Shown one piece after another: positions 1 through 64,000 of a stretch of DNA of 64,000 nt. The notes below the pieces were generated by a model. The model was not told the origin of the DNA. It saw only the letters and a list, made by a program, of their open reading frames with translations, and ran no database searches. Numbering within the stretch: the stretch's first letter is position 1; every line of letters begins with the position of its first letter. This stretch comes from an uncultured bacterium (GTDB lineage Bacteria; Bacteroidota; Rhodothermia; Balneolales; DATFMH01), in contig CAWANF010000001.1 of the NCBI GenBank assembly GCA_963783355.1, positions 326,776-390,775 on the forward strand, in the 5' to 3' direction. A program made the translations under genes and the position numbers.

Positions 1-860
1 CATCCAACATTTACTTTGTTACCTCCGATTCCCTCAAAGGCCCTGTTCATACAAATGGAACAATTCATGTTTCCGGCAACCCTGTATTTGAAGGCCAGGT
101 GACCAGTCCAAATCAGTGGTCAGGTTCCGGAAGCCCCAAATTCTTGGGAGGATATAACTTTAACAGCAGTTCGGTACAGTTGCCTACCAATTTTACTGCT
201 CTCGATAATATGGCATCCAATGGTGGTTTACAATTTTCAAATACTATAAAAGTCCTGTTTAATTCAGATGGAACTGTAGATATCAGTCAGCAACAAAAAA
301 CATGGGGAGGTTGGACCGTAGGATATGTTTATTCCTGGAGTACTCCCCAATCGTATGATCTTTCGAATTATAATGGAGTAATCACTTCCAGTCAAAATGT
401 ATACGTTCAGGGAGACTTGAATGGACAGGTTACTATTCATTCGGATGGAAATATTCATATAACCGGAGATTTAACCTATGCCGACAATCCGGTGACAGAT
501 CCAAATTCGAAAGATATGCTGGGCCTGGTCAGTAATAATAATGTTATAGTTGACGATGGTGCCGAATCGGTAAATGGTACGAATGATTTAACGATACAAG
601 CCAGTATTCTGGCTTCTAATTCCTTCTACGTACAGGATTATAATAATACGTATATCGGCACGAGAGGAAACTTAAACTTATTAGGTGGCGTCATACAAAA
701 TACCCGCGGCCCAGTAGGTACTTTTATGTCGTATGGTGGAAATATCACCAGCGTATCGGGTTACAGTAAAAGATACGATTACGACAACAGGTTAATGAGT
801 CAATGGCCACCGGGCTATCCACTTGAAGATTCTTATTCTATTGTATCCTGGAAAGAATAA
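1..860 (+). CDS. Large PilX-like pilus-associated protein, 5'-truncated by the window edge (paralog of 11688..12935)
   Basis: The reading frame is open from base 3 (SNIYFVTSDSLKGPVHTNGTIHVSGNPVFEGQVTSPNQW...) and is collinear with residues about 130-415 of the 11688..12935 product. The listed GTG at 99 is therefore internal. Both copies share the C-terminal block GYSK.Y.YDNRLMS.WPPGYPL.DSYSIV.WKE. Confidence 0.6.
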   Translation, partial: SNIYFVTSDSLKGPVHTNGTIHVSGNPVFEGQVTSPNQWSGSGSPKFLGGYNFNSSSVQLPTNFTALDNMASNGGLQFSNTIKVLFNSDGTVDISQQQKTWGGWTVGYVYSWSTPQSYDLSNYNGVITSSQNVYVQGDLNGQVTIHSDGNIHITGDLTYADNPVTDPNSKDMLGLVSNNNVIVDDGAESVNGTNDLTIQASILASNSFYVQDYNNTYIGTRGNLNLLGGVIQNTRGPVGTFMSYGGNITSVSGYSKRYDYDNRLMSQWPPGYPLEDSYSIVSWKE

Positions 861-889
861 GAAGTCATTTTCACCTGTAATGATCGATA

Positions 890-935
890 GCGGATAAACA
901 AAATATTTATTCTTTGTTTATCCGCCTTCTGTTTT
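890..935 (+). terminator. Rho-independent terminator after the first PilX-like gene
   Basis: Perfect 13-bp stem gcggataaacaaa (890-902) / tttgtttatccgc (913-925) with a 10-nt loop, followed by T-rich cttctgttttgtt. Confidence 0.6.
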
Positions 936-1478
936 GTTAAATTGATGGTTTGAAGCCTTTTACGCAAATTTATATTAAAATAATATAATTATTTAGATAT
1001 TTATTAAATGCAATAATAACAATTATTTATATATCTATGTAATTAAATTTATTAAAAATTTTTAATCAATATATTTGCACTTGATCGGAAAACATCTAAA
1101 TTTGAAAGAAACTCAAGATCTATCGTTAAAAGGTTTATTGTGCCTGTTAATGATACTAAATATCGGGGGGCTAATGACAATAAGTATTTCGTTACTTATC
1201 GTTAGCAGAAATATTAAAAAATACATAGAATGGGTAATTCAAAAATTTAACCCTATAGCATATCTTCCCCCTGTAAAACCCGAAATCATACAAGAATTTC
1301 GGAAATCTCCTTTTAAATTATATATCTATAAATCATTATTTATTATAGTATTAAGGGCTATAGTATCTGTGTGCTCCGATGATTTTGAAGATTTTAGCTG
1401 TCAGGTGGAATGTTTACCTGCAAATAAATTTCGTATAAAAATTTATCCAATATTCAGAACTAAACGATTGGAATTTAA

Positions 1479-2720
1479 ATGGAAGTGAGTAACCAACTTA
1501 TCGACCTTCATGAATTACTAAAACCTCTCATTCAGAAGGTTCCTAAGTCTGTCACCGGCATAGAACGTCATTTGAAAATTGCAGATATCATAGAACAGCA
1601 ATCGGATGAGTTCAGAATGAAACTCAGGCAGATCATAGACTTTTACCTGGAAGAAATGATTCGTCTGGAAGCATCTGATATTGATTTGGGTGGTCCTGGC
1701 TGTGATGGCAAAGTATGGTATCGGGTATATGGGGATAAAAATCCAGGGATAGAGAAAGATACTTATTCGCTCACGGAAACGGACTTCTTGCTACATAACA
1801 TTTTGATGCCCCAGCAAAGAGAATACCTGTTGGAAGAGCGGAATCTGGATTTTTCATACATGATTAATGAGTATTCAGACACTCCGCAAAGATATCGTGC
1901 CGACATGTATTTTGATCTGGATCACCTGGCTCTGAATATGCGTAAGATTGATAATACGATTCGATCATTCAAGGGACTTGGCTTGCACCCTGAAGTAGCA
2001 AAAGCCCTGAGCCTGAAATATTACAAATATGGTATGTCACTGGTAACGGGGATAACGGGTTCGGGTAAGTCTTCAACGTTAGATACCATAATTGACGCCA
2101 ATAACCGAACATTACCAGCACATATAATTATTATTGCATCACCTGTTGAGTTAATTCATCAGCCGATAAAATCTATCGTTCGGCATCGTGAAGTCGGTAA
2201 AGATGTTAAATCCTTCAAAGAAGGTGCTATTCAGGCTTTACGTCAGGATCCCGACATCATTATGATTGGAGAGCTTAGGGATCCTGAAACCATCATGACG
2301 GCACTGGAAATTACTGATTCAGGCCATAAAACTTTCAGCACACTACACACATCGTCAGCTATGGAAAGTATTGAACGTATTTTGGGAGAAGTTCCAGTAG
2401 CTGAGCAGGAGCGTGTGAGGAATCGTTTAGCTGACGTGCTCACTTGCGTTATCAGTCAAAAGTTGGTATCGAGTGTCGACGGAAAACGAGTTTTGGCAAA
2501 AGAAGTTCTGATAACAACTCCTTCGGTGAAAGCTGCTATTCGAAATAATAATATCGGTGAAATATATCAGATGATGATGGAAGGTGGTGATACTGGCATG
2601 CATTCCATGGAGCAAGATCTAAAAAGATTATATGATGAGGGGAAAATTACCAAAGATGAGGCATTAAACAATGCCAATAACAAAAAACGTTTGGCTGACC
2701 TTTTGAAATATGCGTATTAA
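1479..2720 (+). CDS. pilT: Type IV pilus retraction ATPase, PilT/PilU family
   Basis: Walker A GITGSGKSSTLD, Asp-box/Walker B DPDIIMIGELRD, His-box GHKTFSTLHTSSA. The N-terminus has ASDIDLGG in place of the usual ASDLHL. Size and the lack of a GspE-type N-domain fit PilT. An alternative ATG at 1617 would give a more canonical protein of about 367 aa. Confidence 0.85.
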   Translation: MEVSNQLIDLHELLKPLIQKVPKSVTGIERHLKIADIIEQQSDEFRMKLRQIIDFYLEEMIRLEASDIDLGGPGCDGKVWYRVYGDKNPGIEKDTYSLTETDFLLHNILMPQQREYLLEERNLDFSYMINEYSDTPQRYRADMYFDLDHLALNMRKIDNTIRSFKGLGLHPEVAKALSLKYYKYGMSLVTGITGSGKSSTLDTIIDANNRTLPAHIIIIASPVELIHQPIKSIVRHREVGKDVKSFKEGAIQALRQDPDIIMIGELRDPETIMTALEITDSGHKTFSTLHTSSAMESIERILGEVPVAEQERVRNRLADVLTCVISQKLVSSVDGKRVLAKEVLITTPSVKAAIRNNNIGEIYQMMMEGGDTGMHSMEQDLKRLYDEGKITKDEALNNANNKKRLADLLKYAY

Positions 2721-2744
2721 TCACTCATTAAAATACCCGGCACC

Positions 2745-4439
2745 TTGAGTAAAAAAGAATTCGTTGGCTTAGTACTTGATGGAGATATCATTCAGGTCGC
2801 ACATCTTTCGATTGCGAATAAGAAGCTTTATCTCTCAAAAATTGATAAAATTACTCTTTCAGAGAATCCTGAAAACCATAAAAACAACACCGAAGATGAT
2901 TTGGGGTTGGAAGATGTTTTCGGAATTGAAGAAACGGTAGAAGCGGAAGAATCGAATAGCGAAATTGATGATAAATCGGGTGAGGAAGATGATATTCTAG
3001 CCTTGGTGGGTGAAGATGATCCCGAAATTCAATCCGATGAAATGGTGATACAAGGACTGCTTTCCAGTATCAATATGAAGCAGGTTGATATCGGATTGAA
3101 TATTCCATCGGGAACAACGGTTTTTCAGGTTTTCAAAGATGAAAATTATAAAGACCTGAAAAATAAAGAACTCCTGGAAATCATACAGGACAAACTCGAA
3201 ACACTGTATGGTTCTCCGAAATCATCTGACAGTTTTGCCCGGGAGATTCGTTCTGACGGCGCGTTAGTCTTGGCCTCCAATGAGAATGAGTCGGTATTTC
3301 TGGATTTGGTTGAACGGAGTAAAACATTATATCCCGGTAAGGTATTTATCCGGGAAGTGTTGCCTGACGAAGGAATATTAATAGATTTGGTTCGGGCTAA
3401 TTACCAATTAGATGAAAATGAAGTAACCGGTATCGTTTTACTGGGAACTAAAACAAGTCGCTTGATTTTCATGAAAGGCCGTGAGCTTTGGCTGGTTTCC
3501 CCTGTCATTAATGAAGGAAAAAATTCGAGCCATGTGCTTGGCACTATATTCAGCAAAATCTTATTCCAGCTAGATGCCGGGGAACTGCCAAGTCTCGAAC
3601 GTATCATACTGGCTAACAATTGGCTAGGTGAGAAATCAGTAGATTTTTTTCAGAAAAACTTTCCTGATATCCTTGTTGAGGAATTCAAATTTAATCCCGA
3701 AAAAATTGAATTTGATTCCAAACTAGATGAAGAAGCGGTCAGCCATTATACAACAGCTATTGGAATTGCGTGGGCGGCAACCGGATTAAATGCTAAGGAG
3801 TTCAACAATTATTCATTTTTACCTGAATATATCAGGGAGCGTCAAAAACTGTTCAAACTGGAATGGCATGGTGTTGTTCTGTTATTACTGATAGCTTTAA
3901 CCCCCATTTGGTTCAATCATTTTTATGGCATTAATAACAATAGAATTTTAAAGCTGAAGAATGATTTGGAAAGAACACAGATCCAATTGAATAATATTCA
4001 TTCCATCGTCGTCGGCACCAATTACTTAAGCCAGAAATACACCACTGATAATGAACGACTGAAGTATGTTAAAGAATTGAGTGGAGGTACGTTAAAGTGG
4101 AGTACGACGCTGCAGATTATCAATGATGGTTTTAAAAATATCAAGGGAGCATGGATAACATCAATGCAAACAGCCAAAAACGGGATATCCATTCAGGGTT
4201 ACAGTTTATACCGGGATAAAATTCCTGAAATAACGGCAATTTTTGCTAATGCCACGCTTCAAAGTGTAAGTATTGCCAAAATAAGAGAATTGCAGGCTTA
4301 CAAGTACAGCATTTTTATTAATAAGGTTGTTAGTGATTCCGCAAAATTTTCCCCGATTCATAATGAAAAATCAAATTATGCTTTTGATTCCGGGAAAATT
4401 AAGAGCGGACTCTTGACTTCGGTTAAAGATCATAAATAG
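2745..4439 (+). CDS. PilM-like (actin-fold) N-terminal part fused to a PilN-like TM plus coiled-coil part
   Basis: TTG start. The N-terminus EFVGLVLDGDIIQVAHL resembles the first strand of PilM/FtsA-like proteins. One TM helix (GVVLLLLIALTPIWFNHFY) lies about two-thirds along, followed by a coiled-coil-like segment (LKLKNDLERTQIQLNNI), as in PilN. An acidic low-complexity insert follows the first ~45 aa. The gene sits between pilT and a PilO-like gene. Confidence 0.55.
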   Translation: MSKKEFVGLVLDGDIIQVAHLSIANKKLYLSKIDKITLSENPENHKNNTEDDLGLEDVFGIEETVEAEESNSEIDDKSGEEDDILALVGEDDPEIQSDEMVIQGLLSSINMKQVDIGLNIPSGTTVFQVFKDENYKDLKNKELLEIIQDKLETLYGSPKSSDSFAREIRSDGALVLASNENESVFLDLVERSKTLYPGKVFIREVLPDEGILIDLVRANYQLDENEVTGIVLLGTKTSRLIFMKGRELWLVSPVINEGKNSSHVLGTIFSKILFQLDAGELPSLERIILANNWLGEKSVDFFQKNFPDILVEEFKFNPEKIEFDSKLDEEAVSHYTTAIGIAWAATGLNAKEFNNYSFLPEYIRERQKLFKLEWHGVVLLLLIALTPIWFNHFYGINNNRILKLKNDLERTQIQLNNIHSIVVGTNYLSQKYTTDNERLKYVKELSGGTLKWSTTLQIINDGFKNIKGAWITSMQTAKNGISIQGYSLYRDKIPEITAIFANATLQSVSIAKIRELQAYKYSIFINKVVSDSAKFSPIHNEKSNYAFDSGKIKSGLLTSVKDHK

Positions 4440-4454
4440 TAAAGTTGCAAACAT

Positions 4455-5303
4455 ATGTCATATGCTTTAAGAAATACCTTGATTTTATTAGCTGTTCTGG
4501 GAATTCTTTCCTTTAGCGGATGGGGTTATTTGCATTTCATACAAAGTAAAGAAATTGTCACTTTAGAAGCGCAGATTAAAAGTACAAAGCAAAAATTGAG
4601 GAATGATAACAATGTTGCCGATCGGTACCAATCGGTTTTAAAACAATATGTTATCATGCAGGCCAAGCTTCAGCAATTCAATAAGGTGTTGTTTCCGAGG
4701 CTTGATGCCAGTGATGTATATGCTTATTTGGATAAGGTAAGTCGTGGAAATGCTTATTTAAATATTAATTTCACTCTGAAAGATTCGGTTAAGCACGAGA
4801 AGTATGGCTACATAAAAAGCAGCCTTGTGGGGGATGGGAATTACAGAAACCTGTATAATCTCATTTATGTATTAGAACATAGTAGAGCAATCAATAAAAT
4901 TCAAAATTTGGTTATTAACCCTGTTAACGAAGTGGATAAATACAGCCAGGTCAACTATTCCTTTGATCTGGATAGCTATTACGACAGGAGCCCGTCACCT
5001 GAAAAAGTATCTATAAAGCTGGTTAGTTCCGGTGGCAAGGTTAGACGTAATCCATTTTATCCATTGATTCGCAGTATAAAACCAAATGATGAAAACCTGC
5101 CTAATGTAGAACAGAGTAAGCTGCTTGCCGTAGGTACGAACTTTATTTTTATGGTCGACCAGGATGGCAAGATTGATAAACTGTCAATCGGTGATAAAGT
5201 ATATCTTGGAACGCTCGATACTGTAAATATTACCCAAAAGACAGCCACTTTTATGCTTAATAAAGGCGGAATTTTAGATAAAGTAACCCTAAAGGTCCAG
5301 TAA
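4455..5303 (+). CDS. PilO-like bitopic protein with a possible PilP-like C-terminal beta domain
   Basis: N-terminal TM helix (TLILLAVLGILSFSGWGYLHFI) followed by a coiled coil (LEAQIKSTKQKLRND). The C-terminus (KLSIGDKVYLGTLDTVNITQKTATFMLNKGG) resembles the PilP core. The stop abuts the secretin start (5303/5304). Confidence 0.45.
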   Translation: MSYALRNTLILLAVLGILSFSGWGYLHFIQSKEIVTLEAQIKSTKQKLRNDNNVADRYQSVLKQYVIMQAKLQQFNKVLFPRLDASDVYAYLDKVSRGNAYLNINFTLKDSVKHEKYGYIKSSLVGDGNYRNLYNLIYVLEHSRAINKIQNLVINPVNEVDKYSQVNYSFDLDSYYDRSPSPEKVSIKLVSSGGKVRRNPFYPLIRSIKPNDENLPNVEQSKLLAVGTNFIFMVDQDGKIDKLSIGDKVYLGTLDTVNITQKTATFMLNKGGILDKVTLKVQ

Positions 5304-6545
5304 ATGTCATCAATGCAAAGAACATCTATCCCCAAAATCCTTTTAATGCTTGCTGTAGGGTTCCTGCTTTTGGGAACCACAGTATCACAATCGTTTGCCC
5401 AGGATAAATTACCGGTTCGGGAACATACGAATCCGGACGAAATGATTTCTTTGGGTAAAGATATGTCTTTCAGTCAGGCAATTGATATTCTGAATACTTT
5501 TTCTCAAAAGTTTGATAACAAATTCATTCTCAATCGATCTACTGCAAAGGGGGCGATTGGTGTGAGTCTGCCTCCGATGTATTGGTACGACGCTCTTAAG
5601 TATATTACTGAGACAAAAGGGATTGTAATAGAACCACACGACAAATATTACGAATTGAAAGATGCCCCGTCTGAAAACAATAACCAGGTTCAGCCGACAG
5701 CAGCCAATGGTCAAAAAGGCCCCAAAATTGATACAAAAACACGGGAAGTGCGTATATCAGCTACATTCTTTGATGGGAGTCGTACTGCTTTCCAGGAACT
5801 GGGCATCGATTGGTCGACATTTAAAGATGGAATTGTTCAGATTGGTGGAACCGGCGCAACGTCCGTGGCCAATGACTACTTTTCTGTTCAAACGCTGAAA
5901 CCGATTGAGATAGGACATGGTATATCAGTTCAGGGATTATTTAAAGCTTTTGAATCAAAAAATCTTGGTCAGATATTGGCGCGGCCGACAATCAAAGTCA
6001 TGGATGGGATGGAAGGCCATATTCAGGTAGGTCAGGACTTTTCTATCAATCAGCGTGATTTCGCAGGAAACGTGGTGACAAAGTTCTTTAGTGTCGGTAC
6101 CATTTTAACTGTTACACCGCATATTATCACAGAAAACGACACTACGTTTATTTATATGAAACTGCACGTAGAGCGTTCGACCGCCCAGCCGGACCCGGTT
6201 AGTACAATCGTCAATAAGCAATCTGCTGATTCCGATATTATGCTGTTAAGCGGGGAATCCACAGTTATTGCCGGACTATATCAGACAGAGGTTAATAAAA
6301 TCAGAAAAGGTATTCCTATCTTAAAGGATTTGCCGGCGTGGTTTTTCGGGCTCAGATATTTATTCGGTTATAATTCGAAAGAATATAAAGAGCGGGAACT
6401 GGTAATTTTGATTAAAGCAAGTATCGACCCGGGCCTCAAACAGAGAATGAAAGAAGAAAAGAAATCAACACAAGAGATTTTGGATCACGAGCGTGCAAAA
6501 ATGAATAAAGAAAATGAAATTTCAAAAAAGGGAACGAAATACTAG
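5304..6545 (+). CDS. pilQ: Secretin (PilQ/GspD family), short form
   Basis: Signal peptide ending SFAQ. Secretin-domain hallmarks are present: ILARPTIKVMDGMEGHIQVGQDF, GTILTVTPHI, SGESTVIAGLYQ, GIPILKDLPAWFFGLRYLFG, RELVILIKASI. At 413 aa it has no room for AMIN domains. Confidence 0.85.
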   Translation: MSSMQRTSIPKILLMLAVGFLLLGTTVSQSFAQDKLPVREHTNPDEMISLGKDMSFSQAIDILNTFSQKFDNKFILNRSTAKGAIGVSLPPMYWYDALKYITETKGIVIEPHDKYYELKDAPSENNNQVQPTAANGQKGPKIDTKTREVRISATFFDGSRTAFQELGIDWSTFKDGIVQIGGTGATSVANDYFSVQTLKPIEIGHGISVQGLFKAFESKNLGQILARPTIKVMDGMEGHIQVGQDFSINQRDFAGNVVTKFFSVGTILTVTPHIITENDTTFIYMKLHVERSTAQPDPVSTIVNKQSADSDIMLLSGESTVIAGLYQTEVNKIRKGIPILKDLPAWFFGLRYLFGYNSKEYKERELVILIKASIDPGLKQRMKEEKKSTQEILDHERAKMNKENEISKKGTKY

Positions 6546-6567
6546 TTGTTAATTCTGAAAATGTGTT

Positions 6568-6608
6568 AAGCCCTGACTGAATTAATATTGGTCAGGGCTT
6601 TTATTTTA
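6568..6608 (+). terminator. Rho-independent terminator after the secretin gene
   Basis: Perfect 10-bp stem aagccctgac (6568-6577) / gtcagggctt (6591-6600) followed by ttttatttt. Confidence 0.7.
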
Positions 6609-7068
6609 TATAGTCTTTTGGGTGGTGTCTATCCTTATTCATCAGGTCGATTCTTAAGAAATAGTATGTTTTGTCTTTTTATTCCCATCTTTTGGCAGGT
6701 ATCTCAAGGTTTTCAAGATTAGATTTATAAGTGATATTGAGAAATAGCCCTAATTAAAAAGGTTATATCACAATCTTATTTGAAAATTTGATGAAAGTTT
6801 AATTAATCCGATCGGTTAGCAATTACGAATTGTTAATAGAGGCTAATGAAAAATGTGGTTTAATGTTCTTTCAGATATTGTGTAATTCCTGTTAATTTTA
6901 AGGAAAATAAACAGATAAGATCGATGTAATTTGCTGGGGGATAACTATTAGATGTTTATAACATAACTGATAATAAGAATATCTTTCAGTACTATTTCAC
7001 TAAGTAAATGGCAAAATTAGGGTCATAATAAGGGTAAGATAATCAGCCATTTTATTAATGAGGGATAA

Positions 7069-7467
7069 ATGGGTCAACAACAGTTACTCATCGTACTAAT
7101 AGTCGCTATTATAGTCAGTATAGCAACGTTATTAGCGGTTAACATTCTGAAAATGAATGCAAAAACCTCTAATCGTGATTCGGTAAGACAGGATGTTTTT
7201 ACGATAGCGGCAGAAGCTCAAAGCTGGTATATCAAACCTCAGGTTTTAAAAGGCGGCGGCAATACTTTTAAAGGGGTGAATTTTGACAAAATAGGTTTTG
7301 GTTACGATTCATTGATAAGCGAAACAGATGTGATGAACGGCAATGGGGAATACAAAATGGTGGTAACCGATTCGGTTATCACAGTTACAGCCATACCTGT
7401 TCATGATAAACAAAATGTATTGAAGGCAAAGATAAAACGAGCTGCAATAACAATAGAAAGCGATTAA
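7069..7467 (+). CDS. Pilin-like protein with a non-canonical N-terminus (candidate major subunit)
   Basis: 132 aa. The N-terminus MGQQQLLIVLIVAIIVSIATLLAV is a pilin-type hydrophobic helix but lacks F/M-T-L-I-E and has no Glu at +5. An in-frame TAA at 7066-7068 excludes a longer leader. The gene is first in the pilC-pilB unit, with GAGGGA upstream of the ATG. Confidence 0.5.
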   Translation: MGQQQLLIVLIVAIIVSIATLLAVNILKMNAKTSNRDSVRQDVFTIAAEAQSWYIKPQVLKGGGNTFKGVNFDKIGFGYDSLISETDVMNGNGEYKMVVTDSVITVTAIPVHDKQNVLKAKIKRAAITIESD

Positions 7468-7541
7468 TAGTAGTATCACGGATTTGGGTATGTTTAATAA
7501 AATTGAAAATAGAAACCAAAAAACTCAGATGAGGGGTCGTT

Positions 7542-8885
7542 ATGGCATCATTTAGATTAACAGGTATTACGGCCCAGGGGAAAATTGTTCAGGGTGAATT
7601 TGAAGCCCGTAGCAAACACGAAGCAAAACGCAGAGCTGAAAAATTAGCTAACAGCAGACAGTTTTCAATTAAATCCATTGAACAAAAGGGGATCTATTCA
7701 TATAAAGTAAATCGTCCTGGAAAACTTAAACCGGTCATTAAAGGACAACAGGAAGCCTATAATAAAGAAGAAGTTGAAAAGGCATTAAACAAACTGGGTT
7801 ACAATGTTCTGCGCATCGAAAAGCAGCTGATTACTTTTAAAACAAAAGTCCCGACAAAAGATATAGTTACTTTTATCAGGTTGTCTGCTGATTTATTAAA
7901 GCAAAAATTGCGTTATGATGAGATTTTAAGCCTTTTATACGAGGACACCCAAAACAAGGGTATGAAAGAAACCATCAAACAGATACAGAAGGATCTAAAA
8001 GATGGTAAAGAAGGGGCAGATGTTTATAGTAAACACGAAGATGTATTTGGGGAATTTGCAGCATATATGCTGAGCGTAGCTTCCACAAGTGGTAATATGG
8101 CCCTGGTTTTTGAAAGCACAGCAAAATTTTTAGAAAGGAAGGCGGCGTTTCGGCGTAATTTGAGAAAATCATTACTCATGCCTTCCATTACGGTTCTTGC
8201 TGTCATCGGGGTCACGTTATTTTATATCGGTTATATTTTCCCGGCAATGTCGGAGGTATTTTTAACACTGAAAATTAAGTTGCCTCCAATGACTGCTGCA
8301 ACATTGAATTTCAGCCATGCACTGCAAAACAACTGGATGTTTATACTGATGTGTTTGTTTACACCGATTGCAGCTTTCGTTACATATATCCAGACATCCA
8401 ATGGGAAGCTCTGGCTCGATCGCACCATTATCAAGCTGCCTGTCATTGGTGATTTGATGCATAAAACGAGTATCGAAATTTTTGCCCGCGTTTTTTACAC
8501 ACTGTATAGTGGCTCCGGACAAAATATAGAGGTCATTCGTACTGCAGCCGAAGCTTGTCAGAACAGATATATGGAGCAAAGAATTAAAAATATAGCGATT
8601 AAGAATATGCTTCAGGGTGGGGCCGGACTTGTAGAATCTTTAGAAGAAACAGAAATATTTACTAAGACTGCTCTTAGTCGATTCCGCTTGGGGGCTGAAT
8701 CGGGTTCATTGAAAGAAAATGCAAGACAGCTTGCTGAATATTATGAAATACAAACAACGTACAAAATGGATACAGCTGTCGATGTAATAAATTTATTTGT
8801 GAATTTCTTCATAATGATAGCACTTACCGCTATTACCATTATTTCATCAGAAACAGCAATCATTCAACCGCATTTTGGCGGATAA
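7542..8885 (+). CDS. pilC: Type IV pilus platform protein PilC (T2SS F family)
   Basis: 447 aa with a duplicated GspF-like architecture: two cytoplasmic helical domains, each followed by hydrophobic helices (LAVIGVTLFYIGYIFPAM; FFIMIALTAITIIS). The N-terminus is PilC-like (FRLTGITAQGKIVQGEFEA). Confidence 0.85.
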   Translation: MASFRLTGITAQGKIVQGEFEARSKHEAKRRAEKLANSRQFSIKSIEQKGIYSYKVNRPGKLKPVIKGQQEAYNKEEVEKALNKLGYNVLRIEKQLITFKTKVPTKDIVTFIRLSADLLKQKLRYDEILSLLYEDTQNKGMKETIKQIQKDLKDGKEGADVYSKHEDVFGEFAAYMLSVASTSGNMALVFESTAKFLERKAAFRRNLRKSLLMPSITVLAVIGVTLFYIGYIFPAMSEVFLTLKIKLPPMTAATLNFSHALQNNWMFILMCLFTPIAAFVTYIQTSNGKLWLDRTIIKLPVIGDLMHKTSIEIFARVFYTLYSGSGQNIEVIRTAAEACQNRYMEQRIKNIAIKNMLQGGAGLVESLEETEIFTKTALSRFRLGAESGSLKENARQLAEYYEIQTTYKMDTAVDVINLFVNFFIMIALTAITIISSETAIIQPHFGG

Positions 8886-8906
8886 GAGATTAAAAGAGGT
8901 TTAGAT

Positions 8907-10685
8907 ATGGCAAAAGTAGATACTAGACGACATATTGGTGATATCCTGGTGCAGAGAGGAATCATTTCTGATGAGCAACTTTCCCAGGCACTGAGTATTC
9001 AGGATAAAAGTGTCGATAATTCACCGCGTAGGCTTGGCCAGATATTAAGTACCAAAGTAGGTATCGACCGGCATCTTGTTATAAAAGCAATAGCTGAAAT
9101 TTATGCTTTCAGAGAAATTAATCTCGAGGCCCAGGATTTTAATAAAGATCATCTCAAGAATATCAAAAACCTGATTAATCGCCTGCCTAAAGATGTTGTC
9201 GAAGAATTAATGTTGCACGATGCCCTGCCATATTCTACCAGTAATGACCGTATTATCATTGCTACATCCGACCCTACCGATCCCGTTATCCCTAATCTTG
9301 CCGAGAAATTAAACTTTAAACATTACGAATTGGCCTATTGCAGGGCTGAGAATCTCAGTAAGCTGATCAACCTGGTTTATGAACAGAAAAATGAATTCCT
9401 GGAACTGTTAGATGAAATAAATATTGATCAGTCCGGCATCATTCCCGATGACGATGATGAGATTGATGAAGATGAAATTGATGCTGAAATCAATCAAAGT
9501 ATGCTAAATTCCCTTGTTGAGGGAATGTTGATTGAGGCCGTTCATCAGGGAGCCAGTGATATTCATATCATTCCACAGGATCCGACAACAAGTGTCATTC
9601 ATTTCCGGATAGATGGAAAGCTAAAAGTCTGGCACATGGTAGAGCATGTAAAACCGGAAGCCTTGACGGCTGTGATCAAAGATAAATCTCGTAATGTAGA
9701 CCGGTTTGAGCGTGAAAGCTCACAAGACGGTTTTATTCAACGAAAAATAGACTCAATAAATATCCGCTATCGTGTATCAATCATGCCTATTGTGGGGCAA
9801 GAGTTCGATCGTAAGTTTGAATCTATTGTTATTCGGGTTCTGGATGACAGAAAAGTTATTAGTGATTTAAACAAACTTGGCTTGCAAAAAAAGGCGAAAG
9901 ATGACTTCGTTAAGGCGATTAATAAACCATCCGGAATCGTAATCATTACCGGCCCGACCGGTAGTGGTAAATCAACGACACTGGTTGCTGCTCTTTATTC
10001 TGTAATTGATCCGACTAAAAATGTTCTCACGGTCGAGGAACCGGTAGAATATCTCATTAAGGGAGCCAGACAATTAAAGATCAGTAACCATATGACATTT
10101 GATCAGTCCATGCGTGGTATTCTTCGTCACGACCCGGATATTGTTCTTGTTGGTGAGATTCGTGATTTAAAAACAGCTGAAATTGCTATTAAACTGGCAA
10201 ACACGGGCCACCTGACCTTCTCGACTTTGCACACGAATGATGCGCCAAGCGTAATTTCTCGTCTTTATAAGATGGGAGTTGAGCCATTCCTGATAGCAAA
10301 TGCCGTTAATTTGGTTATGGCCCAACGCCTGGTAAGAAAATTATGTGATCATTGCAAAGAAGAAGTAACTGATTTGGAACCAGAATATGCCAAAGGCCTT
10401 GGTTTTAATGATGAAGAAATAAAGAATACGAAATTTTATAAACCGGTCGGTTGTGAACATTGTCACGGTGGTTACAAAGGCCGGGTAGCAATTATGGAGG
10501 CACTCTATTTCTCAAAAAACATTAAGAAAATGATTTTGACCTCCGGCAGCGACATTGATGAAGAAATGATTCGCGATCAGGCCATTCAGGAAGGGATGCT
10601 TACATTACGGGCTTCCGGACGGGAACGGATTAAGGAAGGCCTGACAACAATGGAAGAAATTGCTGCAATTACAGTAGGAGAATAA
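8907..10685 (+). CDS. pilB: Type IV pilus assembly ATPase PilB (GspE family)
   Basis: Walker A GPTGSGKSTTL, Asp box DPDIVLVGEIRD, His box GHLTFSTLHTND, tetracysteine Zn motif CDHC...CEHC. The N-terminus is a T2SSE_N-like domain (GDILVQRGIISDEQLSQAL). Confidence 0.9.
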   Translation: MAKVDTRRHIGDILVQRGIISDEQLSQALSIQDKSVDNSPRRLGQILSTKVGIDRHLVIKAIAEIYAFREINLEAQDFNKDHLKNIKNLINRLPKDVVEELMLHDALPYSTSNDRIIIATSDPTDPVIPNLAEKLNFKHYELAYCRAENLSKLINLVYEQKNEFLELLDEINIDQSGIIPDDDDEIDEDEIDAEINQSMLNSLVEGMLIEAVHQGASDIHIIPQDPTTSVIHFRIDGKLKVWHMVEHVKPEALTAVIKDKSRNVDRFERESSQDGFIQRKIDSINIRYRVSIMPIVGQEFDRKFESIVIRVLDDRKVISDLNKLGLQKKAKDDFVKAINKPSGIVIITGPTGSGKSTTLVAALYSVIDPTKNVLTVEEPVEYLIKGARQLKISNHMTFDQSMRGILRHDPDIVLVGEIRDLKTAEIAIKLANTGHLTFSTLHTNDAPSVISRLYKMGVEPFLIANAVNLVMAQRLVRKLCDHCKEEVTDLEPEYAKGLGFNDEEIKNTKFYKPVGCEHCHGGYKGRVAIMEALYFSKNIKKMILTSGSDIDEEMIRDQAIQEGMLTLRASGRERIKEGLTTMEEIAAITVGE

Positions 10686-10688
10686 TAA

Positions 10689-11072
10689 ATGGAACGTGCT
10701 GATTTAATTATGGTTATTGGGGCAATGATGATATTTTCGGTATTGTTACTGAACGTTAATAGATTTACAGTCCATAACGAAAAAATTAATACCGATATTG
10801 AGATTCAATATACAGCTCTGTCTATAGCACAGAATTTAATTGATGAAGCACGATGGAAATCGTTTAGTTCACTAAGTGATTACAATAACGTGAGTACTGT
10901 CGACTCTACCAAAGTGGGTGTATACCAGGTTGATTCAACGGTTAATTATGTAACACCTGATGATACCGAAGTAAATTCGGGAAGTGCTACTAACTACAAA
11001 CGGTTATCTGTAACAGTAAGTAGTAAATTAATGGCTCATCCGGTAACACTGAGCTATGTTAAAAGTAAGTAA
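10689..11072 (+). CDS. Small pilin-like (minor pilin-like) protein, non-canonical N-terminus
   Basis: 127 aa. MERADLIMVIGAMMIFSVLLLNV forms an N-terminal hydrophobic helix followed by a small globular part. Stop codons lie immediately upstream in frame (10683-10688). The gene follows pilB, where minor pilins usually sit. Confidence 0.4.
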   Translation: MERADLIMVIGAMMIFSVLLLNVNRFTVHNEKINTDIEIQYTALSIAQNLIDEARWKSFSSLSDYNNVSTVDSTKVGVYQVDSTVNYVTPDDTEVNSGSATNYKRLSVTVSSKLMAHPVTLSYVKSK

Positions 11073-11108
11073 ATTTCATAAATATTTGGGTTTGGGAGAG
11101 GTGAGTTT

Positions 11109-11663
11109 ATGAATAACACATTGATAGCTAGTTTTTTGGTTGGTGGAATTTTATTGCTGGCTATTTTAAAAGTTAGTAATAGGATGATCGTCAGTTCCGA
11201 TCAAACCACTATAAACCGCGTCATTAAAGAAAATGCTGATGATGTCGGGCAGGTTTTGGATCTGGATTTCAGAAGAATGGGAATGGGTATACAAAGTGGA
11301 GCCATTACCTTTGCTTCAGCTACTAAAATTACTTTTAAAAGTGATACTAGTGGTACCGGAACTCCTGATGTAATTACCTGGTCATTTGACCAGTCACAAG
11401 GAGTTTCTGTAACTCCTAATCCCGATGATCATCCATTATATCGAATTGTTAATGGAGTATCACATCGTGTGGGGATGGCCATTTCATCATTCCAGCTTAC
11501 ATATACTTTGAAGGATGGGACGGTAACCAGTACACCATCAGATTTATCCAACATCCGCCGGGTCGATGTCCAAATGGTCAACGAATCACCGGGTTCAGTA
11601 GGAAATGAATATTTGAAAACGTACTGGCAAAAATTATATATACCTGCAAATATTCAATTTTAA
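11109..11663 (+). CDS. Minor pilin-like protein (PilW-like size and layout), non-canonical N-terminus
   Basis: 184 aa. MNNTLIASFLVGGILLLAILKV looks like a degenerate FTLIE box (NTLIA, with Glu5 replaced by Ala). A GGGAGAGGTGAG Shine-Dalgarno-like motif lies upstream. There is no upstream in-frame start before the stop at 11079-11081. Confidence 0.45.
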   Translation: MNNTLIASFLVGGILLLAILKVSNRMIVSSDQTTINRVIKENADDVGQVLDLDFRRMGMGIQSGAITFASATKITFKSDTSGTGTPDVITWSFDQSQGVSVTPNPDDHPLYRIVNGVSHRVGMAISSFQLTYTLKDGTVTSTPSDLSNIRRVDVQMVNESPGSVGNEYLKTYWQKLYIPANIQF

Positions 11664-11687
11664 AAGTTTCTTTTTATCTGAAATATT

Positions 11688-12935
11688 ATGGGAAAATCTC
11701 TGCTAATAATAGTAAGCGGTTTATTGTTGGTATTCGGAATTCACCAGATATCCGTAAATAACCAACAGAAAGCTATGGCTGTTCGTAATATTAACTATGC
11801 AAAGAATCAACAGGCGAAAGATATAGCAAGCAGTATGGTAGCCATGGCTATAAGCAAGTTGAATTCCGATATAACCTGGAGAACCGGGTTAAGTTACCAA
11901 AATTTTTTGGGTGGAAGCGGATCTTTGACGGTCGAAGATAATTCTACTAATTCATCACTGGGTCCTTTTGATATTTTACTTTATGCAACCGGAATTTATG
12001 ACGGAACCAATTCAAATATCCAGGTTTTGATGAGAAGAACCTCATATTCAAAATTTGCTTATTTCACCAATGTTGAACCAACTATTTATTTTGTAACGGG
12101 CGATACCATTAAAGGCCCGCTACATACAAATGGAACCCTTCATATTTCAGGAAATCCCGTTTTTGAAGGAGAAGTGACTAGTCCGAATAACTGGAGTGGC
12201 ACCGGGAACCCTAAGTTTTTAAAAGGGTATGATTTTAACAGTCCAGCAATTTCTTTACCGAACAGCCTCACAGACCTGACAAATTCGGCATCCAGTGGCG
12301 GACTACAATTTACAACACCTTCCCAAATTATTTTTAACAGTGATGGAACGATTGACGTAAGTCAGCAGATAGTAACAAAAACCCGTACTTGGTATGGATA
12401 TGTTAATGTTTACAGCTGGGGTCCTCCTCAAACATACAATTTATCCAATTATAATGGCATAATATCATCAACAAAAGATATTTATGTCAAAGGAGACGTA
12501 AACGGACAGGTGACTGTTCATTCAAGTGGAAATATCCATATAATCGGAGATCTTACCTATGCTGATAACCCTATAACGAATCCAAATTCTACAGATTTCT
12601 CGGGATTGATCAGTGATAATAATGTCATAGTAGATGATGGTGCAGAAACAGACCACGGAACAAGTGACGTAACCATTGATGCGACGATTATGGCATTGAA
12701 TTCTTTTACTGTTCAGGATTATCAAAGTGGTTCCAGCCGAGGACAATTAAAGATTTATGGTGGTGTAGTACAGAATACCCGTGGTGCCGTCGGAACATTC
12801 AGCTCTTATTATGGAACGACTTATACCGCTTCAGGTTATAGCAAATTATATGAATACGATAATCGTTTGATGAGTCGCTGGCCTCCGGGATATCCGCTCA
12901 TTGATTCTTATTCAATAGTCACATGGAAAGAATAA
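11688..12935 (+). CDS. Large PilX-like pilus-associated protein (paralog of 1..860)
   Basis: 415 aa. The N-terminus MGKSLLIIVSGLLLVFGIHQIS followed by a helical region (NYAKNQQAKDIASSMVAMAISKL) has the layout of a PilX N-terminal domain. The C-terminal ~280 aa are repetitive and beta-rich. The protein ends with YDNRLMSRWPPGYPLIDSYSIVTWKE. Confidence 0.55.
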   Translation: MGKSLLIIVSGLLLVFGIHQISVNNQQKAMAVRNINYAKNQQAKDIASSMVAMAISKLNSDITWRTGLSYQNFLGGSGSLTVEDNSTNSSLGPFDILLYATGIYDGTNSNIQVLMRRTSYSKFAYFTNVEPTIYFVTGDTIKGPLHTNGTLHISGNPVFEGEVTSPNNWSGTGNPKFLKGYDFNSPAISLPNSLTDLTNSASSGGLQFTTPSQIIFNSDGTIDVSQQIVTKTRTWYGYVNVYSWGPPQTYNLSNYNGIISSTKDIYVKGDVNGQVTVHSSGNIHIIGDLTYADNPITNPNSTDFSGLISDNNVIVDDGAETDHGTSDVTIDATIMALNSFTVQDYQSGSSRGQLKIYGGVVQNTRGAVGTFSSYYGTTYTASGYSKLYEYDNRLMSRWPPGYPLIDSYSIVTWKE

Positions 12936-13026
12936 TGAGATAAAAGAAGAGTTTAAATGCAATTTAAATCACCCCCGAATCATAGCTGCATAAATAAGTT
13001 ATGATAATTGTCAGGAGAGTATCATT

Positions 13027-13057
13027 ACGGTTACAACGATATTGTAGCCGTTTTTTT
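13027..13057 (+). terminator. Rho-independent terminator closing the pilus locus
   Basis: 9-bp stem acggttaca (13027-13035) / tgtagccgt (13043-13051) with one G-U pair, followed by a run of 7 T. Confidence 0.6.
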
Positions 13058-13937
13058 ATTGTTTAATGTAAACCATCAAAGAATCCCTTGACATGCTTCC
13101 AAATATGCCAATTCCCCCATCGATATGGTAAATAATTTCATTGATGTAACCGGAAGATAGTTGTTTATTCTCATCACTCGTATTGGAAGAGCGGATAAAA
13201 TCATAAAGATTAGTGTCGATTATATTAGGGATCACCAGGTTTGATCCGTAAAAAGCAATGACGTCCCATGGGAGCCGGAGTTCAATATCATTTCCAGTCT
13301 GGGTAAAAAAAGATCCATTAAGTATGCCAGACTGAACATTGAGGTACCATGCCGGTGTCTTATTGCCGTCTACATCGAGTTGATGTTTATAATATGGAGT
13401 CAACGTTATAGGATTTTGGCTAATAACATTAAATAAATATTTCGAGTTATTACTTCCGGATATTCTTGAAGCCAGGAAACGAATTGGTTCATTTTGGTTA
13501 TACGTTACGGTGTCTTCAGAGACAGAGATAATTTTAAATGCATCCGGAACAGTGGTTTCCGCACTGATGCGGGTATTATTTCCGGGAAAAGTAATATATA
13601 ATTTGTAGGTACGTCCCGGTAAAACTATTGCATTCGTATCCGGCATGTATATCCCGTTATCAGAATATTGATAGCGAAATACCTTCTCGATGCCGGAATC
13701 ATCTTTTAGTAGCTGAACTTCCAAGGTCGCGTCTGAAACGGCTACGTCTCTTTGTACATATTTATCGCCTGGAGCTACAGTGGATGATAATCGAATCCCC
13801 GGAAGGCTATTATCGGCAATAAGGTAGGCCTGAACAACATATTGAGGATGAAAAGTTGAAGTGTTTGCAACAGTACAGGCTGTCAGGAGTATCAACAATA
13901 ATATTTTAATTATGGTTGGTTTCATTCCATTCACCAT
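13056..13937 (-). CDS. DUF4249-like lipoprotein
   Basis: Lipoprotein signal KILLLILLTAC. The gene lies immediately downstream of, and overlapping, a CarboxypepD_reg-type TonB receptor (ATGGTGA start/stop overlap at 13931-13937), the usual partner arrangement for DUF4249. Confidence 0.65.
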   Translation of the reverse strand: MVNGMKPTIIKILLLILLTACTVANTSTFHPQYVVQAYLIADNSLPGIRLSSTVAPGDKYVQRDVAVSDATLEVQLLKDDSGIEKVFRYQYSDNGIYMPDTNAIVLPGRTYKLYITFPGNNTRISAETTVPDAFKIISVSEDTVTYNQNEPIRFLASRISGSNNSKYLFNVISQNPITLTPYYKHQLDVDGNKTPAWYLNVQSGILNGSFFTQTGNDIELRLPWDVIAFYGSNLVIPNIIDTNLYDFIRSSNTSDENKQLSSGYINEIIYHIDGGIGIFGSMSRDSLMVYIKQ

Positions 13938-16168
13938 TTTATGGTATAAGAAATAGAGGGTAGTACGGGTAATAATCGAACACTCTCTCTGGTTATTTTG
14001 CTTCCTGTGAAATCATACCGGTAAAACCAGGTATTCCTGTGTGAATAGGCATTTATAACCTGTAACTGCAATTCTGCATGTCCGACCCCTAAAAAATTGC
14101 CCGTATGAGTGAAACCAAGATCAAGACGATGATAATCCGGCATGTATTTATCATTAATATGATTAATGACCAGAATTTGCCGAACTAATGAAGTAAGCGG
14201 AGAATGAACAATCTGTGTCATTCCATCCGGACCGGTGTAGGGCTGTCCACTGGCAAAATTGAATATGGTATTAATTTTCCAATGTCGATTCAGCTGATAA
14301 TCGAAAACAAATCTGAAAGTATTTGTTCTGTTATATTTTGATGGATAATATTCATTATGATTTATCCCGGGGAATTTTCTTTTGGATATGGAATAAGAAT
14401 ATCCAATCATGGTAAAAAAACGTTTTGATTGTTTCTGAATAGTTGCTTCCAAACCATAGGCATAGCCTTTGCCAAATAAAAATAATTGATCATAAGTCAA
14501 TCCTGAGTAATCGGGTATGAGAGGATCGAGTTCAAAAAGGTTTTTCATATCCCTGTAATACGTTTCAAGATCGAAAGTTGATTTGGGAAAAGGCTTCGTT
14601 TTGATCCCAAATAAATATTGTAAGCCCGACATCGGATTAACCCCTTTCGAGGTGGATTGCCAAATATCGAAACCTGTAATCTGATCGTTTTCCGATAAGC
14701 TCAAATATTGATGATAAAAGCCGACTGCTCCCTGAAACTGAAGAAAGGAAGCTGGTTTATATTCGATGATTCCTCTTGGAGAAAATCTTAGAAATTTACC
14801 GGAAGAGTAATAATTAGAACGTACTCCTAATTCGATTTTCCAGTGCTCTGTAGGATACCATGTGTCTTGTAAGTACCCATCAATAAATAAATTAGATATG
14901 TTTGAAGCATAGGATTCCTGCTGAAGATAGTAATCATTTAAAGAGACATCTCGCGTGCCAATTAATCCGCCCAAATCTATTTCATGGTGCAGGTTCGGGA
15001 TTATTTCAATATTGCCTTTAAATGTAAAATCTTTGATATGATTACTGCGTTTTAAATTGGTTCCTGCTTCATAAATACGGGGAACATTATAGTAGTAATT
15101 ACCCGAAGCAATAAAATTAGAGAAGACTTTCTGAGAGAAGATGTGCGTCCATTTTAAACTTCCTGTGTTATTTCCATGCCGCAGGAACATCGTTGACATA
15201 TCTTCAAAAGTATTCTTTACATAATCGGTGTTTGAATAATAAGCCAGTGAAAATTTGTTCAGTTTGTTTGGGGATAGAGTCAATTTTCCATTCAAGTCCC
15301 AGAAATAGACATTCTCAGGTATATTGTGATCGTATTTGTTTAAGGCTTTTAATGCTGGTTCCATAGTTGAACGGCGAAGTGTAATCATCCAGGAACCTTT
15401 TTTTACCGGTCCCTCCAATGCCAGTCTGGAAGAAAGCAATCCAATGCTGAGCGTATTTTCCCGTTCTTTATTATTTCCGTCTTTATAATGGATATCAATG
15501 ACCGAACCTATTCTGTCTCCGAATTTTGCGGGATATCCTCCTTTATATATGCGGACATTTTTTACCGCATCCGGATTAAATGTGGAGAAGAAACCGAAAA
15601 AGTGTGTCGGATTATAAACGGTTGTTCCATCAAGAGTGATCAATGTTTGATCAGGGCTTCCGCCGCGAATATATACTCCGCTGGATAAATCGGAGGATGC
15701 TTGCACACCAGGCAAAAGTTGTAATGCTCTTAGTACATCCGGTTGAACAAAGGGAGTGTCATAAATTAATCTTGTTTCAAGTTGCGATACACCAATATCC
15801 CGTTCTTCTTCCTTTTCACGCTTCGATTTAACTAATATTTGGCCTAACAGGAGGTTTTCCGGGGTTAATTCAATATCCATTCGAAGATGTTGATTACTTT
15901 TTAATACTAACGATATTTCGCGCCTTTTATAACCGATATAGGAGTATACAAAGGTATATTTTCCCGGAGGCAAATCAGTTAAAGTGTAATAACCTGATGT
16001 ATTCGTTGATGTGCCTGTAGGCGTATCCTTTAAAACAATATGGGCCATAATGAGAGTCTCGCCTGAAGTCTGATCTTTTACAAACCCATTTACAGACGCT
16101 GTATGCTGTCCAAAAGATAAACCCGGAATTGCAATAATGATTATAATGAAAATGATTCCCCGATACAT
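13931..16168 (-). CDS. TonB-dependent receptor with an N-terminal carboxypeptidase-regulatory-like domain
   Basis: Signal peptide, then VNGFVKDQTSGETLIMAHIVLKDTPTGTSTNTSGYYTLTDLPPGKYTFVYSYIGYK (CarboxypepD_reg). Plug-like region (LPGVQASSDLSSGVYIRGGSPDQTLITLDG). Long beta-barrel ending in an aromatic residue (SYTIKW). Confidence 0.85.
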   Translation of the reverse strand: MYRGIIFIIIIIAIPGLSFGQHTASVNGFVKDQTSGETLIMAHIVLKDTPTGTSTNTSGYYTLTDLPPGKYTFVYSYIGYKRREISLVLKSNQHLRMDIELTPENLLLGQILVKSKREKEEERDIGVSQLETRLIYDTPFVQPDVLRALQLLPGVQASSDLSSGVYIRGGSPDQTLITLDGTTVYNPTHFFGFFSTFNPDAVKNVRIYKGGYPAKFGDRIGSVIDIHYKDGNNKERENTLSIGLLSSRLALEGPVKKGSWMITLRRSTMEPALKALNKYDHNIPENVYFWDLNGKLTLSPNKLNKFSLAYYSNTDYVKNTFEDMSTMFLRHGNNTGSLKWTHIFSQKVFSNFIASGNYYYNVPRIYEAGTNLKRSNHIKDFTFKGNIEIIPNLHHEIDLGGLIGTRDVSLNDYYLQQESYASNISNLFIDGYLQDTWYPTEHWKIELGVRSNYYSSGKFLRFSPRGIIEYKPASFLQFQGAVGFYHQYLSLSENDQITGFDIWQSTSKGVNPMSGLQYLFGIKTKPFPKSTFDLETYYRDMKNLFELDPLIPDYSGLTYDQLFLFGKGYAYGLEATIQKQSKRFFTMIGYSYSISKRKFPGINHNEYYPSKYNRTNTFRFVFDYQLNRHWKINTIFNFASGQPYTGPDGMTQIVHSPLTSLVRQILVINHINDKYMPDYHRLDLGFTHTGNFLGVGHAELQLQVINAYSHRNTWFYRYDFTGSKITRESVRLLPVLPSISYTIKW

Positions 16169-16394
16169 GACACCCCATTAAATTTAGGGAGTATACCTGC
16201 CATTTCTCTTGACACTGAAAGCTTTTAAAGAATACGTTTATTATGCCGGGCAATAATCGTAACTAATTGATTATCAATAACTCCCATTGTTCATAATTGT
16301 TTTTTTATCGGGTTAAATCAAGTTACAGTTTTCTTAAACTTTTAGTTGAGAGTAGTGTTCCTCACCGAATAAGGTGGAATAATTCTATTGACAA

Positions 16395-17024
16395 TTACCA
16401 GTTTTTGAAATCCCGGAATATATATTCAAAAATAGTCTGGAAATATTGGACTTGTTGTTTATGTTTCATTTTCAGCAATATGTCAAGTAACCTGTATTGT
16501 ATATTGGCCATTTCACCACTCGAAAGCGAAGTAACGATATCGGAAGGATTTGCATTTTGCCAATTTCTGCTTTTCAAGGCTTGAGTGAATATTGGTTGTG
16601 TAACAGGATTGGTGTAAATGGCTGCCATAACCTGCTCTTTACTACTGAGATGTTCAGCAGAGGAGAGTATTTTAAAAAGGGAAATCCAATCTTGAATGTG
16701 GTTGAGAATTGCCGTTTTTTTAACTTCATTCAACGTTATTAGATTCTGTATCAACAGGGATTCAACCTGATCTTTTTGCGACTCATTCATTTGCTCATAT
16801 AAATGCTCCGGAAAGTAACTTATCCACGATTCGTTACCCATAACATCGGTGAAATCCTTTCTTGTTTCCGACAGGGCATAGATAGCAGAATAAACTATTT
16901 GTCCGTTCTGTGCTATCAGGTGATCTAATATCTTCTGCAGATTTGCTGCTTCAGATTGAGCGGATACCCGAAACGAGAAAAGAAATATAAAACCAATGAA
17001 GAAAAGAAGTCGATGTATCTTCAT
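16395..17024 (-). CDS. Hypothetical secreted protein
   Basis: 209-aa ORF with a signal peptide (MKIHRLLFFIGFIFLFSFRVSAQ). I recognise no family. Confidence 0.45.
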   Translation of the reverse strand: MKIHRLLFFIGFIFLFSFRVSAQSEAANLQKILDHLIAQNGQIVYSAIYALSETRKDFTDVMGNESWISYFPEHLYEQMNESQKDQVESLLIQNLITLNEVKKTAILNHIQDWISLFKILSSAEHLSSKEQVMAAIYTNPVTQPIFTQALKSRNWQNANPSDIVTSLSSGEMANIQYRLLDILLKMKHKQQVQYFQTIFEYIFRDFKNW

Positions 17025-17178
17025 GCTAAGTAATGAATTGATTGTATTAAATCGTCTATCAGTAAAAATAAAGAATATTAGATTGGTATGAACAAGTATG
17101 CAAAATTTTTAACCTTCATTTTACTGAACTAAGCAATGAACATACATGATAGGTATTAGCTAATCTGTAGAAATAAAA

Positions 17179-17199
17179 AAGGCTCCAAAACGGAGCCTT
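17179..17199 (-). terminator. Terminator downstream of the DUF2892 gene
   Basis: On the minus strand the sequence reads aaggctcc-gtttt-ggagcctt followed by ttttttatttc. Confidence 0.55.
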
Positions 17200-17216
17200 C
17201 ATCTGATATTTAAGCG

Positions 17217-17417
17217 TCAGCTTTCTGCTTGTTTACCTCTCGTTGATATTCCAAAAGGTAAATACAGCGGACACCATTTCACAGTGGCAGTAAACAAAAG
17301 AATAATTCCAACGGCACCCCACCAATTTTTAAAATATAAACCTAACAAGATGATGACGATACCGAGAATCAGGCGGATAATGCGATCAGCTGAACCTATA
17401 TTCGCTTTCATTTTCAT
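17217..17417 (-). CDS. DUF2892 (YgaP-like) small membrane protein
   Basis: 66 aa. The sequence GSADRIIRLILGIVIILLGLY....WGAVGIILLFTATVKWCPLY is the typical two-helix DUF2892 pattern. Confidence 0.65.
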   Translation of the reverse strand: MKMKANIGSADRIIRLILGIVIILLGLYFKNWWGAVGIILLFTATVKWCPLYLPFGISTRGKQAES

Positions 17418-17543
17418 CTCCTAATTTTCAATAAGGAATGTATTATAATTATATAGTTATGTTTTACAATAAATAATATACAATATATTTATTTCGGAGT
17501 AAAATGTCTTTATTCAAAAATCTTTATTAATTATTGAAATAAG

Positions 17544-17572
17544 AAAGGGATGACGAAGCTCGCCATCCCTTT
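17544..17572 (-). terminator. Probable terminator downstream of the BNR-repeat gene
   Basis: Inverted repeat aaagggatg ... catcccttt (17544-17552 / 17564-17572) with extra internal pairing. It sits 35 nt after the stop at 17607. Confidence 0.4.
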
Positions 17573-17606
17573 AAATTACTAAGATTAAGTAATCAGGTAT
17601 CCGGCA

Positions 17607-20600
17607 TTACAATTGAATATGCTTACCAGGAAGCAATGTCGGTAAATGTTTAGTCGTGGCAGCCTGATTGAAGCTGGAAACATCTGTATCCACGATATTA
17701 TTGAATTGACTAATGTAGCCTTTAAGTTGTCCTTCTAATTGATGGAAATATGCAAGCGCGCTTGCAGAAGGTGCTTCATCGTATGAATATAACCGGTAAC
17801 CGGAACTGCGGAACCAACTATAGAAATGGGACAGGTAGTGGATGTCATCTTCACCAACACCATGCTGTGCTTTAGTTTCAATGAGTGTATCTTTTAAGTC
17901 CATCAATTTCTTGTCCAACGTGCTAGCTTGTTTCTCGACAGATTTGTATTGATTGCTATCCGGTTGTTGATTAACGGTTTTCTTCAAATTGCCGATTTGT
18001 GTATGCAAACTATGAATGTCATTTAACATATCATTTAATGTGGAGATATCATCCATTGCATGACTGAGAACTTCGTTACGTTGCCGGGCCCCCTCCATAT
18101 TAAATGGCAAATTAGGATCTGCTTTCACAACCAAAGATTGTGTCTGCGTTTTGCCGTCAGCTGAAACACTGACCGTATAGGTTCCGGGAAGGACATTGAT
18201 ACCCCGGGTATTATTCGGTGATTTATGCTGGGTACCATAAAGATTCAAACGATCCGGGCCTTTATAACTTAAATTCCAGGCGAATCGATTAACTCCGGGC
18301 TTAGCCGGACCATACAGTGTATTAACAATTTTACCGTTGCTATCTTTGATCACTATTTTGACAGGTGTTTCATGTGCTTTTTTCTCTTTTTTAGATGGTT
18401 TTAGAGAATGTTTTAAATAGTAATCGATCAATGCTCCGGACGGAGGATTGGGTGCAGAATAGTGGCCGGGCTCATCTGAACCGTCAAAATTAGAACGGTG
18501 ATACATGATAGCAGGCTGAATTGAGAACAGGTGGAAGCTGCTATCTTCAACCTTATGGTCAATCTCTTCTAATGGACGAATATCATCAGCTATGAAAAGT
18601 CCGCGTCCGTGCGTGGCGACAACGAGGTCATGGTCACGTTTGACAAATTTCAAATCATAAACCGGGGACGTCGGAAAATTACTTTTAATTTTATTCCATG
18701 AGTCGCCATCGTTATTGGAATAATAAAGTGCATTGTCGGTGCCTAACACTAGGAAACCTTTGTGATTAGGATCTTCACGGACCACGTGAGCCGGATAATC
18801 TTCTGGTAATCCCGAATCAATAGCCTTCCAGCTATGTCCAAAATTGTCCGTTTTGAATACGTAAGGATGATTGTTATCCATCATATGATAATCGACGGTT
18901 ATATAACAGGTACCAGGATTGAATGGAGAAACGCCAACCTGGTAAATACGTCCGCCTTCAGAAAGATGAGGGACTTTATTCGAAACATTGTCCCATGTTT
19001 TTCCACCATCACGGGTAACCTGTATCTGGCCGTCGTCGGTTCCGACCCAAATTACATTCGGATCTTGTTTTGACAGCCCGACAGACAAAATAGTTCCATA
19101 TGTTTCTGCGCCGCTAATGTCATGAGCAACGGGTCCGCCGGCGATGACCTGGGTGCTTTTGTTATTTCGAGTAAGATCCGGACTAATAGGATTCCAGGTT
19201 TTTCCACCGTCAGTAGTTTTAAATAGTACATTTGCTCCTATATAAACGGTATTAGCATCCGTGTAAGAAACGGCGATGGGAGTTGTCCAGTTGTACCGGT
19301 ATTTCAACTTGGAAGGACTCATCATTTCTACACCTTTAAATGTAGGACGAATGTATTTTCTCATGCCCGTTTTAAGATTGGTGCGGCTCAGAAAACCATT
19401 TTGAGATTCTGCATAAACGATATCAGGATCACTTGGAGCAGGTACCACATATTCTCCATCACCTCCGGCTACTGTAATCCAGTGGTGTCCCTTGATGCTA
19501 CGACCGTGCAGATTATAGGAAGGGCCATACCAGGCATTATTATCCTGTAAACCACCACCCAGACTGAATGGGTTTGCTGAATTTACAGCAACTTCATAAA
19601 ATTGTTCAATTGGCATATTATCGCAATAATGCCATTGTTTCCCACCTGTTTGTGAGATATAAACGCCACCATCATTACCAACAATCATTCTTTCCGGATT
19701 GTCAGGATCGATCCAAATGGCGTGATAATCAACGTGAACGTCCGGTGCAATAGATTTAGCTGTTTTTCCACCATCCGTCGATTCCGACATCTGATAAGAG
19801 AGGAAGAAGACGTGATTGTCATTTGTTGGATCTACAGCCATGGTGGAAAAATAAAATGGCCTGACATTAAGTTGATGATTATTACTTACCATTTTCCAAT
19901 GGGTGCCACCATCATGAGTGTCCCAAAGAGTTCCGTTTTTTGCCGCTATCAAAGCATAAATGTGATCAGGATTTGATTTCGAAGTGGCAAAAGCGATTCT
20001 TCCTATATTACCATTTGGTAAACCATCGGTTACTTTTGTCCAGGTATCTCCACCGTCATCAGAACGGTACATAGCACTGGATTTTCCACCATCGATCAAT
20101 GTCCACGGCCGTCTCATAACTTTCCAGGTTGCCGCAAACATAACTTGTGGATTTTCTGGTTTGTATATGACGTCGGTCACGCCGGTAGAATCATTGACAA
20201 ATAATACTTTTTGCCAGGTTTTACCTCCATCGGTCGTTTTAAATAATCCACGCTCGCTGTTGGGTCCCCAGGCATGGCCAATTGCCGCAACAAATACTTC
20301 TTTGGGGTTGACAGGATTTACAATGATTTTTGAAATTTGACCTGCATCTTTTAATCCCATGAATTTCCAGGTTGCCCCCGCATCCGGTGAATAATAAACA
20401 CCATGGCCATTAACTACATCATTACGAATATTAGCTTCACCTGTTCCCACCCAAACGAGGTTGGGATTCGATGGCGCAATTGCAATAGCGCCGATTGATG
20501 ACGTCGGTTCGTTTTTAAAAACATCCTTCCAGGACACTCCGCCATCGGTGGTTTTCCAAACGCCACCACCTCCGGCACCTATATAATAAGTATTCGGTTT

Positions 20601-20804
20601 CCCGGGAACACCCTGCACAGATGAAACACGTCCACCTGCTATTGCCGGACCTATATTGCGAAATTTAACATTTCGGAATATATCCGTTGTATCTTTAGAC
20701 CCTGAGGCCTGTGCATATGCCAGATTAATCATCGGTATAGCCAATAAAAATGTCAGCACTACCGTGAAAAATTTTGACAATTGCAGATTGTATTTATAAG
20801 TCAT
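17607..20804 (-). CDS. BNR/Asp-box repeat (sortilin/VPS10-like) secreted protein
   Basis: Many S/T-x-D-G-G-x-T-W repeats (TTDGGVSW, TTDGGKTW x3, SDDGGDTW, THDGGTHW, STDGGKT, TRDGGKTW, NNDGDSW). I place the start at ATG 20804 (MTYKYNLQ..., signal peptide ending AYAQA) because AGAGGAG lies 6 nt upstream. The ORF track starts at 20855. Confidence 0.8.
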   Translation of the reverse strand: MTYKYNLQLSKFFTVVLTFLLAIPMINLAYAQASGSKDTTDIFRNVKFRNIGPAIAGGRVSSVQGVPGKPNTYYIGAGGGGVWKTTDGGVSWKDVFKNEPTSSIGAIAIAPSNPNLVWVGTGEANIRNDVVNGHGVYYSPDAGATWKFMGLKDAGQISKIIVNPVNPKEVFVAAIGHAWGPNSERGLFKTTDGGKTWQKVLFVNDSTGVTDVIYKPENPQVMFAATWKVMRRPWTLIDGGKSSAMYRSDDGGDTWTKVTDGLPNGNIGRIAFATSKSNPDHIYALIAAKNGTLWDTHDGGTHWKMVSNNHQLNVRPFYFSTMAVDPTNDNHVFFLSYQMSESTDGGKTAKSIAPDVHVDYHAIWIDPDNPERMIVGNDGGVYISQTGGKQWHYCDNMPIEQFYEVAVNSANPFSLGGGLQDNNAWYGPSYNLHGRSIKGHHWITVAGGDGEYVVPAPSDPDIVYAESQNGFLSRTNLKTGMRKYIRPTFKGVEMMSPSKLKYRYNWTTPIAVSYTDANTVYIGANVLFKTTDGGKTWNPISPDLTRNNKSTQVIAGGPVAHDISGAETYGTILSVGLSKQDPNVIWVGTDDGQIQVTRDGGKTWDNVSNKVPHLSEGGRIYQVGVSPFNPGTCYITVDYHMMDNNHPYVFKTDNFGHSWKAIDSGLPEDYPAHVVREDPNHKGFLVLGTDNALYYSNNDGDSWNKIKSNFPTSPVYDLKFVKRDHDLVVATHGRGLFIADDIRPLEEIDHKVEDSSFHLFSIQPAIMYHRSNFDGSDEPGHYSAPNPPSGALIDYYLKHSLKPSKKEKKAHETPVKIVIKDSNGKIVNTLYGPAKPGVNRFAWNLSYKGPDRLNLYGTQHKSPNNTRGINVLPGTYTVSVSADGKTQTQSLVVKADPNLPFNMEGARQRNEVLSHAMDDISTLNDMLNDIHSLHTQIGNLKKTVNQQPDSNQYKSVEKQASTLDKKLMDLKDTLIETKAQHGVGEDDIHYLSHFYSWFRSSGYRLYSYDEAPSASALAYFHQLEGQLKGYISQFNNIVDTDVSSFNQAATTKHLPTLLPGKHIQL

Positions 20805-21299
20805 ATGAACTCCTCTTTTTTTAGACCAATTGGAGATTTTACCGTCAATTAACAACGGCAGATCTCATACTGCTAACTATCATTTCCTTTATGTTTCAGT
20901 TTATTTAGCATATTTCTGAGGTCAATAGATCTATTTAGAAGTGGCAAATCAACCGATCTCAAGAGAACATAATCCTGATTATTGGAAATATGGTATGCTA
21001 TGGAAAGCAAAATATTTGTAGAAGATGCCAAACCTATTCATTATATCCACAGATGTTTAACGTGGAAATAAAAAGTAAATAAAACCTCACTATAATCTTT
21101 TTTAGTTTGCTGTGCTGTTTAACTTGATGAAACAGTCCTGACTAAGCCCGACAAACTGAAAACAACTCAAAACGTTCAGATTAGGGAATAAGCTATTATC
21201 CCATCTAAAGCTAAATCATAATTAAACCCCAATGTAATGTTTGTGAAACATATTTGATTTAAATTTTTGTAAACACTGTAATATTTATGCGCCAATTTA

Positions 21300-21854
21300 T
21301 TACGGATGCCTGAAGCAATCCGATATATGGTCGTTGACCAATCCGCAAGCTTGCATAAATGAATAACATATAGTCGGCCCTACAAATTTGAAACCTTCTT
21401 TTTTAAGAGTTTTGCTCATCGTTGCCGATAATTCTGTTTCTGCAGGAACTTCGGCTAACGTTTTCCATGTATTTACAATAGTGTTCCCATCTACAAAATC
21501 CCATATAAAAGTGTCAAAACTGCCATATCGGTTTTGTATTTTAAGGAATTGCCGGGCATTTATAATAGCCGCATTAATTTTTAATTTGTTGCGGATTATT
21601 CCGGGATTTTGCATTAAATGGTCGATTTTTGACTGATCAAATGATGCAACCTTTTCCACATCAAATCCTGCGAAAGCTTTACGGTATTCTTCCCTCTTTT
21701 TTAAAATGGTTATCCAGCTAAGGCCTGCCTGAGCCCCCTCAAGGATTAAGAATTCAAAGAGTGTCTGATCATCATGTACGGGATTTCCCCATTCTTCGTC
21801 ATGATATTCCTGGTATAGAGGATCATTACCCACCCAGGGGCATCTTTTAAGCAT
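21300..21854 (-). CDS. tag: DNA-3-methyladenine glycosylase I
   Basis: 184 aa. The sequence CPWVGNDPLYQEYHDEEWGNPVHDDQTLFEFLILEGAQAGLSWITILKKREEYRKAF is the Tag signature region. The size is typical. Confidence 0.9.
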   Translation of the reverse strand: MLKRCPWVGNDPLYQEYHDEEWGNPVHDDQTLFEFLILEGAQAGLSWITILKKREEYRKAFAGFDVEKVASFDQSKIDHLMQNPGIIRNKLKINAAIINARQFLKIQNRYGSFDTFIWDFVDGNTIVNTWKTLAEVPAETELSATMSKTLKKEGFKFVGPTICYSFMQACGLVNDHISDCFRHP

Positions 21855-21959
21855 ATGATTATTAAATGAGTTTGAAGTATTGCAAAGTTGGAAAACCGTT
21901 ATGTAGGTAACTTTGAATTCTGAGCATTTTCGATTTTAAGAATAAAAACTACTAATTAA

Positions 21960-22704
21960 GGGTCTAGTGAAGCAAACAACTTAGAGGGGATCATCCCTAA
22001 GTTTCTTCAGCTAGACTTTGTATAAGTTATGGTTTCGATGATTAAAACGAAATTCAGTTTCCTTTCAAATGAAGATAAAACAGAGGTTTTAGGACACCCT
22101 TGAATTTGGTCAATCGACGCTTGGCAATACTCCAGAACGACTCAATCCCATTGATAGAACTTGTCGGGTTAGCGACTTCGTCCTGGTCATGCCGAACACG
22201 ATAATGTTTGTCATAACCAACATCCACCAGACCATCGTAACTGCGACATTCATCGCTGTGGATTACGCTTTCGGATCTACTTTACCTCGTATAATGCTCT
22301 GAAGCATCTTTTTACGGTCATCAGGAACGATCTCGGTATAGACTCTGCCTTGGCGTTTAAAGATACCAACCACAATCGTTTTACCCGAAGCACCCCGACC
22401 TCGTTTGCCGGGGATCCGTCTGGGTCCGAAGTAGGTTTCATCCACTTCGATTGTATCTGCAACGGGAGCTTGTTGTTTCGACCATGGGGTTATCTTTCTT
22501 CTTAATCGCCCAAATATAGCCGTTACCGATCGCCGACTTAGTCTGGTTAATTCAGCACTGTCTGTGGCCGTAAAATCCATGGCAAAATAACGCATCAACG
22601 GTCGAAATTTGGCTTCAGAAATCTTTGAAAGTTTATAATACTTGTTAACCATTACATAGCAAATTATTGCAAAGATTTATAATATACTATGCTTCACTAG
22701 ACCC
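21960..22704 (-). mobile_element. IS1595-family-like insertion sequence (745 bp) with 15-bp perfect terminal inverted repeats
   Basis: GGGTCTAGTGAAGCA at 21960-21974 is the exact reverse complement of 22690-22704. The interior encodes an ISXO2-like/IS1595-type transposase. Confidence 0.75.
22011..22652 (-). pseudogene. IS1595-family transposase, disrupted by at least two frameshifts
   Basis: Frame 1 (22263-22652) reads ...IEVDETYFGPRRIPGKRGRGASGKTIVVGIFKRQGRVYTEIVPD...GKVDPKA*. A second frame continues VIHSDECRSYDGLVDVGYDKHYRVRHDQDE...INGIESFWSIAKRRLTKFKGV...FYLHLKGN*. A third frame gives ETEFRFNHRN...*. Together these reconstruct the usual ~220-aa protein. Confidence 0.7.
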
Positions 22705-22705
22705 C

Positions 22706-22991
22706 TAAATATTTACTGGACCCGGCGAATAAAGATCTTCCGGTTTACGATCTCACAGGCCGGAATCATTGCGGCCATTCTTTTCTGCTATGCCCATATC
22801 GGCTATTATGTTTATCCTTTCCAAATCACACATTTTAACGTAGTTCAACTTTTACGGCCGCCGGATTAGGGTTGTTTTATGCGATTGTATTTGAAGAGGC
22901 AAAAAGCATTCTTTATCTAATTATCATTCACAGCATCCCGGATGTCATTCCTGTTTTGGGCGTTTTTGTTCTTCATTTCTTGAAAAATTAA
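22706..22991 (+). pseudogene. Orphan 3' fragment of a CPBP intramembrane protease gene (paralog of 26429..27178)
   Basis: About 285 nt align with 26889-27178 at roughly 92% identity by manual count, through to the stop codon. A T-run is 1 nt shorter (22850-22853, 4 T, versus 5 T at 27036-27040), which shifts the frame. The fragment has no 5' part and starts right at the IS end. Confidence 0.75.
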
Positions 22992-23216
22992 GTAAGGATA
23001 TAACTGGTAAATTAAGTTTATGTTTCAATGGGTTAACATGAACGGTGCTGGTCTTTGAAAATAATAAAGCGAATTGACAGGCCCCCTGGTAACATTTATA
23101 TCCATTCAAGTCAATTCAACAAAATTATATCATTCTTTTATTTACTTTATTTCCAAGTTTATTAAATAATTGGTATTTATTAACGGCTGTTACCATTACG
23201 AAATAATTGAGTTGCA

Positions 23217-25892
23217 ATGTTGTATAAAAACAAACTACATAATCATATATTTGTCAAAGCTTTGATATTGATTTGTTCTTTAATATCATTAGCAACAATC
23301 GTTAGGGCGCAGGATTCGTCTTCCTCGGGGAGATCCCGAAATTTTAACTCAGGATTAAAAAAACGAAGAATTTATACTACAATGCGCCTGACTACACCAC
23401 CGCCCGTTATTGATGGTAAATTAAATGACGCCTGCTGGAAAACCGGGAAATGGGCATCTCATTTTACTCAGTTCGTCCCCAATGAAGGTGGAAAACCATC
23501 GCAGCGCACGGAACTAAAAATCCTTTATGACAATAAAAATATATATGTTGCGATTCGGGCGTATGATACCCAGCCGGATAAGATTCAAAAAATAGCCGGG
23601 GCCCGTGATGATATGGCGGGAGATATGGTGGGTGTTAATTTTGATAGTTATAATGACGACCAAACAGGATTTGAATTTGATCTCACTGCTTACGGGCAAA
23701 AAATTGACCTTGTTTTAACAAATCCGAGTGCTACGGATTTCAGCTGGAATCCGGTCTGGTATGGAAAAGTCGGTTATGAGGACTCCGCGTGGGTTGCTGA
23801 GATGAAGATTCCCTTTAGCCAATTGAGATATAGCAGCGATTCGGTCCAGACCTGGGGACTGCATTGCTGGAGATGGATCAACCGTATTAAGGAAGAAGAT
23901 GATTGGGAAGTACAAACCCTGACCGGTCCCGGTATGCTATATAATTTTGGGAAATTGAATGGGATCAAAGATTTGAGTAAATCGCGGAGAATCGAATTCA
24001 TGCCCTATACCCTGGGAAAACTCAATACATTCAAAAAAGAACCGGGTAATCCATTTGCAGATAAAGGAAGATCCTGGGCGGGTAATTTGGGATTAAATGC
24101 AAAAGTGGGGCTTACCAGTAATTTCACACTGGATATGGCTGTAAATCCTGATTTCGGACAAGTGGAAGCGGATCCATCCGTAATGAACCTGACGGCATTT
24201 GAAACGTTTTATGAAGAGAAAAGGCCCTTTTTCGTAGAGGGTAAAAATCTTTTTGATTACAACATTGATGATATCAATCTTTTTTATTCAAGAAGAATCG
24301 GCCATGCACCATCGTATCAAGTCACTCCGGGGGACAGCCAGTATGTGAAATCACCCGACCAGACAACCATTCTCGGCGCCGTTAAAATTAGCGGGAAAAC
24401 ATCGAAAAATCTTTCTTTGGCAATTATGCAAAGCCTGACCTCGAGGGAATCGGCAACAATCAGTGATTTTCAGGGACATAAAACAAGGCAAGCAGTGGAA
24501 CCTCTGACCAATTATATGGTCACCCGTATTCAGAAGAATTATCACGATGGAAACACTATTATTGGTGGAATTTTAACATCCACAAATCGATTCATCCATA
24601 ACCAAACGCTGGATTTTTTAAGTGACGATGCGTATACCGGCGGTCTTGATTTTACCCAACAGTGGAACAATAAAGAGTATTATGTTACTGCTCAATTGAT
24701 TGGAAGTTCGGTGAAGGGCAGCCGGCATGCTATTACATTATTGCAAGAAGCTCCGGCACGGTATTATCAACGGCCGGGTGCCGATTATCTTAAACTTGAT
24801 ACCACTCGTACATTACTGGATGGATTCGGAGGTAAGGTTAAAATTGGCAAAGGCTCCGGATTATGGCGTTATGCCGCAAGCCTGAGCTGGTATTCTCCGG
24901 GACTTGAGTTGAATGATCTCGGATATATGAAAACTGTTGATGCTATTAATCAGAACAATGAGATTTCATATTTTGTTAACAGGCCGGTTTCTGTTTTCAG
25001 GACTTATAATATTAGTTTACAGCAGTTCAATAACTGGAATTTTAACGGTGATTATCTGGGTTCGGGAATTCAATTTGATTTTTACTCTGAATTTAAAAAT
25101 AAATGGAGTTTTCAGACCGGTTTGACTTACCGTTCCTCGTTTCTGGATACCCGCTTTTTGAGAGGAGGTTATGCAACAAAAATGCCATTTTATGTTGAAA
25201 ACTCCGGTTATGTGTCAACTGACAATTCCAGGGATCTTTCATTTAATATCTCATATGATTTATTACAGGCCGGTTATCATTCGGATAACAGTTTTCAGAT
25301 TGGTCCGGGTTTGAATGCGCGGATAACGGATAATTTACATACCGGCATATCGGTCAGTTATACAAATAATCACAACCGGCTTCAATATGTCACCACTGTG
25401 AACCGCACGGAAGGAAACCGATATATTTTGGGTACTATAAAACAACAAACGGTAAATTTGACAATGCGCCTGGATTATATTATCAATCCACAACTTTCCA
25501 TTCGTTATTACGGCTCTCCGTTTGTTTCCAGGGGAAGTTATTCAGATTTTAAATATGCGGGTAATCCATCTTCGGGTAATTATCACGATCGATTTATCAT
25601 TTATGGAAACCCTGTTCTGGTAGGCAATAATTATCAGCTTGATGAAAATGGAGATAATATCCCGGATTACTCTATTTCTAATCCGGACTTCAGTTTTCGT
25701 CAATTTCGATCGAATCTGGTTTTAAAATGGGTTTATCAGCCAGGTTCCGAATTCTATCTGGTGTGGTCAAGCGATCGGACCGGTTATACCCATGATGCCG
25801 GCCAGAATCTGGGGCAATCGCTTCATGGATTGTGGAATACTGTTCCGAACAATATTTTCCTCGTTAAGATTAACTACTGGTTTTCAATATGA
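23217..25892 (+). CDS. CBM9-like plus DUF5916-type outer-membrane/secreted protein
   Basis: 891 aa with a signal peptide ending [61 protein letters not shown] is typical of the CBM9-like N-domain of DUF5916 proteins. The C-terminus is long and beta-rich and ends KINYWFSI. Confidence 0.65.
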
Positions 25893-25893
25893 C

Positions 25894-26076
25894 CGCATCC
25901 TCCGGTTACCTGCCAACGGAGCAACGACGGTCATTGGCGGTGGTGATTCAGCAGCGGCTATCAGCAAAGCCGGACTGGCTGACAAGGTATCCCACGTATC
26001 CACCGGTGGCGGTGCCAGTCTCGAATACCTGGAAGGAAAAGTATTGCCGGGTATCAGCTCTCTGACCGAAAAATAA
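25894..26076 (+). pseudogene. pgk: Orphan 3' fragment of phosphoglycerate kinase (last ~55-60 codons)
   Basis: [52 protein letters not shown] is the conserved Pgk C-terminus. It starts 1-2 nt after the stop of the preceding gene, so no upstream Pgk sequence is present. The fragment is visibly more GC-rich than its surroundings. Confidence 0.75.
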
Positions 26077-26163
26077 GTTTACGGCCCTCACTTAATCTCT
26101 CCATGTCCCGATAAATCGAGAGGATAGGAGTGAGTTATGTAATGTAACGTTTGAAATTCTTAA

Positions 26164-26197
26164 AGCCTGCCGGCACCGTTCGGCGGGCTTTTTATTT
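26164..26197 (+). terminator. Rho-independent terminator retained behind the pgk remnant
   Basis: Stem agcctgccg (26164-26172) / cggcgggct (26181-26189) with one G-U pair, followed by tttttattt. Confidence 0.7.
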
Positions 26198-26428
26198 AAT
26201 GATGGGATGTCTCAAATATCATTTATTGTCATTCCGGCAGAGAAACCAAAAATTTTATTTGCAAGGATCTTTCGTCCGGCGATTTATATTCGTGGGACGA
26301 ATATGTTGTCCCCAAAAATCGTTGCAACAAAATAATCGACTTCAACGTACCAAAAGACATTGCAATTTGAATGTATTGTTCGTCATAATCGCATATTCAT
26401 CAAGAGCTTATATAATATTGAAAACTGA

Positions 26429-27178
26429 ATGAAAACTTCAGCATCGAGACTAGAAAAATACCTGCTTTTATTATTTGTATTCCTGGTCGTTGAATTCGCG
26501 CCCAGAGCCGGATCCATTCTGGCCGATCACTATCAAAATCTATTCACTTTTATCGATCCCAATCATACTTTTTCATGGGGAATCATCCATCATATAGTTC
26601 AATTCCTGATTCCTCTGATCATTATGATTTTTTGGCCCAATCGTTCAATAAAAGACTGGGGATTTCGGATCGGAGATGCTAAAAAAGGCATAAAATGGGT
26701 TTATGGATTTACGCTCGTATGGCTCGGTATTTATCTGGTAATAACGATAGGGTTTCTTCTTCAAAATAACATTCCGAAGGTGTATTACGATGTTTCCAAC
26801 ATGCGAAATTTCTTTGGTGAACTCGGATTTCGTACTTTTATCGTCGGGCTGTCAGAAGAAACGTTATTCAGGGCTTTTCCGATTACTTTATTAATTATTT
26901 ACTGGAACCGGCGAATAAATATCTTCCGGTTTACGATCTCACAGGCGGGAATCATGGCGGCCATTCTTTTCTGCTATGCCCATATCGGCTATCATGTTTA
27001 TCCGTTCCAAATCACACATTTTAACGTAATTCAACTTTTTACGGCCGCCGGATTAGGGTTGTTTTATGCAATTGTATTTGAAGAGACGAAAAGCATTCTT
27101 TATCCCATTATCATTCACAGCATCTCGGATGTCATTCCTGTTTTGGGCGTGTTTATTCTTCACGTATTGAAGTCATAA
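26429..27178 (+). CDS. CPBP family intramembrane glutamic endopeptidase (CAAX protease / Abi-like)
   Basis: Polytopic, 249 aa. Motif 1 is EETLFR (E-E-x-x-x-R), motif 2 is FCYAH (F-x-x-x-H), and motif 3 is HSISD (H-x-x-x-D/N). Confidence 0.8.
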   Translation: MKTSASRLEKYLLLLFVFLVVEFAPRAGSILADHYQNLFTFIDPNHTFSWGIIHHIVQFLIPLIIMIFWPNRSIKDWGFRIGDAKKGIKWVYGFTLVWLGIYLVITIGFLLQNNIPKVYYDVSNMRNFFGELGFRTFIVGLSEETLFRAFPITLLIIYWNRRINIFRFTISQAGIMAAILFCYAHIGYHVYPFQITHFNVIQLFTAAGLGLFYAIVFEETKSILYPIIIHSISDVIPVLGVFILHVLKS

Positions 27179-27252
27179 TCTATGGGTATTATCTTCGTTC
27201 AAAGAAAGCAGGAATCATCCATCCTCGACGGCCTTTGGTGCATTGTCCTGTT

Positions 27253-28602
27253 TTACGATCCCGTTAAATTGGTATACTGCAGCTGAGCGTTCAATAAATT
27301 CTGCAGCGCTTGCTGGTAATTTTGTTGATCATTACTGTACTGAATTTCGGTATTCAACAACTCATTTAACTGAACCAGGCCTAAATCATAACGTTTTTGC
27401 TGGGTCATCAGCTTCTGTTCAGTGAGCTCCATATCAGATTTTAAAATGCGTGTTTTCCGCATGGCAATGTCAATATTCCGGCGGCCAATGACTTCCTGTT
27501 CCGGGAATTGCCGGATAAAATTCTGAACCTGGTTGTCCAGTTCTTTTCGCTTGATATCCAGCTTCTGTGCATCGGCACTTTTTTGTAAGCCGTCAAAAAT
27601 GGGCAGATTCAGGTTCAACCCGATATAACTTTGTCCGTACCAGTTTTGTGCATTACTTAAATTCAACCGGTCATTGAAATACTGCGACCCGAGGAAAGCG
27701 TAAGCACTGAGTGTAGGCAGATAATTTCGACGGTTTTCCAGGATACTTTGAGTGTTGAGATTTTTTTGAATCTGAAGTGATTTCAGTTCCGGAACCGCCT
27801 GTACATTCGGGGATGCTTGTTGAATATCCGAATCATTCTCCCTGACCAATTGAATTAAGGTGGAATCACCCAGTTGAAGTGTTTGTTCGGCCGGGAAACC
27901 AATATCCAGTTTCAGCTGAGCCAGGCTGTTGACATAATCCAGGCTGTCGGCGGAAACCTGCTCCTTTTGATTCCGGAATCGCACTTCGACCTGGTGGTAA
28001 TCGAAGGTATTTATCTGTTTATTCTCATAACGTGACCGGCTGATAGTAAGCAGTTTTTCGTAATGAGCCAGATTCCTCTTCGATAGCGTGGATTTTTCCC
28101 GGCTGACAAGCGCCGAATAATAATCTTGCCGGATAATTAATTCCGTATTTTTTTTCTGCAGATCGATCTGGTTCTCTGCAAGATGTTCATTCACTTTCGC
28201 CTTTTGAATGGAAGAAATCAGGGACGGATCAAAGATTTTCTGCTCGGCTTTTATCCCAACATTAATATCATTTGTGGAACCAAAACGGACTTTAATATTC
28301 TGACCTGGTTTCCCAATGATTGCGCCAGGAAGAATCGTTGTAGGCAGTTTCAGATAATTACGATAGTCACCGGTCGCAGAAATTTGAGGAAAATATCTCC
28401 GTATCTGGCTTTGAGTCTCTTTCTGATAAAAGGAGACGTCCAGACGGGCATTAGCCATACTCGTACGATGTTTGAGTCCGTATTGAATGGCTTCGTTCAG
28501 ACTCATTGTTGTTCCTGTCATTTGTGCCAGGCTTATTAGAGGGAAAGCAAGTAACGACAACAATAGTAAAATAAATTTCTCTTTCACTTTGGATGTTTTC
28601 AT
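27253..28602 (-). CDS. TolC-family outer membrane efflux protein
   Basis: 449 aa with a signal peptide. The sequence shows the typical TolC start (LSLNEAIQYGLKHRTSMANARLDV) and the duplicated coiled-coil/beta architecture. It is the last gene of the exporter operon. Confidence 0.8.
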   Translation of the reverse strand: MKTSKVKEKFILLLLSLLAFPLISLAQMTGTTMSLNEAIQYGLKHRTSMANARLDVSFYQKETQSQIRRYFPQISATGDYRNYLKLPTTILPGAIIGKPGQNIKVRFGSTNDINVGIKAEQKIFDPSLISSIQKAKVNEHLAENQIDLQKKNTELIIRQDYYSALVSREKSTLSKRNLAHYEKLLTISRSRYENKQINTFDYHQVEVRFRNQKEQVSADSLDYVNSLAQLKLDIGFPAEQTLQLGDSTLIQLVRENDSDIQQASPNVQAVPELKSLQIQKNLNTQSILENRRNYLPTLSAYAFLGSQYFNDRLNLSNAQNWYGQSYIGLNLNLPIFDGLQKSADAQKLDIKRKELDNQVQNFIRQFPEQEVIGRRNIDIAMRKTRILKSDMELTEQKLMTQQKRYDLGLVQLNELLNTEIQYSNDQQNYQQALQNLLNAQLQYTNLTGS

Positions 28603-28612
28603 AAACTTTCTT

Positions 28613-29734
28613 TTACGTTCTGAAAATTCGGGCCGGTTCCACTTTTCGGATGCGACGTGATGCGAACAGGGAACCGGATAGTGAAATGAGCAATGTGATG
28701 ATGAAAAAGATGAGCCACTCCAAAAAGTTATAATGATAGCGGACGCCGGCGTTCTGGATTCCCTGGCGAAAACCTTCCATCAAAACACCACCGATGGCAA
28801 AACCTATAGTCGCGATGATCAAAGCCTGTATGACAATCAATTTAGTGATATATCCGTTTTTCGCGCCGATGGCTTTCATAGTGGCATAATCTTTCAGGCG
28901 GTCTATGGCAGAAGAATAGAGCGTCAGCCCGATGATGACAATACCGGAGATGACGGCGAATAAAATCAGGGTTCCGATCGAAGCGCCGATCCCGCTGGAA
29001 GACAGGATGCTGCTGACTGTAGAAGCTGAAAATTTCTGTGAAGGCCAGGCACGAACTCCGGTTATTGTCGTATTAATTCTTTGAACCACAGCTTTCACCG
29101 AAGCTCCATTTTTGACATTCACAAGGTAAGCGCTCACCTTGTTGGCAGGAAACTTACTTAAATAGCGGGCACGGCCAAGCGTTGTGAAAATGTAATTGGA
29201 TCCAAATCCGCGGGCACCATTGGTGAGCATATTCAATTGAACTAATTTCCCGCCAATTTCCAGTTCATCACCATATTTCAATCCCTTAAGGTTTTTAATA
29301 TCAAACTTATCTGCCGAGACGGAACCTTCCTGCATCAACGATTTATCGCTGCCTTTATAAATATTCCAGGGCCCGCCAACGAAATAGGGTGGCTCCGAAC
29401 CAATCAAAACGACCGGAGACGTATCGCCGTTTTCTGTTTTTAGCTGTGAACCGGTAACGATGATTGGGTATACATTTTTCACACCTTCAATAGAATGCAA
29501 TTCGTTGCCGATACGGACGTCTAAATCGGAAAGACGGTTGACATCGGTAACAGAATGATCTACGACCCAGACATCGACCCCGGAATGATCTACGAGACCA
29601 GACATAGTTCCTTTGAGAAAAACGAATATTCCGCTTTGCTGACCTATCAAAAAGATGGCTACAATCACACCCAAAATCGCACCTACCGATTTGGGCTTGT
29701 CGTACATCATAAATCGCCAGGCTGTTCTTAGCAT
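28613..29734 (-). CDS. ABC transporter permease, FtsX/MacB-like (DevC-like)
   Basis: 373 aa. The layout is an N-terminal TM helix, a large periplasmic domain, then three C-terminal TM helices (FtsX-like), with the MacB/DevC-type start MLRTAWRFMMYDKPKS. Confidence 0.8.
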   Translation of the reverse strand: MLRTAWRFMMYDKPKSVGAILGVIVAIFLIGQQSGIFVFLKGTMSGLVDHSGVDVWVVDHSVTDVNRLSDLDVRIGNELHSIEGVKNVYPIIVTGSQLKTENGDTSPVVLIGSEPPYFVGGPWNIYKGSDKSLMQEGSVSADKFDIKNLKGLKYGDELEIGGKLVQLNMLTNGARGFGSNYIFTTLGRARYLSKFPANKVSAYLVNVKNGASVKAVVQRINTTITGVRAWPSQKFSASTVSSILSSSGIGASIGTLILFAVISGIVIIGLTLYSSAIDRLKDYATMKAIGAKNGYITKLIVIQALIIATIGFAIGGVLMEGFRQGIQNAGVRYHYNFLEWLIFFIITLLISLSGSLFASRRIRKVEPARIFRT

Positions 29735-29739
29735 ACCAT

Positions 29740-30717
29740 TTACTGATTTATGTGAATGAATACATTTACCCGCGAACCGATCAGGACCGGTTTGTGCGTG
29801 TCCAGGGCAATAGTGACTTTACGAACCCTGCGGTCTTCAAAATCGGATGGCTCATCCGAGAATATGGATTTCTTGCTCAAAGCCGGTGCCAGGTAGACGA
29901 TTTTTCCTGCGCCTACGGTATCTTGCTGCGCATACAGGCTGATGGTTGCTTTTTGTCCGGGTTTTAATTTTCGGGCGAATAGTTCATCGACTTCGGCTTT
30001 CACTGCCAGTGGTCCGGATGGAGCGAAATCACCAAATGTCTGATATGCTTTTACATACGATCCTTCATTAATATCCATGTTCAGGATAGTTCCATTGCTT
30101 AAGGCACAGATAAACCGGCGTGAAAGATCGACACTTGCCTGACCCAGTTCAGCCTTTAGCTCCCTCAGCCGGCTCTGTTGTGATGAAAGCTGATCCTTAA
30201 GTTCCTGCATCTTGCTGGAACCCTGTTCAAATGCAAGTCGGGCGTCATCCACATTCTGTCCTGATTCAGCCTGAGTTTGATACGCTTTTTTAAGCCGTTC
30301 GTAATATTGTTTTTTGTTTTGATAATTGATCCTGGCCGAATTTATCTGCGCTTTCACCGATTGGATGGCCCGTTTTTGGGTTTCAACCTGCGCCTCCATT
30401 TGTTGTTCTTTATACTTTTGTTCAGCATGATTCAAAACGATGATGGTATCACCTTTTGCAAGTGTATCACCTTCCTGCGCAACTTTTCGGATTACAATAC
30501 CGTCCACTTCCGAGCTGAGTTTAATCATATCTCTGAGCGGCTCGATCCGGCCAAAACCAGCTACGGTATTAACATGTGTTACATCTATTGGTGGCGCTGA
30601 TGATTCTGCTTTTTTCCCATCTTTTGTATTACATGAGATCAACAACAGCATAAAGCTGCCAATAAGAACGAATCGGAAGTAAATTTTCCATTGATATATC
30701 ATTGTATTCATATTCAT
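29740..30717 (-). CDS. HlyD-family periplasmic adaptor (DevB/MacA-like)
   Basis: 325 aa with lipoprotein-like signal LLLISC, a lipoyl-like motif (VAQEGDTLAKGDTIIVL), a long coiled coil and a beta-barrel end. The gene overlaps the ATPase stop (30714-30717). Confidence 0.8.
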   Translation of the reverse strand: MNMNTMIYQWKIYFRFVLIGSFMLLLISCNTKDGKKAESSAPPIDVTHVNTVAGFGRIEPLRDMIKLSSEVDGIVIRKVAQEGDTLAKGDTIIVLNHAEQKYKEQQMEAQVETQKRAIQSVKAQINSARINYQNKKQYYERLKKAYQTQAESGQNVDDARLAFEQGSSKMQELKDQLSSQQSRLRELKAELGQASVDLSRRFICALSNGTILNMDINEGSYVKAYQTFGDFAPSGPLAVKAEVDELFARKLKPGQKATISLYAQQDTVGAGKIVYLAPALSKKSIFSDEPSDFEDRRVRKVTIALDTHKPVLIGSRVNVFIHINQ

Positions 30718-31397
30718 GATTGATATTGAATCATACCGTTTTCCAGTTCAATGATTTTGTCAGCATACTCTTTCAGCCGGATGTCATGTGTAACACAAAT
30801 CAGGGCTTTATCTCGCTGTTTAGCCAGTTCTCTTAATTCTTCCATCACAATTTCAATATTCTTCTGGTCCAGAGCCGCGGTTGGTTCATCGCATAAAATA
30901 AGTGGTGGATCCGTGACCAGGGCACGGGCAATAGCCACACGCTGCTGTTGTCCGCCGGACAATTCCTTAGGCTTAAAATGCAGCCGATCCATCATTCCAA
31001 CCATTTCCAAAGCGTTCCGGGCTTTCATCAGAGCTTCCTTTTCAGATATCTTCATGAGCTGAAGAGGGAAAAGTACATTTTCGAGAGCCGTCAGTGGCGC
31101 AATCAGGTGGATCCCCTGGAAGACGAAGCCGATGTTATTCAGCCGTAATTCTGATAATTCATCATCGCTTAAATCATTCGTACAAACATCATTTAAGAAG
31201 ACTTTACCTGAAGTAGGATAGATGACGCAACCTAAAAGAGAAAGAAGGGTTGTTTTTCCGGAACCGGACGGGCCAAGTATCAACAATAGTTCATTGCGAT
31301 GCACGGAGATACTGGTATGATCCAAAGCTTTGACGATGGTATCGCCGCTTTTAAATTCTTTGGTTACCTCCTGCAGTCTTGCAACGACATTGTTCAT
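30714..31397 (-). CDS. ABC transporter ATP-binding protein (MacB/LolD/DevA-like)
   Basis: Walker A GPSGSGKTTLL, signature LSGGQQQRVAIARAL, Walker B LILCDEPTAALD, H-loop VTHD. Confidence 0.9.
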   Translation of the reverse strand: MNNVVARLQEVTKEFKSGDTIVKALDHTSISVHRNELLLILGPSGSGKTTLLSLLGCVIYPTSGKVFLNDVCTNDLSDDELSELRLNNIGFVFQGIHLIAPLTALENVLFPLQLMKISEKEALMKARNALEMVGMMDRLHFKPKELSGGQQQRVAIARALVTDPPLILCDEPTAALDQKNIEIVMEELRELAKQRDKALICVTHDIRLKEYADKIIELENGMIQYQS

Positions 31398-31632
31398 TTA
31401 CGTGATCCCTGAATAACTAAATGTTTAAAATGAATTCATAAATATAAGGTATCAGGATTTAATAATACAATGAAAACATTTAAATATTATCTATATATTA
31501 CGATATAATAATATTAGGAACCGCATTATGTACGTTCTCGTAAAGCAAACAGCAGAAAGAGTTGAATTTGATTTAGTATAAACCCGCAGGTAAATATTTT
31601 ATTTACTTTCATTATTTTGATCCGGAAAAACA

Positions 31633-32322
31633 GTGACAAATATGAATAAACGCTACGATTTACTTAAGGAAGTAATCGAATTGATGGGCCGGTTCGAAGA
31701 AGAATCCGGTGATGATAAAATCGATCTGCTTTCGTTTACGCTATGGCTGAATGAATACCTGGACAGTAAAGGGTACCAGGTAAAAACCGGAAATGGTAAA
31801 GTTACGGATTCGCCGCAGGTTCTGGGATTTGACTATACGATGGAAGCCAAGATATCCACTTTGGTGACCGGTTTATTCAAATATGCAAAACATTATACGA
31901 AATACGCTCTCGATGGAAGTCCCCTGGTCACGATGGATGATTTTGGCTTTTTGGCTTCTCTTGCCTATAACGACAGCATGACTAAGACGGAATTGTGTAA
32001 TCACAACTTACTGGAAATTACTTCCGGAAACGAAATCATCAAACGGCTGCTTAAAAACAAATTGATTGAGGAGTATAAAGATCCGGATGACCGGCGCTCG
32101 AAGCGGGTCAAAATAACAGACGCGGGTAAGAAATTATTGATTCAGACCTTTTCTAAAATGGATAAAGTCTCCCGGATTGTGGCCGGGAACCTGGGGACAG
32201 AAGAAAAAATCGAATTACTGACTATTCTTAATAAGCTCGACGATTTTCATAAAGTCATCCATGATAACGACTGGAAATCGGATATTGATGATATTTCACA
32301 AAAATATCTGAAGAATTCCTGA
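31633..32322 (+). CDS. MarR-family winged-helix transcriptional regulator
   Basis: MTKTELCNHNLLEITSGNEIIKRLLKNKLIEEYKDPDDRRSKRVKITDAGKKLL is the MarR HTH plus wing (D-x-R). The gene is divergent from the exporter operon. ATG 31642 is an alternative to the GTG at 31633. Confidence 0.7.
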   Translation: MTNMNKRYDLLKEVIELMGRFEEESGDDKIDLLSFTLWLNEYLDSKGYQVKTGNGKVTDSPQVLGFDYTMEAKISTLVTGLFKYAKHYTKYALDGSPLVTMDDFGFLASLAYNDSMTKTELCNHNLLEITSGNEIIKRLLKNKLIEEYKDPDDRRSKRVKITDAGKKLLIQTFSKMDKVSRIVAGNLGTEEKIELLTILNKLDDFHKVIHDNDWKSDIDDISQKYLKNS

Positions 32323-32362
32323 TGGTCTTAAGTAGCAACTTCATTTAGGTCTGCCAACAAAA

Positions 32363-32491
32363 TTACCACGCCAATGTCATCTCCGGTCCAGACCGGGGAT
32401 CCAATAAAGCGGAGATTGTGCAGTTAATGTTAGGATTATCTGAGAACGCGCACACAACAATCCCGGTCAAAATATTATTTGTAATGGACAT
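32363..32491 (-). CDS. Candidate 42-codon ORF directly downstream of the GCS2 ligase gene (speculative)
   Basis: ATG (32491) to TAA (32363-32365) translates as MSITNNILTGIVVCAFSDNPNINCTISALLDPRSGPEMTLAW. It starts 21 nt after the GCS2 stop on the same strand. The stretch looks less AT-rich than other intergenic DNA here. There is no convincing Shine-Dalgarno motif and I recognise no homology. Confidence 0.2.
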   Translation of the reverse strand: MSITNNILTGIVVCAFSDNPNINCTISALLDPRSGPEMTLAW

Positions 32492-32512
32492 CTTAACAAT
32501 CTGAAAGATGAT

Positions 32513-33754
32513 TTACGGAATGAACATGGTTCCTGATGCCAGATGATGGCATAAACTGCGGTACGTATTTTCAATAATATCCTTGTCAGGTTGATTCCCG
32601 ACTGATTTTATAATTCGTTCGGAAAGCGTACCATGGTCCAGGATAACTTCCAACGGAGCCCGAAATAATTCATTTTCACGTTTCTTGTAAGGAAGAATTT
32701 CATCAACAATGTGACGCCACAAATCCCGGATGGATATACTGTTTCGGTTCGTGATTCCAAATTGGATAAGAAAATCAGGATCCGAAATCACCGTTTCAGA
32801 GCCTTTTTTTATGGTATTAATCAGAATTGAAGACAGGTAATGTTCCGACCACTTTTTTTGATCCTCGAAGCAGGTCCAACGTTCATTGACCAGTGCTTTT
32901 AAAGTTGAAGTAATGATATGGACGATAGCTAAATCTGCCAGTGGGCATTCCTGGATATCGAGCACGCGTATCTCAATGGCACCCCGATCGAAACGGGCAA
33001 TAGCACCCCGGGAATTCAGCCATTCTTCCTGCAGTATTCCCTCTAAATCAAAAGGAGCAATATCGCGGTAAATCGGTTTCAGAATCTTATCCTGATATTC
33101 CTGCAATGTCGTAACGGCCTCGGGAACGACCTGTCCGGTAATGGAAGGGATTTTGATTTGATTTTTCCGGTAATACTCGAGCCGTGTATCCCTCAGACCC
33201 GTAATTTTTCCTTCAATAATGGGAGATGATGCTGAAAGTGCAGGTAATAAAGGCAAGAGCAGGCGAATAGCCGTATGGAGTTTTCCAAATTCAAGATCAG
33301 ACGCAAAAGGCAGGTTGATATGCGTACTTTGCAGATTCGACCAACCGTGTCCGGTGCAATCAAAAATGCGATTGTAGGAATGATAGATCGCAGTTTGTTC
33401 ATGAGGCCAAAGTTGAGCGTCTATATTTGGATTCATAAACGGATGAGCAGCTGTCGGCATGAGTTGCGCATTAAAATCTTGCAGAATAGCATTTATTTCA
33501 TCGATACTGTTTTGAAAAGCATCAGGGAATATTGAAATATCTTTTGCCGGACCGTTCGTTTTTATCTCGACGACATGTAGAACCAGTTCATTCGACCATG
33601 CCACAAGTCCGCGATCAACTTCATTCACATAGGTTCCCGCCACAGATTCGAGTACCTTATCGGCGATAGGAGAGACATTTAGCGTGTCTTTATCGACTAT
33701 CATGTATTCGAGCTCAACACCATAGGCTTCAAAGAGGTGGAGTGGATATTTCAT
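32513..33754 (-). CDS. Glutamate-cysteine ligase family 2 (GCS2 / YbdK-like carboxylate-amine ligase)
   Basis: 413 aa. The sequence FEAYGVELEYMIVD...WSNELVLHVVEIKT...HINLPF...IEIRVLD follows the GCS2 pattern. The start overlaps the ATP-grasp stop (ATGA at 33751-33754). Confidence 0.8.
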   Translation of the reverse strand: MKYPLHLFEAYGVELEYMIVDKDTLNVSPIADKVLESVAGTYVNEVDRGLVAWSNELVLHVVEIKTNGPAKDISIFPDAFQNSIDEINAILQDFNAQLMPTAAHPFMNPNIDAQLWPHEQTAIYHSYNRIFDCTGHGWSNLQSTHINLPFASDLEFGKLHTAIRLLLPLLPALSASSPIIEGKITGLRDTRLEYYRKNQIKIPSITGQVVPEAVTTLQEYQDKILKPIYRDIAPFDLEGILQEEWLNSRGAIARFDRGAIEIRVLDIQECPLADLAIVHIITSTLKALVNERWTCFEDQKKWSEHYLSSILINTIKKGSETVISDPDFLIQFGITNRNSISIRDLWRHIVDEILPYKKRENELFRAPLEVILDHGTLSERIIKSVGNQPDKDIIENTYRSLCHHLASGTMFIP

Positions 33755-35226
33755 AGCCAGTTTTTCCTTTTGCTTTCTTCAATTCGGTTGAAAAAGACGC
33801 GCATAATTTTATTATACAGCTCATCTTTCAGAATGGTGTCCTCCACGCCGGCATCCATACTGGGATTATCATTCACTTCAATGACGTAAGCTTTGTCATC
33901 AACCAGTTTGAGGTCAACACCATATAACCCGTCACCGATTAAGCGGGCGGCTTTTGTAGCTGTGGTCACAATTTGTTTGGGCACTTCGTTTAAATGGAAA
34001 GTTTCAGCGCGTCCGAATCGGCCGGATCGTTTCTTTTGCCAGTTCATGATTTGCCAGTGGCCGGGAGCCATAAAATATTTGCAGGCATAGAATGGTTCGC
34101 CTTCCAGCACACCAATTCTCCAGTCGAATTCGGTGGGCAGATATTCCTGCGCGATAATCAGATCCGAATCTTCCAGCAGTTTTTCCAGCATTTGTTTTAA
34201 TTCATCCGGTGTCTTTGCTTTTACGACGCCCTGGGAAAATGAGCTGTCCGGTTGTTTCAGGATACAGGGCAGGCCCAGAGTTGGAATGATACTGGAAACA
34301 TTGTCTTTGTTGACAATAACAGTTTTAGGTATGGGAATGCCTGCTTTCACTAAGCATTCTGCCTGGAAGACTTTATTGGTGCACCTCACAATGGATAATG
34401 GATCGTCAATAACTACGAGACCTTCGGCAAATGCCTTGCGGGCAAATCGATAAGTATGATGATTTACAGCTGTAGTTTCCCTGATGAAGAGGGCATCAAA
34501 TTCGGAGATACGGTTATAATCATCTTTTGTAATGAACTCAGTGTAGAAATCAAGGGCATGAGCTGCTTTCACAAAACGCTGAAGAGCTTTTTCGTCGGAT
34601 GGAGGTGCCTTTTCTTCAGGATTGACCAGTATGGCCAGATCATAAATGGTTTTTCTCTTCTTAATCTTTGCGGTATGTGGATTACTGAAAAATTCTTTAG
34701 CAAATTCCAACAGATAGGGTTGATGGGCATCGGGAACTTCATTCAAAGAGATAGCCGATACATTCTGCAACACCCATACCTCGTTCTTTTTATCCCGGGC
34801 AAAATTCACCCGCAATAGCGGTGCGGTGAACAATCCAAACAGTTGTTTGGAAAGACGATCATATTTTTTTGCGACGTTTTTACCGAAGTAAATGCTTAGT
34901 GTAAATTCATCAGAATGGATATCATGCAGACTTTTTTGAATCATGCCATCCAGATCGTCCGATAAAACACGAATAATCGTTTGATATTTCAGGTCCTGTA
35001 TAGTCGTAACATTAGGAACGGCCTGATGCCCTCGCGCTTCTGCAAGCAGGGAAACATAATAACCGGATGTTTGGTAACGATATGATTTGCACAAATTATA
35101 GACTTTGGCATTCTTCAAATCCACATACCTTGGATCTGCAAGATAAGCTTTTGCAGAAATGACTTCGACATTTGGGACGTCCAGGTTCCAATCCTTAAGA
35201 TTTTGGGTTACAACAAGCAGCGACAT
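33751..35226 (-). CDS. RimK-type ATP-grasp ligase with a long N-terminal extension (RLAN-like)
   Basis: 491 aa. The C-terminal ATP-grasp core shows LPCILKQPDSSFSQGVVKA, IIAQEYLPTEFDWRIGVLEG, YGVDLKLVDDKAYVIEVNDNPS. The first ~200 aa resemble the N-terminal domain found in a RimK subfamily. Confidence 0.85.
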   Translation of the reverse strand: MSLLVVTQNLKDWNLDVPNVEVISAKAYLADPRYVDLKNAKVYNLCKSYRYQTSGYYVSLLAEARGHQAVPNVTTIQDLKYQTIIRVLSDDLDGMIQKSLHDIHSDEFTLSIYFGKNVAKKYDRLSKQLFGLFTAPLLRVNFARDKKNEVWVLQNVSAISLNEVPDAHQPYLLEFAKEFFSNPHTAKIKKRKTIYDLAILVNPEEKAPPSDEKALQRFVKAAHALDFYTEFITKDDYNRISEFDALFIRETTAVNHHTYRFARKAFAEGLVVIDDPLSIVRCTNKVFQAECLVKAGIPIPKTVIVNKDNVSSIIPTLGLPCILKQPDSSFSQGVVKAKTPDELKQMLEKLLEDSDLIIAQEYLPTEFDWRIGVLEGEPFYACKYFMAPGHWQIMNWQKKRSGRFGRAETFHLNEVPKQIVTTATKAARLIGDGLYGVDLKLVDDKAYVIEVNDNPSMDAGVEDTILKDELYNKIMRVFFNRIEESKRKNWL

Positions 35227-35229
35227 AAA

Positions 35230-35943
35230 TTATTTAAAAGGAGGTGTTAAAATTAAAAAGTTGGCATCGTATGTGACGATTCCAAGCAGAATAGCATTTA
35301 TAAAACGTTGTATATCAACAGAATACAGGTGTCCACCCGATGGATTTTCCAGGAATGGATCATTTACAATTACTTCACGGACGCCAACGGAATATCCGGA
35401 TAAGACCACGAAATGTCCTACGGGTTCTCCGCGTAAATCATCGTAATGACATTGCGGATTACAACATTCCCGTTTGGTTCGGTACAGATACGTTGCACTC
35501 AATCCGGCTAGTATTGGTATTGATTTTCGCAGATAACGTTTTAATAAATCAGCGGTGAGCTCCTTATGGAAAACAACACCACCAAGTTTCAGGAATTCCA
35601 GATAAGCTTCGGTGGAACGATTTAATCGCGGATTTCTCTTGTATTCCAATTGTTTTTCCAGCTTTTCAATCAAATTTATATCCTTATCCATAAACCAGGA
35701 AGGATCAAAAAGCTCTAAGTTATAAGTACAGATTTTGGCTTTATATCCTCTTTTTAATGCATGAATAGCTAAATAAACAGCCAAAGTCCCACCATTTTCG
35801 AGGTAATGGACCTGATTAATTACGTCATCAAGTGAGATAGTATCCCCATAATACGCATAAACGGCATGCAAACTGGTAGGCCCGCATGTTGAATCGGTCG
35901 GCTGGGGTAAAATCTCTACATCAAATTTCTTCATTTTTCCCAA
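35230..35943 (-). CDS. C39-like (papain-fold) cysteine peptidase
   Basis: PTDSTCGPTSLHAVYAYYG is a candidate catalytic Cys context, as in C39 peptidases. GHFVVLSGY gives a candidate His, and VNDP a candidate Asp. ATG 35934 is a likelier start than TTG 35943. The stop lies 3 nt before the ATP-grasp start. Confidence 0.55.
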   Translation of the reverse strand: MGKMKKFDVEILPQPTDSTCGPTSLHAVYAYYGDTISLDDVINQVHYLENGGTLAVYLAIHALKRGYKAKICTYNLELFDPSWFMDKDINLIEKLEKQLEYKRNPRLNRSTEAYLEFLKLGGVVFHKELTADLLKRYLRKSIPILAGLSATYLYRTKRECCNPQCHYDDLRGEPVGHFVVLSGYSVGVREVIVNDPFLENPSGGHLYSVDIQRFINAILLGIVTYDANFLILTPPFK

Positions 35944-36170
35944 AGGGAAATAATTAATTGTTTACCTAAATATCCGAATTTCAATAGTTATTAGATATAC
36001 ATGAGGGCCAGTTTTTTAAAAAAATTTTCAGATTCTAATGAAATAACGGAAAATGGAATACAGAGGGAGAATGGGAAATGGTTAAAAATCAAGATTTCAA
36101 ATGTTGAATTTTGAATTGGGGAATTTTAATAAGGATGGTGCTACTCATTTCAAAGATTTAAAATATTTGC

Positions 36171-36192
36171 ATACCATAGGGGGGTATGGTAT
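36171..36192. promoter_or_regulatory. Candidate CsoR operator
   Basis: Perfect inverted repeat ATACCATA-GGGGGG-TATGGTAT located 35 nt upstream of the csoR start. A G-tract flanked by AT-rich inverted arms is the known CsoR operator style. Confidence 0.65.
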
Positions 36193-36226
36193 ATTTAGAT
36201 AAAATAAAAATTCAATTAAGTACATC

Positions 36227-36508
36227 ATGGACGCTGAAAATAGTAAAAAGGCCATTTCGAGATTAAAACGCATCGAAGGCCAGATTCGGGGTATACAGAA
36301 GATGATTGAACAGGACCGTTATTGTATTGATATCCTGACACAGACCGCTTCGATTGTTTCGGCACTGAAGGGAGTTGAAGATATGGTAATGGAACATCAT
36401 CTCCATACTTGTGTAGCCGATGCGATGCGCAGCAATGACAATGATTTAAAAAGACAAAAAATTGATGAAGTAATGACTGTGCTGAGCAAATTCAGAAAGC
36501 ACGGATAA
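36227..36508 (+). CDS. csoR: CsoR-family copper-sensing repressor
   Basis: 93 aa. The sequence LKRIEGQIRGIQKMIEQDRYCIDILTQ...EHHLHTC carries the C...H-x3-C Cu(I) ligand pattern of CsoR/RcnR (DUF156). Confidence 0.85.
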   Translation: MDAENSKKAISRLKRIEGQIRGIQKMIEQDRYCIDILTQTASIVSALKGVEDMVMEHHLHTCVADAMRSNDNDLKRQKIDEVMTVLSKFRKHG

Positions 36509-36527
36509 AGGATAAAGAGAGTATTTT

Positions 36528-39044
36528 ATGGCTGATAAAAAAACAAGTTTAGAGATAGACGGTATGCATTGTGCCAGCTGTGTGGCATCCGTTGAAAAAT
36601 CATTGAAAAAGCTGGAAGGTGTAAAGATAGCCAATGTGAATCTGTCTACAGAATCGGCTTCTATTGAATTTGATCCGGAGAAGGTAGATTTGGAAGCCTT
36701 TAAAAAAGCGGTGGAAGATGTAGGCTACGAGGTTCGGGACAATACGGTCAAGCAGACTTTGCGGATAGATGGTATGCATTGTGCCAGTTGTGTGGCTTCA
36801 GTTGAAAAAGCTTTGAAAGGAATTGAAGGTGTTCAGAACGCGACTGTTAACCTGGCGACCGAAACAGCACAGATAACATTTAATCCTAAGTATGTATCGT
36901 CGGCAGATTTTGTTTCGGCTGTGGATAACGTCGGGTATGAAGTTGTTACCGATGAACAGGAAGACGAAACCCAATCGGCTGCGGAGCTGGAACACGATAA
37001 GGATCAAAAGAAGATTGATCAGGCCGCGAAACGCATGTGGTGGTCGTGGGGGGTGACAATTCCCATCATCCTTTGGATGCTTCCCGAAATGATATTTGGC
37101 TACTATTTCCTGGGTAAAAAAGGCTATGATATCGGGATGATAGTTTTGTCTTCTATTGCCATTTTCTACCCAGGATGGGAGACGATTCGAAGCGCCTGGA
37201 AATCGGGATCCCACCTTGCTCCGAATATGGATGTATTGATTGCCATGGGTACATTGGCATCGCTGGCAACCGGTTTTGTTTCACTGTTCCATCAATATGG
37301 CATCGGTCCGGCGTTCCACAGTTTTGGCGGTGTCGCAGGAATGATCATGGCATTTCACCTGACCGGACGTTATATCGAGACAAAAGCCAAGGGCCGAGCT
37401 TCTCAGGCCATCAAAAAGTTACTTACCCTGGAAGCCAAAGAAGCAACGGTTGAACGTGATGGAGCGGAAATGAAAATTTCTGTCAGATCATTGCGAATTG
37501 GTGACATAATGGTTATCAAGCCGGGTGAAAAAATACCGACAGATGGAATCGTTGTAGATGGCTTGAGCAGCGTCGATGAATCACTGGCGACCGGTGAATC
37601 CATGCCGGTTGAAAAGGGAAACGGAGATTCGGTTATTGGAGCGACCATCAATAAAAATGGTGTTTTAAAAGTTAGGGCGACGAAAGTTGGTAAGGATACG
37701 TTCCTGAGCCAGGTGATCAAAATGGTGGAAGAAGCACAGGGATCGAAAGTGCCAATCCAGGAATTTGCAGACCGGATTACCGGGGTATTTGTTCCCGTAG
37801 TCATTGGTGTTTCCCTTTTGACATTAGCGGCCTGGTTACTTTTTCCGGGAGCATTTCATGGCATCGCGGTTTGGGCATCCGGATTCCTGCCCTGGGTAAA
37901 TCCAGGTATGGGAGCAACGGCATTGGCTTTTTATGCAGCAATAGCCGTACTGGTTATTGCCTGTCCGTGTGCGTTGGGACTGGCGACCCCAACCGCCTTG
38001 ATGGTCGGATCGGGTATGGGCGCAGAAAACGGTGTATTGATTCGTAAAGGAGCTGCTATCCAGATGATGAAAGATATCACTACGATTGTGTTAGACAAAA
38101 CCGGGACGATAACCGAAGGCAAGCCAGGTGTTACGGACATCATTTCCCTGAATGGAATAGCGGAAAACGATTTGCTCCATATAGCAGCGAGTATCGAAAA
38201 TAACTCTGAACACCCGCTTGGAGAAGCGATTGCCAATTATGCTAAATCCGAAAATCAACAATTGTCGAAGGTAACGGAATTTTATGCGATAACAGGCCGG
38301 GGCGTTCAGGGCAAAATAGACGAGCAACTGATACGAATCGGGACATTAAAAATGATGTCCGAGGCCGGGATAAATGTCTCTGAGGCAGCGAACGAGCAGA
38401 AAAATCAGCTTGAAAGTGAAGCTAAGACCGCCATGTTGGTGACTATCGATCAGGAACTTGCGGGAATCATTGCGGTTGCTGACAAAGTGAAGAACGACAG
38501 TAAACAGGCCATTGCCGAATTCAAAAAATATGGACTGGAGCCGGTTATGATAACCGGCGACAACGAACGTACAGCAAAAGCCATTGCCTCGGAAGTTGGA
38601 ATAGAACGTGTGATTGCCAATGTCCTTCCGGATGAAAAGGCGAAAGAAGTGAAACGTCTGCAGGATAATGGTGAGAAAGTGGCGATGGTGGGCGATGGAA
38701 TTAATGACGCCCCGGCACTGACTCAAGCCCATGTCGGAATAGCTATCGGAACCGGAACAGATGTAGCTATTGAATCTGGCGATATTGTTTTGGTTCAGGG
38801 CGAGTTAAGTGCCGTGGTTAAGGCCGTGAAACTGAGCCGGGCCACCTTCGTGAAAATCAAGCAGAACCTGTTCTGGGCCTTTTTCTATAACGTTGTGATG
38901 GTACCTCTGGCCATTTTAGGAATGATGCACCCGGTGCTGGCCGAGATTGCGATGGCTTTTAGTTCCATTAACGTGGTGACCAATTCGAGAAGGCTCCAGA
39001 AAGTAAATATTCAACCTGATTATCAATTAATACATAAGAAATAA
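36528..39044 (+). CDS. copA: Copper-translocating P1B-type ATPase
   Basis: Two N-terminal HMA domains ([13 protein letters not shown] twice), TGES, the CPC motif ([11 protein letters not shown]), DKTGTITEG and [10 protein letters not shown]. Confidence 0.95.
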
Positions 39045-39055
39045 AGGAAATCAAG

Positions 39056-39265
39056 ATGGTTAAGACAACATTGAAAGTCACAGGCATGCACTGTGAAGGA
39101 TGTGAAAACAGGATTAAAAAGATGCTTCCGCGCATTGATACAGTCGAAAATGTGGAAGCTGATCGAAATGATGAAAAAGTGGTTTTTGAATCAAATGGCA
39201 GTGATGAAACCCTGCAATCAGTAAAAGAAAAAATAGCTGATTTGGGTTATCAGGTCGTTGCCTGA
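39056..39265 (+). CDS. copZ: Copper chaperone (HMA domain)
   Basis: 69 aa. LKVTGMHCEGCENRIKK is the M-x-C-x-x-C metal-binding fold. The gene lies directly after copA. Confidence 0.85.
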   Translation: MVKTTLKVTGMHCEGCENRIKKMLPRIDTVENVEADRNDEKVVFESNGSDETLQSVKEKIADLGYQVVA

Positions 39266-39290
39266 GATGAGACGTAAACAGAAAACGCGA

Positions 39291-39323
39291 AAGCCGGTGA
39301 GAATATCTTACCGGCTTTTTTTG
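39291..39323 (+). terminator. Rho-independent terminator of the cop operon
   Basis: Stem aagccggt (39291-39298) / accggctt (39310-39317) followed by a T-run. Confidence 0.65.
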
Positions 39324-39570
39324 TAAAAAACAGTATTCTTAAATGATTGCCGCATGTATTAGGGGTTTATCAGAAAACGGCTGAATGGATGTTCAATAGT
39401 TATACGACAAACTGTAAATAAATGATGCCATTAAGAGCGTACAATGAGTTAAGGAATGACGAAACACAAATGAAAACAGGCATTATGGCGATATATTTTT
39501 GTATTATGACGGATGATTATTACAACTTTCGAATTTAGTTGTTGATATAATTTTATATCTGGAATAGAAA

Positions 39571-40605
39571 ATGAATAATCGAATTACAATACGGCAAATT
39601 GCGAAGGAACTGGGTATTTCAGCTATGACGGTTTCTCGTGCACTCAATAATAAATCCTATGTAGATCCGGATACCAGAAGAAGGGTATTGGAGATGGCCC
39701 AAAAAATGGGTTACAAACCCAATCACATTGCCAGAAGTCTGACAATAAAAAAAACATATACTATCGGTGTGGTACTTCCAAAATTATCGCATTCATTTTT
39801 CCCTGATGCTATTCGTGGAATAGAAGAAGCTGCTTATCAGAGAGAATATCAGCTTATCCTGGCGCACTCATCAGAAGATGAGGTCCGGGAAAAGAAGGTG
39901 ATAGAATCATTAGTTTCAAAACGCGTTGACGGAATACTTATATCATCTGCCGAGAATATTACGGACTTACAGCTATATAAGGAATTACTGGAGGCTAATT
40001 ATCCGATTGTTTTTTTCGACCGATGGATTCCAAACCTGGAGGTAAGTTCAGTAAAAACCAACGATGAAGAAAGTATGATGATCATTACTGAGCATCTCAT
40101 TACGAAACATGGTTATACCAATATTGCACACATTAGCGGGCCGCAAAATGTTTCAATTGGTTTAGAGCGATATAGGGGATATAAAAAAGCAATGGAGAAT
40201 CATGATTTAACGATTAATGAAGAATGGGTTGTTTCAGCCGGTTTCAATGAAGCATCGGGATATGAAGCGATGAAAAAAATTCTGAATTTACCGGAGAGGA
40301 AACAGATTCAGGCTGTTGTTGCAGTAAATGACCCGACAGCGTTCGGGGCAATGGAAGCAATTTATGAGAAGGGTATGAAGATTCCCGAAGATATAGCAAT
40401 AGTTGGATTCGGTGATGATAAGCAAGATAAGCTACTGGCATCACCACTCACGACAATTCATCAACCGGCCTATGAAGAAGGTAAAAGGGCAGCACAAATA
40501 TTAATTGATTTAATGGAAGGTAAATCGAATGTAACCGAAGATATCGTAATCAAAAGTTATCTGGTCGTTCGTAATTCATGTGGTTGTAATCCGATGCAGA
40601 AATAA
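39571..40605 (+). CDS. LacI-family transcriptional regulator
   Basis: N-terminal HTH ITIRQIAKELGISAMTVSRALNNKSYV followed by a periplasmic-binding-protein-like sugar-binding core. Confidence 0.9.
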   Translation: MNNRITIRQIAKELGISAMTVSRALNNKSYVDPDTRRRVLEMAQKMGYKPNHIARSLTIKKTYTIGVVLPKLSHSFFPDAIRGIEEAAYQREYQLILAHSSEDEVREKKVIESLVSKRVDGILISSAENITDLQLYKELLEANYPIVFFDRWIPNLEVSSVKTNDEESMMIITEHLITKHGYTNIAHISGPQNVSIGLERYRGYKKAMENHDLTINEEWVVSAGFNEASGYEAMKKILNLPERKQIQAVVAVNDPTAFGAMEAIYEKGMKIPEDIAIVGFGDDKQDKLLASPLTTIHQPAYEEGKRAAQILIDLMEGKSNVTEDIVIKSYLVVRNSCGCNPMQK

Positions 40606-40850
40606 AATCAATTTTAAGCACACCTAAACATTCGAAGAGAACTGTCTATCTTAAAGATTGTAATTGTTGAATATTAATCTTTGAATGTTCATTGCCCAAA
40701 CTCATTTTTATAAGTTGTTTTATGACTTTACTTAAAAGTCTTTCAAAGTCATCCGCTGAAGTTGACGGTTTAAGACATTGGTTAATTTCAGAGTCGATAA
40801 GTCTGATATTATTGTATCAGGTATATTCATAATTGCAATTGTTTAGAGAA

Positions 40851-41420
40851 TTAAGAGGGTATATTCTGCATTGAATTAAGAATTTTCTTTGATTCCGAAA
40901 TGTAATTATATACGCTTTGGGGTTTTATATTCAATATGTTCGAGATCTCCTGTGTTGATAGACCTTCATAAAATTTTAGATAGATGATCTCCTTTTGCCG
41001 CTGGCTCATCATATTCAGGGCACTTATGAAATATTTTAATTTGTTTAATAGATCATCAGAAAAAGATGAGATATCGAAATAGGTATTATCAAGGAGATTC
41101 AAAGTGTTTTCAACATATGATTTGTTTCTTTTGGCGTGAGCATTCTGCTTCTCAATATTTTCAAAATTTTTTGCTTTAGTGAAAGAAACAGATAAGATTT
41201 GACATTATATATGTGAGACAAATTTTCGCGGTCTTCTCAAATATTCAAAAATAAATCCTGGACACTGTCTCTTATCAAATCTTTATTTGGGACTTGTTTC
41301 AGGCCGAAGGACATTAGCTTCGGATACATCAAATAATAAATCTTTGAAAGCGCTTCTTGATCGCCACTACATAAATCAGTCCAAAGTTCACTGGAGATAT
41401 CTTTATTTTTTTTCTTTAAA
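40851..41420 (-). pseudogene. Decayed sigma-70 (ECF/Bacteroidetes-type) factor gene
   Basis: Region 2 reads ELWTDLCSGDQEALSKIYYLMYPKLMSFGLKQVPNKDLIRDSVQDLFLNI*EDRENLSHIYNVKSYLFLSL, with a TGA (41237-41239) where family members normally have Trp (LNIWE). Region 4 (QRQKEIIYLKFYEGLSTQEISNILNIKPQSVYNYISESKKIL, 40851-41102) is in a different frame. I found no intact start codon. Confidence 0.6.
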
Positions 41421-41742
41421 GCAGTTTTGTGGTTGTAGAGACCATGATATTACTAATCGGATATTATTATTCGTTGAGATAAAGGTTATTTCACATGTGA
41501 TACAGATATCAATCATTAGAATTAACAAAGCGATTACAGCCATTTATATATTGAATTGGTCCAAAAACGCAATTATGGAGCTATTCAACTACATAAGTTA
41601 CCGGTAAAATACTATTCACAAATCAAACTATAACTAAAACTATTTTGAAACCGGAAGTACAAAAATTTTGGATTTTATCAGTAGAACTACGCTCTTTTTA
41701 GAGAAGTTACAGCCTTGGGTTCTCTTTCTATTTTTATTAAAG

Positions 41743-41756
41743 TGAACATATGTTCA
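41743..41756. promoter_or_regulatory. Perfect 14-bp palindrome TGAACATATGTTCA (candidate regulator site)
   Basis: The sequence is self-complementary and is followed by an extra half-site TGAACAT at 41761-41767. It lies in the AT-rich region between the LacI gene/sigma remnant and the rhamnose cluster. Confidence 0.3.
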
Positions 41757-42183
41757 TTAATGAACATTGTTTTATTAATGTAAAATAAATCATTATCATG
41801 TCAACAAATTGATTAAAAAAAATAAATAATTACTTACTGGAGTGGGATTCATTTTTTGTATTCAGAAAATAAAGTGATAACTATTTTCTGAAAAATATTA
41901 AATATTTAGATTATTTAGAGATTGTAACCATCTAAATAATAAGGCTATATAAGTAATTATCCGTTATTAAAAGAAATTTGTGTTGGGCTGATATTTTAAG
42001 TAGAAAAGCTGCAGGGATATCTCTATAAATATGATTGAGATACTTCGGGATATTAAAAGGACAGTTTTATATTCCAGGTTAATGTCATAATGAAATTAAT
42101 GTATTTATAATTTTTGTCATTGGGGTCAGAGCACCTGAAATTCAGAAGGATCATTTAAATATTGAATACTTAATATAAAATGA

Positions 42184-43602
42184 ATGCAAACACGGAATAC
42201 AGTTCTTGAAAGATTAAATAAGCGTTTAGATTCCATTGACGAGTTTGAACGCGAACCTGTTCCGCAAAATAAGCTCAAGAGCTGGAAGGGCTTTGTCGGC
42301 ATGTATATCGGTGAGAATACAGCCGGTACGGAATTTGTAATCGGTACCTTATTTGTTGCTCATGGGGTCAGTGCCTGGGATTTATTTACCGGATTGATGA
42401 TTGGAAATCTACTGGCGGTGATGAGTTGGGCTTTTTTGTGTGCTCCTGTTGCGGTGAAAGTCCGGTTAACATTATACTGGCAAATGAGGAAAATTTGCGG
42501 TCCGAATCTGGCTTTAATATATAATATTGTTAACGCTATCATGTTTTGTTTCCTCGCCGGTTCAATGATTGCTGTTTCTGCAACAGCGGTTGGCCTGCCT
42601 TTCCATATCACAATGCCTACGCTGAACGACTGGCTGCCAACGGGGGTAGGCTGGGTAGTAACGGTACTGATTGTTGGATTTGTAATAACCATGATAGCTA
42701 TTCTTGGTTATGATAAAGTGGCACACTTTGCCAATATTTGTTCTCCGTGGATGATCCTGATTTTTGTAGCTGCCGCGGTTGCTGTATTACCCGAACTTGG
42801 TGTCCATTCATTCTCAAACTTCTGGTCTGTAGCAAAACATAAAATATGGAATGGGGTTCCATTTCCCGGCCAAACGAAGTTTACATTCTGGCACGTCATG
42901 TTTTTTGCATGGTTCACGAACCTTGCTATGAATGCAGGGATGTCGGATATGTCTATTCTCAGGTATGCCGAAAATTGGTACCAGGGATTTTCACCCGGAC
43001 CCGGTATTTATCTTGGTCACGTTATGGCATGGATGGCATCTGGTATTTTGACCGCTGCAGCAGCCGGGGCTATAGCGCCGGGTATCATTGCTTATCACAG
43101 TGCCGGACTTGCCGGAGCTATTTGTGTTATTATCGCCGGATGGACAACGGCGAATCCGACTATTTACAGGGCCGGACTGGCTTTTCAGTCGGTGACACCA
43201 AACTGGAAACGCTGGAAGGTAACATTGTTTACCGGTCTTGTAACTACGATTGCTGCTTTATTCCCTGCATTAGTCATGAAATTACTCGATTTTGTTGCAC
43301 TCTACGGTTTAATTCTGATGCCGATGGGTGTTGTTATACTGTTGGATGTATTCTTGTTACCCAAAATGGGACTCGATAGTAATCTGGCAGAATTATTACA
43401 TCTTAAATTCAATTGGGCAGCTGCATTGACCTGGTTTATTACCCTGGCTTTGTGTCTTTTCCTCAATATTTTTGGAGGCATTGAGGTATTCTTCCTGGCA
43501 TTACCGGGCTGGTTTATCGCTGCTGTGTTATATGTATTATTGAGTTTTGTTTTTCAAAAAAGTTTAAAAAACAAGAAGGTAGCTATTCAGGGATCACTGT
43601 AA
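42184..43602 (+). CDS. Polytopic membrane transporter (probable sugar permease of the rhamnose cluster); family not resolved
   Basis: 472 aa with about 12 hydrophobic helices. It is the first gene of the rhamnose catabolic unit. I cannot assign it to a named transporter family by eye. Confidence 0.6.
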   Translation: MQTRNTVLERLNKRLDSIDEFEREPVPQNKLKSWKGFVGMYIGENTAGTEFVIGTLFVAHGVSAWDLFTGLMIGNLLAVMSWAFLCAPVAVKVRLTLYWQMRKICGPNLALIYNIVNAIMFCFLAGSMIAVSATAVGLPFHITMPTLNDWLPTGVGWVVTVLIVGFVITMIAILGYDKVAHFANICSPWMILIFVAAAVAVLPELGVHSFSNFWSVAKHKIWNGVPFPGQTKFTFWHVMFFAWFTNLAMNAGMSDMSILRYAENWYQGFSPGPGIYLGHVMAWMASGILTAAAAGAIAPGIIAYHSAGLAGAICVIIAGWTTANPTIYRAGLAFQSVTPNWKRWKVTLFTGLVTTIAALFPALVMKLLDFVALYGLILMPMGVVILLDVFLLPKMGLDSNLAELLHLKFNWAAALTWFITLALCLFLNIFGGIEVFFLALPGWFIAAVLYVLLSFVFQKSLKNKKVAIQGSL

Positions 43603-43671
43603 TATGATAAACCTGTTTATCTATTTATTTAATTATTAATGATTTAAAAGAAAATATAAAGGTAAGGAGAA

Positions 43672-45849
43672 ATGTTTTTTAGAAAAGTCGAAAGTCAATG
43701 GGATGATAAGGTTGTCAGTAACATGGACCCATTAGATCGTCTGGTCTATCGATCTAATTTGATTGGCAGTGACGCTTATGTCAATAATACTGGTGGTGGT
43801 AATACCTCAAGTAAAATAAATGAAAAAGATCCTATTACAGGAGAAGATGTTGAAGTTCTGTGGGTCAAAGGCTCCGGCGGAGATTTGCGTACTGCAAAAA
43901 GACCTAATTTTGCATCCCTGTACCAGAACATGCTCATTAAATTGCAGGGCGTTTATGATTCATTTGAAACGAAAGGTCCTAAAACACCTGCCGAAGATAA
44001 GATGGTCGGATTTTATCCCCACTGTACCTATAATTTGAATACACGCGCCCCATCTATCGATACCCCGCTTCATAGCTTTATTCCTTTCAAATTTGTAGAT
44101 CATACCCATCCGGTTCCGTGTATTGCAATTGCTACAGCAGACAATGGACCTGAATTAACAAAAGAGATTTATGGTGATGAAGTCGCCTGGGTAGACTGGT
44201 TGCGTCCAGGTTTTGAACTGGGACTGAAATTACAGAAAACATATGAAAAGAATCCGGGTATTCGGGGAATCATCTTAGGTGGACATGGATTAATCAACTG
44301 GGCTAATGATGATAAAGAATGTTACCTGACAACCCTCGAACTCATTAATAAGGCGGCGGATTACCTGGCAAAACATGAAAAAGGTGCGGATACTTTTGGT
44401 GGAGCAAAATTCAAATCGTTGCCTGAAGAGCAAAGAAATGAAATTCTGGTTGATGCCATGCCTTTTATTCGCGGGCAAATCAGTCAGGATAAAAGATTAA
44501 TTGGAACCGTTCAGTATGATGATATCATTCTCGATTTCATCAATTCTAATGACGCTCTCAGGTTATCGGAATTGGGTACATCGTGCCCTGATCATTTTTT
44601 GCGAACTAAAATCAAGCCACTTTATTTAGATTGGAATCCGCAAAAAGAAGATAAAAATGATCTGAGGAATAAAATTATCAGTGGTTTAGAACAGTATCGT
44701 AAGGATTATCAAACATATTACGATACGAATAAAGAAGCCGATTCACCGGCAATACGTAATCCGAATCCATCTGTTATTCTGATTCCCGGGATCGGTATGA
44801 TTACATGGGGAAAAACAAAAAGCGAGTCCAGGGTAACTGCTGAATTTTACAATGCCGCAGTTGGTGTTATGAGAGGTGCCGAATCGGTCGGGCACTACAC
44901 CGCACTGCCTCAAAAAGAGGCTTTTGATATTGAATACTGGGCATTGGAAGAAGCAAAGTTACGACGCATGCCTCCCGAAAATGAACTTTCCAGAAAAATT
45001 GTTGCGGTTGTTGGTGCCGGAAGCGGTATAGGCAAGGAAGTCGTTAGTCGTTTGCTAAAAGGCGGGGCGACTGTTGCAGCGCTTGATCTTGATGAGTCAG
45101 GAGCTAAAAAAACGGCTGATGATAAACTCCAGGAAATTGGAATGGGTATCGGTGTTGCCGGTTCTGGAATAAGCCGATCAGGGGATGTCATTGGGCTTGG
45201 CTGTAATATCACTGACCGCAATTCTATCCAGGCAGCTTTAGAAAAAACTATTTTGGCCTACGGTGGCCTTGACAACGTGGTAGTAACCGCTGGTTTGTAT
45301 GCAACTCCCGATAAAGAGGGAAGAGTACCGGATTCTGATTGGAATAAAAGCTTTTCTGTTAATGTCATAGGTAATTATTTTATCGCTGATGAAGCTAATA
45401 AAATATGGAAGAAACAAGGACTTGACGGAAGTATGGTTATCACGACAAGTGTCAATGCTGTAGTGGCTAAAAGAGGCAGTCTTGCTTACGATACGAGTAA
45501 GGCCGCTGCTAATCATCTTGTTCGTGAGCTGGCTATAGAACTGGCTCCTAATGTAAGGGTGAATGGCGTTGCTCCTGCTACCGTAGTAGAAGGAAGCAGC
45601 ATGTTCCCCAGAGACCGGGTGATTGCATCGTTATCTAAATACGGCATAACATATGACGAATCGGAAAGCACGGAAGAATTACGTGACCGTTTGAAAGAAT
45701 TTTATGCTACCAGGACTTTGACCCGGAAACCTATAACATTGAGGCAACAAGCTGAAGCCATTTATTTACTGGTTAGTAACCGTTTTGAAAATACAACTGG
45801 TCTGGTTATTCCGGTAGATGGCGGGCTTACGGATGCTTTCATGCGTTAA
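43672..45849 (+). CDS. Bifunctional rhamnulose-1-phosphate aldolase / short-chain dehydrogenase (RhaEW-type)
   Basis: 725 aa. The N-terminal class II aldolase/adducin-like part contains YVNNTGGGNTSSK and VDHTHP. The C-terminal SDR part contains VVGAGSGIGKE and YDTSKAA. AAGGAG precedes the ATG. The gene sits in a cluster with rhaI and a sugar kinase. Confidence 0.8.
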   Translation: MFFRKVESQWDDKVVSNMDPLDRLVYRSNLIGSDAYVNNTGGGNTSSKINEKDPITGEDVEVLWVKGSGGDLRTAKRPNFASLYQNMLIKLQGVYDSFETKGPKTPAEDKMVGFYPHCTYNLNTRAPSIDTPLHSFIPFKFVDHTHPVPCIAIATADNGPELTKEIYGDEVAWVDWLRPGFELGLKLQKTYEKNPGIRGIILGGHGLINWANDDKECYLTTLELINKAADYLAKHEKGADTFGGAKFKSLPEEQRNEILVDAMPFIRGQISQDKRLIGTVQYDDIILDFINSNDALRLSELGTSCPDHFLRTKIKPLYLDWNPQKEDKNDLRNKIISGLEQYRKDYQTYYDTNKEADSPAIRNPNPSVILIPGIGMITWGKTKSESRVTAEFYNAAVGVMRGAESVGHYTALPQKEAFDIEYWALEEAKLRRMPPENELSRKIVAVVGAGSGIGKEVVSRLLKGGATVAALDLDESGAKKTADDKLQEIGMGIGVAGSGISRSGDVIGLGCNITDRNSIQAALEKTILAYGGLDNVVVTAGLYATPDKEGRVPDSDWNKSFSVNVIGNYFIADEANKIWKKQGLDGSMVITTSVNAVVAKRGSLAYDTSKAAANHLVRELAIELAPNVRVNGVAPATVVEGSSMFPRDRVIASLSKYGITYDESESTEELRDRLKEFYATRTLTRKPITLRQQAEAIYLLVSNRFENTTGLVIPVDGGLTDAFMR

Positions 45850-45905
45850 TATTAGGAATATTGCAGCTTTAAATAAAACATTTTGATGATATAAATAAAG
45901 CCATT

Positions 45906-46091
45906 ATGAAAAAGCCATTAAGAAATTTACTCATCATTTTATCCGTTTTAGGACTTGTTTTGACCGTCGGTCCGTCTTTCTTAGTGTTCAGCGGAAAAAT
46001 ATCTTTGTACATGGATAAAGTGTTGATGTTCATCGGAACCGTGCTTTGGTTCACTCTGGCACCGTTCTGGATTGGTAAAAAAGCTGTTTAA
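45906..46091 (+). CDS. Small two-helix membrane protein (hypothetical)
   Basis: 61 aa. MKKPLRNLLIILSVLGLVLTVGPSFLVF...VLMFIGTVLWFTLAPFWIGKK has a clean two-TM layout with a positive-inside distribution. Confidence 0.4.
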   Translation: MKKPLRNLLIILSVLGLVLTVGPSFLVFSGKISLYMDKVLMFIGTVLWFTLAPFWIGKKAV

Positions 46092-46114
46092 ATAAATTCC
46101 TCAGGAAATATCAG

Positions 46115-46159
46115 ATAAAACCGTTTCTCATTTGCAATAGTAATGAGAAACGGTTTTAT
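46115..46159. terminator. Perfect 18-bp stem-loop between the small membrane ORF and rhaI
   Basis: ataaaaccgtttctcatt (46115-46132) / aatgagaaacggttttat (46142-46159) with a 9-nt loop. A U-run lies inside the 3' arm in either orientation. Confidence 0.5.
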
Positions 46160-46217
46160 GTCTGTGTAAGTATGTTTATGAATGTATTTCTCACCGTTAT
46201 AAAACTGTTTAATTAAA

Positions 46218-47501
46218 ATGAAGGTAAATAAGGATCAATTAGCTGAGGAAAATAAGAAGGTTACTCAAGTACATCAGGAAGAATACCAATTACTTTCTGA
46301 TCGATTGGTAAAAAAAGGGTTTATTCCTGATGAGTTAATTAATAAGATAAATGCACTGCAAATTGCCGTGCCCAGTTGGGCATTGGGAGCAGGTGGCACC
46401 CGTTTTGCCCGTTTTCCGATGAAAGGTGAACCGGCGAGCCTTGAAGATAAAATCGAAGATGTCGGATTATTACATGCTTTGAGTGCATCTTGTAATGCTA
46501 TTTCATTACACATCCCTTGGGATATTCCCGAAAATGCAGATGCGATTAAGAATTTAGCTTCTTCCTTCGGATTGAAGTTTGATGCGGTTAATTCCAATAC
46601 GTTCCAGGATCAAAAAGATCAGGAGTTATCTTACAAATATGGTTCCCTGGCCCATACCGATAAGGCCGTTAGAAAACAAGCTGTTCAACATAATATTGAA
46701 GTTATAAAATATGGCGAATTATTAGGATCGAAAGCATTAACGGTTTGGCTTGCAGATGGTTCCTGTTTCCCCGGACAGCTAAATTTTAAAAAGGCATTTA
46801 AGCGGACACTCGACTCGCTGCAAGAAATTTATGAACAATTGCCTTCCGACTGGAAAGTCTTTATTGAATATAAACCCTATGAACCAAATTTTTATTCCAC
46901 GGTGATACAGGATTGGGGAACATCCTTCATGATGGCTTCTAAATTAGGGAAAAAAGCTTTCACGCTTGTAGACCTGGGACATCATCTGCCAAATACGAAC
47001 ATTGAACAAATAGTGGCAACCCTGATGATGGAAGGGAAACTGGGTGGATTCCATTTTAATGATTCAAAATACGGGGATGACGATTTAACGGTGGGCTCCA
47101 TTAAACCTTACCAGCTATTTTTGATTTTTAATGAACTGGTTGATGGTATGCAGGATCCTCTTTCTACGAATCCCGATTTAGCCTGGATGATTGATGCTTC
47201 TCATAATGTGAAAGATCCCCTGGAAGATTTGCTTCAGTCTATTGAAGCGATTAATATAGCTTACGCACGTGCATTGCTCGTGGATCGTTCATTATTGCAG
47301 GATTACCAGGAAAGGAATGATCCGGTTAAAACCCAGGAATTATTACAGGATGCTTTCCGGACTGATGTCCGGCCGTTATTGCGGGAAGCACGATTACGTG
47401 TAGGAGCTGCAATGTATCCGATCGATACCTACCGCTCGATAGGTGTACGTGCTGAACTAAAAAAATCACGGGGTGAATTTTCAGTAGCTACCGGACTTTA
47501 A
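46218..47501 (+). CDS. rhaI: L-rhamnose isomerase, Pseudomonas stutzeri-type (RhaI)
   Basis: Long collinear matches to the known enzyme: VPSWALGAGGTRFARFP, SLHIPWD, SYKYGSLAHT, GSKALTVWLADGS.FPGQ, YEPNFYSTVIQDWGT, VDLGHHLPNTNIE, GKLGGFHFNDSKYGDDDL. Confidence 0.9.
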   Translation: MKVNKDQLAEENKKVTQVHQEEYQLLSDRLVKKGFIPDELINKINALQIAVPSWALGAGGTRFARFPMKGEPASLEDKIEDVGLLHALSASCNAISLHIPWDIPENADAIKNLASSFGLKFDAVNSNTFQDQKDQELSYKYGSLAHTDKAVRKQAVQHNIEVIKYGELLGSKALTVWLADGSCFPGQLNFKKAFKRTLDSLQEIYEQLPSDWKVFIEYKPYEPNFYSTVIQDWGTSFMMASKLGKKAFTLVDLGHHLPNTNIEQIVATLMMEGKLGGFHFNDSKYGDDDLTVGSIKPYQLFLIFNELVDGMQDPLSTNPDLAWMIDASHNVKDPLEDLLQSIEAINIAYARALLVDRSLLQDYQERNDPVKTQELLQDAFRTDVRPLLREARLRVGAAMYPIDTYRSIGVRAELKKSRGEFSVATGL

Positions 47502-47514
47502 ATTCTAAGAAATT

Positions 47515-48954
47515 ATGGGTGATGACAATCTGGTAACAGCGATTTTCGATATTGGGAAAACCAACAAAAAATTCCTGCTATTTGATCAAAATTATACCCT
47601 CCTATATAAACAGGATACGCATATTCCACAGGTAACCGACGACGACGGGGATGCCTGCGAGGATATTTCATTGCTGATAGATTGGATGATGGATGTTTTC
47701 CGACAGTCTCTATCGGACAGCAGGTTTTCAATCAGGGCTTTGAATTTTTCGACTTATGGCGCTACAATGGTCCATATTGATGAGAAAGGAGAACGGGTTA
47801 CACCTGCTTATGATTATTTCAAGCCATTTCCTGAAGAACTTCTGCAAAACTTTTATTCCGAATATGGGGGAAAAGAACAATTTGCTTTAAAAACGGCTTC
47901 TCCTCCAATGGGAATGTTAAATTCCGGACTTCAATTGTATTGGCTTAAATATCGAAAGCCGGAAATTTTTGATCGTATAGCAAATAGTTTGCACTTCCCA
48001 CAATATCTCAGTTATTTATTTACGCATAAATCTTATACCGAGATGACCAGCATTGGCTGTCATACCGGACTTTGGGATTTTCAAAAGAAAGATTATCACG
48101 ATTGGGTTTATAAAGAGTCGTGCCGGGGAAAACTTCCGGAAATTGTACCCGTCTCAGATAGAACGGATATTTCATATCACGGAAATAATTTTTCCGTGGG
48201 GATTGGTATTCATGATAGTTCGGCATCACTCGCTCCCTATTTGTATCTGTTTCGGGAGCCCTTTATTCTGGTTTCAACAGGTACGTGGAGTATTTCATTA
48301 AATCCCTTCAACAAAAATCAGCTGACCATTGGGGAATTGGGGAAAGATTGCCTGAACTATATGAATATCAATGATGGTATGGTCAGGGCATCACGATTTT
48401 TATTGGGCAAAGAATATGATCACCAAAAGGAAAAATTAATAAAGTATTTTGATATTGCCCCCGACAAGGCAGAGATCGATTTGAATTTTTCCATATTGAA
48501 GAAACTCGTAGAGAATATTAACCAAGAACGGAAGCTGAAACTGGAAACGGTCGCCAATACAGGTCCGTATCCGCAAACCGGAAACCGGGAATGGAATCCG
48601 TCATTATTTCAATCTTATGAGGAAGCATATCATCAATTGCTGCTCGATTTAGTTTCTATCCAATCCGATTCAATAAATCTGACCAGTGGAAATGAAGATA
48701 TTTCCAATATTTTCGTTACGGGGGGATTCAGTAAAAATTATTTATTTATGAAATTGTTGGCTTCCAAATTCCCCGAAAAGAAGGTGTTTACTGTGAATTT
48801 GTCCGACTCAACAGCTCTGGGTACGGCAATGGTCGTCAATCAAAATGACGTCAATGCAAAAAGTATGGATGATTTGAACTTATTGGAAATGAAACAATTT
48901 CATCCATTGGAAGGAATCTCTCTGAATAAATATAACTGGTGCAAAGAAATGTAA
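47515..48954 (+). CDS. FGGY-family carbohydrate kinase (probable rhamnulokinase)
   Basis: 479 aa with an N-terminal phosphate-1 motif (AIFDIGKTNKKFLLFD), then GIHDSSASL and VTGGFSKN. The gene is adjacent to rhaI. Confidence 0.7.
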   Translation: MGDDNLVTAIFDIGKTNKKFLLFDQNYTLLYKQDTHIPQVTDDDGDACEDISLLIDWMMDVFRQSLSDSRFSIRALNFSTYGATMVHIDEKGERVTPAYDYFKPFPEELLQNFYSEYGGKEQFALKTASPPMGMLNSGLQLYWLKYRKPEIFDRIANSLHFPQYLSYLFTHKSYTEMTSIGCHTGLWDFQKKDYHDWVYKESCRGKLPEIVPVSDRTDISYHGNNFSVGIGIHDSSASLAPYLYLFREPFILVSTGTWSISLNPFNKNQLTIGELGKDCLNYMNINDGMVRASRFLLGKEYDHQKEKLIKYFDIAPDKAEIDLNFSILKKLVENINQERKLKLETVANTGPYPQTGNREWNPSLFQSYEEAYHQLLLDLVSIQSDSINLTSGNEDISNIFVTGGFSKNYLFMKLLASKFPEKKVFTVNLSDSTALGTAMVVNQNDVNAKSMDDLNLLEMKQFHPLEGISLNKYNWCKEM

Positions 48955-48972
48955 AGTCAGGTAAGGCGTTAA

Positions 48973-49935
48973 CTAATCGTTAACAAGTCGTTTTGCGGTA
49001 AGTACGTCTGTAATTAACACATTAATATATCCGCTTTTTAGCGCTCCCAAAATGGCTTCATATTTTTGACTTCCGCCGGCTATAGTAATAACATTTTCGA
49101 TTTTTTTAAGTTCCGGCAAACTAATTCCAATCAATTTGTCTTCCAGGCTGCTTACAACTTTTTCGCCATTTTTATTGAAGAAACGAAGACTTATATCGCC
49201 AACAGCATCTCTTTCGATAAGCTCCTTGTAAATTTTTGATGAAATGACGCGATTGTACAGTACGGAGTTAGTCGAGAGAGCGCCAATGCCAACAATAGCT
49301 TTTGTGATTTTAGGAAAGATGTTTATTGCTGAATGGACCAAAGAATCAGCAAGAAAGGCCTTTTTTGATTCGGCATTGCTCACAATTCCCGGGGCCGGCA
49401 ATAAGGTCAATCGCCCATAAAATAATTGGGCAATCCTTCTTGATAAATCAGCGGCATGGGCCTTTGCCTCAGGCAGACCAACGCCGCCAAGTAATTGGAC
49501 AACATGTAAATCATCGAGCTGCTGTGGCTGTAAATGTTCAACCAATGCCTGAAGAGTTGTTCCCCACGCAACACCAAGTACATCACCGTTAGTAATGGTT
49601 CTGTGCAGATAGTTTGCTGCTACATTTCCTAACTGATTTTTTATTATACGCTCATTCGTTGAATACGATGTTTGATCAACATTTACGATGATAGCTTCTT
49701 TAAGGTTAAACCTTTTTTCGATTTGTGTTTCGAGGTCAACAAAATTATCATCTGAATACATTACCGTAATTTTAACTATACCGCGCTCACGGGCTACTTT
49801 CAATAATCGAGATACTTTGGGTCGTGAAAGATTTAACCTATTGGCAATCTCAAGCTGACTTAAATTATTATGATAATAAAGCGAACTTATTTTGCTGATC
49901 AGTCGAAGATCGATAGTTTCAGTTGGTCTTGGCAT
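48973..49935 (-). CDS. SorC/DeoR-type sugar-binding transcriptional regulator
   Basis: N-terminal HTH LSQLEIANRLNLSRPKVSRLLKVARERGIVKI followed by a SorC sugar-binding domain (GVAWGTTL...). The gene is convergent with the rhamnose cluster. Confidence 0.85.
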   Translation of the reverse strand: MPRPTETIDLRLISKISSLYYHNNLSQLEIANRLNLSRPKVSRLLKVARERGIVKITVMYSDDNFVDLETQIEKRFNLKEAIIVNVDQTSYSTNERIIKNQLGNVAANYLHRTITNGDVLGVAWGTTLQALVEHLQPQQLDDLHVVQLLGGVGLPEAKAHAADLSRRIAQLFYGRLTLLPAPGIVSNAESKKAFLADSLVHSAINIFPKITKAIVGIGALSTNSVLYNRVISSKIYKELIERDAVGDISLRFFNKNGEKVVSSLEDKLIGISLPELKKIENVITIAGGSQKYEAILGALKSGYINVLITDVLTAKRLVND

Positions 49936-50275
49936 AAATATTAAAAATATTATTTGAATGTAGTGTAATAATGTAAAAAATAATCTGTCATTTTTTATTC
50001 AGATATTTCGTTTGCATTTCCTGATCAAGCCTGTGAATGGTATTAAAATTTAAACAAGAATGGGATTTATTATTAGTTACGACCTAATGAGAATATCGAG
50101 AAAAAAAAAGTTATGAAGCCTATATAAAAAGTAAATGGGACCCTGATGGAAATATCTTGACTGTGCTGATAGCTGAAAAAAATCTCAAATTTGTTGGGAC
50201 ATGGGCTACTGTATTATTTTGTAATCGGCTGGAGTCGATTGACTGACTTTAGGATTAACAAAAAATAGATGATAA

Positions 50276-50952
50276 AGTTCGGGATATAGAAAGACATTAT
50301 ATGACGGAGATTTTCAGAATATATCCACAAAAGCCGGAAATAATGGTGCGAGCCATAATCATAATGATATTGGAAATTATATCGTCTACTTCGATGGTGA
50401 ACCTGTTTTGATTGATGCCGGTTCTTTGACATATACGGCCAAAACGTTTAGTAACCGGCGGTATGAAATTTGGAATAATCAGTCGGCTTACTATAATCTG
50501 CCAACAATAAATGGGTGATGCAGCATGCCGGACAACGATTTACTGCTATGGATGTGTATTACTTTAAAAATAACCGGGAAGCAGGTTTGAATATGAATAT
50601 TGCGAAAGCCTATCCGGAGAAAGCCATGGTCGGGTCTTGGGATAGAAATATCATTTTGCATCGTGGTAAGAATGTGGTAATAACAGAAAAGTATGTCCTT
50701 GAAAAATGCAAAATGCCGCCTGCGGAGAATTTTCTGACTCCCCTGAAACCAGATTTAAATAAACCAGGGAGCATTGTTTTAATCGATACGGTAAGGAACC
50801 GTATGAATTCTGTACACTATAACTCAAAAGAATTCAAGGCTTCAAAAGAAAAGATATACATAAATGATGATCGAATGAGTAAGATCTGGGGGCATCATTT
50901 ATACCGGGTGGTTTTGCATTCAAATAACCATGCCTTGCATGCTTCTTTTTAA
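50276..50952 (+). pseudogene. Heparinase II/III-family protein, C-terminal remnant with a frameshift
   Basis: Frame A (50276-50518) reads ...KAGNNGASHNHNDIGNYIVYFDGEPVLIDAGSLTYTAKTFSNRRYEIWNNQSAYYNLPTING*. Another frame continues from 50515 (MQHAGQRFTA...). The roughly 400 N-terminal residues expected for the family are absent. Confidence 0.6.
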
Positions 50953-51108
50953 AATTACCATAACTTCATAAAATTTAAATATCAGGCCTGGAATGTTTAA
51001 AAACACCATTTCGGAATAACAGAACATACTATTGTTTCCCTGCGAAAATTAATATGTCTATCTTCAAGACTCAGCTAAATACATTTTATAAAGGAAAAAA
51101 TCAGAATC

Positions 51109-53520
51109 ATGATCGCCTTACTACTCACGTTATTAATATTTCCCCTGACCCATTTTCAAAGTGTTAAACCCAATAAAAAAGATTTCATGCAGCCCGATTC
51201 ATCCATCTATCACAAAGGATGGATCGATTTAAACAAGAATGGGAAGATGGATCCTTACGAGAATCCAAAGCTTCCCATTGAAAAACGAATCGACGATCTC
51301 ATCAGCCGGATGACACTCAACGAGAAAACGGCACAAATGGTGACATTATACGGTTCCGGTCGAGTTTTACAGGATTCACTGCCTACGCCTGAATGGCTGC
51401 ATAAACCATGGAAAGATGGGGTTGCTAATATCGATGAGGAGCTGAATAACCTGGCTTATCATCCCGAAGCCAATACTTCGCTGGCCTGGCCACCGTCCCG
51501 TCATGCTAAAGCTATTAATACCATTCAGCGTTTTTTTATTGAAAAAACGAGACTTGGCATACCCGTAGATTTTACGAACGAGGGAATCAGCGGACTAAAC
51601 AGTGAAAAAGCCACAAGCTTTCCGGTTGAGATCGGACAAGGGGCTACCTGGGATCCTGAACTGATACATGAAATCGGAGAGGTTGAAGGGAGTGAGGCCA
51701 AAGCTTTAGGATATACCAATATTTATTCCCCGGAACTCGATGTGACCCGTGACCCCCGCTGGGGACGTACTGTAGCTACATATGGTGAAGATCCTTATCT
51801 GATAAGTAAGATAGGTGTTCAAATGGTTACAGGACTGCAAAGTGAAGGCGTGGTATCGACCTTAAAACATTTTGCCGTTTATAGTGTGCCAAAAGGGGGC
51901 CGTGATGGCGACGTTCGTACGGATCCTCATGTAACCCTGCGAGAAGTTAAAACCATTCTGCTGCCTCCATTCAAAGAGGCCGTGGAAGCCGGGGCATTGG
52001 GAGTCATGAGTTCATACAATTATTATGATGGCATTCCAATAACGGGAAGTTATCACTATCTAACCCAAATCCTTCGCCAGCGGTGGGGTTTCAAAGGGTA
52101 TATTGTGACAGATAGCGGAGCGCTCAAGTTTATCTATTCAAAATATCATGTACAGCCTAATTTTAGTGGAGCAGTTAAGCAGGCCGTAGAAGCCGGAGTG
52201 GATGTTCGCACAGATTTTGAAAAACCATCTGTGTACCTGGATCCGCTTCGGAAATTGGTGGAAGATGGAGAATTGCCCATTAGTGTGATTAACAAACGGG
52301 TGCGGGAAGTGCTCTATGTGAAATATAAACTGGGCTTATTTGATCATCCCTATGTTGATGTAAGAGCAGCTGATCATTTAGTAAGAACCCATCAATCGTT
52401 GAAACTTTCCCTGCGTGCAGCTGAAGAATCTTTAGTTTTATTGAAAAATGATCATAATATTCTGCCGCTAAACAAACATAAGATTCATTCTATTCTTGTA
52501 GCCGGTGCCAATGCAACCGAGATTAATCATTCCATCAGGCGGTACGGTCCTTCAAAAATACCGGTAATTTCAACGCTTGAAGGAATAAAACAGGCCGTTG
52601 GAAAGAATGTTACAGTGCGTTATGTGAAAGGTCCTGAAGTGACCGATGCTGACTGGCCCGAAAGTGATATTATGGATACTCCTCTTAGCAGCAAGGAGAA
52701 AAGTGAAATTGCGAAAGCCGTACGGGAAGCCAAACATTCGGATGCAGCGGTTGTCGTCGTAGGCGGGAACCGGAAAACGGTTGGCGAAAGCCGGTCACGT
52801 GTGAGTTTGAATCTGTCGGGACATCAGCTGGCACTGGTTAAAGCGGTTTATAATACAGGAACTCCTACAATAGTTGTATTAATTAATGGCCGGCCGTTAT
52901 CTATTAACTGGATAAATGCTCATGTTCCGGGAATTCTGGAAGCCTGGTTTCCCGGTGAAATGGAAGGAAAGGCTATTGCGAACGCCTTGTTTGGAGACTA
53001 TAATCCCGGAGGAAAATTACCCATTACTTTCCCGAAGACGGTTGGACAAATCCCTTTGAATTTTCCGTATATGCCGTCAAGTCAAAAATATTTCACAGAC
53101 CGTCCGGTCAGAGCCAGAGTAACGGGGCCATTATATCCTTTTGGCTATGGCCTTAGCTATACCCATTTTAAATTCTCAGATCTAACAATTTCACCTCAAA
53201 AACAACATACCGGTGGTTTGATTCATGTGAGCATGAAAGTGACCAATACCGGTTCTCGTCAGGGAGATGAGGTCGTTCAATTATATCTGCATGAGCGGGT
53301 TACTCCCGTTGTCGTACCGGTGGAAGAATTGCGGGGTTTCAGAAGAATCAGTCTCGAACCAGGTGAAACAAAAACGGTTGACTTTACATTGAGTCCCAAA
53401 GATTTGCAGTTATTAAACCAGTATAATCAATGGCAGGTCGTTCCGGGAACATTTGACATCATGATTGGAAATTCCTCGACGGATATCCGTTTAAAAAGCA
53501 GCTTTCAGATAGTTTCTTAA
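51109..53520 (+). CDS. Glycoside hydrolase family 3 (beta-glucosidase/xylosidase-like)
   Basis: 803 aa with a signal peptide, RWGR, KHFAVYS, GYIVTDSGAL (the nucleophile Asp context), a C-terminal GH3 domain and an Fn3-like end (GDEVVQLYLHE...LRGFRRISLEPGETKTVDF). Confidence 0.9.
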   Translation: MIALLLTLLIFPLTHFQSVKPNKKDFMQPDSSIYHKGWIDLNKNGKMDPYENPKLPIEKRIDDLISRMTLNEKTAQMVTLYGSGRVLQDSLPTPEWLHKPWKDGVANIDEELNNLAYHPEANTSLAWPPSRHAKAINTIQRFFIEKTRLGIPVDFTNEGISGLNSEKATSFPVEIGQGATWDPELIHEIGEVEGSEAKALGYTNIYSPELDVTRDPRWGRTVATYGEDPYLISKIGVQMVTGLQSEGVVSTLKHFAVYSVPKGGRDGDVRTDPHVTLREVKTILLPPFKEAVEAGALGVMSSYNYYDGIPITGSYHYLTQILRQRWGFKGYIVTDSGALKFIYSKYHVQPNFSGAVKQAVEAGVDVRTDFEKPSVYLDPLRKLVEDGELPISVINKRVREVLYVKYKLGLFDHPYVDVRAADHLVRTHQSLKLSLRAAEESLVLLKNDHNILPLNKHKIHSILVAGANATEINHSIRRYGPSKIPVISTLEGIKQAVGKNVTVRYVKGPEVTDADWPESDIMDTPLSSKEKSEIAKAVREAKHSDAAVVVVGGNRKTVGESRSRVSLNLSGHQLALVKAVYNTGTPTIVVLINGRPLSINWINAHVPGILEAWFPGEMEGKAIANALFGDYNPGGKLPITFPKTVGQIPLNFPYMPSSQKYFTDRPVRARVTGPLYPFGYGLSYTHFKFSDLTISPQKQHTGGLIHVSMKVTNTGSRQGDEVVQLYLHERVTPVVVPVEELRGFRRISLEPGETKTVDFTLSPKDLQLLNQYNQWQVVPGTFDIMIGNSSTDIRLKSSFQIVS

Positions 53521-53663
53521 TCTTGTTTCAGAGACAAAGAATAAGAATAAGTTATATTGTTCTGGTTTTTGTCTCTTACTATTTGTGGAACAGGAGGTAA
53601 AAAACAAGCATTATGATAAGCTGCTTTAAAAAAATTACTTATGAAATGAAGGAGATAAAATAA

Positions 53664-54506
53664 ATGAAATTAGCTACACTCAAAGATGATCGTTTGGTCG
53701 CTGTTGTGAATAATCAGGCAATCCCATTAAACCGATACGGATTTGATGGATCCATGCTTGACTTGATTCTGGCTGGAGACGACCAGATAAAATCACTTTC
53801 TGATTCTGTAAAAAATGAAAACAATGGTGAGTCCATTACGTCAAAAGATTACGACGCGCCGCTGAAACATCCATCGAAAATTGTGGCTATCGGTCTTAAT
53901 TATGTGGATCACGCTTCGGAATCCAAAATGGAATTGCCCAAACATCCATTGGTCTTCGCCAAATTTCCAAGTTCTATCATTTCGGCTACCGATCCGGTCC
54001 TTATTCCGGAGAAGATAACAGATCAGGTGGATTATGAAGTAGAGTTAGGCGTGATCATCGGTAAAAAGGCGAAAAATGTGAAAAAGGAGGACGCCTTAAA
54101 TTATGTTTTTGGTTACACCGTATTGAATGATGTTTCTGCCCGGGATCTTCAATTTGAAGATGGTCAATGGGTTCGTGCCAAATCACTTGATACCTTTTGC
54201 CCGTTAGGTCCCGTCATAGTTACGGTTGATGAAATCACTGATCCACAAAAATTAAATGTAGGTTGCAGTGTCAATGGTGAGACCCTTCAAAATGCCAATA
54301 CAAAAGATATGATATTCGGTGTCGCTGATATTATTTCAAAACTTTCTCATTCCTTCACTTTTGAACCTGGTGATATTATTGCGACAGGAACACCCAGCGG
54401 TGTGGGTTTAGGTCGTAAACCTCCATTCTATATGAAACCCGGTGATGTTATGAAAACATGGATTGAAGGTATTGGAGAAATGATAAACCCAATTGAAAAA
54501 GCGTAA
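53664..54506 (+). CDS. Fumarylacetoacetate hydrolase (FAH) family protein
   Basis: KIVAIGLNYVDH, DYEVELGVIIGK, VLNDVSARDLQ, GDIIATGTPSGVG. GAAGGAG precedes the ATG. Confidence 0.85.
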   Translation: MKLATLKDDRLVAVVNNQAIPLNRYGFDGSMLDLILAGDDQIKSLSDSVKNENNGESITSKDYDAPLKHPSKIVAIGLNYVDHASESKMELPKHPLVFAKFPSSIISATDPVLIPEKITDQVDYEVELGVIIGKKAKNVKKEDALNYVFGYTVLNDVSARDLQFEDGQWVRAKSLDTFCPLGPVIVTVDEITDPQKLNVGCSVNGETLQNANTKDMIFGVADIISKLSHSFTFEPGDIIATGTPSGVGLGRKPPFYMKPGDVMKTWIEGIGEMINPIEKA

Positions 54507-54512
54507 GAAATT

Positions 54513-55268
54513 ATGGACAGACTTAAAGATAAACGTGTCATTGTAACCGGAGCGGCATCAGGAATCGGTGAGGCTATTGCAAGCCGGTTTGCAGAAGAAG
54601 GAGCCCGGGTTTTGGTTGCTGATATCAACGAAGAAGCAGCGAAAAAAACGGCACAAAAGATAGGATCACTTGCAACAGGAATCTCTCTGGACGTTACAAA
54701 TTCAGCGCAAGTTGAATTTGTGGTAAACAAAGCGACAGAGCTATGGGGCGGATTGGATATTATGGTAAATAACGCCGGAGTTGGAGTGGCAGCAAAAACA
54801 GCTGAGACCAGTGAAGAGGACTGGCAGCGGGTTATCGACGTTTGTATGAAAGGGACGTTTTTAGGAATGAAGTACGCGATACCTGTGATGCAGAAGCAGA
54901 AAAGCGGTTCGATAATCAATATGGCATCCGTTGCGTCGATTGTGGGCGTTCCGGATCGGGCTGCTTATTGTGCGGCTAAAGGCGGCGTTATGTCATTAAC
55001 CCGTGCTGCCGCTGTGGATCATGCCGGCGACGGACTTCGGATAAATTGCATTGCTCCCGGAACGGTGGATACTCCATGGGTACAACGAATTACCGAGAAT
55101 TATGAAGACCCGGAAGCAGCTCGTACTGCCATGAAAGCACGTCAGCCGCATGGCAGACTGGTTTCCCCGGAAGAAGTAGCGGCTATGGCCGTTTATCTTG
55201 CATCGGACGAGGCTGGTTCAACCAACGGTTCTGTGATGGTAGTTGATGGAGGCTGGACTGCCCGCTAA
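54513..55268 (+). CDS. Short-chain dehydrogenase/reductase (SDR)
   Basis: VIVTGAASGIGEA (T-G-x3-G-x-G), NNAG, and the catalytic Y-x3-K in YCAAKGG. Confidence 0.85.
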   Translation: MDRLKDKRVIVTGAASGIGEAIASRFAEEGARVLVADINEEAAKKTAQKIGSLATGISLDVTNSAQVEFVVNKATELWGGLDIMVNNAGVGVAAKTAETSEEDWQRVIDVCMKGTFLGMKYAIPVMQKQKSGSIINMASVASIVGVPDRAAYCAAKGGVMSLTRAAAVDHAGDGLRINCIAPGTVDTPWVQRITENYEDPEAARTAMKARQPHGRLVSPEEVAAMAVYLASDEAGSTNGSVMVVDGGWTAR

Positions 55269-55279
55269 AAAATGGTTTT

Positions 55280-56116
55280 ATGACGAAAATTGACGCGCAT
55301 CAGCATTTTTGGCATTATAATCCGGTTGATTATGACTGGATAAGTGATGAAATGCCGGTTCTTAGAAAAGACCGGCTTCCCGGGGATCTATATCCCGAAT
55401 TGAAGAAGTCGGGTTTTGATGGATGTGTAACCGTTCAGGCAAGACAAACCAGGGGTGAAACTGACTTTTTAGTAAAGTTGGCTAATGAAAATTCATTAAT
55501 TAAAGGAGTGGTTGGCTGGCTGGATTTGTGTTCCGATCAAATAGAAAAGGACCTGGAAGAAATTGCAAATTTACCCAAAGTTTGTGGTTTGCGTCATGTA
55601 GTACAGGATGAACCGGATACCGAATATTTACTGCGGAAGGATTTCAAACGGGGTATATCAGAATTGAGGCATTTTGATCTTTGTTATGATATCCTGATAT
55701 ATCCCAAACATTTACCGGTGGCTGTTGAATTTGTCGATGCTTTCCCGGACCAGAAATTTGTCCTGGATCATATCGCAAAACCTTTAATTAAAGATCGCAT
55801 TTTGAGTCCATGGAACACGCATATAAAACAACTGGCACAACGACCGAATGTGTATTGTAAACTTTCGGGAATGGTCACGGAAACGACATGGCATGGCTGG
55901 GAAGCAGATGATTTTACGCCATACCTTGATGTTGTATTTGAAGCTTTCGGAACAGAGCGGCTTATGGTCGGATCCGACTGGCCGGTATGTACCCTGGCAG
56001 GTTCTTATTCGGAAGTCATCGATATTGTAGAACGATATACAAATTCATTTTCTGAACAGGAGAAAGAAAATATTTTTGGTAGAAATGCCATTCGGTTTTA
56101 TGGTCTGGAATTATAA
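55280..56116 (+). CDS. Amidohydrolase_2 family protein (sugar lactonase-like, e.g. L-fucono/rhamnono-lactonase type)
   Basis: 278 aa. IDAHQHFW at the N-terminus (the metal-binding H-x-H), then LDHIAKP, and a final GSDWPV motif. Confidence 0.75.
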   Translation: MTKIDAHQHFWHYNPVDYDWISDEMPVLRKDRLPGDLYPELKKSGFDGCVTVQARQTRGETDFLVKLANENSLIKGVVGWLDLCSDQIEKDLEEIANLPKVCGLRHVVQDEPDTEYLLRKDFKRGISELRHFDLCYDILIYPKHLPVAVEFVDAFPDQKFVLDHIAKPLIKDRILSPWNTHIKQLAQRPNVYCKLSGMVTETTWHGWEADDFTPYLDVVFEAFGTERLMVGSDWPVCTLAGSYSEVIDIVERYTNSFSEQEKENIFGRNAIRFYGLEL

Positions 56117-56141
56117 CTGAAATTTTTAAACGATTAGCACA

Positions 56142-56927
56142 GTGGATCTAAAATTAAAAAATAAAGTTATCATCGTTACCGGAGGAGCTGGTCTGAAAGG
56201 AAGTATCGGCGAGACGATTACCGAATCGGTCATTGAAGAAGGTGGAATTCCGGTTATGATCGATATCAATCCACGAGGTGGGGAACTGGAAGAATCTTTT
56301 CGATCGAAAGGCTTGGAGAGTTTATTTATTCAGGCGGATTTAATGAAAGAATCAGAGACCAGAAAAGCTGTGGAACATGTATTGGCTAAATATGGTCGGA
56401 TCGATGGTTTGGTAAACAACCTTGGGATCAATGACGGTGTTGGACTTGATGGTTCGGTTGAAGACTTTATGGCATCTCTGAAACTAAACCTCGTTCATTT
56501 CTTCTCTATGACCAAATATTGTCTCAAAGCTCTGAAGGCGTCAAAGGGTTCAGTCATCAATATTGCTTCTAAAGTCGCGGTAACCGGACAGGGTGGAACA
56601 TCCGGTTATGCCGCTTCAAAAGGGGGCGTTTTGTCGTTAACAAGAGAATGGGCTCTTGATTTAAGAGCTTTTAATATCCGGGTAAATGCCGTAATTATTT
56701 CTGAATCGTGGACTCCGGCCTATAAAATCTGGATCGAAAAGTTTGACGACCCCAAATCCAAACTGGAAAGCATTACAAAAAAAATTCCGCTTGAAAACAG
56801 GATGACTAAACCAAAGGAGATAGCAGATATGGTATTATTCCTTTTGTCTGAGCGCTCAGCGCATACAACGGGGCAGCACATTTTTGTGGACGGAGGCTAT
56901 GTCCATTTAGATCGTGCCATTTCCTGA
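56142..56927 (+). CDS. Short-chain dehydrogenase/reductase (SDR)
   Basis: GTG start. VIIVTGGAGLKGSIG, NNLG, YAASKGG. Confidence 0.8.
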   Translation: MDLKLKNKVIIVTGGAGLKGSIGETITESVIEEGGIPVMIDINPRGGELEESFRSKGLESLFIQADLMKESETRKAVEHVLAKYGRIDGLVNNLGINDGVGLDGSVEDFMASLKLNLVHFFSMTKYCLKALKASKGSVINIASKVAVTGQGGTSGYAASKGGVLSLTREWALDLRAFNIRVNAVIISESWTPAYKIWIEKFDDPKSKLESITKKIPLENRMTKPKEIADMVLFLLSERSAHTTGQHIFVDGGYVHLDRAIS

Positions 56928-56976
56928 AGTCATCCACTTAAATTTGTACAAATTTTATAATTAACCAGGTATCATT

Positions 56977-59169
56977 ATGAAATGGAATCGGCTGGTGCAG
57001 GTATTTTTTATGATTTTAATCGGAGGACCTGTAATTATCGGGGCGTCCGGTAGATTTAAACATGCTGAACTTACTTCTCATTCAATCTTATCCACGAAAA
57101 TTGATCGCAAAGCCCTGGTGACCAGGCATAACATTTATGTCACCTGGTTCGATACGTTGTCATCGTTAACCGTTGGAAATGGGGATTTTGCTTTTACAGT
57201 AGATGCAACCGGATTACAAACATTCCCGGAACATTATCTGCATGGTGTTTCTCTGGGTACAGAATCGCAGTGGGGCTGGCACAGCTTTCCCAATCCTCAT
57301 CACTATACGTTAAAAGATATTTTGAGGGAGTATAATTATCATGGACGGAAAATTCCGTATGCCTATGCTTCGAAGTCGACACCACGACAACGAGCGGCCT
57401 CGAACTGGCTTCGTGCTAATCCGCAACGTATCGATCTTGGCCGAATAGGTTTTGATATCCTGAATAAAGAAGGTGCTCCTGTGAAAATGAGTGAAATTAA
57501 GAATATTCATCAGGAATTAAACTTGTGGACGGGCATCATTACCAGTCATTTTACGGTAGAAGGGGAACCTGTGAATGTGGAAACTGTTTGTCACCAGCAA
57601 CAGGATTTGCTTTCTGTTAAAATAAAGTCACCGTTGATTTCCGAGGGACGTCTGAAGGTTAAGATTCGATTTCCCTATGCTTCGGAGAAATGGGGTAACG
57701 CCAGCGACTGGAACAGTCCGGATAAGCATCAAACCTTATTAACTAAAGTTGATGTTCACCAGGATATCATTGAACATATCATGGATGCGACACGATATTA
57801 TGCCGCTATTCAATGGCGGGAAAAGGCACATATTCACCCTGAAAAAAATCATGAATATCTGCTGACACCGGCAAAAAATAATTCAAATCTGACATTCAGT
57901 TGCCTGTTTTCACAATCAAAACCTAAAGAAACAAACATTCCTGATTTTTCTGAAACCAGGGAAAACAGCATAAGCCAATGGAAAATATTCTGGATGTCGG
58001 GTGGAGCCATAGATTTTAAGGGCAGTACGGATCCAAGAGCAATGGAGCTGGAACGTCGTATCGTGCTTTCCCAATATTTAACAAAAATACAGGATTCAGG
58101 GCCATTTCCACCGCAGGAAACGGGTTTAACATATAACAGTTGGTACGGTAAATTTCATCTGGAAATGCATTTTTGGCACGAGGCGCAGTTTGCCCTCTGG
58201 AACAGAATTGGATTATTGGAAAAGAGCCTCGACTGGTATAAAAAAATTGAATACAGAGCCCGAAAGACGGCTCAGATGCAGGGTTTTAAAGGAGTGAGAT
58301 GGCCAAAAATGACGGATCCCTCAGGACGGGAAAGTCCTTCCTCGGTCGGACCATTCCTGATTTGGCAGGAACCGCATATCATATATTTCTCGGAATTGTG
58401 TTATCAGCATTATCACAACCGGGCGACGCTCAAAAAGTATAAGAATCTTGTATTCCAGACGGCTGATTTTATGGCTTCTTATGCTTACCGGGATAAGAAG
58501 ACCGGCAAGTATATTTTGGGGCCGGATTTAATACCCGCCCAGGAATGTTTCAATCCGAAAACTACGATTAATCCTCCGTTTGAATTGGCGTATTGGTACT
58601 GGGGATTATCGACAGCACAAAAATGGAGGGAACGTCTTGGTCTGCCGAGAGTCGCCAAATGGGATAGTGTACTAACCAACCTTTCCCCGTTAGCTAAAAA
58701 AGACGGTGTTTATCTGGCTGCGCAAAGTGAACCGGACTCTTACACAAATCAACGTTATATGACCGATCATCCGGCTGCTTTGATGGCGTATAGTTTTTTA
58801 CCTAAAACAAGAATGATCAATGTTGCAGTCATGAAAAGAACATTCAATAAAGTCATGAATGTTTGGAACTGGCCGACGACCTGGGGATGGGACTACCCGA
58901 TGATGGCTATGACGGCCACACATTTAGGGGAACCTGAGAAAGCGATTGATATACTTTTTAAGAAAACTCCAAAGAATGTATTTCTTCCGGATGGTCATAA
59001 TTATCAGCGGTCAAATTTGCGAATTTATTTACCGGGTAATGGCTCGCTGTTACTTGCAACGGCCATGATGTGTGCCGGTTGGGACGGGTACCATGGTCCG
59101 AAAAATCCTGGATTCCCCAAAAACGGGAAGTGGGTGGTGCGATGGGAAAATTTAAATAAACTGCCTTAA
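56977..59169 (+). CDS. Large secreted protein, putative glycoside hydrolase (family unresolved)
   Basis: 730 aa with an N-terminal hydrophobic signal/anchor. It is aromatic-rich (WYGKFHLEMHFWHEAQFALWN). It sits between sugar-oxidation genes and the hexuronate genes. The functional call rests on context only. Confidence 0.4.
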   Translation: MKWNRLVQVFFMILIGGPVIIGASGRFKHAELTSHSILSTKIDRKALVTRHNIYVTWFDTLSSLTVGNGDFAFTVDATGLQTFPEHYLHGVSLGTESQWGWHSFPNPHHYTLKDILREYNYHGRKIPYAYASKSTPRQRAASNWLRANPQRIDLGRIGFDILNKEGAPVKMSEIKNIHQELNLWTGIITSHFTVEGEPVNVETVCHQQQDLLSVKIKSPLISEGRLKVKIRFPYASEKWGNASDWNSPDKHQTLLTKVDVHQDIIEHIMDATRYYAAIQWREKAHIHPEKNHEYLLTPAKNNSNLTFSCLFSQSKPKETNIPDFSETRENSISQWKIFWMSGGAIDFKGSTDPRAMELERRIVLSQYLTKIQDSGPFPPQETGLTYNSWYGKFHLEMHFWHEAQFALWNRIGLLEKSLDWYKKIEYRARKTAQMQGFKGVRWPKMTDPSGRESPSSVGPFLIWQEPHIIYFSELCYQHYHNRATLKKYKNLVFQTADFMASYAYRDKKTGKYILGPDLIPAQECFNPKTTINPPFELAYWYWGLSTAQKWRERLGLPRVAKWDSVLTNLSPLAKKDGVYLAAQSEPDSYTNQRYMTDHPAALMAYSFLPKTRMINVAVMKRTFNKVMNVWNWPTTWGWDYPMMAMTATHLGEPEKAIDILFKKTPKNVFLPDGHNYQRSNLRIYLPGNGSLLLATAMMCAGWDGYHGPKNPGFPKNGKWVVRWENLNKLP

Positions 59170-59295
59170 ACATGATAAAAAAAATCCAATTACAATGGAT
59201 AATAAGACCCGAAAAATAAATAATTTATAAAATAAAATTCTTGGTTATGATTTATTCATTAAGAAAATCAACAATAAAATTAAATCGGTGAAATT

Positions 59296-59649
59296 GTGAC
59301 ACAAAATAAAGCAAATCAGGAAAAAAACTTTATTGATTCGGGAAAATTAGAGTGGGAAACGGTTGATAAAGGGGTGCAGCGCAAAATATTAGGTTTTGAT
59401 GACAACATCATGATGGTAGCTGTTAAATTCGAGGAAGGCGCTGTGGGGACCACACATAGCCACGAACACCGGCAAGTTACTTTTGTAGAGAGTGGCCAAT
59501 TTGAAGTAACGATTGATGGGGAAAAAAATATACTTAAAAAAGGGGATAGCTTTTTCGTTAGTCCTAATTTGGTTCATAGTGTTGTTGCACTGAAGGAAGG
59601 GGCCCTAATAGATGTGTTTACTCCTGCTCGGTCTGATTTTCTTAAATAG
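59296..59649 (+). CDS. Cupin-domain protein, KdgF-like
   Basis: 117 aa. The cupin metal motif is HSHEHRQ...GD...H and the C-terminus is DVFTPARSDFLK, as in KdgF-type proteins. The gene neighbours uxaC/kdgK/eda. GTG start. Confidence 0.55.
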   Translation: MTQNKANQEKNFIDSGKLEWETVDKGVQRKILGFDDNIMMVAVKFEEGAVGTTHSHEHRQVTFVESGQFEVTIDGEKNILKKGDSFFVSPNLVHSVVALKEGALIDVFTPARSDFLK

Positions 59650-59874
59650 CGAAAAATCCTTATCCAAAATGATAATATAATCATCTATATGGTTATTGGT
59701 CATACTAATCGTAAGGACAAAAGTTTATATTTTTCAATATTTAACCGGATATTATTAGTAAGGATTACTGAAATGTCCAGTCTCTTACGATTAGCTGTTT
59801 AAATTATAAAAAAATGATTTTTTGACGTGACGGCTTTTTAATATGGGAATGTGGACAGGAAGCAAATATTTAAT

Positions 59875-59939
59875 AGGGTCTTATGAAGTATAGCAATATG
59901 TTATTTACGATTATAACATGCTATACTTCATAAGACCCT
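59875..59939. repeat. Long near-perfect hairpin (21-bp arms)
   Basis: agggtcttatgaagtatagca (59875-59895) pairs with tgctatacttcataagaccct (59919-59939). The 23-nt loop contains a further atgttat/ataacat pairing. The element lies between the convergent cupin and uxaC genes. Confidence 0.6.
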
Positions 59940-59967
59940 TATTTAATACCCAGAATCTTCGTATGCA

Positions 59968-61374
59968 TTAAATAAAGTCGAAATAATTTTTAGCGTTATT
60001 GTAGCTGATGTCACGGACAATGGAACCGACCAGGTCTAAATCTTCTGGTATAAGTCCCTTTTCGATATCTGTTCCCAAAACATTACACAATACTCTTCTG
60101 AAATATTCATGCCTTGGATAAGATAAAAAACTGCGGGAGTCGGTAAGCATGCCAACGAAATGACTAAGTAATCCCATGTTAGCCAAAGAATTCAACTGTT
60201 TTTCTATTCCGTCTTTTTGATCCAGGAACCACCACCCGCTGCCGAATTGCATTTTCCCCGGTGTTACTCCATCCTGAAAATTCCCTATCATAGCAGCAAA
60301 AAGTGGATTATCTGCGGGATTCAGATTATAGAGTATAGTTTTCGTTAGTTTATCTTCTGAATTCAAATGGTCTAAAAATTTGGCAAGCGTAGATATCTGG
60401 CTAAAATCACCAATGGAATCGTATCCGGTATCTGCACCTAATGTCTTATACATTTTAGAATTAACGTTGCGAATAGCTCCCAGGTGATATTGCTGAACCC
60501 AATTACTGTCATAATCCATTCTTGCAAATTCGAGTAACAACCCGGTTTTCAACTTGTTTTGTTCATCGATAGTCGTTGTTTTACCTGAAATCACTTTTGA
60601 AAAAATGGTCCGGTATTCACCGATTGAACCTGGTGCATAATACATAGTTTCAAGTCCGTGATCGGATAGGCGACAACCATTTTCATGAAAATAATCATGG
60701 CGATTCTGTAGTGCTTTCAGCAGATTGTCGTAGGAAGATATTTCCAAACCGGATGCTTCTGATAATTTATTCAACCATTCCAGATAATTTTCTGGATTTT
60801 CAATGGCTATGGCTTTATCAGGTCGAAACGCCGGTAACATTTTAAAAGAAACGGTTTCATCATCAGCTATCATTTTGTGATATTCCAGGCTATCGACCGG
60901 ATCATCAGTAGTACATACTACCTGGACGTTCATTTTCTTTATAATTCCACGTGTCGACAGTTCCGGAGCTGCAAGTAGTTCATTACATTGCTGCCAAATT
61001 GCATCAGCCGTCTTAGAACTCAACAATTCCGATACATTGAAATAACGTAATAATTCAAGGTGAGCCCAGTGATAAAGAGGATTTCCAATTGTCATGGGAA
61101 CAACACTTGCCCACGCTTTGAATTTTTCTAAATCGCTGGCATTTCCAGTGATATATTTTTCATCGATGCCAGCTGTCCGTAAAGCCCGCCATTTATAATG
61201 ATCTCCATACAACCAGACCTGCGTTATATTATCGAATTGTCTGTTTTCTGCGATGTCTTTTGGTGAGATATGGCAATGATAATCAATAATGGGTAGATCA
61301 CGCGAATACTTTGAGTATAATTTTTCGGCCCAGTTATTTTGTAATAGGAAATTCTCTTTAATAAATGACATCAT
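59968..61374 (-). CDS. uxaC: Glucuronate isomerase
   Basis: FIKENFLLQNNWAEKLY, LPIIDYHCHISPKDIAEN, VWLYGDHYKWRALR, GNPLYHWAHLEL. The 468-aa size is typical. Confidence 0.92.
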   Translation of the reverse strand: MMSFIKENFLLQNNWAEKLYSKYSRDLPIIDYHCHISPKDIAENRQFDNITQVWLYGDHYKWRALRTAGIDEKYITGNASDLEKFKAWASVVPMTIGNPLYHWAHLELLRYFNVSELLSSKTADAIWQQCNELLAAPELSTRGIIKKMNVQVVCTTDDPVDSLEYHKMIADDETVSFKMLPAFRPDKAIAIENPENYLEWLNKLSEASGLEISSYDNLLKALQNRHDYFHENGCRLSDHGLETMYYAPGSIGEYRTIFSKVISGKTTTIDEQNKLKTGLLLEFARMDYDSNWVQQYHLGAIRNVNSKMYKTLGADTGYDSIGDFSQISTLAKFLDHLNSEDKLTKTILYNLNPADNPLFAAMIGNFQDGVTPGKMQFGSGWWFLDQKDGIEKQLNSLANMGLLSHFVGMLTDSRSFLSYPRHEYFRRVLCNVLGTDIEKGLIPEDLDLVGSIVRDISYNNAKNYFDFI

Positions 61375-61451
61375 GTTTAAAATATGAATTAATAAAAAAG
61401 CGGTTTCTATTTAATACAATCCTTAATCAATATCAATTTTTTAACAATAGG

Positions 61452-61465
61452 TGTTAACGGTAACA
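61452..61465. promoter_or_regulatory. Candidate LacI-type operator TGTTAACGGTAACA
   Basis: 14-bp near-palindrome with a central CG in the uxaC-kdgK divergent intergenic region. A second copy of the same motif lies at 61664-61677. Confidence 0.4.
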
Positions 61466-61663
61466 TGAAAATATTGAAATAGTTCGTTAAGATAAACTTT
61501 TTATTATGGATTGATGGAATTGAAAAATGTGCGTTGAATACTGTTCTGGAAAACAATTTGGGATAGAAGAAGAACGAACATTGTACAATATTGCCTTATC
61601 TAAATATAATTAAGTATTATTTGTCAATTCAATTTGCGAATTGAAATTATTTCAATTACTAAA

Positions 61664-61677
61664 TGGTACCGGTAACA
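61664..61677. promoter_or_regulatory. Candidate LacI-type operator TGGTACCGGTAACA
   Basis: Second copy of the motif. Both sites fit the palindromic consensus TGTTACC|GGTAACA. Confidence 0.4.
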
Positions 61678-61903
61678 TATTCTATTATATAGCTTATTTA
61701 ATTGTATCGTTCTATGTATTGGAATATTGATATACGAAAATAAAGTTGGCAAACGTGAATAAGCGTATACGTTGTAAAGAAGACCTGTATATTAAGGGTT
61801 CAAATTATTCAAGTCTTTCGATGTGTAAGTGTTATATTGGAAAAAATTTGTAGCAGTTAAAAAATCTTATTGATCTATAACCTAATTATATTTTTAGTAA
61901 ATC

Positions 61904-62944
61904 ATGGAGAAGAAAAATAAAGTTGTTACTTTCGGCGAAATTATGTTGAGATTAGCTACCCCGGGATATAGTCGATTTTCACAATCCAATGTGTTTGAAG
62001 CAACGTACGGAGGTGGTGAGGCAAATGTTGCTGTATCTCTGGCTAATTATAATTTGCCTGTCGATTTTGTCACAAGGCTTCCTAAAAATGATATTGGTGA
62101 AGCAGCCATAATGAATCTGAAAAAATATGGTGTAGGTACCCAATATATTAACAAAGGTGGCGACCGTGTTGGGATTTATTTTCTTGAGAAAGGAGCTGTC
62201 AGCAGAGGGAGTAAAGTGGTGTACGATCGTGCCAATTCTGCTCTGTCACAAATCAGACCCGGTATGATTGACTGGGATTCTGTTTTTGAAGGTGCTGGTT
62301 GGTTTCACTGGACTGGAATTACACCGGCTATATCAGAAGGTGCAGCCGAGGTTTGTAAAGAAGCTATCGAAAAAGCCAATCAGTTGGGAATAATAGTATC
62401 AACGGATTTAAACTATAGAAATAAACTTTGGAAATACGGTAAAGAAGCTTCCGAAGTGATGCCCGGTTTAGTAAAAGGATGTGATGTTATTCTGGGTAAT
62501 GAAGAAGACGCTGAAAAAGTGTTCGGTATCAAACCGGAGGGTGTTGATGTAACCAAAGGAAATGTTGAAGCCGCAGCATATGAATCCGTTTGTAAGCAGT
62601 TATTAGCTAAATTTCCAAAAGCAAAAAAAGCTATTATTACTTTACGGGGGTCAATAAGTGCTTCTCACAATACCTGGTCAGGTGTTTTGTGGAATGGCAA
62701 GCAATTATTAACGGCTCCAACTTACCAAATTACCCACATTGTAGATCGCGTAGGCGGTGGTGATTCTTTTATGGGAGGACTTATATACGGTTTAATTACC
62801 TATCAGGATGATCAAAAGGCCTTGAATTTTGCTGTGGCTGCCTCATGCCTGAAGCATACTATTGAGGGTGATTTTAATCTTGTGACCGCAGGTGAAGTTG
62901 AAAAATTGATGTCCGGTGATGCTTCCGGAAGGGTATCCAGATAA
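61904..62944 (+). CDS. kdgK: 2-dehydro-3-deoxygluconokinase (PfkB family)
   Basis: 346 aa. VVTFGEIMLRL near the N-terminus, the PfkB signature near the C-terminus (DRVGGGDSFMGGLIYG), and context with eda and uxaC. Confidence 0.8.
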   Translation: MEKKNKVVTFGEIMLRLATPGYSRFSQSNVFEATYGGGEANVAVSLANYNLPVDFVTRLPKNDIGEAAIMNLKKYGVGTQYINKGGDRVGIYFLEKGAVSRGSKVVYDRANSALSQIRPGMIDWDSVFEGAGWFHWTGITPAISEGAAEVCKEAIEKANQLGIIVSTDLNYRNKLWKYGKEASEVMPGLVKGCDVILGNEEDAEKVFGIKPEGVDVTKGNVEAAAYESVCKQLLAKFPKAKKAIITLRGSISASHNTWSGVLWNGKQLLTAPTYQITHIVDRVGGGDSFMGGLIYGLITYQDDQKALNFAVAASCLKHTIEGDFNLVTAGEVEKLMSGDASGRVSR

Positions 62945-62965
62945 TTTTTAAATATTTAATGTTAT

Positions 62966-63640
62966 ATGGCAAAATATTCTAGAATAGAAGTTGTACTGAA
63001 AATGCAGGAGACTGGTATGGTCCCTGTTTTTTATAATGCCGATGTACAAAAGGCAAAAAATGTATTGAAAGCCTGCTACGATGGAGGAGTCAGGGTTTTT
63101 GAATTTACAAACCGTGGAGACTTTGCCCATGAAGTTTTTGGAGAGCTCAATCATTACGCTCTTAAAGAATTGCCGGGTCTAATCCTTGGTGTTGGTTCGG
63201 TTGTTGATGCTGCGACAGCTTCATTATATATTCAGTTGGGAGCCAATTTTATCGTATCTCCGGTATTAAAGGAGTCTATGGCCAAAGTGTGTAATACACG
63301 TAAAATCGCATGGGTTCCCGGATGTGGTTCTCTGACTGAAATTTCATTTGCGGAAGAACTTGGGGCAGAAGTCGTTAAAATATTTCCTGCTACGCAAGTT
63401 GGAGGTCCTAAATTCGTATCTGCTGTGAAGGGACCTTGTCCGTGGACAAGTATTATGCCCACCGGAGGAGTGTCACCTACGGAAGAAAATCTTACTGAAT
63501 GGTTTAATTCAGGGGTAATTTGCGTAGGAATGGGGTCGAAACTCATTACTAAAGAAATTATTAATAATGATGATTTTGATACGCTCCGTGAAAATGTCGA
63601 AGACGCTTTAACACTAATAAAAAAAATTAGAAGTAAATAA
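62966..63640 (+). CDS. eda: KDPG/KHG aldolase
   Basis: 224 aa. VPVFYN...GGVRVFEFTNR...VGSV...PGCGSLTEI...KIFPA...PTGGV follows the Eda layout. The gene follows kdgK. Confidence 0.8.
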   Translation: MAKYSRIEVVLKMQETGMVPVFYNADVQKAKNVLKACYDGGVRVFEFTNRGDFAHEVFGELNHYALKELPGLILGVGSVVDAATASLYIQLGANFIVSPVLKESMAKVCNTRKIAWVPGCGSLTEISFAEELGAEVVKIFPATQVGGPKFVSAVKGPCPWTSIMPTGGVSPTEENLTEWFNSGVICVGMGSKLITKEIINNDDFDTLRENVEDALTLIKKIRSK

Positions 63641-63690
63641 CGAGATTGACATACTCTTTCTAATTAAAACTAAAAACATTATTTGTAATA

Positions 63691-64000
63691 ATGGAGAATG
63701 TTAACATCCATTCAGAAAGCCCTTCCAGCGAGGTAGGCCTGATAAATAGGCCTAATACAAGTTCTTTTAGATGGACAATCTGTGCCTTACTTTTTTTAGC
63801 AACTACAATAAACTATGTAGATCGGCAGGTTATCGGTATCCTGGCACCGGTATTACAGAAAGATATCGGCTGGAATGATTTGGATTATGGTTATATCGTA
63901 ACGGCATTCCAGGCGGCCTATGCATTAGGTCTTCTGTTCTTCGGCTGGTTTATTGATAAAGTAGGTACTAAAAAGGGATATACTGCTTCAATGACCATAT
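63691..64000 (+). CDS. MFS transporter, hexuronate (ExuT)-like, 3'-truncated by the window edge
   Basis: This ORF is not in the supplied track because it runs off the window. ATG 63691 gives MENVNIHSES...FRWTICALLFLATTINYVDRQVIGILAPVLQKDIGWNDLDYGYIVTAFQAAYALGLLFFGWFIDKVGTKKGY, the typical N-terminus of ExuT/ACS-family MFS permeases. Confidence 0.7.
   Translation, partial: MENVNIHSESPSSEVGLINRPNTSSFRWTICALLFLATTINYVDRQVIGILAPVLQKDIGWNDLDYGYIVTAFQAAYALGLLFFGWFIDKVGTKKGYTASMTI

Follow-up and report, generated by a model that had tools for sequence, protein, structure and literature searches.

Type IV filaments are defined by subunits that carry a class III signal peptide and by a dedicated prepilin peptidase, and both a glycine at −1 and a glutamate at +5 are regarded as near-universal needs for processing and assembly. 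The locus described here raises the question of how a complete filament machine might work with subunits of another kind. It occupies positions 1–12935 of a 64-kb stretch of bacterial DNA (the window). Besides four pilin-like proteins, its genes, all on the plus strand, encode PilT, PilC and PilB, a fusion protein containing PilN, a protein containing PilO, and a short secretin. The open reading frames (ORFs) listed in the original prediction, together with the N-termini quoted for them, were all recovered at their coordinates, and much of the motor and envelope set that it proposed is borne out by profile matches to PilT, PilC, PilB, the secretin and the PilN and PilO domains.

The PilT-type retraction ATPase (1479–2720, 413 aa) matches TIGR01420 pilT_fam at 2.3e-93, with 313 bits against a curated cut-off of 319, and also matches PF00437. 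The PilB assembly ATPase (8907–10685, 592 aa) matches TIGR02538 (1.4e-132) and PF00437 (2.9e-103) and has an N-terminal domain of the MshEN, c-di-GMP-binding type (PF05157 MshEN, 4e-6; NF053729, 1.6e-9). It scores 443 bits on TIGR02538, the T4aP model, which is below the equivalog cut-off of 675 and above the 398 bits obtained on GspE, and its closest solved structures are Geobacter PilB (5tsg, 6olj) and Myxococcus T4aP PilB (1e-95). The platform protein PilC (7542–8885, 447 aa) contains two PF00482 T2SSF repeats (5e-28) and matches the GspF and PilC NCBIfam models at 1e-44 to 1e-47. Because the motors are T4aP-like, the locus is, as judged from sequence, a variant among T4aP-type machines and not a separate, unrelated class.

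The 564-aa bitopic protein (2745–4439) comprises an unassigned cytoplasmic N-terminal domain (residues about 1–370), an FLPEYIRERQK motif, a transmembrane helix and a periplasmic domain that is PilN-like. The profile built from 16 orthologues matches Myxococcus PilN (3jc8_Na) at 6.3e-11 over positions 375–501, and Pfam PilN matches nine of the 16. The PilN half of the originally proposed PilM-PilN fusion thus stands, whereas the PilM half gained no support, no Pfam or PDB profile having matched the N-terminal domain; an AF2 single-sequence model of the protein reached a pLDDT of only 38 and was unusable. The outcome was similar for the 282-aa protein (4455–5303), described earlier as PilO/P-like. 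Its family profile matches Myxococcus PilO (3jc8_Oa) at 2.3e-6 over positions 17–184, and Pfam PilO matches 7 of 14 orthologues. The additional conserved C-terminal domain, of about 100 aa, is possibly PilP-like, but neither Pfam nor PDB profiles detect PilP in it. The secretin (5304–6545, 413 aa) has a signal peptide and matches PF00263 over residues 215–374 (5.9e-31) and TIGR02515 PilQ (4e-23); as had been claimed, no AMIN domain was detected in it by profile search. Ignavibacteriota, KSB1 and Gemmatimonadota have orthologues of this secretin with a length of about 415 aa. An intrinsic-terminator-like hairpin (6568–6600, a 13-bp stem followed by a T-run) sits between the secretin operon and the pilin operon; non-coding DNA of 470 bp then extends to the pilin gene.

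Set against the T4aP of Myxococcus xanthus, Geobacter and Thermus (PilA, PilBTC, PilMNOPQ and minor pilins), the locus has clear homologues of PilB, PilT and PilC, PilN-like and PilO-like periplasmic domains matching those of Myxococcus, a secretin, a pilin gene adjoining pilC-pilB, and small, medium and large minor pilins. In contrast to T4aP, the PilN domain is fused to a large cytoplasmic domain and there is no separate PilM, the PilO protein has a C-terminal extension and there is no separate PilP, the secretin, of about 415 aa, is without AMIN domains, the minor pilins number three rather than four, PilY1 is missing, and a single locus holds all the parts. There is also no pilD in or near it, and its pilins lack a leader, Gly(−1), Glu(+5) and an N_methyl domain. 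We considered and rejected a type II secretion system, given the presence of PilT, the better score of PilB on the T4aP model than on GspE and the lack of a PF08334 GspG; the sole T2SS-specific signal in the window is a weak GspM-type match (0.011).

The lack of a leader follows directly from the DNA. The ORFs at 7069 and 10689 are preceded by TAA at codon −1, and the ORF at 11688 by TGA at codon −3, from which only AAT ATT separates it. For the ORF at 11109 there is a TAA at codon −10, and no ATG, GTG or TTG lies between. A leader is therefore impossible for all four proteins, in agreement with the original reading of stops directly upstream of three ORFs and no start upstream of the fourth. 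The ATG at 7069 has GAGGG 5–9 nt upstream. Its family behaves in the same way: an in-frame stop lies at most eight codons upstream in 102 of 119 genes, an alternative in-frame upstream start is found in two of the 119, and a Shine-Dalgarno-like motif precedes the ATG in 88 of 117. At a threshold as loose as E ≤ 10, N_methyl and other class III pilin profiles still matched none of the four proteins, all Pfam and NCBIfam pilin profiles stayed below their cut-offs on them, and the motif G[FM..][ST]L[IV]E is absent from every frame of the 64-kb window, so that the reported loss of the class III box and of Glu(+5) was confirmed. Judged by family alignments, these N-termini are not degenerate; they form a strictly conserved alternative motif, MGQQQ in one family and M-x(2-4)-[Q/E/D/N]-hydrophobic more generally.

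The candidate major pilin of the locus is the 132-aa protein with the N-terminus MGQQQ (7069–7467), whose gene adjoins pilC. Its family comprises at least 4800 protein clusters, all with an MGQQQ start, in at least 524 species genomes of Balneolales, Ignavibacteriota, KSB1, Gemmatimonadota and Kryptoniota, and many members carry the label PilE in JGI annotation. MGQQQ is unchanged in 260 unique sequences, in which the codons for G2 and Q3–Q5 vary synonymously, an invariance partly inflated by retrieval of the relatives through the MGQQQ motif itself. Among paralogues found by BLAST rather than by motif, five deviate, four starting with MANKE and one with MGQKE, so position 5 alternates between Q and E. 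In syntenic loci the MGQQQ gene is always immediately upstream of pilC, often in two to four tandem copies. The AF2 model (pLDDT 83) predicts a 54-residue helix (residues 2–55) followed by five short β strands. Foldseek found nothing in the PDB that resembles this model at E ≤ 0.001, and comparison of sequence profiles with solved structures was likewise negative. Alignment of the family with canonical pilins by hhalign, using approximate reference sequences, gave a probability of 23% (P 9e-4); the register that would place Gly2 of the major pilin at −2 rests on weak hhalign links of 23% and 31%.

A link to canonical pilins comes from the minor pilins. The first, a PilV/GspI-like protein of 127 aa (10689–11072, MERADLIMVIGAM...; TIGR02523 PilV, 1e-4), belongs to a family of 216 representatives. 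From end to end, and with the AMxxFS part of the N-terminal helix included, the profile of this family can be aligned with the canonical G|MSLIE minor pilin P0257 (probability 99.7%, E 1.3e-26), a PilV/GspI-type protein encoded in an operon of N_methyl pilins (L084). The leader of P0257 is 10 residues long, and both Gly(−1) and Glu(+5) are present in it, whereas the window protein begins three residues before the equivalent of +1, with R3 at the Gly(−1) position and M8 at the Glu(+5) position. This alignment shows that the 127-aa protein is homologous to canonical pilins and that both hallmarks have been lost; the class III motif is present in only one of the 150 listed representatives of the family. 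The second minor pilin-like protein (11109–11663, 184 aa, MNNTLIASFLVGG...) has conserved DFRKxGYG and NPND motifs, and three of 11 orthologues match NF007848, "prepilin peptidase-dependent protein" (best 6.7e-5), which by sequence relates it to the E. coli minor pilins of that name. The third (11688–12935, 415 aa, MGKSLLIIVSG...) holds the PilX/GspK position of the triplet and combines an N-terminal hydrophobic helix with a DUF4900 domain (PF16241, 5e-8) and a β-helix-like C-terminal region, with weak Bactofilin and MinC_C β-helix matches. Its N-terminus MG[RK]xL[LI] is kept in seven of eight compared members. In the family comparisons, a Gly beside the hydrophobic stretch does not occur at any constant position in the minor pilins, which therefore cannot be PilD substrates at the canonical site.

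The window opens inside a second, paralogous minor-pilin triplet that starts further upstream. Positions 1–860 hold the 3′ part of its third gene, encoding a 416-aa DUF4900 pilin-like protein; the corresponding ORF (99–860) is 65% identical to the C-terminus of the 11688–12935 product. On a contig that contains the whole second triplet (L001), the three proteins are of 128 aa (MNDRSDIILLLGAM...), 184 aa (MNTGIITSF...) and 416 aa (MGRALLFIV...), and in a 95%-identical relative the second triplet is preceded by a second PilB paralogue. Neither a prepilin peptidase nor a canonical pilin is encoded in the 2.9 kb upstream of the window's equivalent in a close relative.

The order MGQ-PilC-PilB-(triplet)-PilT-PilN fusion-PilO protein-secretin recurs in about 45 loci, with the PilT ATPase conserved in every one; these loci represent five phylum-level groups, namely Balneolales, Ignavibacteriota, KSB1, Gemmatimonadota and Kryptoniota. 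No additional gene family is conserved across phyla in 80 related loci. Such conservation of both N-termini and arrangement in several phyla is more than chance would give. A Pfam scan of 44 ORFs in the window, each of 110 aa or more and not nested within a longer one, found no Peptidase_A24, consistent with the earlier statement that the window lacks a prepilin peptidase gene. Motif screens of the 80 related loci (about 1.3 Mb) found neither the PilD-type G.GD.K motif nor the canonical pilin motif. The Melioribacter roseus genome carries the same locus, and in the published analysis of this complete genome neither pilA nor pilD was found, a 2013 annotation result rather than that of a dedicated search (PMC3534657). 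Within the data searched, we encountered neither of the observations that the original prediction named as counting against it, namely canonical pilins or pilD immediately upstream and prior documentation of such N-termini for T4aP. Cross-phylum conservation and the negative peptidase screens support its central suggestion of a divergent, poorly described filament class with unprocessed or differently processed subunits.

We therefore favor, as the somewhat more probable account, a machine of T4aP type in which no prepilin peptidase takes part and translation initiation fixes the N-terminus of the assembled pilins. PilB would serve as extension motor and PilT as retraction motor, with PilC as platform, the PilN- and PilO-containing proteins as alignment components, and the short secretin. 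The MGQQQ major pilin and three tip-type minor pilins would have no class III leader from the outset; the start codon, possibly with Met excision, rather than cleavage would set the N-terminus of the mature proteins. A short uncharged N-terminus and a hydrophobic helix of about 22 residues would insert as membrane anchor; PilB and PilC would then extract and polymerize the subunits, the minor-pilin triplet would prime assembly, and PilT would retract the filament. Glu5 of canonical pilins makes a polar contact with the N-terminus of the neighboring subunit, a role probably taken over here by the conserved Gln, Glu, Asp or Asn directly before the hydrophobic stretch, at position 4–6 from Met1. 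We infer from the locus that a filament is produced, that no peptidase acts on its subunits, and that Gln5 plays this part.

The main challenge to start-codon-defined N-termini is that a two-residue Met-Gly leader might be removed after all, by a peptidase or other membrane protease encoded elsewhere, the exposed Gln perhaps cyclizing to pyroglutamate and the minor pilins undergoing some other processing or none. The major pilin has an invariant Gly2, the 415-aa family conserves MG[RK], and glycine is the one residue that a prepilin peptidase needs at −1. In Methanococcus, the EppA substrates, which are archaeal type IV pilins, have very short leaders, Gln at +1 and pyroglutamate formation, and cleavage of MG|QQQ would likewise leave an N-terminal Gln. 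However, EppA-type pilins have basic leaders and a dedicated peptidase, whereas the motors here are of bacterial T4aP type and the accompanying minor pilins have no Gly cleavage site. No bacterial class III signal described so far resembles a leader with one residue before the Gly and no basic residue. Leaders usually differ in length, whereas this one would be equally long in every member, and no Glu5 follows the putative site. The 184-aa and most 127-aa family members lack a Gly beside the hydrophobic stretch, and the homology alignment has Arg, Tyr, Thr or Gln at −1. The peptidase gene may lie beyond the 64-kb window, the only part of the source genome searched: an A24 peptidase accompanies a separate T2SS-like system in many Bacteroidota (PMC5553014), and pilD commonly lies apart from pilus loci and serves more than one system (Denise et al., 2019, PMC6668835). 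Against this stands the reported lack of pilD in M. roseus. Weighing these points, we consider a cleaved Met-Gly leader unlikely.

A different reading concerns the output of the machine, and is compatible with leaderless subunits: the proteins could be the piston or membrane-anchored accessory subunits of a short periplasmic pseudopilus, in the style of type II secretion or DNA uptake. The short, AMIN-less secretin and the GspL-like architecture of the fused PilN protein would suit this, and the T2SS-like system of Bacteroidetes, which derives from T4aP, is linked to secretion (PMC5553014; Denise et al., 2019, PMC6668835). The Cytophaga hutchinsonii example (CHU_3191-3202) comes from a related phylum and shares divergent pilins and barely detectable PilMNOP-like parts. 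Its cluster includes a Peptidase_A24 (CHU_3197) and a PF08334 GspG-type pseudopilin, with pilT not among the listed components (PMC5553014). The present locus differs in having PilT and MGQQQ pilins, and neither a Peptidase_A24 nor a GspG-type pseudopilin was found in the 64-kb window. The retraction ATPase PilT, which T2SS are not known to have, is present in every syntenic locus, PilB favors the T4aP model, and tandem, fast-diverging MGQQQ copies are typical of surface-exposed major pilins, all of which makes a pseudopilus rather improbable. Least probable is that the four ORFs encode unrelated small membrane-anchored proteins or decaying pilin genes, with canonical pilins encoded elsewhere. 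The absence of above-cut-off pilin profiles and of PDB structural matches fits such a view, but sequence, position and order are strictly conserved across phyla, homology to a canonical minor pilin spans the whole length of the 127-aa family proteins, the 184-aa family matches an E. coli minor-pilin model, and the predicted architecture is pilin-like. Moreover, no canonical pilin motif occurs in the related loci, and the published M. roseus analysis did not find pilA, though the machine genes are intact there (PMC3534657).

If pilins with start-codon-defined N-termini are indeed assembled here, cleavage and N-methylation would not be intrinsic to assembly by PilB and PilC, and the locus would offer a natural test of what Glu5 and a free N-terminus do. 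Whether whole lineages (Balneolales, Ignavibacteriota, KSB1, Gemmatimonadota and Kryptoniota) build retractile pili from pilins never touched by a peptidase, start-codon-defined MGQQQ replacing class III signal and peptidase and Gln acting for Glu5, seems to us evenly balanced. Experiments are feasible now, as cultured carriers exist: Melioribacter roseus P3M-2, Gracilimonas tropica DSM 19535, Fodinibius roseus DSM 21986 and F. salsisoli. Such loci will be missed or misclassified by surveys that need a recognizable pilin (TXSScan/MacSyFinder models; Denise et al., 2019) and by those based on counts of N_methyl domains, and M. roseus has been described as lacking pilA because searches of this kind overlook them. 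Gemmatimonadota and abundant environmental lineages of the FCB group are thus probably credited with less pilus-based adhesion, motility or DNA uptake than they have.

The pilus locus runs along the plus strand. On the ORF map it enters the window with the 3' end of a DUF4900 gene (to 860), followed by the motor protein PilT (1479–2720), a 564-aa protein with a PilN domain at its end (2745–4439), a 282-aa protein containing a PilO domain (4455–5303) and a 413-aa secretin (5304–6545). A terminator-like hairpin (6568–6600) and ∼470 bp of non-coding DNA then precede a 132-aa pilin-like ORF beginning MGQQQ (7069–7467), the platform protein PilC (7542–8885), the motor PilB (8907–10685) and a triplet of ORFs encoding 127, 184 and 415 aa (10689–12935). 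The motor and envelope set proposed in the original prediction is confirmed for PilT, PilC, PilB and the secretin by Pfam and NCBIfam profiles. Its PilM-PilN and PilO/P fusions stand in part: orthologue profiles recover PilN (6.3e-11) and PilO (2.3e-6) of structure 3jc8, whereas no profile detects a PilM half in the 564-aa protein or a PilP half in the 282-aa protein. A single-sequence AF2 run on the N-terminal domain of the 564-aa protein, made with no alignment, gave no usable model (pLDDT 38).

Among sequences of solved structures, PilB is closest to the T4aP PilB of Geobacter and Myxococcus (1e-95) and more distant from GspE (1e-79) and BfpD (1e-33). Its residues 10–160 match the Pfam MshEN domain (4e-6), and its N terminus scores 1.6e-9 against NF053729, the model of the MshE-type c-di-GMP-binding motif, slightly under the cut-off of that model. 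These matches suggest that pilus extension may be under c-di-GMP control.

The four pilin-like ORFs cannot be extended to include a leader, since in-frame stops lie close upstream with no start codon between. TAA occupies codon −1 at both 7069 and 10689, TGA occupies codon −3 at 11688, and the ORF at 11109 has TAA at codon −10 with no ATG, GTG or TTG intervening. All of the N termini quoted in the original prediction are present, and its exclusion of longer leaders holds. N_methyl and the other class III (canonical prepilin) profiles do not match the four proteins even at E ≤ 10, and the canonical motif is absent from every frame of the 64-kb window. There is likewise no Peptidase_A24, the PilD-type prepilin peptidase, among the window ORFs, as had been claimed. 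The public gene call for the ORF at 11109–11663 on the source contig (P0321) is shorter, 159 instead of 184 aa: an internal start was picked, and the hydrophobic N-terminal helix is lost. In databases, this short call would make it still harder to recognize the protein as pilin-like.

A single-sequence search with the 132-aa protein returned 34 homologs, every one starting MGQQQ, and a profile search extended the family to at least 4800 clusters. Those listed span 123–137 aa and carry no precomputed Pfam domain; many are labeled “PilE” by JGI. Scanning one genome per GTDB species confirmed at least 524 loci, mostly in Balneolales, including the cultured Gracilimonas tropica, Fodinibius roseus and F. 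salsisoli, with others in Ignavibacteriota, KSB1, Gemmatimonadota and Kryptoniota. M1-G2-Q3-Q4-Q5 is invariant in 260 unique sequences, a figure inflated by their retrieval through that motif, and the codons vary synonymously. Of the paralogs found by BLAST within loci only five differ, four beginning MANKELLL and one MGQKELSI; position 5 from Met1 thus alternates between Gln and Glu in the family. These five are second copies adjoining the MGQQQ gene (L003:10507–10872, L004, L005, L015 and L023:10617–10994). An in-frame stop lies within eight codons upstream in 102 of 119 family genes and an alternative upstream start in 2 of 119, and 88 of 117 have a Shine-Dalgarno-like motif ahead of the ATG. 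Judged from these sequences, the N terminus is conserved, not degenerate. A sigma-54 promoter was rejected as a general feature, with TGGYAY-N5-TTGCW matched before only 4 of 119 genes.

An AF2 model built from the family alignment (pLDDT 83) comprises a helix from residues 2 to 55 followed by five short strands, a predicted architecture resembling that of pilins. Directly after the long helix, family columns 56–66 form an almost invariant K-P-x(3-4)-G-G-G-G-N-x-F loop. Foldseek found no match to this model in the PDB at E ≤ 0.001; a model with an extended helix and so small a head is probably beyond the method, and we do not count the result against a pilin fold. The family profile also retrieved nothing useful from solved-structure sequences, the best pilin being 8pfb at E 4.2.

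The 127-aa protein provides a connection to canonical pilins. A word-indexed search gave only three near-identical matches, and exhaustive HMMER searching gave 216 representatives. The 150 listed begin with Met and two to five polar residues before the hydrophobic stretch, and a few members themselves begin MGQQQ. In 117 of 119, Gln, Glu, Asp or Asn stands six positions ahead of a conserved Gly-Ala anchor, at position 4–6 from Met1. Exactly one listed representative, P0257, bears a canonical signal (MKFIGVNEKG/MSLIE). Its alignment with the family profile covers 155 columns (probability 99.7%, E 1.3e-26), and it is encoded in an operon of three N_methyl pilins. The 127-aa family thus descends from ordinary minor pilins or is their sister. 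Aligned in this way, the window protein has its first residue at the position of −3; Arg and Met occupy −1 and +5, and the hallmarks Gly(−1) and Glu(+5) are both lost.

The MGQQQ family aligns weakly with a set of canonical pilins (P 9e-4, probability 23%) and with the 127-aa family (probability 31%), both times with Q4 near +1 and L8 near +5. We had considered Met1 as mature +1, with Gln5 corresponding to Glu5 by descent; the alignments instead shift the register by 3, so that Gln5 falls near +2 and Leu8 near +5. Of 11 members of the 184-aa family, 3 weakly match the E. coli “prepilin peptidase-dependent protein” model (best 6.7e-5), and the family profile matches no solved-structure sequence. 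The 415-aa protein has DUF4900 and β-helix-like repeats; the sole solved structure matched by its family, an inositol monophosphatase at ∼0.04, was taken as chance. On these matches, the triplet resembles a GspI-J-K or PilV-W-X tip set.

A second, paralogous triplet lies directly upstream of PilT on L001, a contig overlapping the window start. Its products (128 aa, MNDRSD...; 184 aa, MNTGII...; 416 aa, MGRALL...) are equally leaderless, and the triplet copies are 45–63% identical to each other (window 1–860, L001:40–2319, L086:1–3753). In a 95%-identical relative, the 2.9 kb leading up to the window start contain a second PilB paralog (75% identity) and then the upstream triplet, with no pilD or canonical pilin, as the original prediction would have it. 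Combining both sources gives the layout [... PilB' triplet'] PilT, PilN fusion, PilO protein, secretin, terminator, [MGQQQ, PilC, PilB, triplet], its PilB' part coming from the relative and not the source contig. Since a second PilB precedes the relative's upstream triplet, two pilin/PilB assembly modules seem to flank one PilT, PilN fusion, PilO protein and secretin set.

About 45 loci share the order MGQQQ gene (one to four tandem copies), PilC, PilB, optional 127/184/415-type triplet, PilT, PilN fusion, PilO protein and secretin, which places the MGQQQ gene in the major-pilin position. Melioribacter roseus P3M-2, whose genome is complete, also carries this locus; it has two MGQQQ genes there, one of them MROS_0599, and the published analysis of the genome found neither pilA nor pilD (PMC3534657). 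All-against-all clustering of ORFs from 80 loci yielded no further family conserved across phyla and in particular no protease, and a processing enzyme hidden in the locus was rejected on this result. Motif screens of ∼1.3 Mb of related loci found no PilD-type G.GD.K motif or canonical pilin. An Rce1/CPBP-type intramembrane protease (26429–27178) was also dismissed as a processing enzyme; it lies 13 kb downstream, outside the conserved neighborhood of related loci. Between pilB and pilT, L003 (14051–14569) and 33 other Balneolaceae loci have a conserved ∼167-aa gene whose sequence resembles, by eye, a cyclic-nucleotide-binding domain and which could encode a pilus regulator. It is absent from the window locus, where the triplet takes that position.

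Elsewhere in the window, three clustered minus-strand genes (32513–35943) may form a peptide-modification module, unrelated to the pilus locus. Their products are Peptidase_C39-like, RimK-like (ATP-grasp, with an RLAN domain) and of the GCS2 glutamate-cysteine-ligase family. An apparently truncated 129-aa fragment of an IS1595/ISXO2-type DDE transposase lies at 22263–22652 (minus strand), G+C dips to 0.32 at 40001–42000, and ∼1.6 kb (40605–42184) contain no ORF of at least 110 aa. At gathering threshold, Rfam matches nothing in the window.

Considered as a whole, we favor, with moderate confidence, a T4aP-type machine whose pilins would be synthesized with no class III leader and assembled unprocessed by a prepilin peptidase as the most likely explanation. 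The conserved Gln, Glu, Asp or Asn at the start of the hydrophobic helix would then probably stand in for the lost Glu5 contact, and Gln5 is a possible functional substitute for Glu5. The main rival, in which a peptidase from a gene elsewhere would cut behind the invariant Gly2, strikes us as unlikely: the leader would be fixed at one residue before Gly, the minor pilins have no fixed Gly at all, the homology register speaks against it, and pilD is stated not to have been found in M. roseus (PMC3534657). A pseudopilus or secretion role, which bears on the output of the machine and not on its subunits, is improbable given the conserved PilT. That the four ORFs are not filament subunits at all is hardly credible, and conflicts with their conservation, synteny and homology.

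The Cytophaga “T2SS-like” system differs in having an A24 peptidase and a GspG-type pseudopilin (PMC5553014). MGQQQ loci would escape the census of Denise et al. (2019), which counts a system only when its major pilin can be detected (PMC6668835). The literature searched, itself incomplete, describes no leaderless, PilD-independent or MGQQQ pilins and does not report the feature for type IV pili of Balneolales, Ignavibacteria or the FCB group. The proposal of a divergent, poorly described filament type is supported, with the refinements set out here. The leaderless MGQQQ system is widespread and apparently undescribed, and its machine is T4aP-like but without the feature that defines type IV pilins.

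Follow-up and report, generated by a model that had tools for sequence, protein, structure and literature searches.

Which protein is polymerized by the type IV pilus machine encoded in this locus, and how would that protein reach its mature form? A class III leader, an aspartyl peptidase and Glu5 are treated as defining type IV filaments from archaea to bacteria, and the prepilin peptidase itself is regarded in the literature as near-universal (PMC4471445). An earlier note on the 64,000-nucleotide window (the whole stretch of Balneolales DNA analysed here) proposed that the small gene in front of pilC and pilB encodes the major structural subunit and that its product carries a two-residue Met-Gly leader cut at Gly2. 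The first proposal gained support from the context and architecture of the gene: its first place in the operon, its tandem copies in relatives, a helix followed by a beta head, and the lack of an alternative canonical pilin. The second was not supported, since searches for a prepilin peptidase were negative in the genome and in most other carriers of the gene family. As judged from sequence comparison and structure prediction, the product of the ORF at 7069-7467 is probably the major filament subunit of a type IVa-pilus-like machine and is probably synthesised with neither a leader nor the help of a peptidase.

The pilin-like gene and its start codon

The features of the locus are listed in Table 1. 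The 132-aa product has the N-terminus MGQQQLLIVLIV and the C-terminus ITIESD, which confirmed the earlier description of an ORF of pilin layout running from MG-QQQLL to ITIESD. It is also correct that Leu would occupy position +5 if Gly2 were residue -1. Counted from Met1, residue 5 is Gln and there is no Glu5. A TAA codon at 7066-7068 lies immediately 5' of the ATG, so the start of the gene is fixed and a longer leader is impossible. The ORF is not a chance reading frame, because it belongs to a family of 2,378 representative clusters at 50% identity (E<=1e-3). The codon adaptation index, calculated for this short gene against 23 ribosomal-protein genes, was 0.673 (47th percentile). Codon bias was considered as a proxy for high expression and gave no support, the index being about the genome median.

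Table 1. Position of the pilin-like gene, its parts and its neighbours in the window
Feature	Position	Strand	Basis or remark
PilT, PilM-N fusion, PilO-like protein, secretin	1479..6545	+	profile matches, synteny
Intrinsic terminator after secretin gene	6568..6610	+	stem 6568-6600, T-run
AT-rich non-coding spacer (460 bp), presumed promoter and 5' UTR of pilin-pilC-pilB unit	6609..7068	+
Conserved block A, CCCATCTTTTGGCAGGTAT	6684..6702	+	inside spacer; window, L085, L086
Conserved block C, GGGGGATAACTATTAGATGTTTATAACA	6936..6963	+	about 130 nt 5' of ATG
Conserved block D, TCTTTCAGTACTATTTCA	6982..6999	+	about 87 nt 5' of ATG
Shine-Dalgarno-like GAGGG	7060..7064	+	4 nt before ATG of pilin-like gene
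MGQQQ-family pilin-like gene, candidate major subunit	7069..7467	+	132 aa; reading frame, family, synteny
N-terminal pentapeptide M-G-Q-Q-Q	7069..7083	+	invariant in alignment
Hydrophobic part of helix (residues 6-27), counterpart of pilin alpha1-N	7084..7149	+	predicted helix 2-55
Amphipathic helix (alpha1-C), G-rich loop (KP..GGG), beta-sheet head	7150..7464	+	truncated AlphaFold model
PilC/GspF-type platform protein	7542..8885	+	PF00482 5e-28; TIGR02120; PilC models
PilB-type assembly ATPase, MshEN-type N-domain	8907..10685	+	PF00437 3e-103; TIGR02538 1e-132; PF05157 4e-6
Three pilin-like genes without class III signal: 127, 184, 415 aa (last with DUF4900)	10689..12935	+

The MGQQQ family

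The family is distributed over phyla of the FCB type. There is no Pfam or NCBIfam model for it and every member found was annotated as a hypothetical protein. The literature search, which extended to peptidase-free type IV pili in Balneolales, Ignavibacteria and Gemmatimonadetes, brought up no account of the family. The pentapeptide MGQQQ stood exactly at residue 1 in 129 of the best 147 of the 2,378 representatives, and among the best 150 the profile began at residue 1 in by far the larger part. M1, G2, Q3, Q4 and Q5 were invariant in the alignment (35/35 homologues), as were P57 and G62, and the pentapeptide was present in 117 of 122 family ORFs defined by blastp. The start codon is marked in a similar way in the relatives: 90 of 129 family ORFs have an in-frame stop 0-5 codons 5' of the ATG (100 have one within 6 codons), and a GGAG-type motif is located 5-10 nt upstream.

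As in the type IVa major pilins (PilA/PilE), the N-terminus of the MGQQQ proteins is conserved, in fact invariant, and it is the C-terminal head that varies. The N-terminal hydrophobic stretch (about residues 1-25) is uncharged in 153 of 165 members and contains helix-breaking glycines (G12, G17, G23), another feature shared with type IVa pilins. In contrast to the latter, most members are without a disulfide-bonded D-region, 105 of 165 having no Cys at all. Behind the hydrophobic segment, the net charge of the flank averages -1.3 over the family, so that a topology with the N-terminus inside and the C-terminus outside is not at odds with the positive-inside rule; the same flank in the window's own protein, unlike the family mean, is net +2. 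Rare paralogues begin with MANKE or MGQKE and thus have Glu at residue 5 from Met1, and the 127-aa partner family encoded downstream has E or D at residue 5-6 from Met1. In these proteins an acidic residue thus lies near the Glu5 position of mature canonical pilins, which is the pattern that synthesis without a removable leader would produce. Tandem repeats of the head domain are also present in proteins with ordinary Sec signals (P0035-P0037).

The pilus-like machine encoded in the operon

The gene is the first of the pilC-pilB unit, as stated in the earlier note, with pilC 74 bp downstream and no terminator detected by the scan in this interval, and it would be co-transcribed with pilC and pilB. 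PilT matched TIGR01420 at 2e-93 (313 bits, with a cut-off of 319) and the secretin matched PF00263 at 6e-31, and the profile matches of PilN and PilO were weak. Since several scores of the machine fall below the equivalog cut-offs, the system is a divergent one. PilB, PilC, PilT, PilM/N/O and the secretin are encoded in one locus, the gene set by which a type IVa machine is recognized. The gene order MGQ(xN)-PilC-PilB-[127/184/415-aa proteins]-PilT-PilMN-PilO-secretin was found in dozens of loci, and the conserved operon is distributed over Balneolales, Gemmatimonadota, Ignavibacteriota, KSB1 and Kryptoniota. The MGQQQ gene is often repeated in tandem, with 1-4 copies per locus and diversified heads. 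Of 81 genomes from the order, 66 had the pilin family together with the PilM-N fusion and 9 had neither; the remaining 6, with one but not the other, were all fragmented drafts.

In the 127-, 184- and 415-aa partner proteins the N-terminal hydrophobic helix begins at residue 6 or 7, and their N-termini are kept in relatives. A weak PilV match (E 1e-4) of the 127-aa neighbour recurred in only 1 of 11 homologues.

The resemblance to type IVa major pilins extends to the size of the protein (about 130 aa) and to the placing of its gene beside pilB and pilC in a system that has PilT and a secretin. A machine of this composition could also drive secretion, in which case the protein would be a major pseudopilin that builds a short piston in the periplasm, like that of type II secretion systems, and no surface pilus. 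The secretin is indeed short (413 aa), GspF is the best-scoring model for PilC, and secretion systems derived from type IVa pili (T4aP) exist in Bacteroidetes (PMC6668835, PMC5553014). We consider this quite unlikely, however, as the operon has the PilT retraction ATPase, its PilB and PilM-N-O are of T4aP type, and tandem, highly variable paralogues are typical of exposed pilins. Moreover, the described Bacteroidetes system (the Cytophaga 'T2SS', CHU_3195-3201; PMC5553014, PMC6668835), although likewise T4aP-derived and from the same superphylum, is encoded at another locus, which has a canonical pseudopilin (G|FSLTELLIV) and its own adjacent Peptidase_A24 gene (PMC5553014). The MGQQQ operon is without both of these and includes PilT, and a copy of the Cytophaga-type system stands alongside it in 9 of 81 Balneolales genomes.

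The PilB protein shares its MshEN-type N-terminal domain with MSH pili, whose loci are themselves without a prepilin peptidase gene (PMC6668835). MSH pilins nevertheless carry class III signals and use a peptidase borrowed from elsewhere in the genome, and none was found in the MGQQQ genome.

Search for a prepilin peptidase and the probable fate of the N-terminus

PF01478, PF06750 and a Balneolales A24 homologue all gave no match in the genome, which is 96% complete, and a methyltransferase domain was missing as well, in contrast to type IVa machines with PilD. The search for canonical pilins with PF07963 across the same genome was also negative, so the different canonical major pilin named in the earlier note as an argument against its proposal did not appear. 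In the order as a whole PF01478 was found in only 9 of 81 genomes and was absent from 72, and the MGQQQ family was present in 69. Where the peptidase is encoded, it adjoins a separate canonical G|FSLTELLIV pilin. Three further carriers of the MGQQQ operon had no PF01478: Fodinibius roseus DSM 21986, which is in culture, one Ignavibacteriaceae MAG and one Kryptoniota MAG. No extra conserved gene able to supply peptidase activity was seen in the operon. It is possible that the genome encodes a divergent or non-homologous peptidase. The literature search found no described type IV pilin working without a prepilin peptidase.

These results bear directly on the Met-Gly leader, in which an unrecognised enzyme would cut after Gly2 and leave Gln3, perhaps as pyroglutamate, at +1. 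Gly2 is as invariant as Gly(-1) of class III signals, with Ala as the sole substitution seen, but Gly or Ala at position 2 suits methionine aminopeptidase equally well. The DUF4900 partner family likewise begins with MG[RK], whereas the 184-aa (MN...) and 127-aa (ME.., MF..) partners have no Gly2. Conversion of an N-terminal Gln into uncharged pyroglutamate might make Glu5 unnecessary, and the Q-rule of Bacteroidetes shows such chemistry in use in related phyla (PMC5837995). The Q-rule, however, applies to signal peptidase I substrates, and the same paper denies its validity for the FCB group as a whole. A type I glutaminyl cyclase (PF05096) is absent, and the pyroglutamate idea was rejected on this ground. 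With neither an A24 peptidase in the genome or most carriers nor an operon gene to provide the cleavage, a Met-Gly leader seems unlikely. A leaderless product that loses at most Met1 is the simpler reading.

Predicted structure and the search for similar proteins

The full-length AlphaFold model comprised a 54-residue N-terminal helix (2-55) and five strands (pLDDT 83), and the truncated head model a helix at 2-28 followed by six strands (pLDDT 96.5, pTM 0.88). An N-terminal helix of about 50 residues with a hydrophobic first half, as predicted here, is a characteristic of type IV pilins, and the predicted passage from a hydrophobic to an amphipathic helix, then a loop and a small antiparallel beta head follows the pilin layout of type IVa proteins. 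The monomer modelling suggested in the earlier note was in line with a helix and beta head, but Foldseek matched neither the full model nor the head alone to any solved pilin in the PDB (best E 0.24).

Profile searches of Pfam, NCBIfam and PDB sequences were similarly without a significant pilin-family match (PilE1, E 4.2). Compared with type IVa pilins, the protein has no positively charged leader, no Gly-Phe cleavage site and no match to PF07963 (N_methyl), and Gln stands at residue 5 from Met1 where they have Glu5. The T2SSG/GspG models matched neither the protein nor 35 family members. An hhalign comparison of the family with canonical Balneolales pilins aligned 86 columns covering the helix and first strands, at a probability of only 30% (E 5e-4), and the comparison with the 127-aa partner family gave a probability of 8%.

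Variation in class III signals is known from the Tad/Flp (type IVc) and archaeal type IV pilins, which are likewise short pilins but have unusual leaders and peptidases of their own (TadV, PibD, FlaK). Flp/Tad systems are recognized by the Flp motif, a small pilin of 50-80 aa and the TadV peptidase. The MGQQQ protein has no Flp motif, its genome has no A24 peptidase, and its machine is built from PilB, PilT, PilMNO and a secretin, in place of TadABC. PF04964 (Flp) and PF07790 each matched a single one of the 35 members, with E no better than 0.05 (PF04964, E 0.2).

The lack of detectable sequence or Foldseek likeness to pilins, together with the lack of leader, Glu5 and peptidase, might instead indicate a bitopic accessory protein that an uncleaved N-terminal helix holds in the inner membrane beside the machine and that is not part of the filament. 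The repetition of the head domain in the Sec-signal proteins mentioned above points the same way, since it means that the domain can serve as a soluble or periplasmic module. Such a role is very unlikely in our estimation, because the gene opens the operon at the pilA position beside pilC and pilB, its 1-4 copies per locus have diversified heads, the order of helix, loop and beta-sheet is that of pilins, and the genome offers no other candidate for the major subunit. The roles in the alignment complex are, in addition, already filled by PilM-N and PilO.

A proposed leaderless subunit and its significance

For a leaderless major subunit we infer filament formation, membrane topology, N-terminal processing and the role of the glutamines as follows. 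The primary translation product would already start where a mature pilin starts, no class III leader being made, and would consist of the five-residue polar cap M-G-Q-Q-Q, a 22-residue hydrophobic helix, an amphipathic helix and a small beta-sheet head. A prepilin peptidase would not be needed; at most Met1 might be removed by methionine aminopeptidase, for which Gly2 is an optimal penultimate residue. The subunit would be inserted in the inner membrane with the N-terminus inside and the head in the periplasm. It would then be drawn out of the membrane by PilB and PilC and joined to a filament whose assembly the three downstream pilin-like proteins prime; this filament would exit through the secretin, with PilT retracting it. 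In the filament core the uncharged Gln triad may substitute for the charge pair of Glu5 and N-methyl-Phe1.

The wider proposal is that MGQQQ proteins are an unrecognised class of type IV pilins, ancient and spread over five taxa. They would be made mature and would be assembled by a T4aP-type motor in the absence of any prepilin peptidase, with the Gln triad replacing leader, N-methyl-Phe1 and Glu5, a chemistry regarded as universal in type IV filaments; to this we give an even chance. If it is true, leader cleavage is not mechanistically required for extraction from the membrane and polymerisation, and annotation pipelines fail to recognise the pilins in several phyla that are abundant in the environment. 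What the N-terminus of a pilin does would also become open to study in a natural system, since cultured carriers exist (F. roseus DSM 21986, F. salsisoli and Gracilimonas tropica DSM 19535). A Pfam or NCBIfam model of the family is warranted and would make the pili recognisable in metagenomes of Balneolales, Ignavibacteriota, KSB1 and Gemmatimonadota.

The upstream spacer and transcription of the gene

The strong terminator reported after the secretin gene was verified. Its stem has 13 pairs, 6 of them G-C, with a 7-nt loop followed by the T-run; shuffled sequence yielded 0.5 comparable sites, and the hairpin is kept in the related loci L085 and L086. The gene-free AT-rich stretch of about 460 bp was likewise found as described, with a GC content of about 0.28 against 0.38-0.44 for the flanking genes. 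Four ORFs of 20-44 aa, every one started by TTG, are present in the spacer; none is credible and none has a counterpart among the called genes of L085 and L086. In the related locus L087 two small called genes lie within the spacer and are missing from the other relatives.

Three blocks in the spacer are conserved. Block A was recovered from the window, L085 and L086 under a limit of 2 mismatches; L087 keeps the core of the block but goes beyond that limit. Block C is near-invariant in the window, L085, L086 and L087, and the distance from its end to the start codon is a near-constant 105-107 nt. Block D is identical at 18/18 positions in all four relatives, whose pilins are 76-94% identical, and was not found upstream of the paralogous pseudogene.

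In the Rfam search of 6300-7600 (E<=1) the sole output was sub-threshold noise at the terminator. A structured RNA leader or riboswitch was rejected, as there was no Rfam family and the fold z-score was -0.99 (6915-7075). No sigma-70-like site was found on the + strand of the spacer, and neither a sigma-54 (GG-N10-GC) nor a Bacteroidetes TTG-N17-21-TAnnTTTG motif was conserved across the spacers of the four close relatives. A LexA/CI-like gene upstream of the paralogous module was considered as a regulator and dismissed, having no counterpart at the other loci compared.

The independent transcription proposed in the earlier note is supported indirectly by the upstream terminator, the invariant spacer blocks and the operon-opening position of the gene in most relatives. 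Transcription would begin at the gene's own start within the AT-rich spacer behind the secretin terminator, presumably from its own promoter there. In most relatives the MGQQQ gene opens the whole operon behind an AT-enriched spacer, which is 100-1,450 bp long, with a median of 343 bp.

The MGQQQ gene and its operon

The earlier note had described a candidate major pilin gene behind a terminator and an AT-rich gap; the ORF, hairpin, GC content and spacing were checked, and its account of these features and of the unit order is correct in every detail. A TAA codon directly precedes the ATG, and GAGGG is found 4 nt before the start codon, so the start is unambiguous and a longer leader is not encodable. 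The ORF matched no Pfam or NCBIfam model. pilC starts 74 bp 3' of it, and the terminator scan placed no terminator between the two genes.

Features of the pilus gene region (window positions; the prefix G000:C1 denotes the contig of the window's own genome)
Feature	Position	Strand	Basis or remark
PilT	1479-2720		Pfam/NCBIfam
PilM-N-like fusion	2745-4439		Pfam/NCBIfam
PilO-like protein	4455-5303		Pfam/NCBIfam
Secretin	5304-6545		Pfam/NCBIfam
Terminator hairpin	6568-6600		13-bp stem and T-run
Spacer	6609-7068		460 bp, about 28% GC (38-44% in flanking genes)
Spacer block	6684-6702		conserved in close relatives
Spacer block C	6936-6963		conserved in close relatives
Spacer block D	6982-6999		18/18 identical in close relatives
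MGQQQ pilin-like ORF	7069-7467	+	132 aa, MGQQQLLIVLIVAIIVSIATLLAVNILK...AAITIESD
PilC	7542-8885		Pfam/NCBIfam
PilB	8907-10685		Pfam/NCBIfam; MshEN-type N-domain (8907-9100; PF05157, 4e-6)
Three proteins with N-terminal hydrophobic helices	10689-12935		127, 184 and 415 aa; DUF4900 in the last
MGQQQ pseudogene	G000:C1:321629-~322040		about 5 kb upstream of the window; one frameshift, in-frame TGA/TAA stops
233-aa HTH/S24-like protein	G000:C1:319551-320252	-	outside the window

The PilB N-terminus scored 37.4 bits with the MshE-related c-di-GMP-binding motif model, just below the 38-bit cut-off, and suggests that pilus assembly may be under c-di-GMP control.

Relatives of the ORF are encoded in at least 522 loci, the majority in Balneolales, including the cultured Gracilimonas tropica DSM 19535, Fodinibius roseus DSM 21986 and F. 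salsisoli; other carriers belong to Ignavibacteriota, KSB1, Gemmatimonadota and Kryptoniota. The order MGQ (one to four copies)-PilC-PilB-(127/184/415-aa proteins)-PilT-PilMN-PilO-secretin recurs across the carrier phyla. Among 81 genomes of the window's order with a completeness of 90% or more, the pilin family and the PilM-N fusion were each found in 69, both in 66 and neither in 9 (spread over three families, f2, f5 and f7), the 6 discordant genomes all being fragmented drafts; these stand as plain counts, since related genomes are not independent. Gene calling breaks the stretch from PilT through PilM-N to PilO into many short genes in the closest relative (locus L085, 381-5422; pilin 94% identical), a pattern that may reflect long-read assembly frameshifts or genuine decay of the machine.

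Conservation of the N-terminus

A word-indexed search returned 34 homologues of 126-159 aa, all starting with MGQQQ. As this search and the locus scan favour the motif, three motif-independent checks were run. The full HMM search of 1.84 billion representatives gave 2,378 matches at E<=1e-3 (1,665 at E<=1e-10), and for the large majority of the top 150 matches profile position 1 is residue 1. The MGQQQ start occurred in 129 of 147 sequences from the best representatives; the remainder had MGSQQ, MGTQQ, MGQKQ, MGQTQ, MAQQQ or LGQQQ, or were multi-domain proteins, LGQQQ probably reflecting alternative start codons. It was also present in 117 of the 122 ORFs that blastp assigned to the family within the fetched loci, the others reading MANKE or MGQKE. 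In the 129 MGQQQ ORFs a GGAG-type ribosome-binding site precedes the ATG, and an in-frame stop lies 0-5 codons upstream in 90 (within 6 in 100). Conservation peaks at residues 1-27 and then drops except at N35-R-D37, A50, K56-P57 and G61-G62.

The head module (NRDA..L..LA..A..Y..P.S.GGG..Y.G... followed by beta-sheet) occurs as 2-5 tandem repeats in five HMM-search representatives of 330-800 aa (P0035, P0036, P0037, P0095, P0122). Sec-type or lipoprotein-type signals mostly replace the MGQQQ helix, P0036 having a hydrophobic anchor, and the pilin head appears to be reused as a secreted repeat domain.

Prepilin peptidase and canonical pilins

In the window's genome (4.37 Mb, 96% complete) no match was obtained to Peptidase_A24 (PF01478), to the A24 N-terminal domain (PF06750) or to the N_methyl motif; in 14 control genomes both peptidase models were found in 12 and N_methyl in 8. 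A search of the same genome with a Balneolales A24 protein, run without a positive control, was also negative.

PF01478 was present in only 9 of the 81 order genomes. This minority (G048 and 8 others) carries a second, canonical system with a G/FSLTELLIV prepilin, a 214-222-aa A24 peptidase and PilO/P-like genes, corresponding to the 'T2SS' of Cytophaga (C. hutchinsonii), a system equipped with an A24 peptidase of its own (PMC5553014; PMC6668835). At the one locus inspected (L083 1381-2445, in G048) the peptidase directly adjoins a canonical prepilin (…ESG/FSLTELLIVLAIIG) and PilO/P-like genes. Among genomes listed outside the window's order, the MGQQQ operon occurred without PF01478 in F. roseus, one Ignavibacteriaceae MAG and one Kryptoniota MAG, and the peptidase was present in G. 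tropica and one KSB1 MAG. The adjacency and this mixed distribution indicate that canonical pilin and peptidase travel together at the inspected locus, the MGQQQ system occurring with or without them.

Literature searches turned up neither a description of the MGQQQ family nor one of a T4aP-type system lacking prepilin peptidase; a survey of type IV filaments reported peptidase-less MSH loci only in genomes encoding the enzyme elsewhere (PMC6668835).

N-terminal processing

The earlier note had proposed Gly2 as a possible Gly(-1) cleavage site of a two-residue MG leader; this reading fits the invariance of the residue, and so does a leaderless product. No prepilin peptidase was found in the genome. 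The N-termini of the partner pilin-like proteins are just as short, yet not all have Gly2 (MN..., ME..., MF...), and in the 127-aa family, as in the rare MANKE/MGQKE paralogues, the acidic residue lies at residue 5-6 counted from Met1, the place of the mature Glu5. For these reasons a leaderless product is favoured, in which Gly2 merely permits removal of Met1 by methionine aminopeptidase. This enzyme is specific for small penultimate residues; from its position after secY in the ribosomal operon, one gene is presumably map.

Comparison of the downstream proteins with homologues in L001, L027, L038, L056, L062, L063, L069-L071 and L078 gave conserved leaderless N-termini: M-x-x-x-(S)-E/D-L-I in the 127-aa family, MN... 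in the 184-aa family and MG[RK]xLL in the DUF4900 family. A pyroglutamate N-terminus after loss of Met-Gly was attractive, but type I glutaminyl cyclase was not found. The Bacteroidetes Q-rule is presented in PMC5837995 as one of signal peptidase I substrates. Averaged over the family, the stretch that follows the hydrophobic segment has a net charge of -1.3 (+2 in the protein studied), and the family-wide value does not speak against an N-in, C-out topology.

Predicted structure and comparison with type IV pilins

AlphaFold2 with a 35-sequence alignment predicted a helix (residues 2-55) followed by five strands (pLDDT 83, pTM 0.67); the head alone (residues 28-132, 85 sequences) gave a helix and, after a Gly-rich loop, six strands (pLDDT 96.5, pTM 0.88). 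The earlier note had looked to such modelling for a pilin fold: the predicted order of elements matches that of a type IV pilin, but Foldseek with the full-length and head models returned no significant match in the PDB and no pilin among the matches listed. The PDB profile search yielded PilE1 only (E 4.2), and an hhalign comparison with 22 canonical Balneolales pilins produced an 86-column alignment over the helix and first strands, at 30% probability. With these searches negative or weak, homology to known pilins is plausible, not demonstrated.

The machine is related to the type IVa pilus and is predicted to work like it. Of the features that define type IV pilins, the subunit lacks the class III signal and Glu5, and no cognate peptidase was found; it agrees with them in predicted architecture and in genetic linkage, and its proposed role as major structural subunit is favoured. 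The product is quite probably a filament subunit; the full model of a leaderless, peptidase-independent one is held with somewhat less confidence, though it is still the likelier outcome.

The upstream spacer

The only ORFs in the spacer start with TTG and are 20-44 aa long. Secretin, a gap of 524-669 bp and the pilin gene follow in the same order in three close relatives (pilins 94, 86 and 76% identical), among which three spacer blocks are invariant or nearly so, C and D at a near-fixed distance to the ATG; the blocks are confined to the window's genus-level group. Across 63 further loci the first MGQ gene is preceded by a spacer of up to 1,451 bp (median 343 bp), typically with an A+T content about 10 points above that of its own locus, and the gene before the spacer is often transcribed divergently, so the MGQ gene typically opens the operon. 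No match to a known promoter consensus or Rfam family and no stable RNA fold was found for the window's spacer, and the codon adaptation index of the ORF lies at the genome median. Independent expression of the pilin unit, as the earlier note proposed, may sensibly be inferred from the terminator, the AT-rich spacer and the conserved blocks, with a promoter and regulatory sites in the spacer.

A paralogous module

A second module, lying just upstream of the window and ending at window 860 (3-860 inside), precedes PilT. It comprises pilC2, pilB2 and pilin-like genes of 128, 184 and 416 aa, is 45-74% identical to the module studied and is the older one. Its MGQQQ gene is broken, and the ORF at 7069-7467 is therefore the sole intact copy in the genome. 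Divergent to this module lies the gene of the 233-aa protein, whose HTH N-terminus and LexA/CI-type S24 C-terminus were judged by eye from the sequence; no homologue was found near MGQQQ genes in the other fetched loci. The pseudogene is likewise preceded by an ORF-poor, AT-rich spacer, of 1.37 kb.

What the first reader, a model, noticed from the sequence alone, without database searches (positions are those of the whole stretch)
32363..35943. Translationally coupled C39-like peptidase / RimK-type ATP-grasp / GCS2 amidoligase operon of unknown product
Three genes are packed with 3-nt spacing and a 4-nt overlap:
- a papain-fold C39-like cysteine peptidase (candidate Cys-His-Asp triad)
- a 491-aa RimK-family ATP-grasp ligase with a ~200-aa N-terminal extension
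- a GCS2/YbdK-type carboxylate-amine ligase
Two different ATP-dependent amide-bond-forming enzymes plus a peptidase, with no ribosomal protein S6 or glutathione-pathway context, is the kind of arrangement that comparative-genomic studies of amidoligases have proposed to make or tailor small peptides or peptide-tagged metabolites. To my knowledge no such system has a defined product. The operon lies between a MarR-controlled exporter and a copper-resistance operon, so it looks like an accessory function.
Basis: partly seen in the sequence, partly recalled or inferred. Interest (0 to 1): 0.7.

Follow-up and report, generated by a model that had tools for sequence, protein, structure and literature searches.

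The report
Orphan peptide-ligase cassette with cysteine peptidase
Three tightly coupled genes (a papain-fold cysteine peptidase and two different ATP-dependent amide-bond ligases) form one copy of a self-contained enzyme cassette that is conserved across many bacterial phyla, was already flagged by comparative genomics, and still has no known product.

Summary
On the minus strand lie a C39-like peptidase (35230-35934), an RLAN+RimK ATP-grasp ligase (33751-35226) and a GCS2 ligase (32513-33754). They are separated by a 3-nt gap and a 4-nt overlap. Catalytic residues are invariant in all three proteins.

In 80 genome loci from about 18 phylum-level lineages, the same gene order occurs in 61 of the 72 loci with enough flank. 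The three proteins co-evolve. A fourth gene, an FGase-type amidohydrolase, follows GCS2 in 39 of 56 loci but is absent from this window. Flanking genes are not conserved. No precursor ORF, transporter or carrier protein travels with the cassette.

None of the proteins reaches a curated equivalog threshold (RimK, YbdK/GshA, C39 exporters, graspetide, Ngg). The RLAN domain has no solved or detectable relative.

My best reading is a glutathione-like two-step synthesis of a small glutamate-containing peptide, with dedicated hydrolase(s). The main rival is a writer/eraser peptide tag on a protein.

However, the cassette is widespread and was already predicted (Iyer et al. 2009, cited from memory; Pfam RLAN), so this is a new member of a known, uncharacterised kind. 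The copper and efflux context is lineage-specific. Interest is about 0.5.

The parts
35230..35934 (-). C39-like papain-fold cysteine peptidase, 234 aa, cytoplasmic (no signal peptide), first gene of the operon
   Evidence: PF13529 at 3e-11. Q11/C17/H174/D192 are invariant in 32 homologs. The AF2 model has pLDDT 90. Foldseek matches C39 double-glycine peptidase domains, the PeiR isopeptidase and the phytochelatin-synthase-like Alr0975, all at about 15% identity. The ATG start matches the deposited gene call.
33751..35226 (-). RLAN + RimK-type ATP-grasp ligase, 491 aa, starting 3 nt after the peptidase stop codon
   Evidence: PF14401 at 5e-48 and PF08443 at 4e-14. Identity is about 55-60% across phyla. 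The catalytic residues K324/R370/D438/E450/N452 are invariant. Foldseek matches LysX/ArgX/RimK at E about 1e-16 to 1e-17, with alignments of ~300 columns to ~280-residue targets (TM ~0.8 by target, ~0.48 by query); the sequence match places the ATP-grasp part at residues ~240-468.
34711..35154 (-). RLAN domain (residues 25-172 of the ligase) carrying the invariant motif N44-L-C46..Y51-Q52..G55-YYVSLLA..A64-R65-G66. Function unknown; inferred to be an acceptor-recognition or assembly module.
   Evidence: No solved relative was found by profile search. hhalign finds no homology to the other cassette proteins. The family has 782 representatives, almost always N-terminal to an ATP-grasp domain and sometimes preceded by a GNAT domain.
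33850..34377 (-). ATP-grasp catalytic domain (residues 284-459, Pfam RimK match)
   Evidence: The RimK-PA residues R64, R189 and N262 map to the invariant residues R249, R370 and N452.
32513..33754 (-). GCS2-family carboxylate-amine ligase, 413 aa, whose start overlaps the ATP-grasp stop by 4 nt
   Evidence: PF04107 at 3e-28. It scores below all NCBIfam YbdK/GshA cut-offs. The conserved signature is shown. A profile search reaches YbdK (1TT4) only at E=0.14.
35935..36226 (.). Divergent intergenic region shared with csoR. It presumably holds the cassette promoter, which has not been located.
   Evidence: The only element conserved with the 77%-identical relatives is the csoR-proximal inverted repeat at 36170-36188.

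Best explanation
This is one copy of a self-contained, cytoplasmic, horizontally spread amidoligase cassette. It makes a small glutamate-containing peptide without ribosomes, using glutathione-like two-step logic.

Step 1 (inferred): the GCS2 ligase activates a carboxylate as an acyl-phosphate and joins it to the amino group of an amino acid. By family precedent the carboxylate is the gamma-carboxylate of glutamate. The product is an N-blocked dipeptide of the gamma-Glu-X type.

Step 2 (inferred): the RimK-type ATP-grasp ligase activates the free C-terminal carboxylate of that intermediate and adds one or more alpha-linked amino acids, most likely L-Glu. The RLAN domain would serve to recognise the acceptor or to assemble the enzymes.

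Step 3 (inferred): the papain-fold C39-like enzyme hydrolyses or transfers part of the product, for maturation, length control or turnover. It would act as the phytochelatin-synthase homolog or the glutathionylspermidine amidase does on small gamma-glutamyl peptides. In most relatives the FGase amidohydrolase would share this role.

What is shown: the three genes, their coupling, their intact active sites, their conservation and co-evolution as a unit, and the absence of any co-encoded precursor, carrier or transporter.

What is not shown: the identity of the substrates, the order of the steps and the product.
For: Coupling and conservation:
- Searches show the coupled genes.
- Both partners flank the ATP-grasp gene in 61 of 72 loci, and junction gaps are small in all phyla.
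- The proteins co-evolve: Spearman 0.42-0.53, and 0 of 300 permutations reach the observed value.
- Even a distant RLAN ligase keeps GCS2 and FGase downstream.

All three enzymes look active.

No conserved small ORF, no recurrent flanking family among 133 neighbours and no conserved acidic C-terminus on any cassette protein were found. The substrates must therefore be ubiquitous cell constituents.

From established knowledge: characterised GCS2 members (GshA, YbdK, EgtA) and FGase act on free amino-acid derivatives. The RimK family also includes small-molecule alpha-Glu ligases (CofF, MptN, RIMKLA/B), and all of these appear among the below-threshold NCBIfam hits.

In variants, a GNAT domain or gene takes the position of an N-blocking enzyme next to the RLAN ligase. 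This recalls the logic of NAAG and NAGGN synthesis (from memory).

Solo and GNAT-fused copies sit beside ggt, a Glu/Asp ABC transporter, an aminotransferase and a CitMHS/DcuC anion transporter.

The fold relatives of the peptidase include the enzyme that forms an acyl-intermediate with glutathione.
Against: - The closest structural relatives of the ligase (LysX, ArgX, RimK) act on C-termini of proteins, not on free peptides.
- The fused GNAT is nearest to RimI-type protein acetyltransferases, though below the cut-off.
- The best fold matches of the peptidase are leader-peptide proteases.
- 50-60% identity across phyla and the invariant RLAN surface motif would fit recognition of a conserved macromolecule.
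- The metabolic-context evidence comes from a handful of solo or GNAT variants, not from the cassette itself.
- No biochemical data exist for any member.
- The assignment of Glu as the added residue is only partly supported. R249, R370 and N452 are retained, but the RimK contacts S7, R8 and S68 are not.
Confidence: 0.4

Rival explanations
1. A writer/eraser peptide-tagging system acting on a protein. The RLAN-RimK ligase adds amino acids (poly-Glu-like) to the C-terminus or an acidic side chain of a housekeeping protein encoded elsewhere. GCS2 adds or caps with an isopeptide-linked residue, as PafA does with Pup. The C39-like peptidase, and FGase where present, remove the tag. This would parallel RimK/RimB on ribosomal protein S6 or TTLL/CCP on tubulin.
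For: - The nearest structures are LysX/ArgX/RimK, all of which modify protein C-termini.
- R249, R370 and N452 match RimK residues that contact the terminal glutamates of a bound poly-Glu chain.
- The peptidase core matches peptide- and isopeptide-cleaving C39/C71 enzymes.
- The fused GNAT is nearest to RimI.
- RLAN and all three proteins are extremely conserved across phyla.
- Ligase-plus-protease pairing is the established RimK/RimB logic (PMC10092738 and PMC11957791, listed).
Against: - No acceptor gene, carrier or conserved small ORF lies in or beside the cassette.
- The acceptor-binding residues S7, R8 and S68 of RimK are not retained.
- Scores are far below the RimK equivalog cut-off: 32 against 331 bits.
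- All characterised members of the FGase and GCS2 families act on small molecules (established knowledge).
- The solo Francisella homolog, inferred from its 490-aa length alone, gave no virulence phenotype when deleted (PMC2675058).
Confidence: 0.3
2. A copper- or metal-linked function. The cassette makes a phytochelatin- or glutathione-like metal-binding peptide and is co-regulated with the divergent csoR-copA operon.
For: - The window and its 77%-identical relatives both place the cassette divergently next to csoR-copA(-copZ), although the other flank differs.
- A CsoR-type inverted repeat lies in the shared intergenic region.
- The peptidase fold resembles a phytochelatin-synthase homolog.
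Against: - The 73% relative keeps the same distal synteny block but has no copper operon. The 60% relative has no copper operon and none of these shared flanking genes.
- No metal-related family recurs among 133 neighbours in 80 loci.
- The only conserved intergenic motif is csoR-proximal, and nothing is conserved near the cassette start.
- The pattern fits a lineage-specific insertion inherited by descent.
Confidence: 0.07
3. A RiPP or bacteriocin locus. A C39 double-glycine leader peptidase and an ATP-grasp macrocyclase (graspetide type) would mature a ribosomal precursor peptide.
For: The C39-like fold and the Q/C/H/D catalytic set. A weak MvdC hit at 6.5e-5.
Against: - No conserved small ORF lies beside the cassette outside one genus, and those ORFs are out-of-frame shadows. 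The 42-aa ORF in the window is not conserved.
- The peptidase is not fused to an ABC exporter and no transporter recurs.
- PF03412 scores below its cut-off, 19.7 against 22.
- The MvdC model scores 22 bits against a cut-off of 425.
- The ligase is of the RimK/LysX type by structure.
Confidence: 0.03
4. Three unrelated housekeeping genes that merely happen to be adjacent: true S6 glutamylation, gamma-glutamylcysteine synthesis and a stray peptidase.
For: Generic family names in public annotation, such as 'RimK family protein', 'glutathione synthase/RimK-type ligase' and 'C39 family peptidase'.
Against: - The same order and overlapping junctions occur in 61 of 72 loci across about 18 lineages.
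- The proteins co-evolve.
- All NCBIfam equivalog scores are far below their cut-offs.
- The ligase carries a 190-aa RLAN domain that bona fide RimK lacks.
Confidence: 0.02

Closest known systems
RLAN-RimK / GCS2 (COOH-NH2 ligase) / papain-like peptidase / FGase gene neighbourhoods predicted by Iyer, Abhiman, Burroughs and Aravind, Mol Biosyst 2009 (PMC3268129; not held here, cited from memory), and the Pfam family RLAN (PF14401)
   Same: The same domain architecture (RLAN fused to a RimK-like ATP-grasp) and the same partners in the same order. The occasional GNAT fusion is also seen.
   Different: The window copy lacks the FGase gene, as do 14 of the 63 loci typed by architecture. No product or substrate has been defined for the kind itself.
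RimK with RimB (S6 poly-alpha-glutamylation and its trimming protease, Pseudomonas)
   Same: A RimK-type ATP-grasp fold with conserved catalytic and terminal-carboxylate contacts. A ligase is paired with a dedicated peptidase in one operon.
   Different: - It has an extra RLAN domain.
- It scores 32 bits against the 331-bit equivalog cut-off.
- The acceptor contacts S7, R8 and S68 are not retained.
- The peptidase has a papain fold, not a retropepsin fold.
- A second ligase (GCS2) is present.
Glutathione biosynthesis (GshA-type carboxylate-amine ligase followed by the GshB ATP-grasp ligase)
   Same: The same two enzyme superfamilies acting in series would explain the pairing. GCS2 is the Pfam family of type-2 glutamate-cysteine ligases.
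   Different: Neither protein reaches any GshA, YbdK or GshB model cut-off. The GCS2 profile reaches YbdK and plant GCL only at E of 0.1-0.2. The ATP-grasp is of the RimK type, not the GshB type.
Glutathionylspermidine synthetase/amidase, and the prokaryotic phytochelatin-synthase homolog Alr0975
   Same: Papain-superfamily cysteine enzymes that act on small gamma-glutamyl peptides. In Gss such an enzyme is paired with an ATP-dependent ligase (from memory). Alr0975 is among the fold matches of the peptidase.
   Different: About 10-14% identity, TM about 0.45. The peptidase here has its own ~90-residue helical insert and its core is closer to C39 domains.
LysX/ArgX with the carrier protein LysW (amino-group carrier pathway)
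   Same: The best structural matches to the ligase's ATP-grasp portion, E about 1e-16 to 1e-17 and TM about 0.8.
   Different: No LysW-like carrier and no conserved acidic C-terminus is present in the cassette. No lysine or arginine biosynthesis genes are nearby.

Membership tests
RLAN-RimK/GCS2/peptidase(/FGase) amidoligase cassette (predicted, uncharacterised) | RLAN domain fused N-terminally to a RimK-like ATP-grasp domain | tested here: met
   PF14401 at 5e-48 (163 bits against a cut-off of 25) and PF08443 at 4e-14
RLAN-RimK/GCS2/peptidase(/FGase) amidoligase cassette (predicted, uncharacterised) | GCS2-type ligase immediately downstream and papain-fold peptidase immediately upstream, on the same strand with tight junctions | tested here: met
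   for the window. The same layout occurs in 61 of 72 loci.
RLAN-RimK/GCS2/peptidase(/FGase) amidoligase cassette (predicted, uncharacterised) | FGase-family amidohydrolase after GCS2 (the majority form) | tested here: not met
   No FGase homolog anywhere in the 64-kb window. It is present in 39 of 56 relatives. The 3-gene form is a recurrent variant (14 loci, plus the 77% relative).
RLAN-RimK/GCS2/peptidase(/FGase) amidoligase cassette (predicted, uncharacterised) | Catalytic residues intact in all enzymes | tested here: met
Bona fide RimK (ribosomal protein S6 L-glutamate ligase) | Score above the curated equivalog/subfamily cut-off; ~300-aa single-module protein | tested here: not met
   NF007764 scores 32 bits against 331. 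TIGR00768 scores 83.5 against 143.4. The protein is 491 aa with RLAN.
Bona fide RimK (ribosomal protein S6 L-glutamate ligase) | Residues that contact the poly-Glu chain in RimK-PA (S7, R8, S14, R64, S68, R189, N262) | tested here: inconclusive
   R64, R189 and N262 map to the invariant residues R249, R370 and N452. S68 maps to A253. S7 and R8 map to V201 and N202 by eye.
Bona fide RimK (ribosomal protein S6 L-glutamate ligase) | The host's S6 protein ends in Glu-Glu and is glutamylated | not testable with these tools
   rpsF is not in the window. No proteomics is available.
YbdK / GshA gamma-glutamylcysteine ligase | Score above the curated cut-off of a YbdK or GshA model | tested here: not met
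   The best is TIGR02050 at 59.8 bits against 176.4. PDB YbdK is reached only at E=0.14 with a profile. The Pfam superfamily domain GCS2 is met.
C39 bacteriocin-processing (double-glycine) peptidase | Q/C/H/D catalytic set on a C39 fold | tested here: met
C39 bacteriocin-processing (double-glycine) peptidase | Fusion to, or adjacency with, an ABC exporter and a GG-leader precursor gene; PF03412 above its cut-off | tested here: not met
   PF03412 scores 19.7 against 22. It is a stand-alone cytoplasmic protein. No conserved precursor or transporter is present.
Graspetide (microviridin-type) ATP-grasp maturase | MvdC/MdnC-type ATP-grasp with an adjacent precursor peptide | tested here: not met
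   TIGR04185 scores 22 bits against 425. No precursor is present.
Ngg (N-acetylglutaminylglutamine synthetase, NAGGN pathway) | Match to TIGR03103 (GNAT + ATP-grasp) with asnO and peptidase partners | tested here: not met
   TIGR03103 (accession recalled from memory) is absent from the listed matches of the window protein and of the GNAT-RLAN-grasp fusions, for which only the best 25 of 26 families were shown
Known or candidate anti-phage defence systems (PADLOC) | Any PADLOC model hit | tested here: not met
   No hits for any of the three proteins

The most novel reading that the evidence does not exclude
The cassette could be an unrecognised, widely distributed bacterial post-translational peptide-tagging system. 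An ATP-grasp 'writer' with a dedicated recognition domain (RLAN) and a second, isopeptide-forming ligase would decorate a conserved housekeeping protein. Papain-fold and FGase 'erasers' would remove the tag. This would be a prokaryotic counterpart of tubulin glutamylation or pupylation, with a new target.
Probability: 0.25. Interest if true: 0.8.

Novelty: new member of a known kind. Interest (0 to 1): 0.5.

Why it matters
This is a compact set of three or four enzymes, conserved at 50-60% identity from Bacteroidota to Planctomycetota, Nitrospirota and Spirochaetota. All its active sites are intact, yet it has no known substrate or product.

The work here defines the minimal cassette. It shows that the cassette is self-contained, with no precursor, transporter or regulator travelling with it. 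It also lists the catalytic residues to mutate. That makes heterologous expression with LC-MS and intact-mass proteomics a direct route to the product.

The answer would assign a function to thousands of genes now annotated 'RimK family protein', 'C39 family peptidase' or 'carboxylate-amine ligase', and to the orphan RLAN domain. Homologs in Pseudomonas aeruginosa, Legionella and probably Francisella would be included. The product could turn out to be either a new small peptide metabolite or a new protein modification.

Tried and rejected
- The 42-aa ORF (32363..32491) as a precursor peptide: it is not conserved in any of the 80 loci.
- A conserved small ORF beside the cassette: only out-of-frame shadows within Pontibacter were found.
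- The Ngg/NAGGN hypothesis for the GNAT-RLAN-grasp fusions: no TIGR03103 hit.
- RLAN as a duplicate of the ATP-grasp module, or a relative of C39, GCS2 or FGase: hhalign probabilities are below 1%. A by-eye resemblance to the pre-ATP-grasp segment is unsupported.
- RLAN profile against PDB sequences: the best hit has E=1.6 and is chance.
- Apparent C39-RLAN and grasp-GCS2 fusions in the representative library: these are frameshift or read-through gene calls. Long 'fusion' ORFs in high-GC loci are alternative-frame artefacts.
- An in-cassette acceptor with an acidic C-terminus: none.
- A recurrent flanking function such as a transporter, regulator or metal genes: none among 133 neighbours.
- The copper link: it is shared only with the 77% relatives and is absent at 73% and 60%.
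- A defence system: no PADLOC hit.
- Plasmid carriage: 11 hits, mostly solo copies on Azospirillum chromids.
- The Iyer et al. 2009 paper could not be read.
- The Francisella FTT0178 lead gave only a negative virulence phenotype, and orthology was not verified.
- Rfam found nothing in the window.

Full report
OBSERVATION. The window carries three minus-strand ORFs at the stated place.
- A C39-like gene at 35230..35943 if read from the TTG start. The ATG at 35934 gives the 234-aa protein that public gene calls use.
- A 491-aa gene at 33751..35226.
- A 413-aa gene at 32513..33754.

GC content across the operon (0.39-0.44) does not differ from its surroundings.

IDENTITY OF THE PARTS. Pfam assigns Peptidase_C39_2 (3e-11) to the first protein, RLAN (5e-48) plus RimK ATP-grasp (4e-14) to the second, and GCS2 (3e-28) to the third. 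No NCBIfam equivalog or subfamily cut-off is reached by any of them:
- RimK: 32 bits against 331.
- rimK_fam: 83.5 against 143.4.
- YbdK family: 59.8 against 176.4.
- MvdC: 22 against 425.
- PA2778-type C39: 22 against 150.

In alignments of homologs from many phyla the catalytic sets are invariant:
- Peptidase: Gln11/Cys17/His174/Asp192.
- ATP-grasp: K324, R370, D438, E450, N452.
- GCS2: E14, E16, H60, E63 and an arginine cluster.

None of the three has a signal peptide or a transmembrane segment evident in its sequence, so all are read as cytoplasmic.

STRUCTURE. The peptidase model (pLDDT 90) has a papain fold. Its core superposes on C39 double-glycine peptidase domains (PCAT1, ComA; TM 0.72-0.77 normalised to the target). 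It matches almost as well the pseudomurein isopeptidase PeiR and the Nostoc phytochelatin-synthase homolog that forms an acyl-enzyme with glutathione. All matches are at about 15% identity with E of 1e-5 to 1e-3. It is therefore a family of its own, with a helical insert of roughly 90 residues between the Cys and the His.

The ligase model (pLDDT 82) matches LysX, ArgX and RimK at E of about 1e-16 to 1e-17 (TM about 0.8). These alignments span about 300 columns against ~280-residue targets. The sequence match places that ATP-grasp part at residues ~240-468.

The N-terminal 190 residues (RLAN) have no relative in the PDB by profile search (best E=1.6). They show no profile-profile similarity to the ATP-grasp part or to the other cassette proteins. 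The GCS2 profile reaches YbdK (1TT4) and plant glutamate-cysteine ligase only at E of 0.1-0.2, although the alignments run through the signature motifs.

NEIGHBOURHOOD ANALYSIS. A pattern scan of one genome per species recovered more than 597 loci encoding an RLAN ligase, and the best 80 were fetched. They come from about 18 phylum-level lineages: Bacteroidota, Balneolales, Ignavibacteriales, Planctomycetota, Verrucomicrobiota, Kiritimatiellales, Omnitrophota, Thermodesulfobacteriota, Nitrospirota, Nitrospinota, Acidobacteriota, Myxococcales, Spirochaetota, Gammaproteobacteria, Tectomicrobia, Krumholzibacteriia, Sumerlaeia and Chitinispirillaceae.

Counting only loci with enough flank:
- The C39-like gene lies directly upstream in 70 of 78.
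- GCS2 lies directly downstream in 65 of 72.
- Both are present in 61 of 72.

Junction gaps cluster around -4 to +10 nt in all lineages. Pairwise-identity matrices of the three proteins are correlated (Spearman 0.42-0.53), and 0 of 300 label permutations reach the observed value. The trio is thus inherited and exchanged as a unit.

A fourth gene follows GCS2 in 39 of 56 loci, usually with overlapping junctions. It is an FGase-family (N-formylglutamate amidohydrolase, PF05013, 3e-26) protein. The window has no FGase homolog anywhere in its 64 kb. The three-gene form is the second most common architecture (14 loci against 38 four-gene loci), and the window's 77%-identical relative shares it. Even a distant RLAN ligase, about 32% identical in RLAN, is followed by GCS2 and FGase.

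Minor forms are a solo ligase (4 loci, plus the Pseudomonas and Azospirillum plasmid/chromid records whose flanks were checked; a Legionella hit lies at the edge of a 9-kb record), C39 plus ligase (3 loci), and ligase plus GCS2 without C39 (4 loci).

In one solo locus a GNAT gene overlaps the ligase start. GNAT-RLAN-ATP-grasp fusions exist. Apparent C39-RLAN or ligase-GCS2 fusions in the representative library are frameshifted gene calls.

WHAT DOES NOT TRAVEL WITH THE CASSETTE.
- A Pfam census of the 133 nearest flanking genes found no family in more than 7 loci. Those that recur (Pmp3, 4HB_MCP) are confined to closely related Pontibacter genomes.
- No small ORF is conserved beside the operon outside that genus.
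- No cassette protein has a conserved acidic C-terminus that could act as a LysW-like carrier.
- No PADLOC model matches.

The cassette is therefore self-contained. Its substrates must be common metabolites or a protein encoded elsewhere.

THE WINDOW'S CONTEXT. An OEP/FtsX/HlyD/ABC efflux set with MarR lies on one side and CsoR plus a CopA-type ATPase on the other.

The copper operon is again divergently adjacent in the 77%-identical relatives, although the other flank differs. The 73% relative keeps the same distal block (SSB, short-chain dehydrogenase, AidB-type dehydrogenase) but has a DUF5362 gene in place of the copper operon. The 60% relative has no copper operon, shares none of these flanking genes, and does carry FGase.

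The only conserved element in the shared intergenic region is a csoR-proximal inverted repeat (window 36170-36188), and nothing near the cassette start is conserved. I read the copper adjacency as a lineage-specific insertion inherited by descent, not as a functional link. I leave it as a low-probability rival.

MECHANISM. Shown: two different ATP-dependent amide-forming enzymes and a cysteine hydrolase or transferase are co-translated, co-inherited and catalytically intact.

Inferred: they act on one pathway. I commit, at about 40%, to a glutathione-like two-step synthesis of a small glutamate-containing peptide.
- GCS2 forms the first amide, gamma-Glu-X by family precedent.
- The RimK-type ligase extends the free C-terminal carboxylate with alpha-linked residues.
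- The papain-fold enzyme, and FGase in most relatives, mature the product, limit its length or recycle it.

The support is as follows.
- All characterised GCS2 and FGase enzymes act on free amino-acid derivatives (established knowledge).
- The RimK family includes small-molecule alpha-glutamate ligases such as CofF, MptN and RIMKLA/B, which are among the below-threshold hits.
- In variants, a GNAT domain or gene takes the place of an N-blocking enzyme next to the ligase.
- Solo and GNAT-fused copies lie in metabolic settings: ggt, a Glu/Asp ABC transporter and an aminotransferase in P. aeruginosa, and a CitMHS/DcuC transporter in a metagenomic contig.
- The peptidase has glutathione-acting fold relatives.

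Mapping the poly-Glu contacts of P. aeruginosa RimK (PMC10092738) onto the alignment shows that R64, R189 and N262 are retained as the invariant R249, R370 and N452. S68, S7 and R8 are not retained. The catalytic centre and the terminal-carboxylate grip are thus of the RimK type, while the acceptor surface differs.

The main rival, at about 30%, is a writer/eraser peptide tag on a protein. It is favoured by the LysX/ArgX/RimK structural neighbours, which all modify protein C-termini, by the RimI-like GNAT, by the peptide-cleaving relatives of the peptidase, and by the extreme conservation of RLAN.

The RiPP rival, the independent-housekeeping rival and the defence-system reading are essentially excluded by the tests above. 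The Ngg/NAGGN pathway was tested and not met.

COMPARISON WITH WHAT IS KNOWN. From memory, this gene neighbourhood is one of the amidoligase systems predicted by Iyer, Abhiman, Burroughs and Aravind (Mol Biosyst 2009), and the Pfam RLAN family derives from that work. The paper is not in the held library, so I could not verify its wording.

Full-text searches found no experimental characterisation of any member. The P. aeruginosa solo homolog is PA1345 by gene order (from memory). It appears as a 'hypothetical ATP-binding protein' with a CpxR box in a December 2025 paper (PMC12802237). A Francisella 'rimK' of 490 aa, presumably of this family, gave no attenuation when deleted (PMC2675058).

The system works like RimK/RimB, like GshA/GshB, or like glutathionylspermidine synthetase/amidase. 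It is a member of none of them: defining features of each were tested and not met (see the membership table).

VERDICT. The locus is a new member, in the recurrent FGase-less variant, of a widespread kind that has been predicted computationally but never characterised experimentally. A specialist who knows the amidoligase survey would not be surprised by it. It is still a clean, minimal and testable orphan enzyme system. Interest 0.5.

Noticed in passing
window 36170-36188 (+), in the 283-nt csoR / C39 divergent intergenic region: A GC-rich inverted repeat, CATACCATAGGGGGGTATG, lies 39 nt upstream of the csoR start. The consensus scan flagged it as 'terminator-like' on both strands. It is the only intergenic element conserved with the 77%-identical relatives. 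From memory, it resembles CsoR operator boxes. It is probably the autoregulatory operator of csoR-copA.
   Followed up: partly
window 36227-39044 versus L089-L091, L092/L093 and L095: The csoR-copA(-copZ) module sits divergently beside the cassette in the window and in the 77% relatives. It is absent from the same synteny block in the 73% relative and from the 60% relative. This looks like a lineage-specific insertion of a copper-resistance module next to the cassette.
   Followed up: yes
window ~40500-42000: GC content drops to 0.28-0.31, against 0.39-0.48 in the neighbouring genes. The stretch contains an 83-aa ORF (40851..41102, minus strand) that looks like a sigma-70 region-4 / LuxR-type HTH fragment. 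It could be a foreign or intergenic AT-rich island.
   Followed up: no
L087 (P. aeruginosa plasmid pZYPA1927, NZ_CP133752.1) 5905-7494: A solo 529-aa RLAN-RimK homolog (42% identity) has no C39, GCS2 or FGase partner. It lies next to ggt, a Glu/Asp ABC transporter, pagP and a class I/II aminotransferase. The segment looks like the chromosomal PA1338-PA1346 region carried on a record typed as a plasmid.
   Followed up: partly
L082/L083 3349-5457: A 646-aa GNAT-RLAN-ATP-grasp fusion is encoded directly after a CitMHS/DcuC-type anion transporter and a second GNAT gene. This hints at a small acidic metabolite substrate for that variant.
   Followed up: partly
L002 2713-7700: In this Planctomycetota MAG the cassette stops after the ATP-grasp gene. 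Genes that look phage- or mobile-element-derived follow, including a 709-aa primase-like ORF. The GCS2 gene may have been displaced by an insertion.
   Followed up: no
window 27253-32322: A MacAB/TolC-type ABC efflux operon (ABC ATPase, HlyD-type adaptor, FtsX-type permease and OEP outer-membrane factor, all on the minus strand) has a divergent 229-aa MarR-family gene. The MarR HTH occupies only the C-terminal half (residues ~100-205), leaving an unassigned ~95-aa N-terminal region.
   Followed up: no
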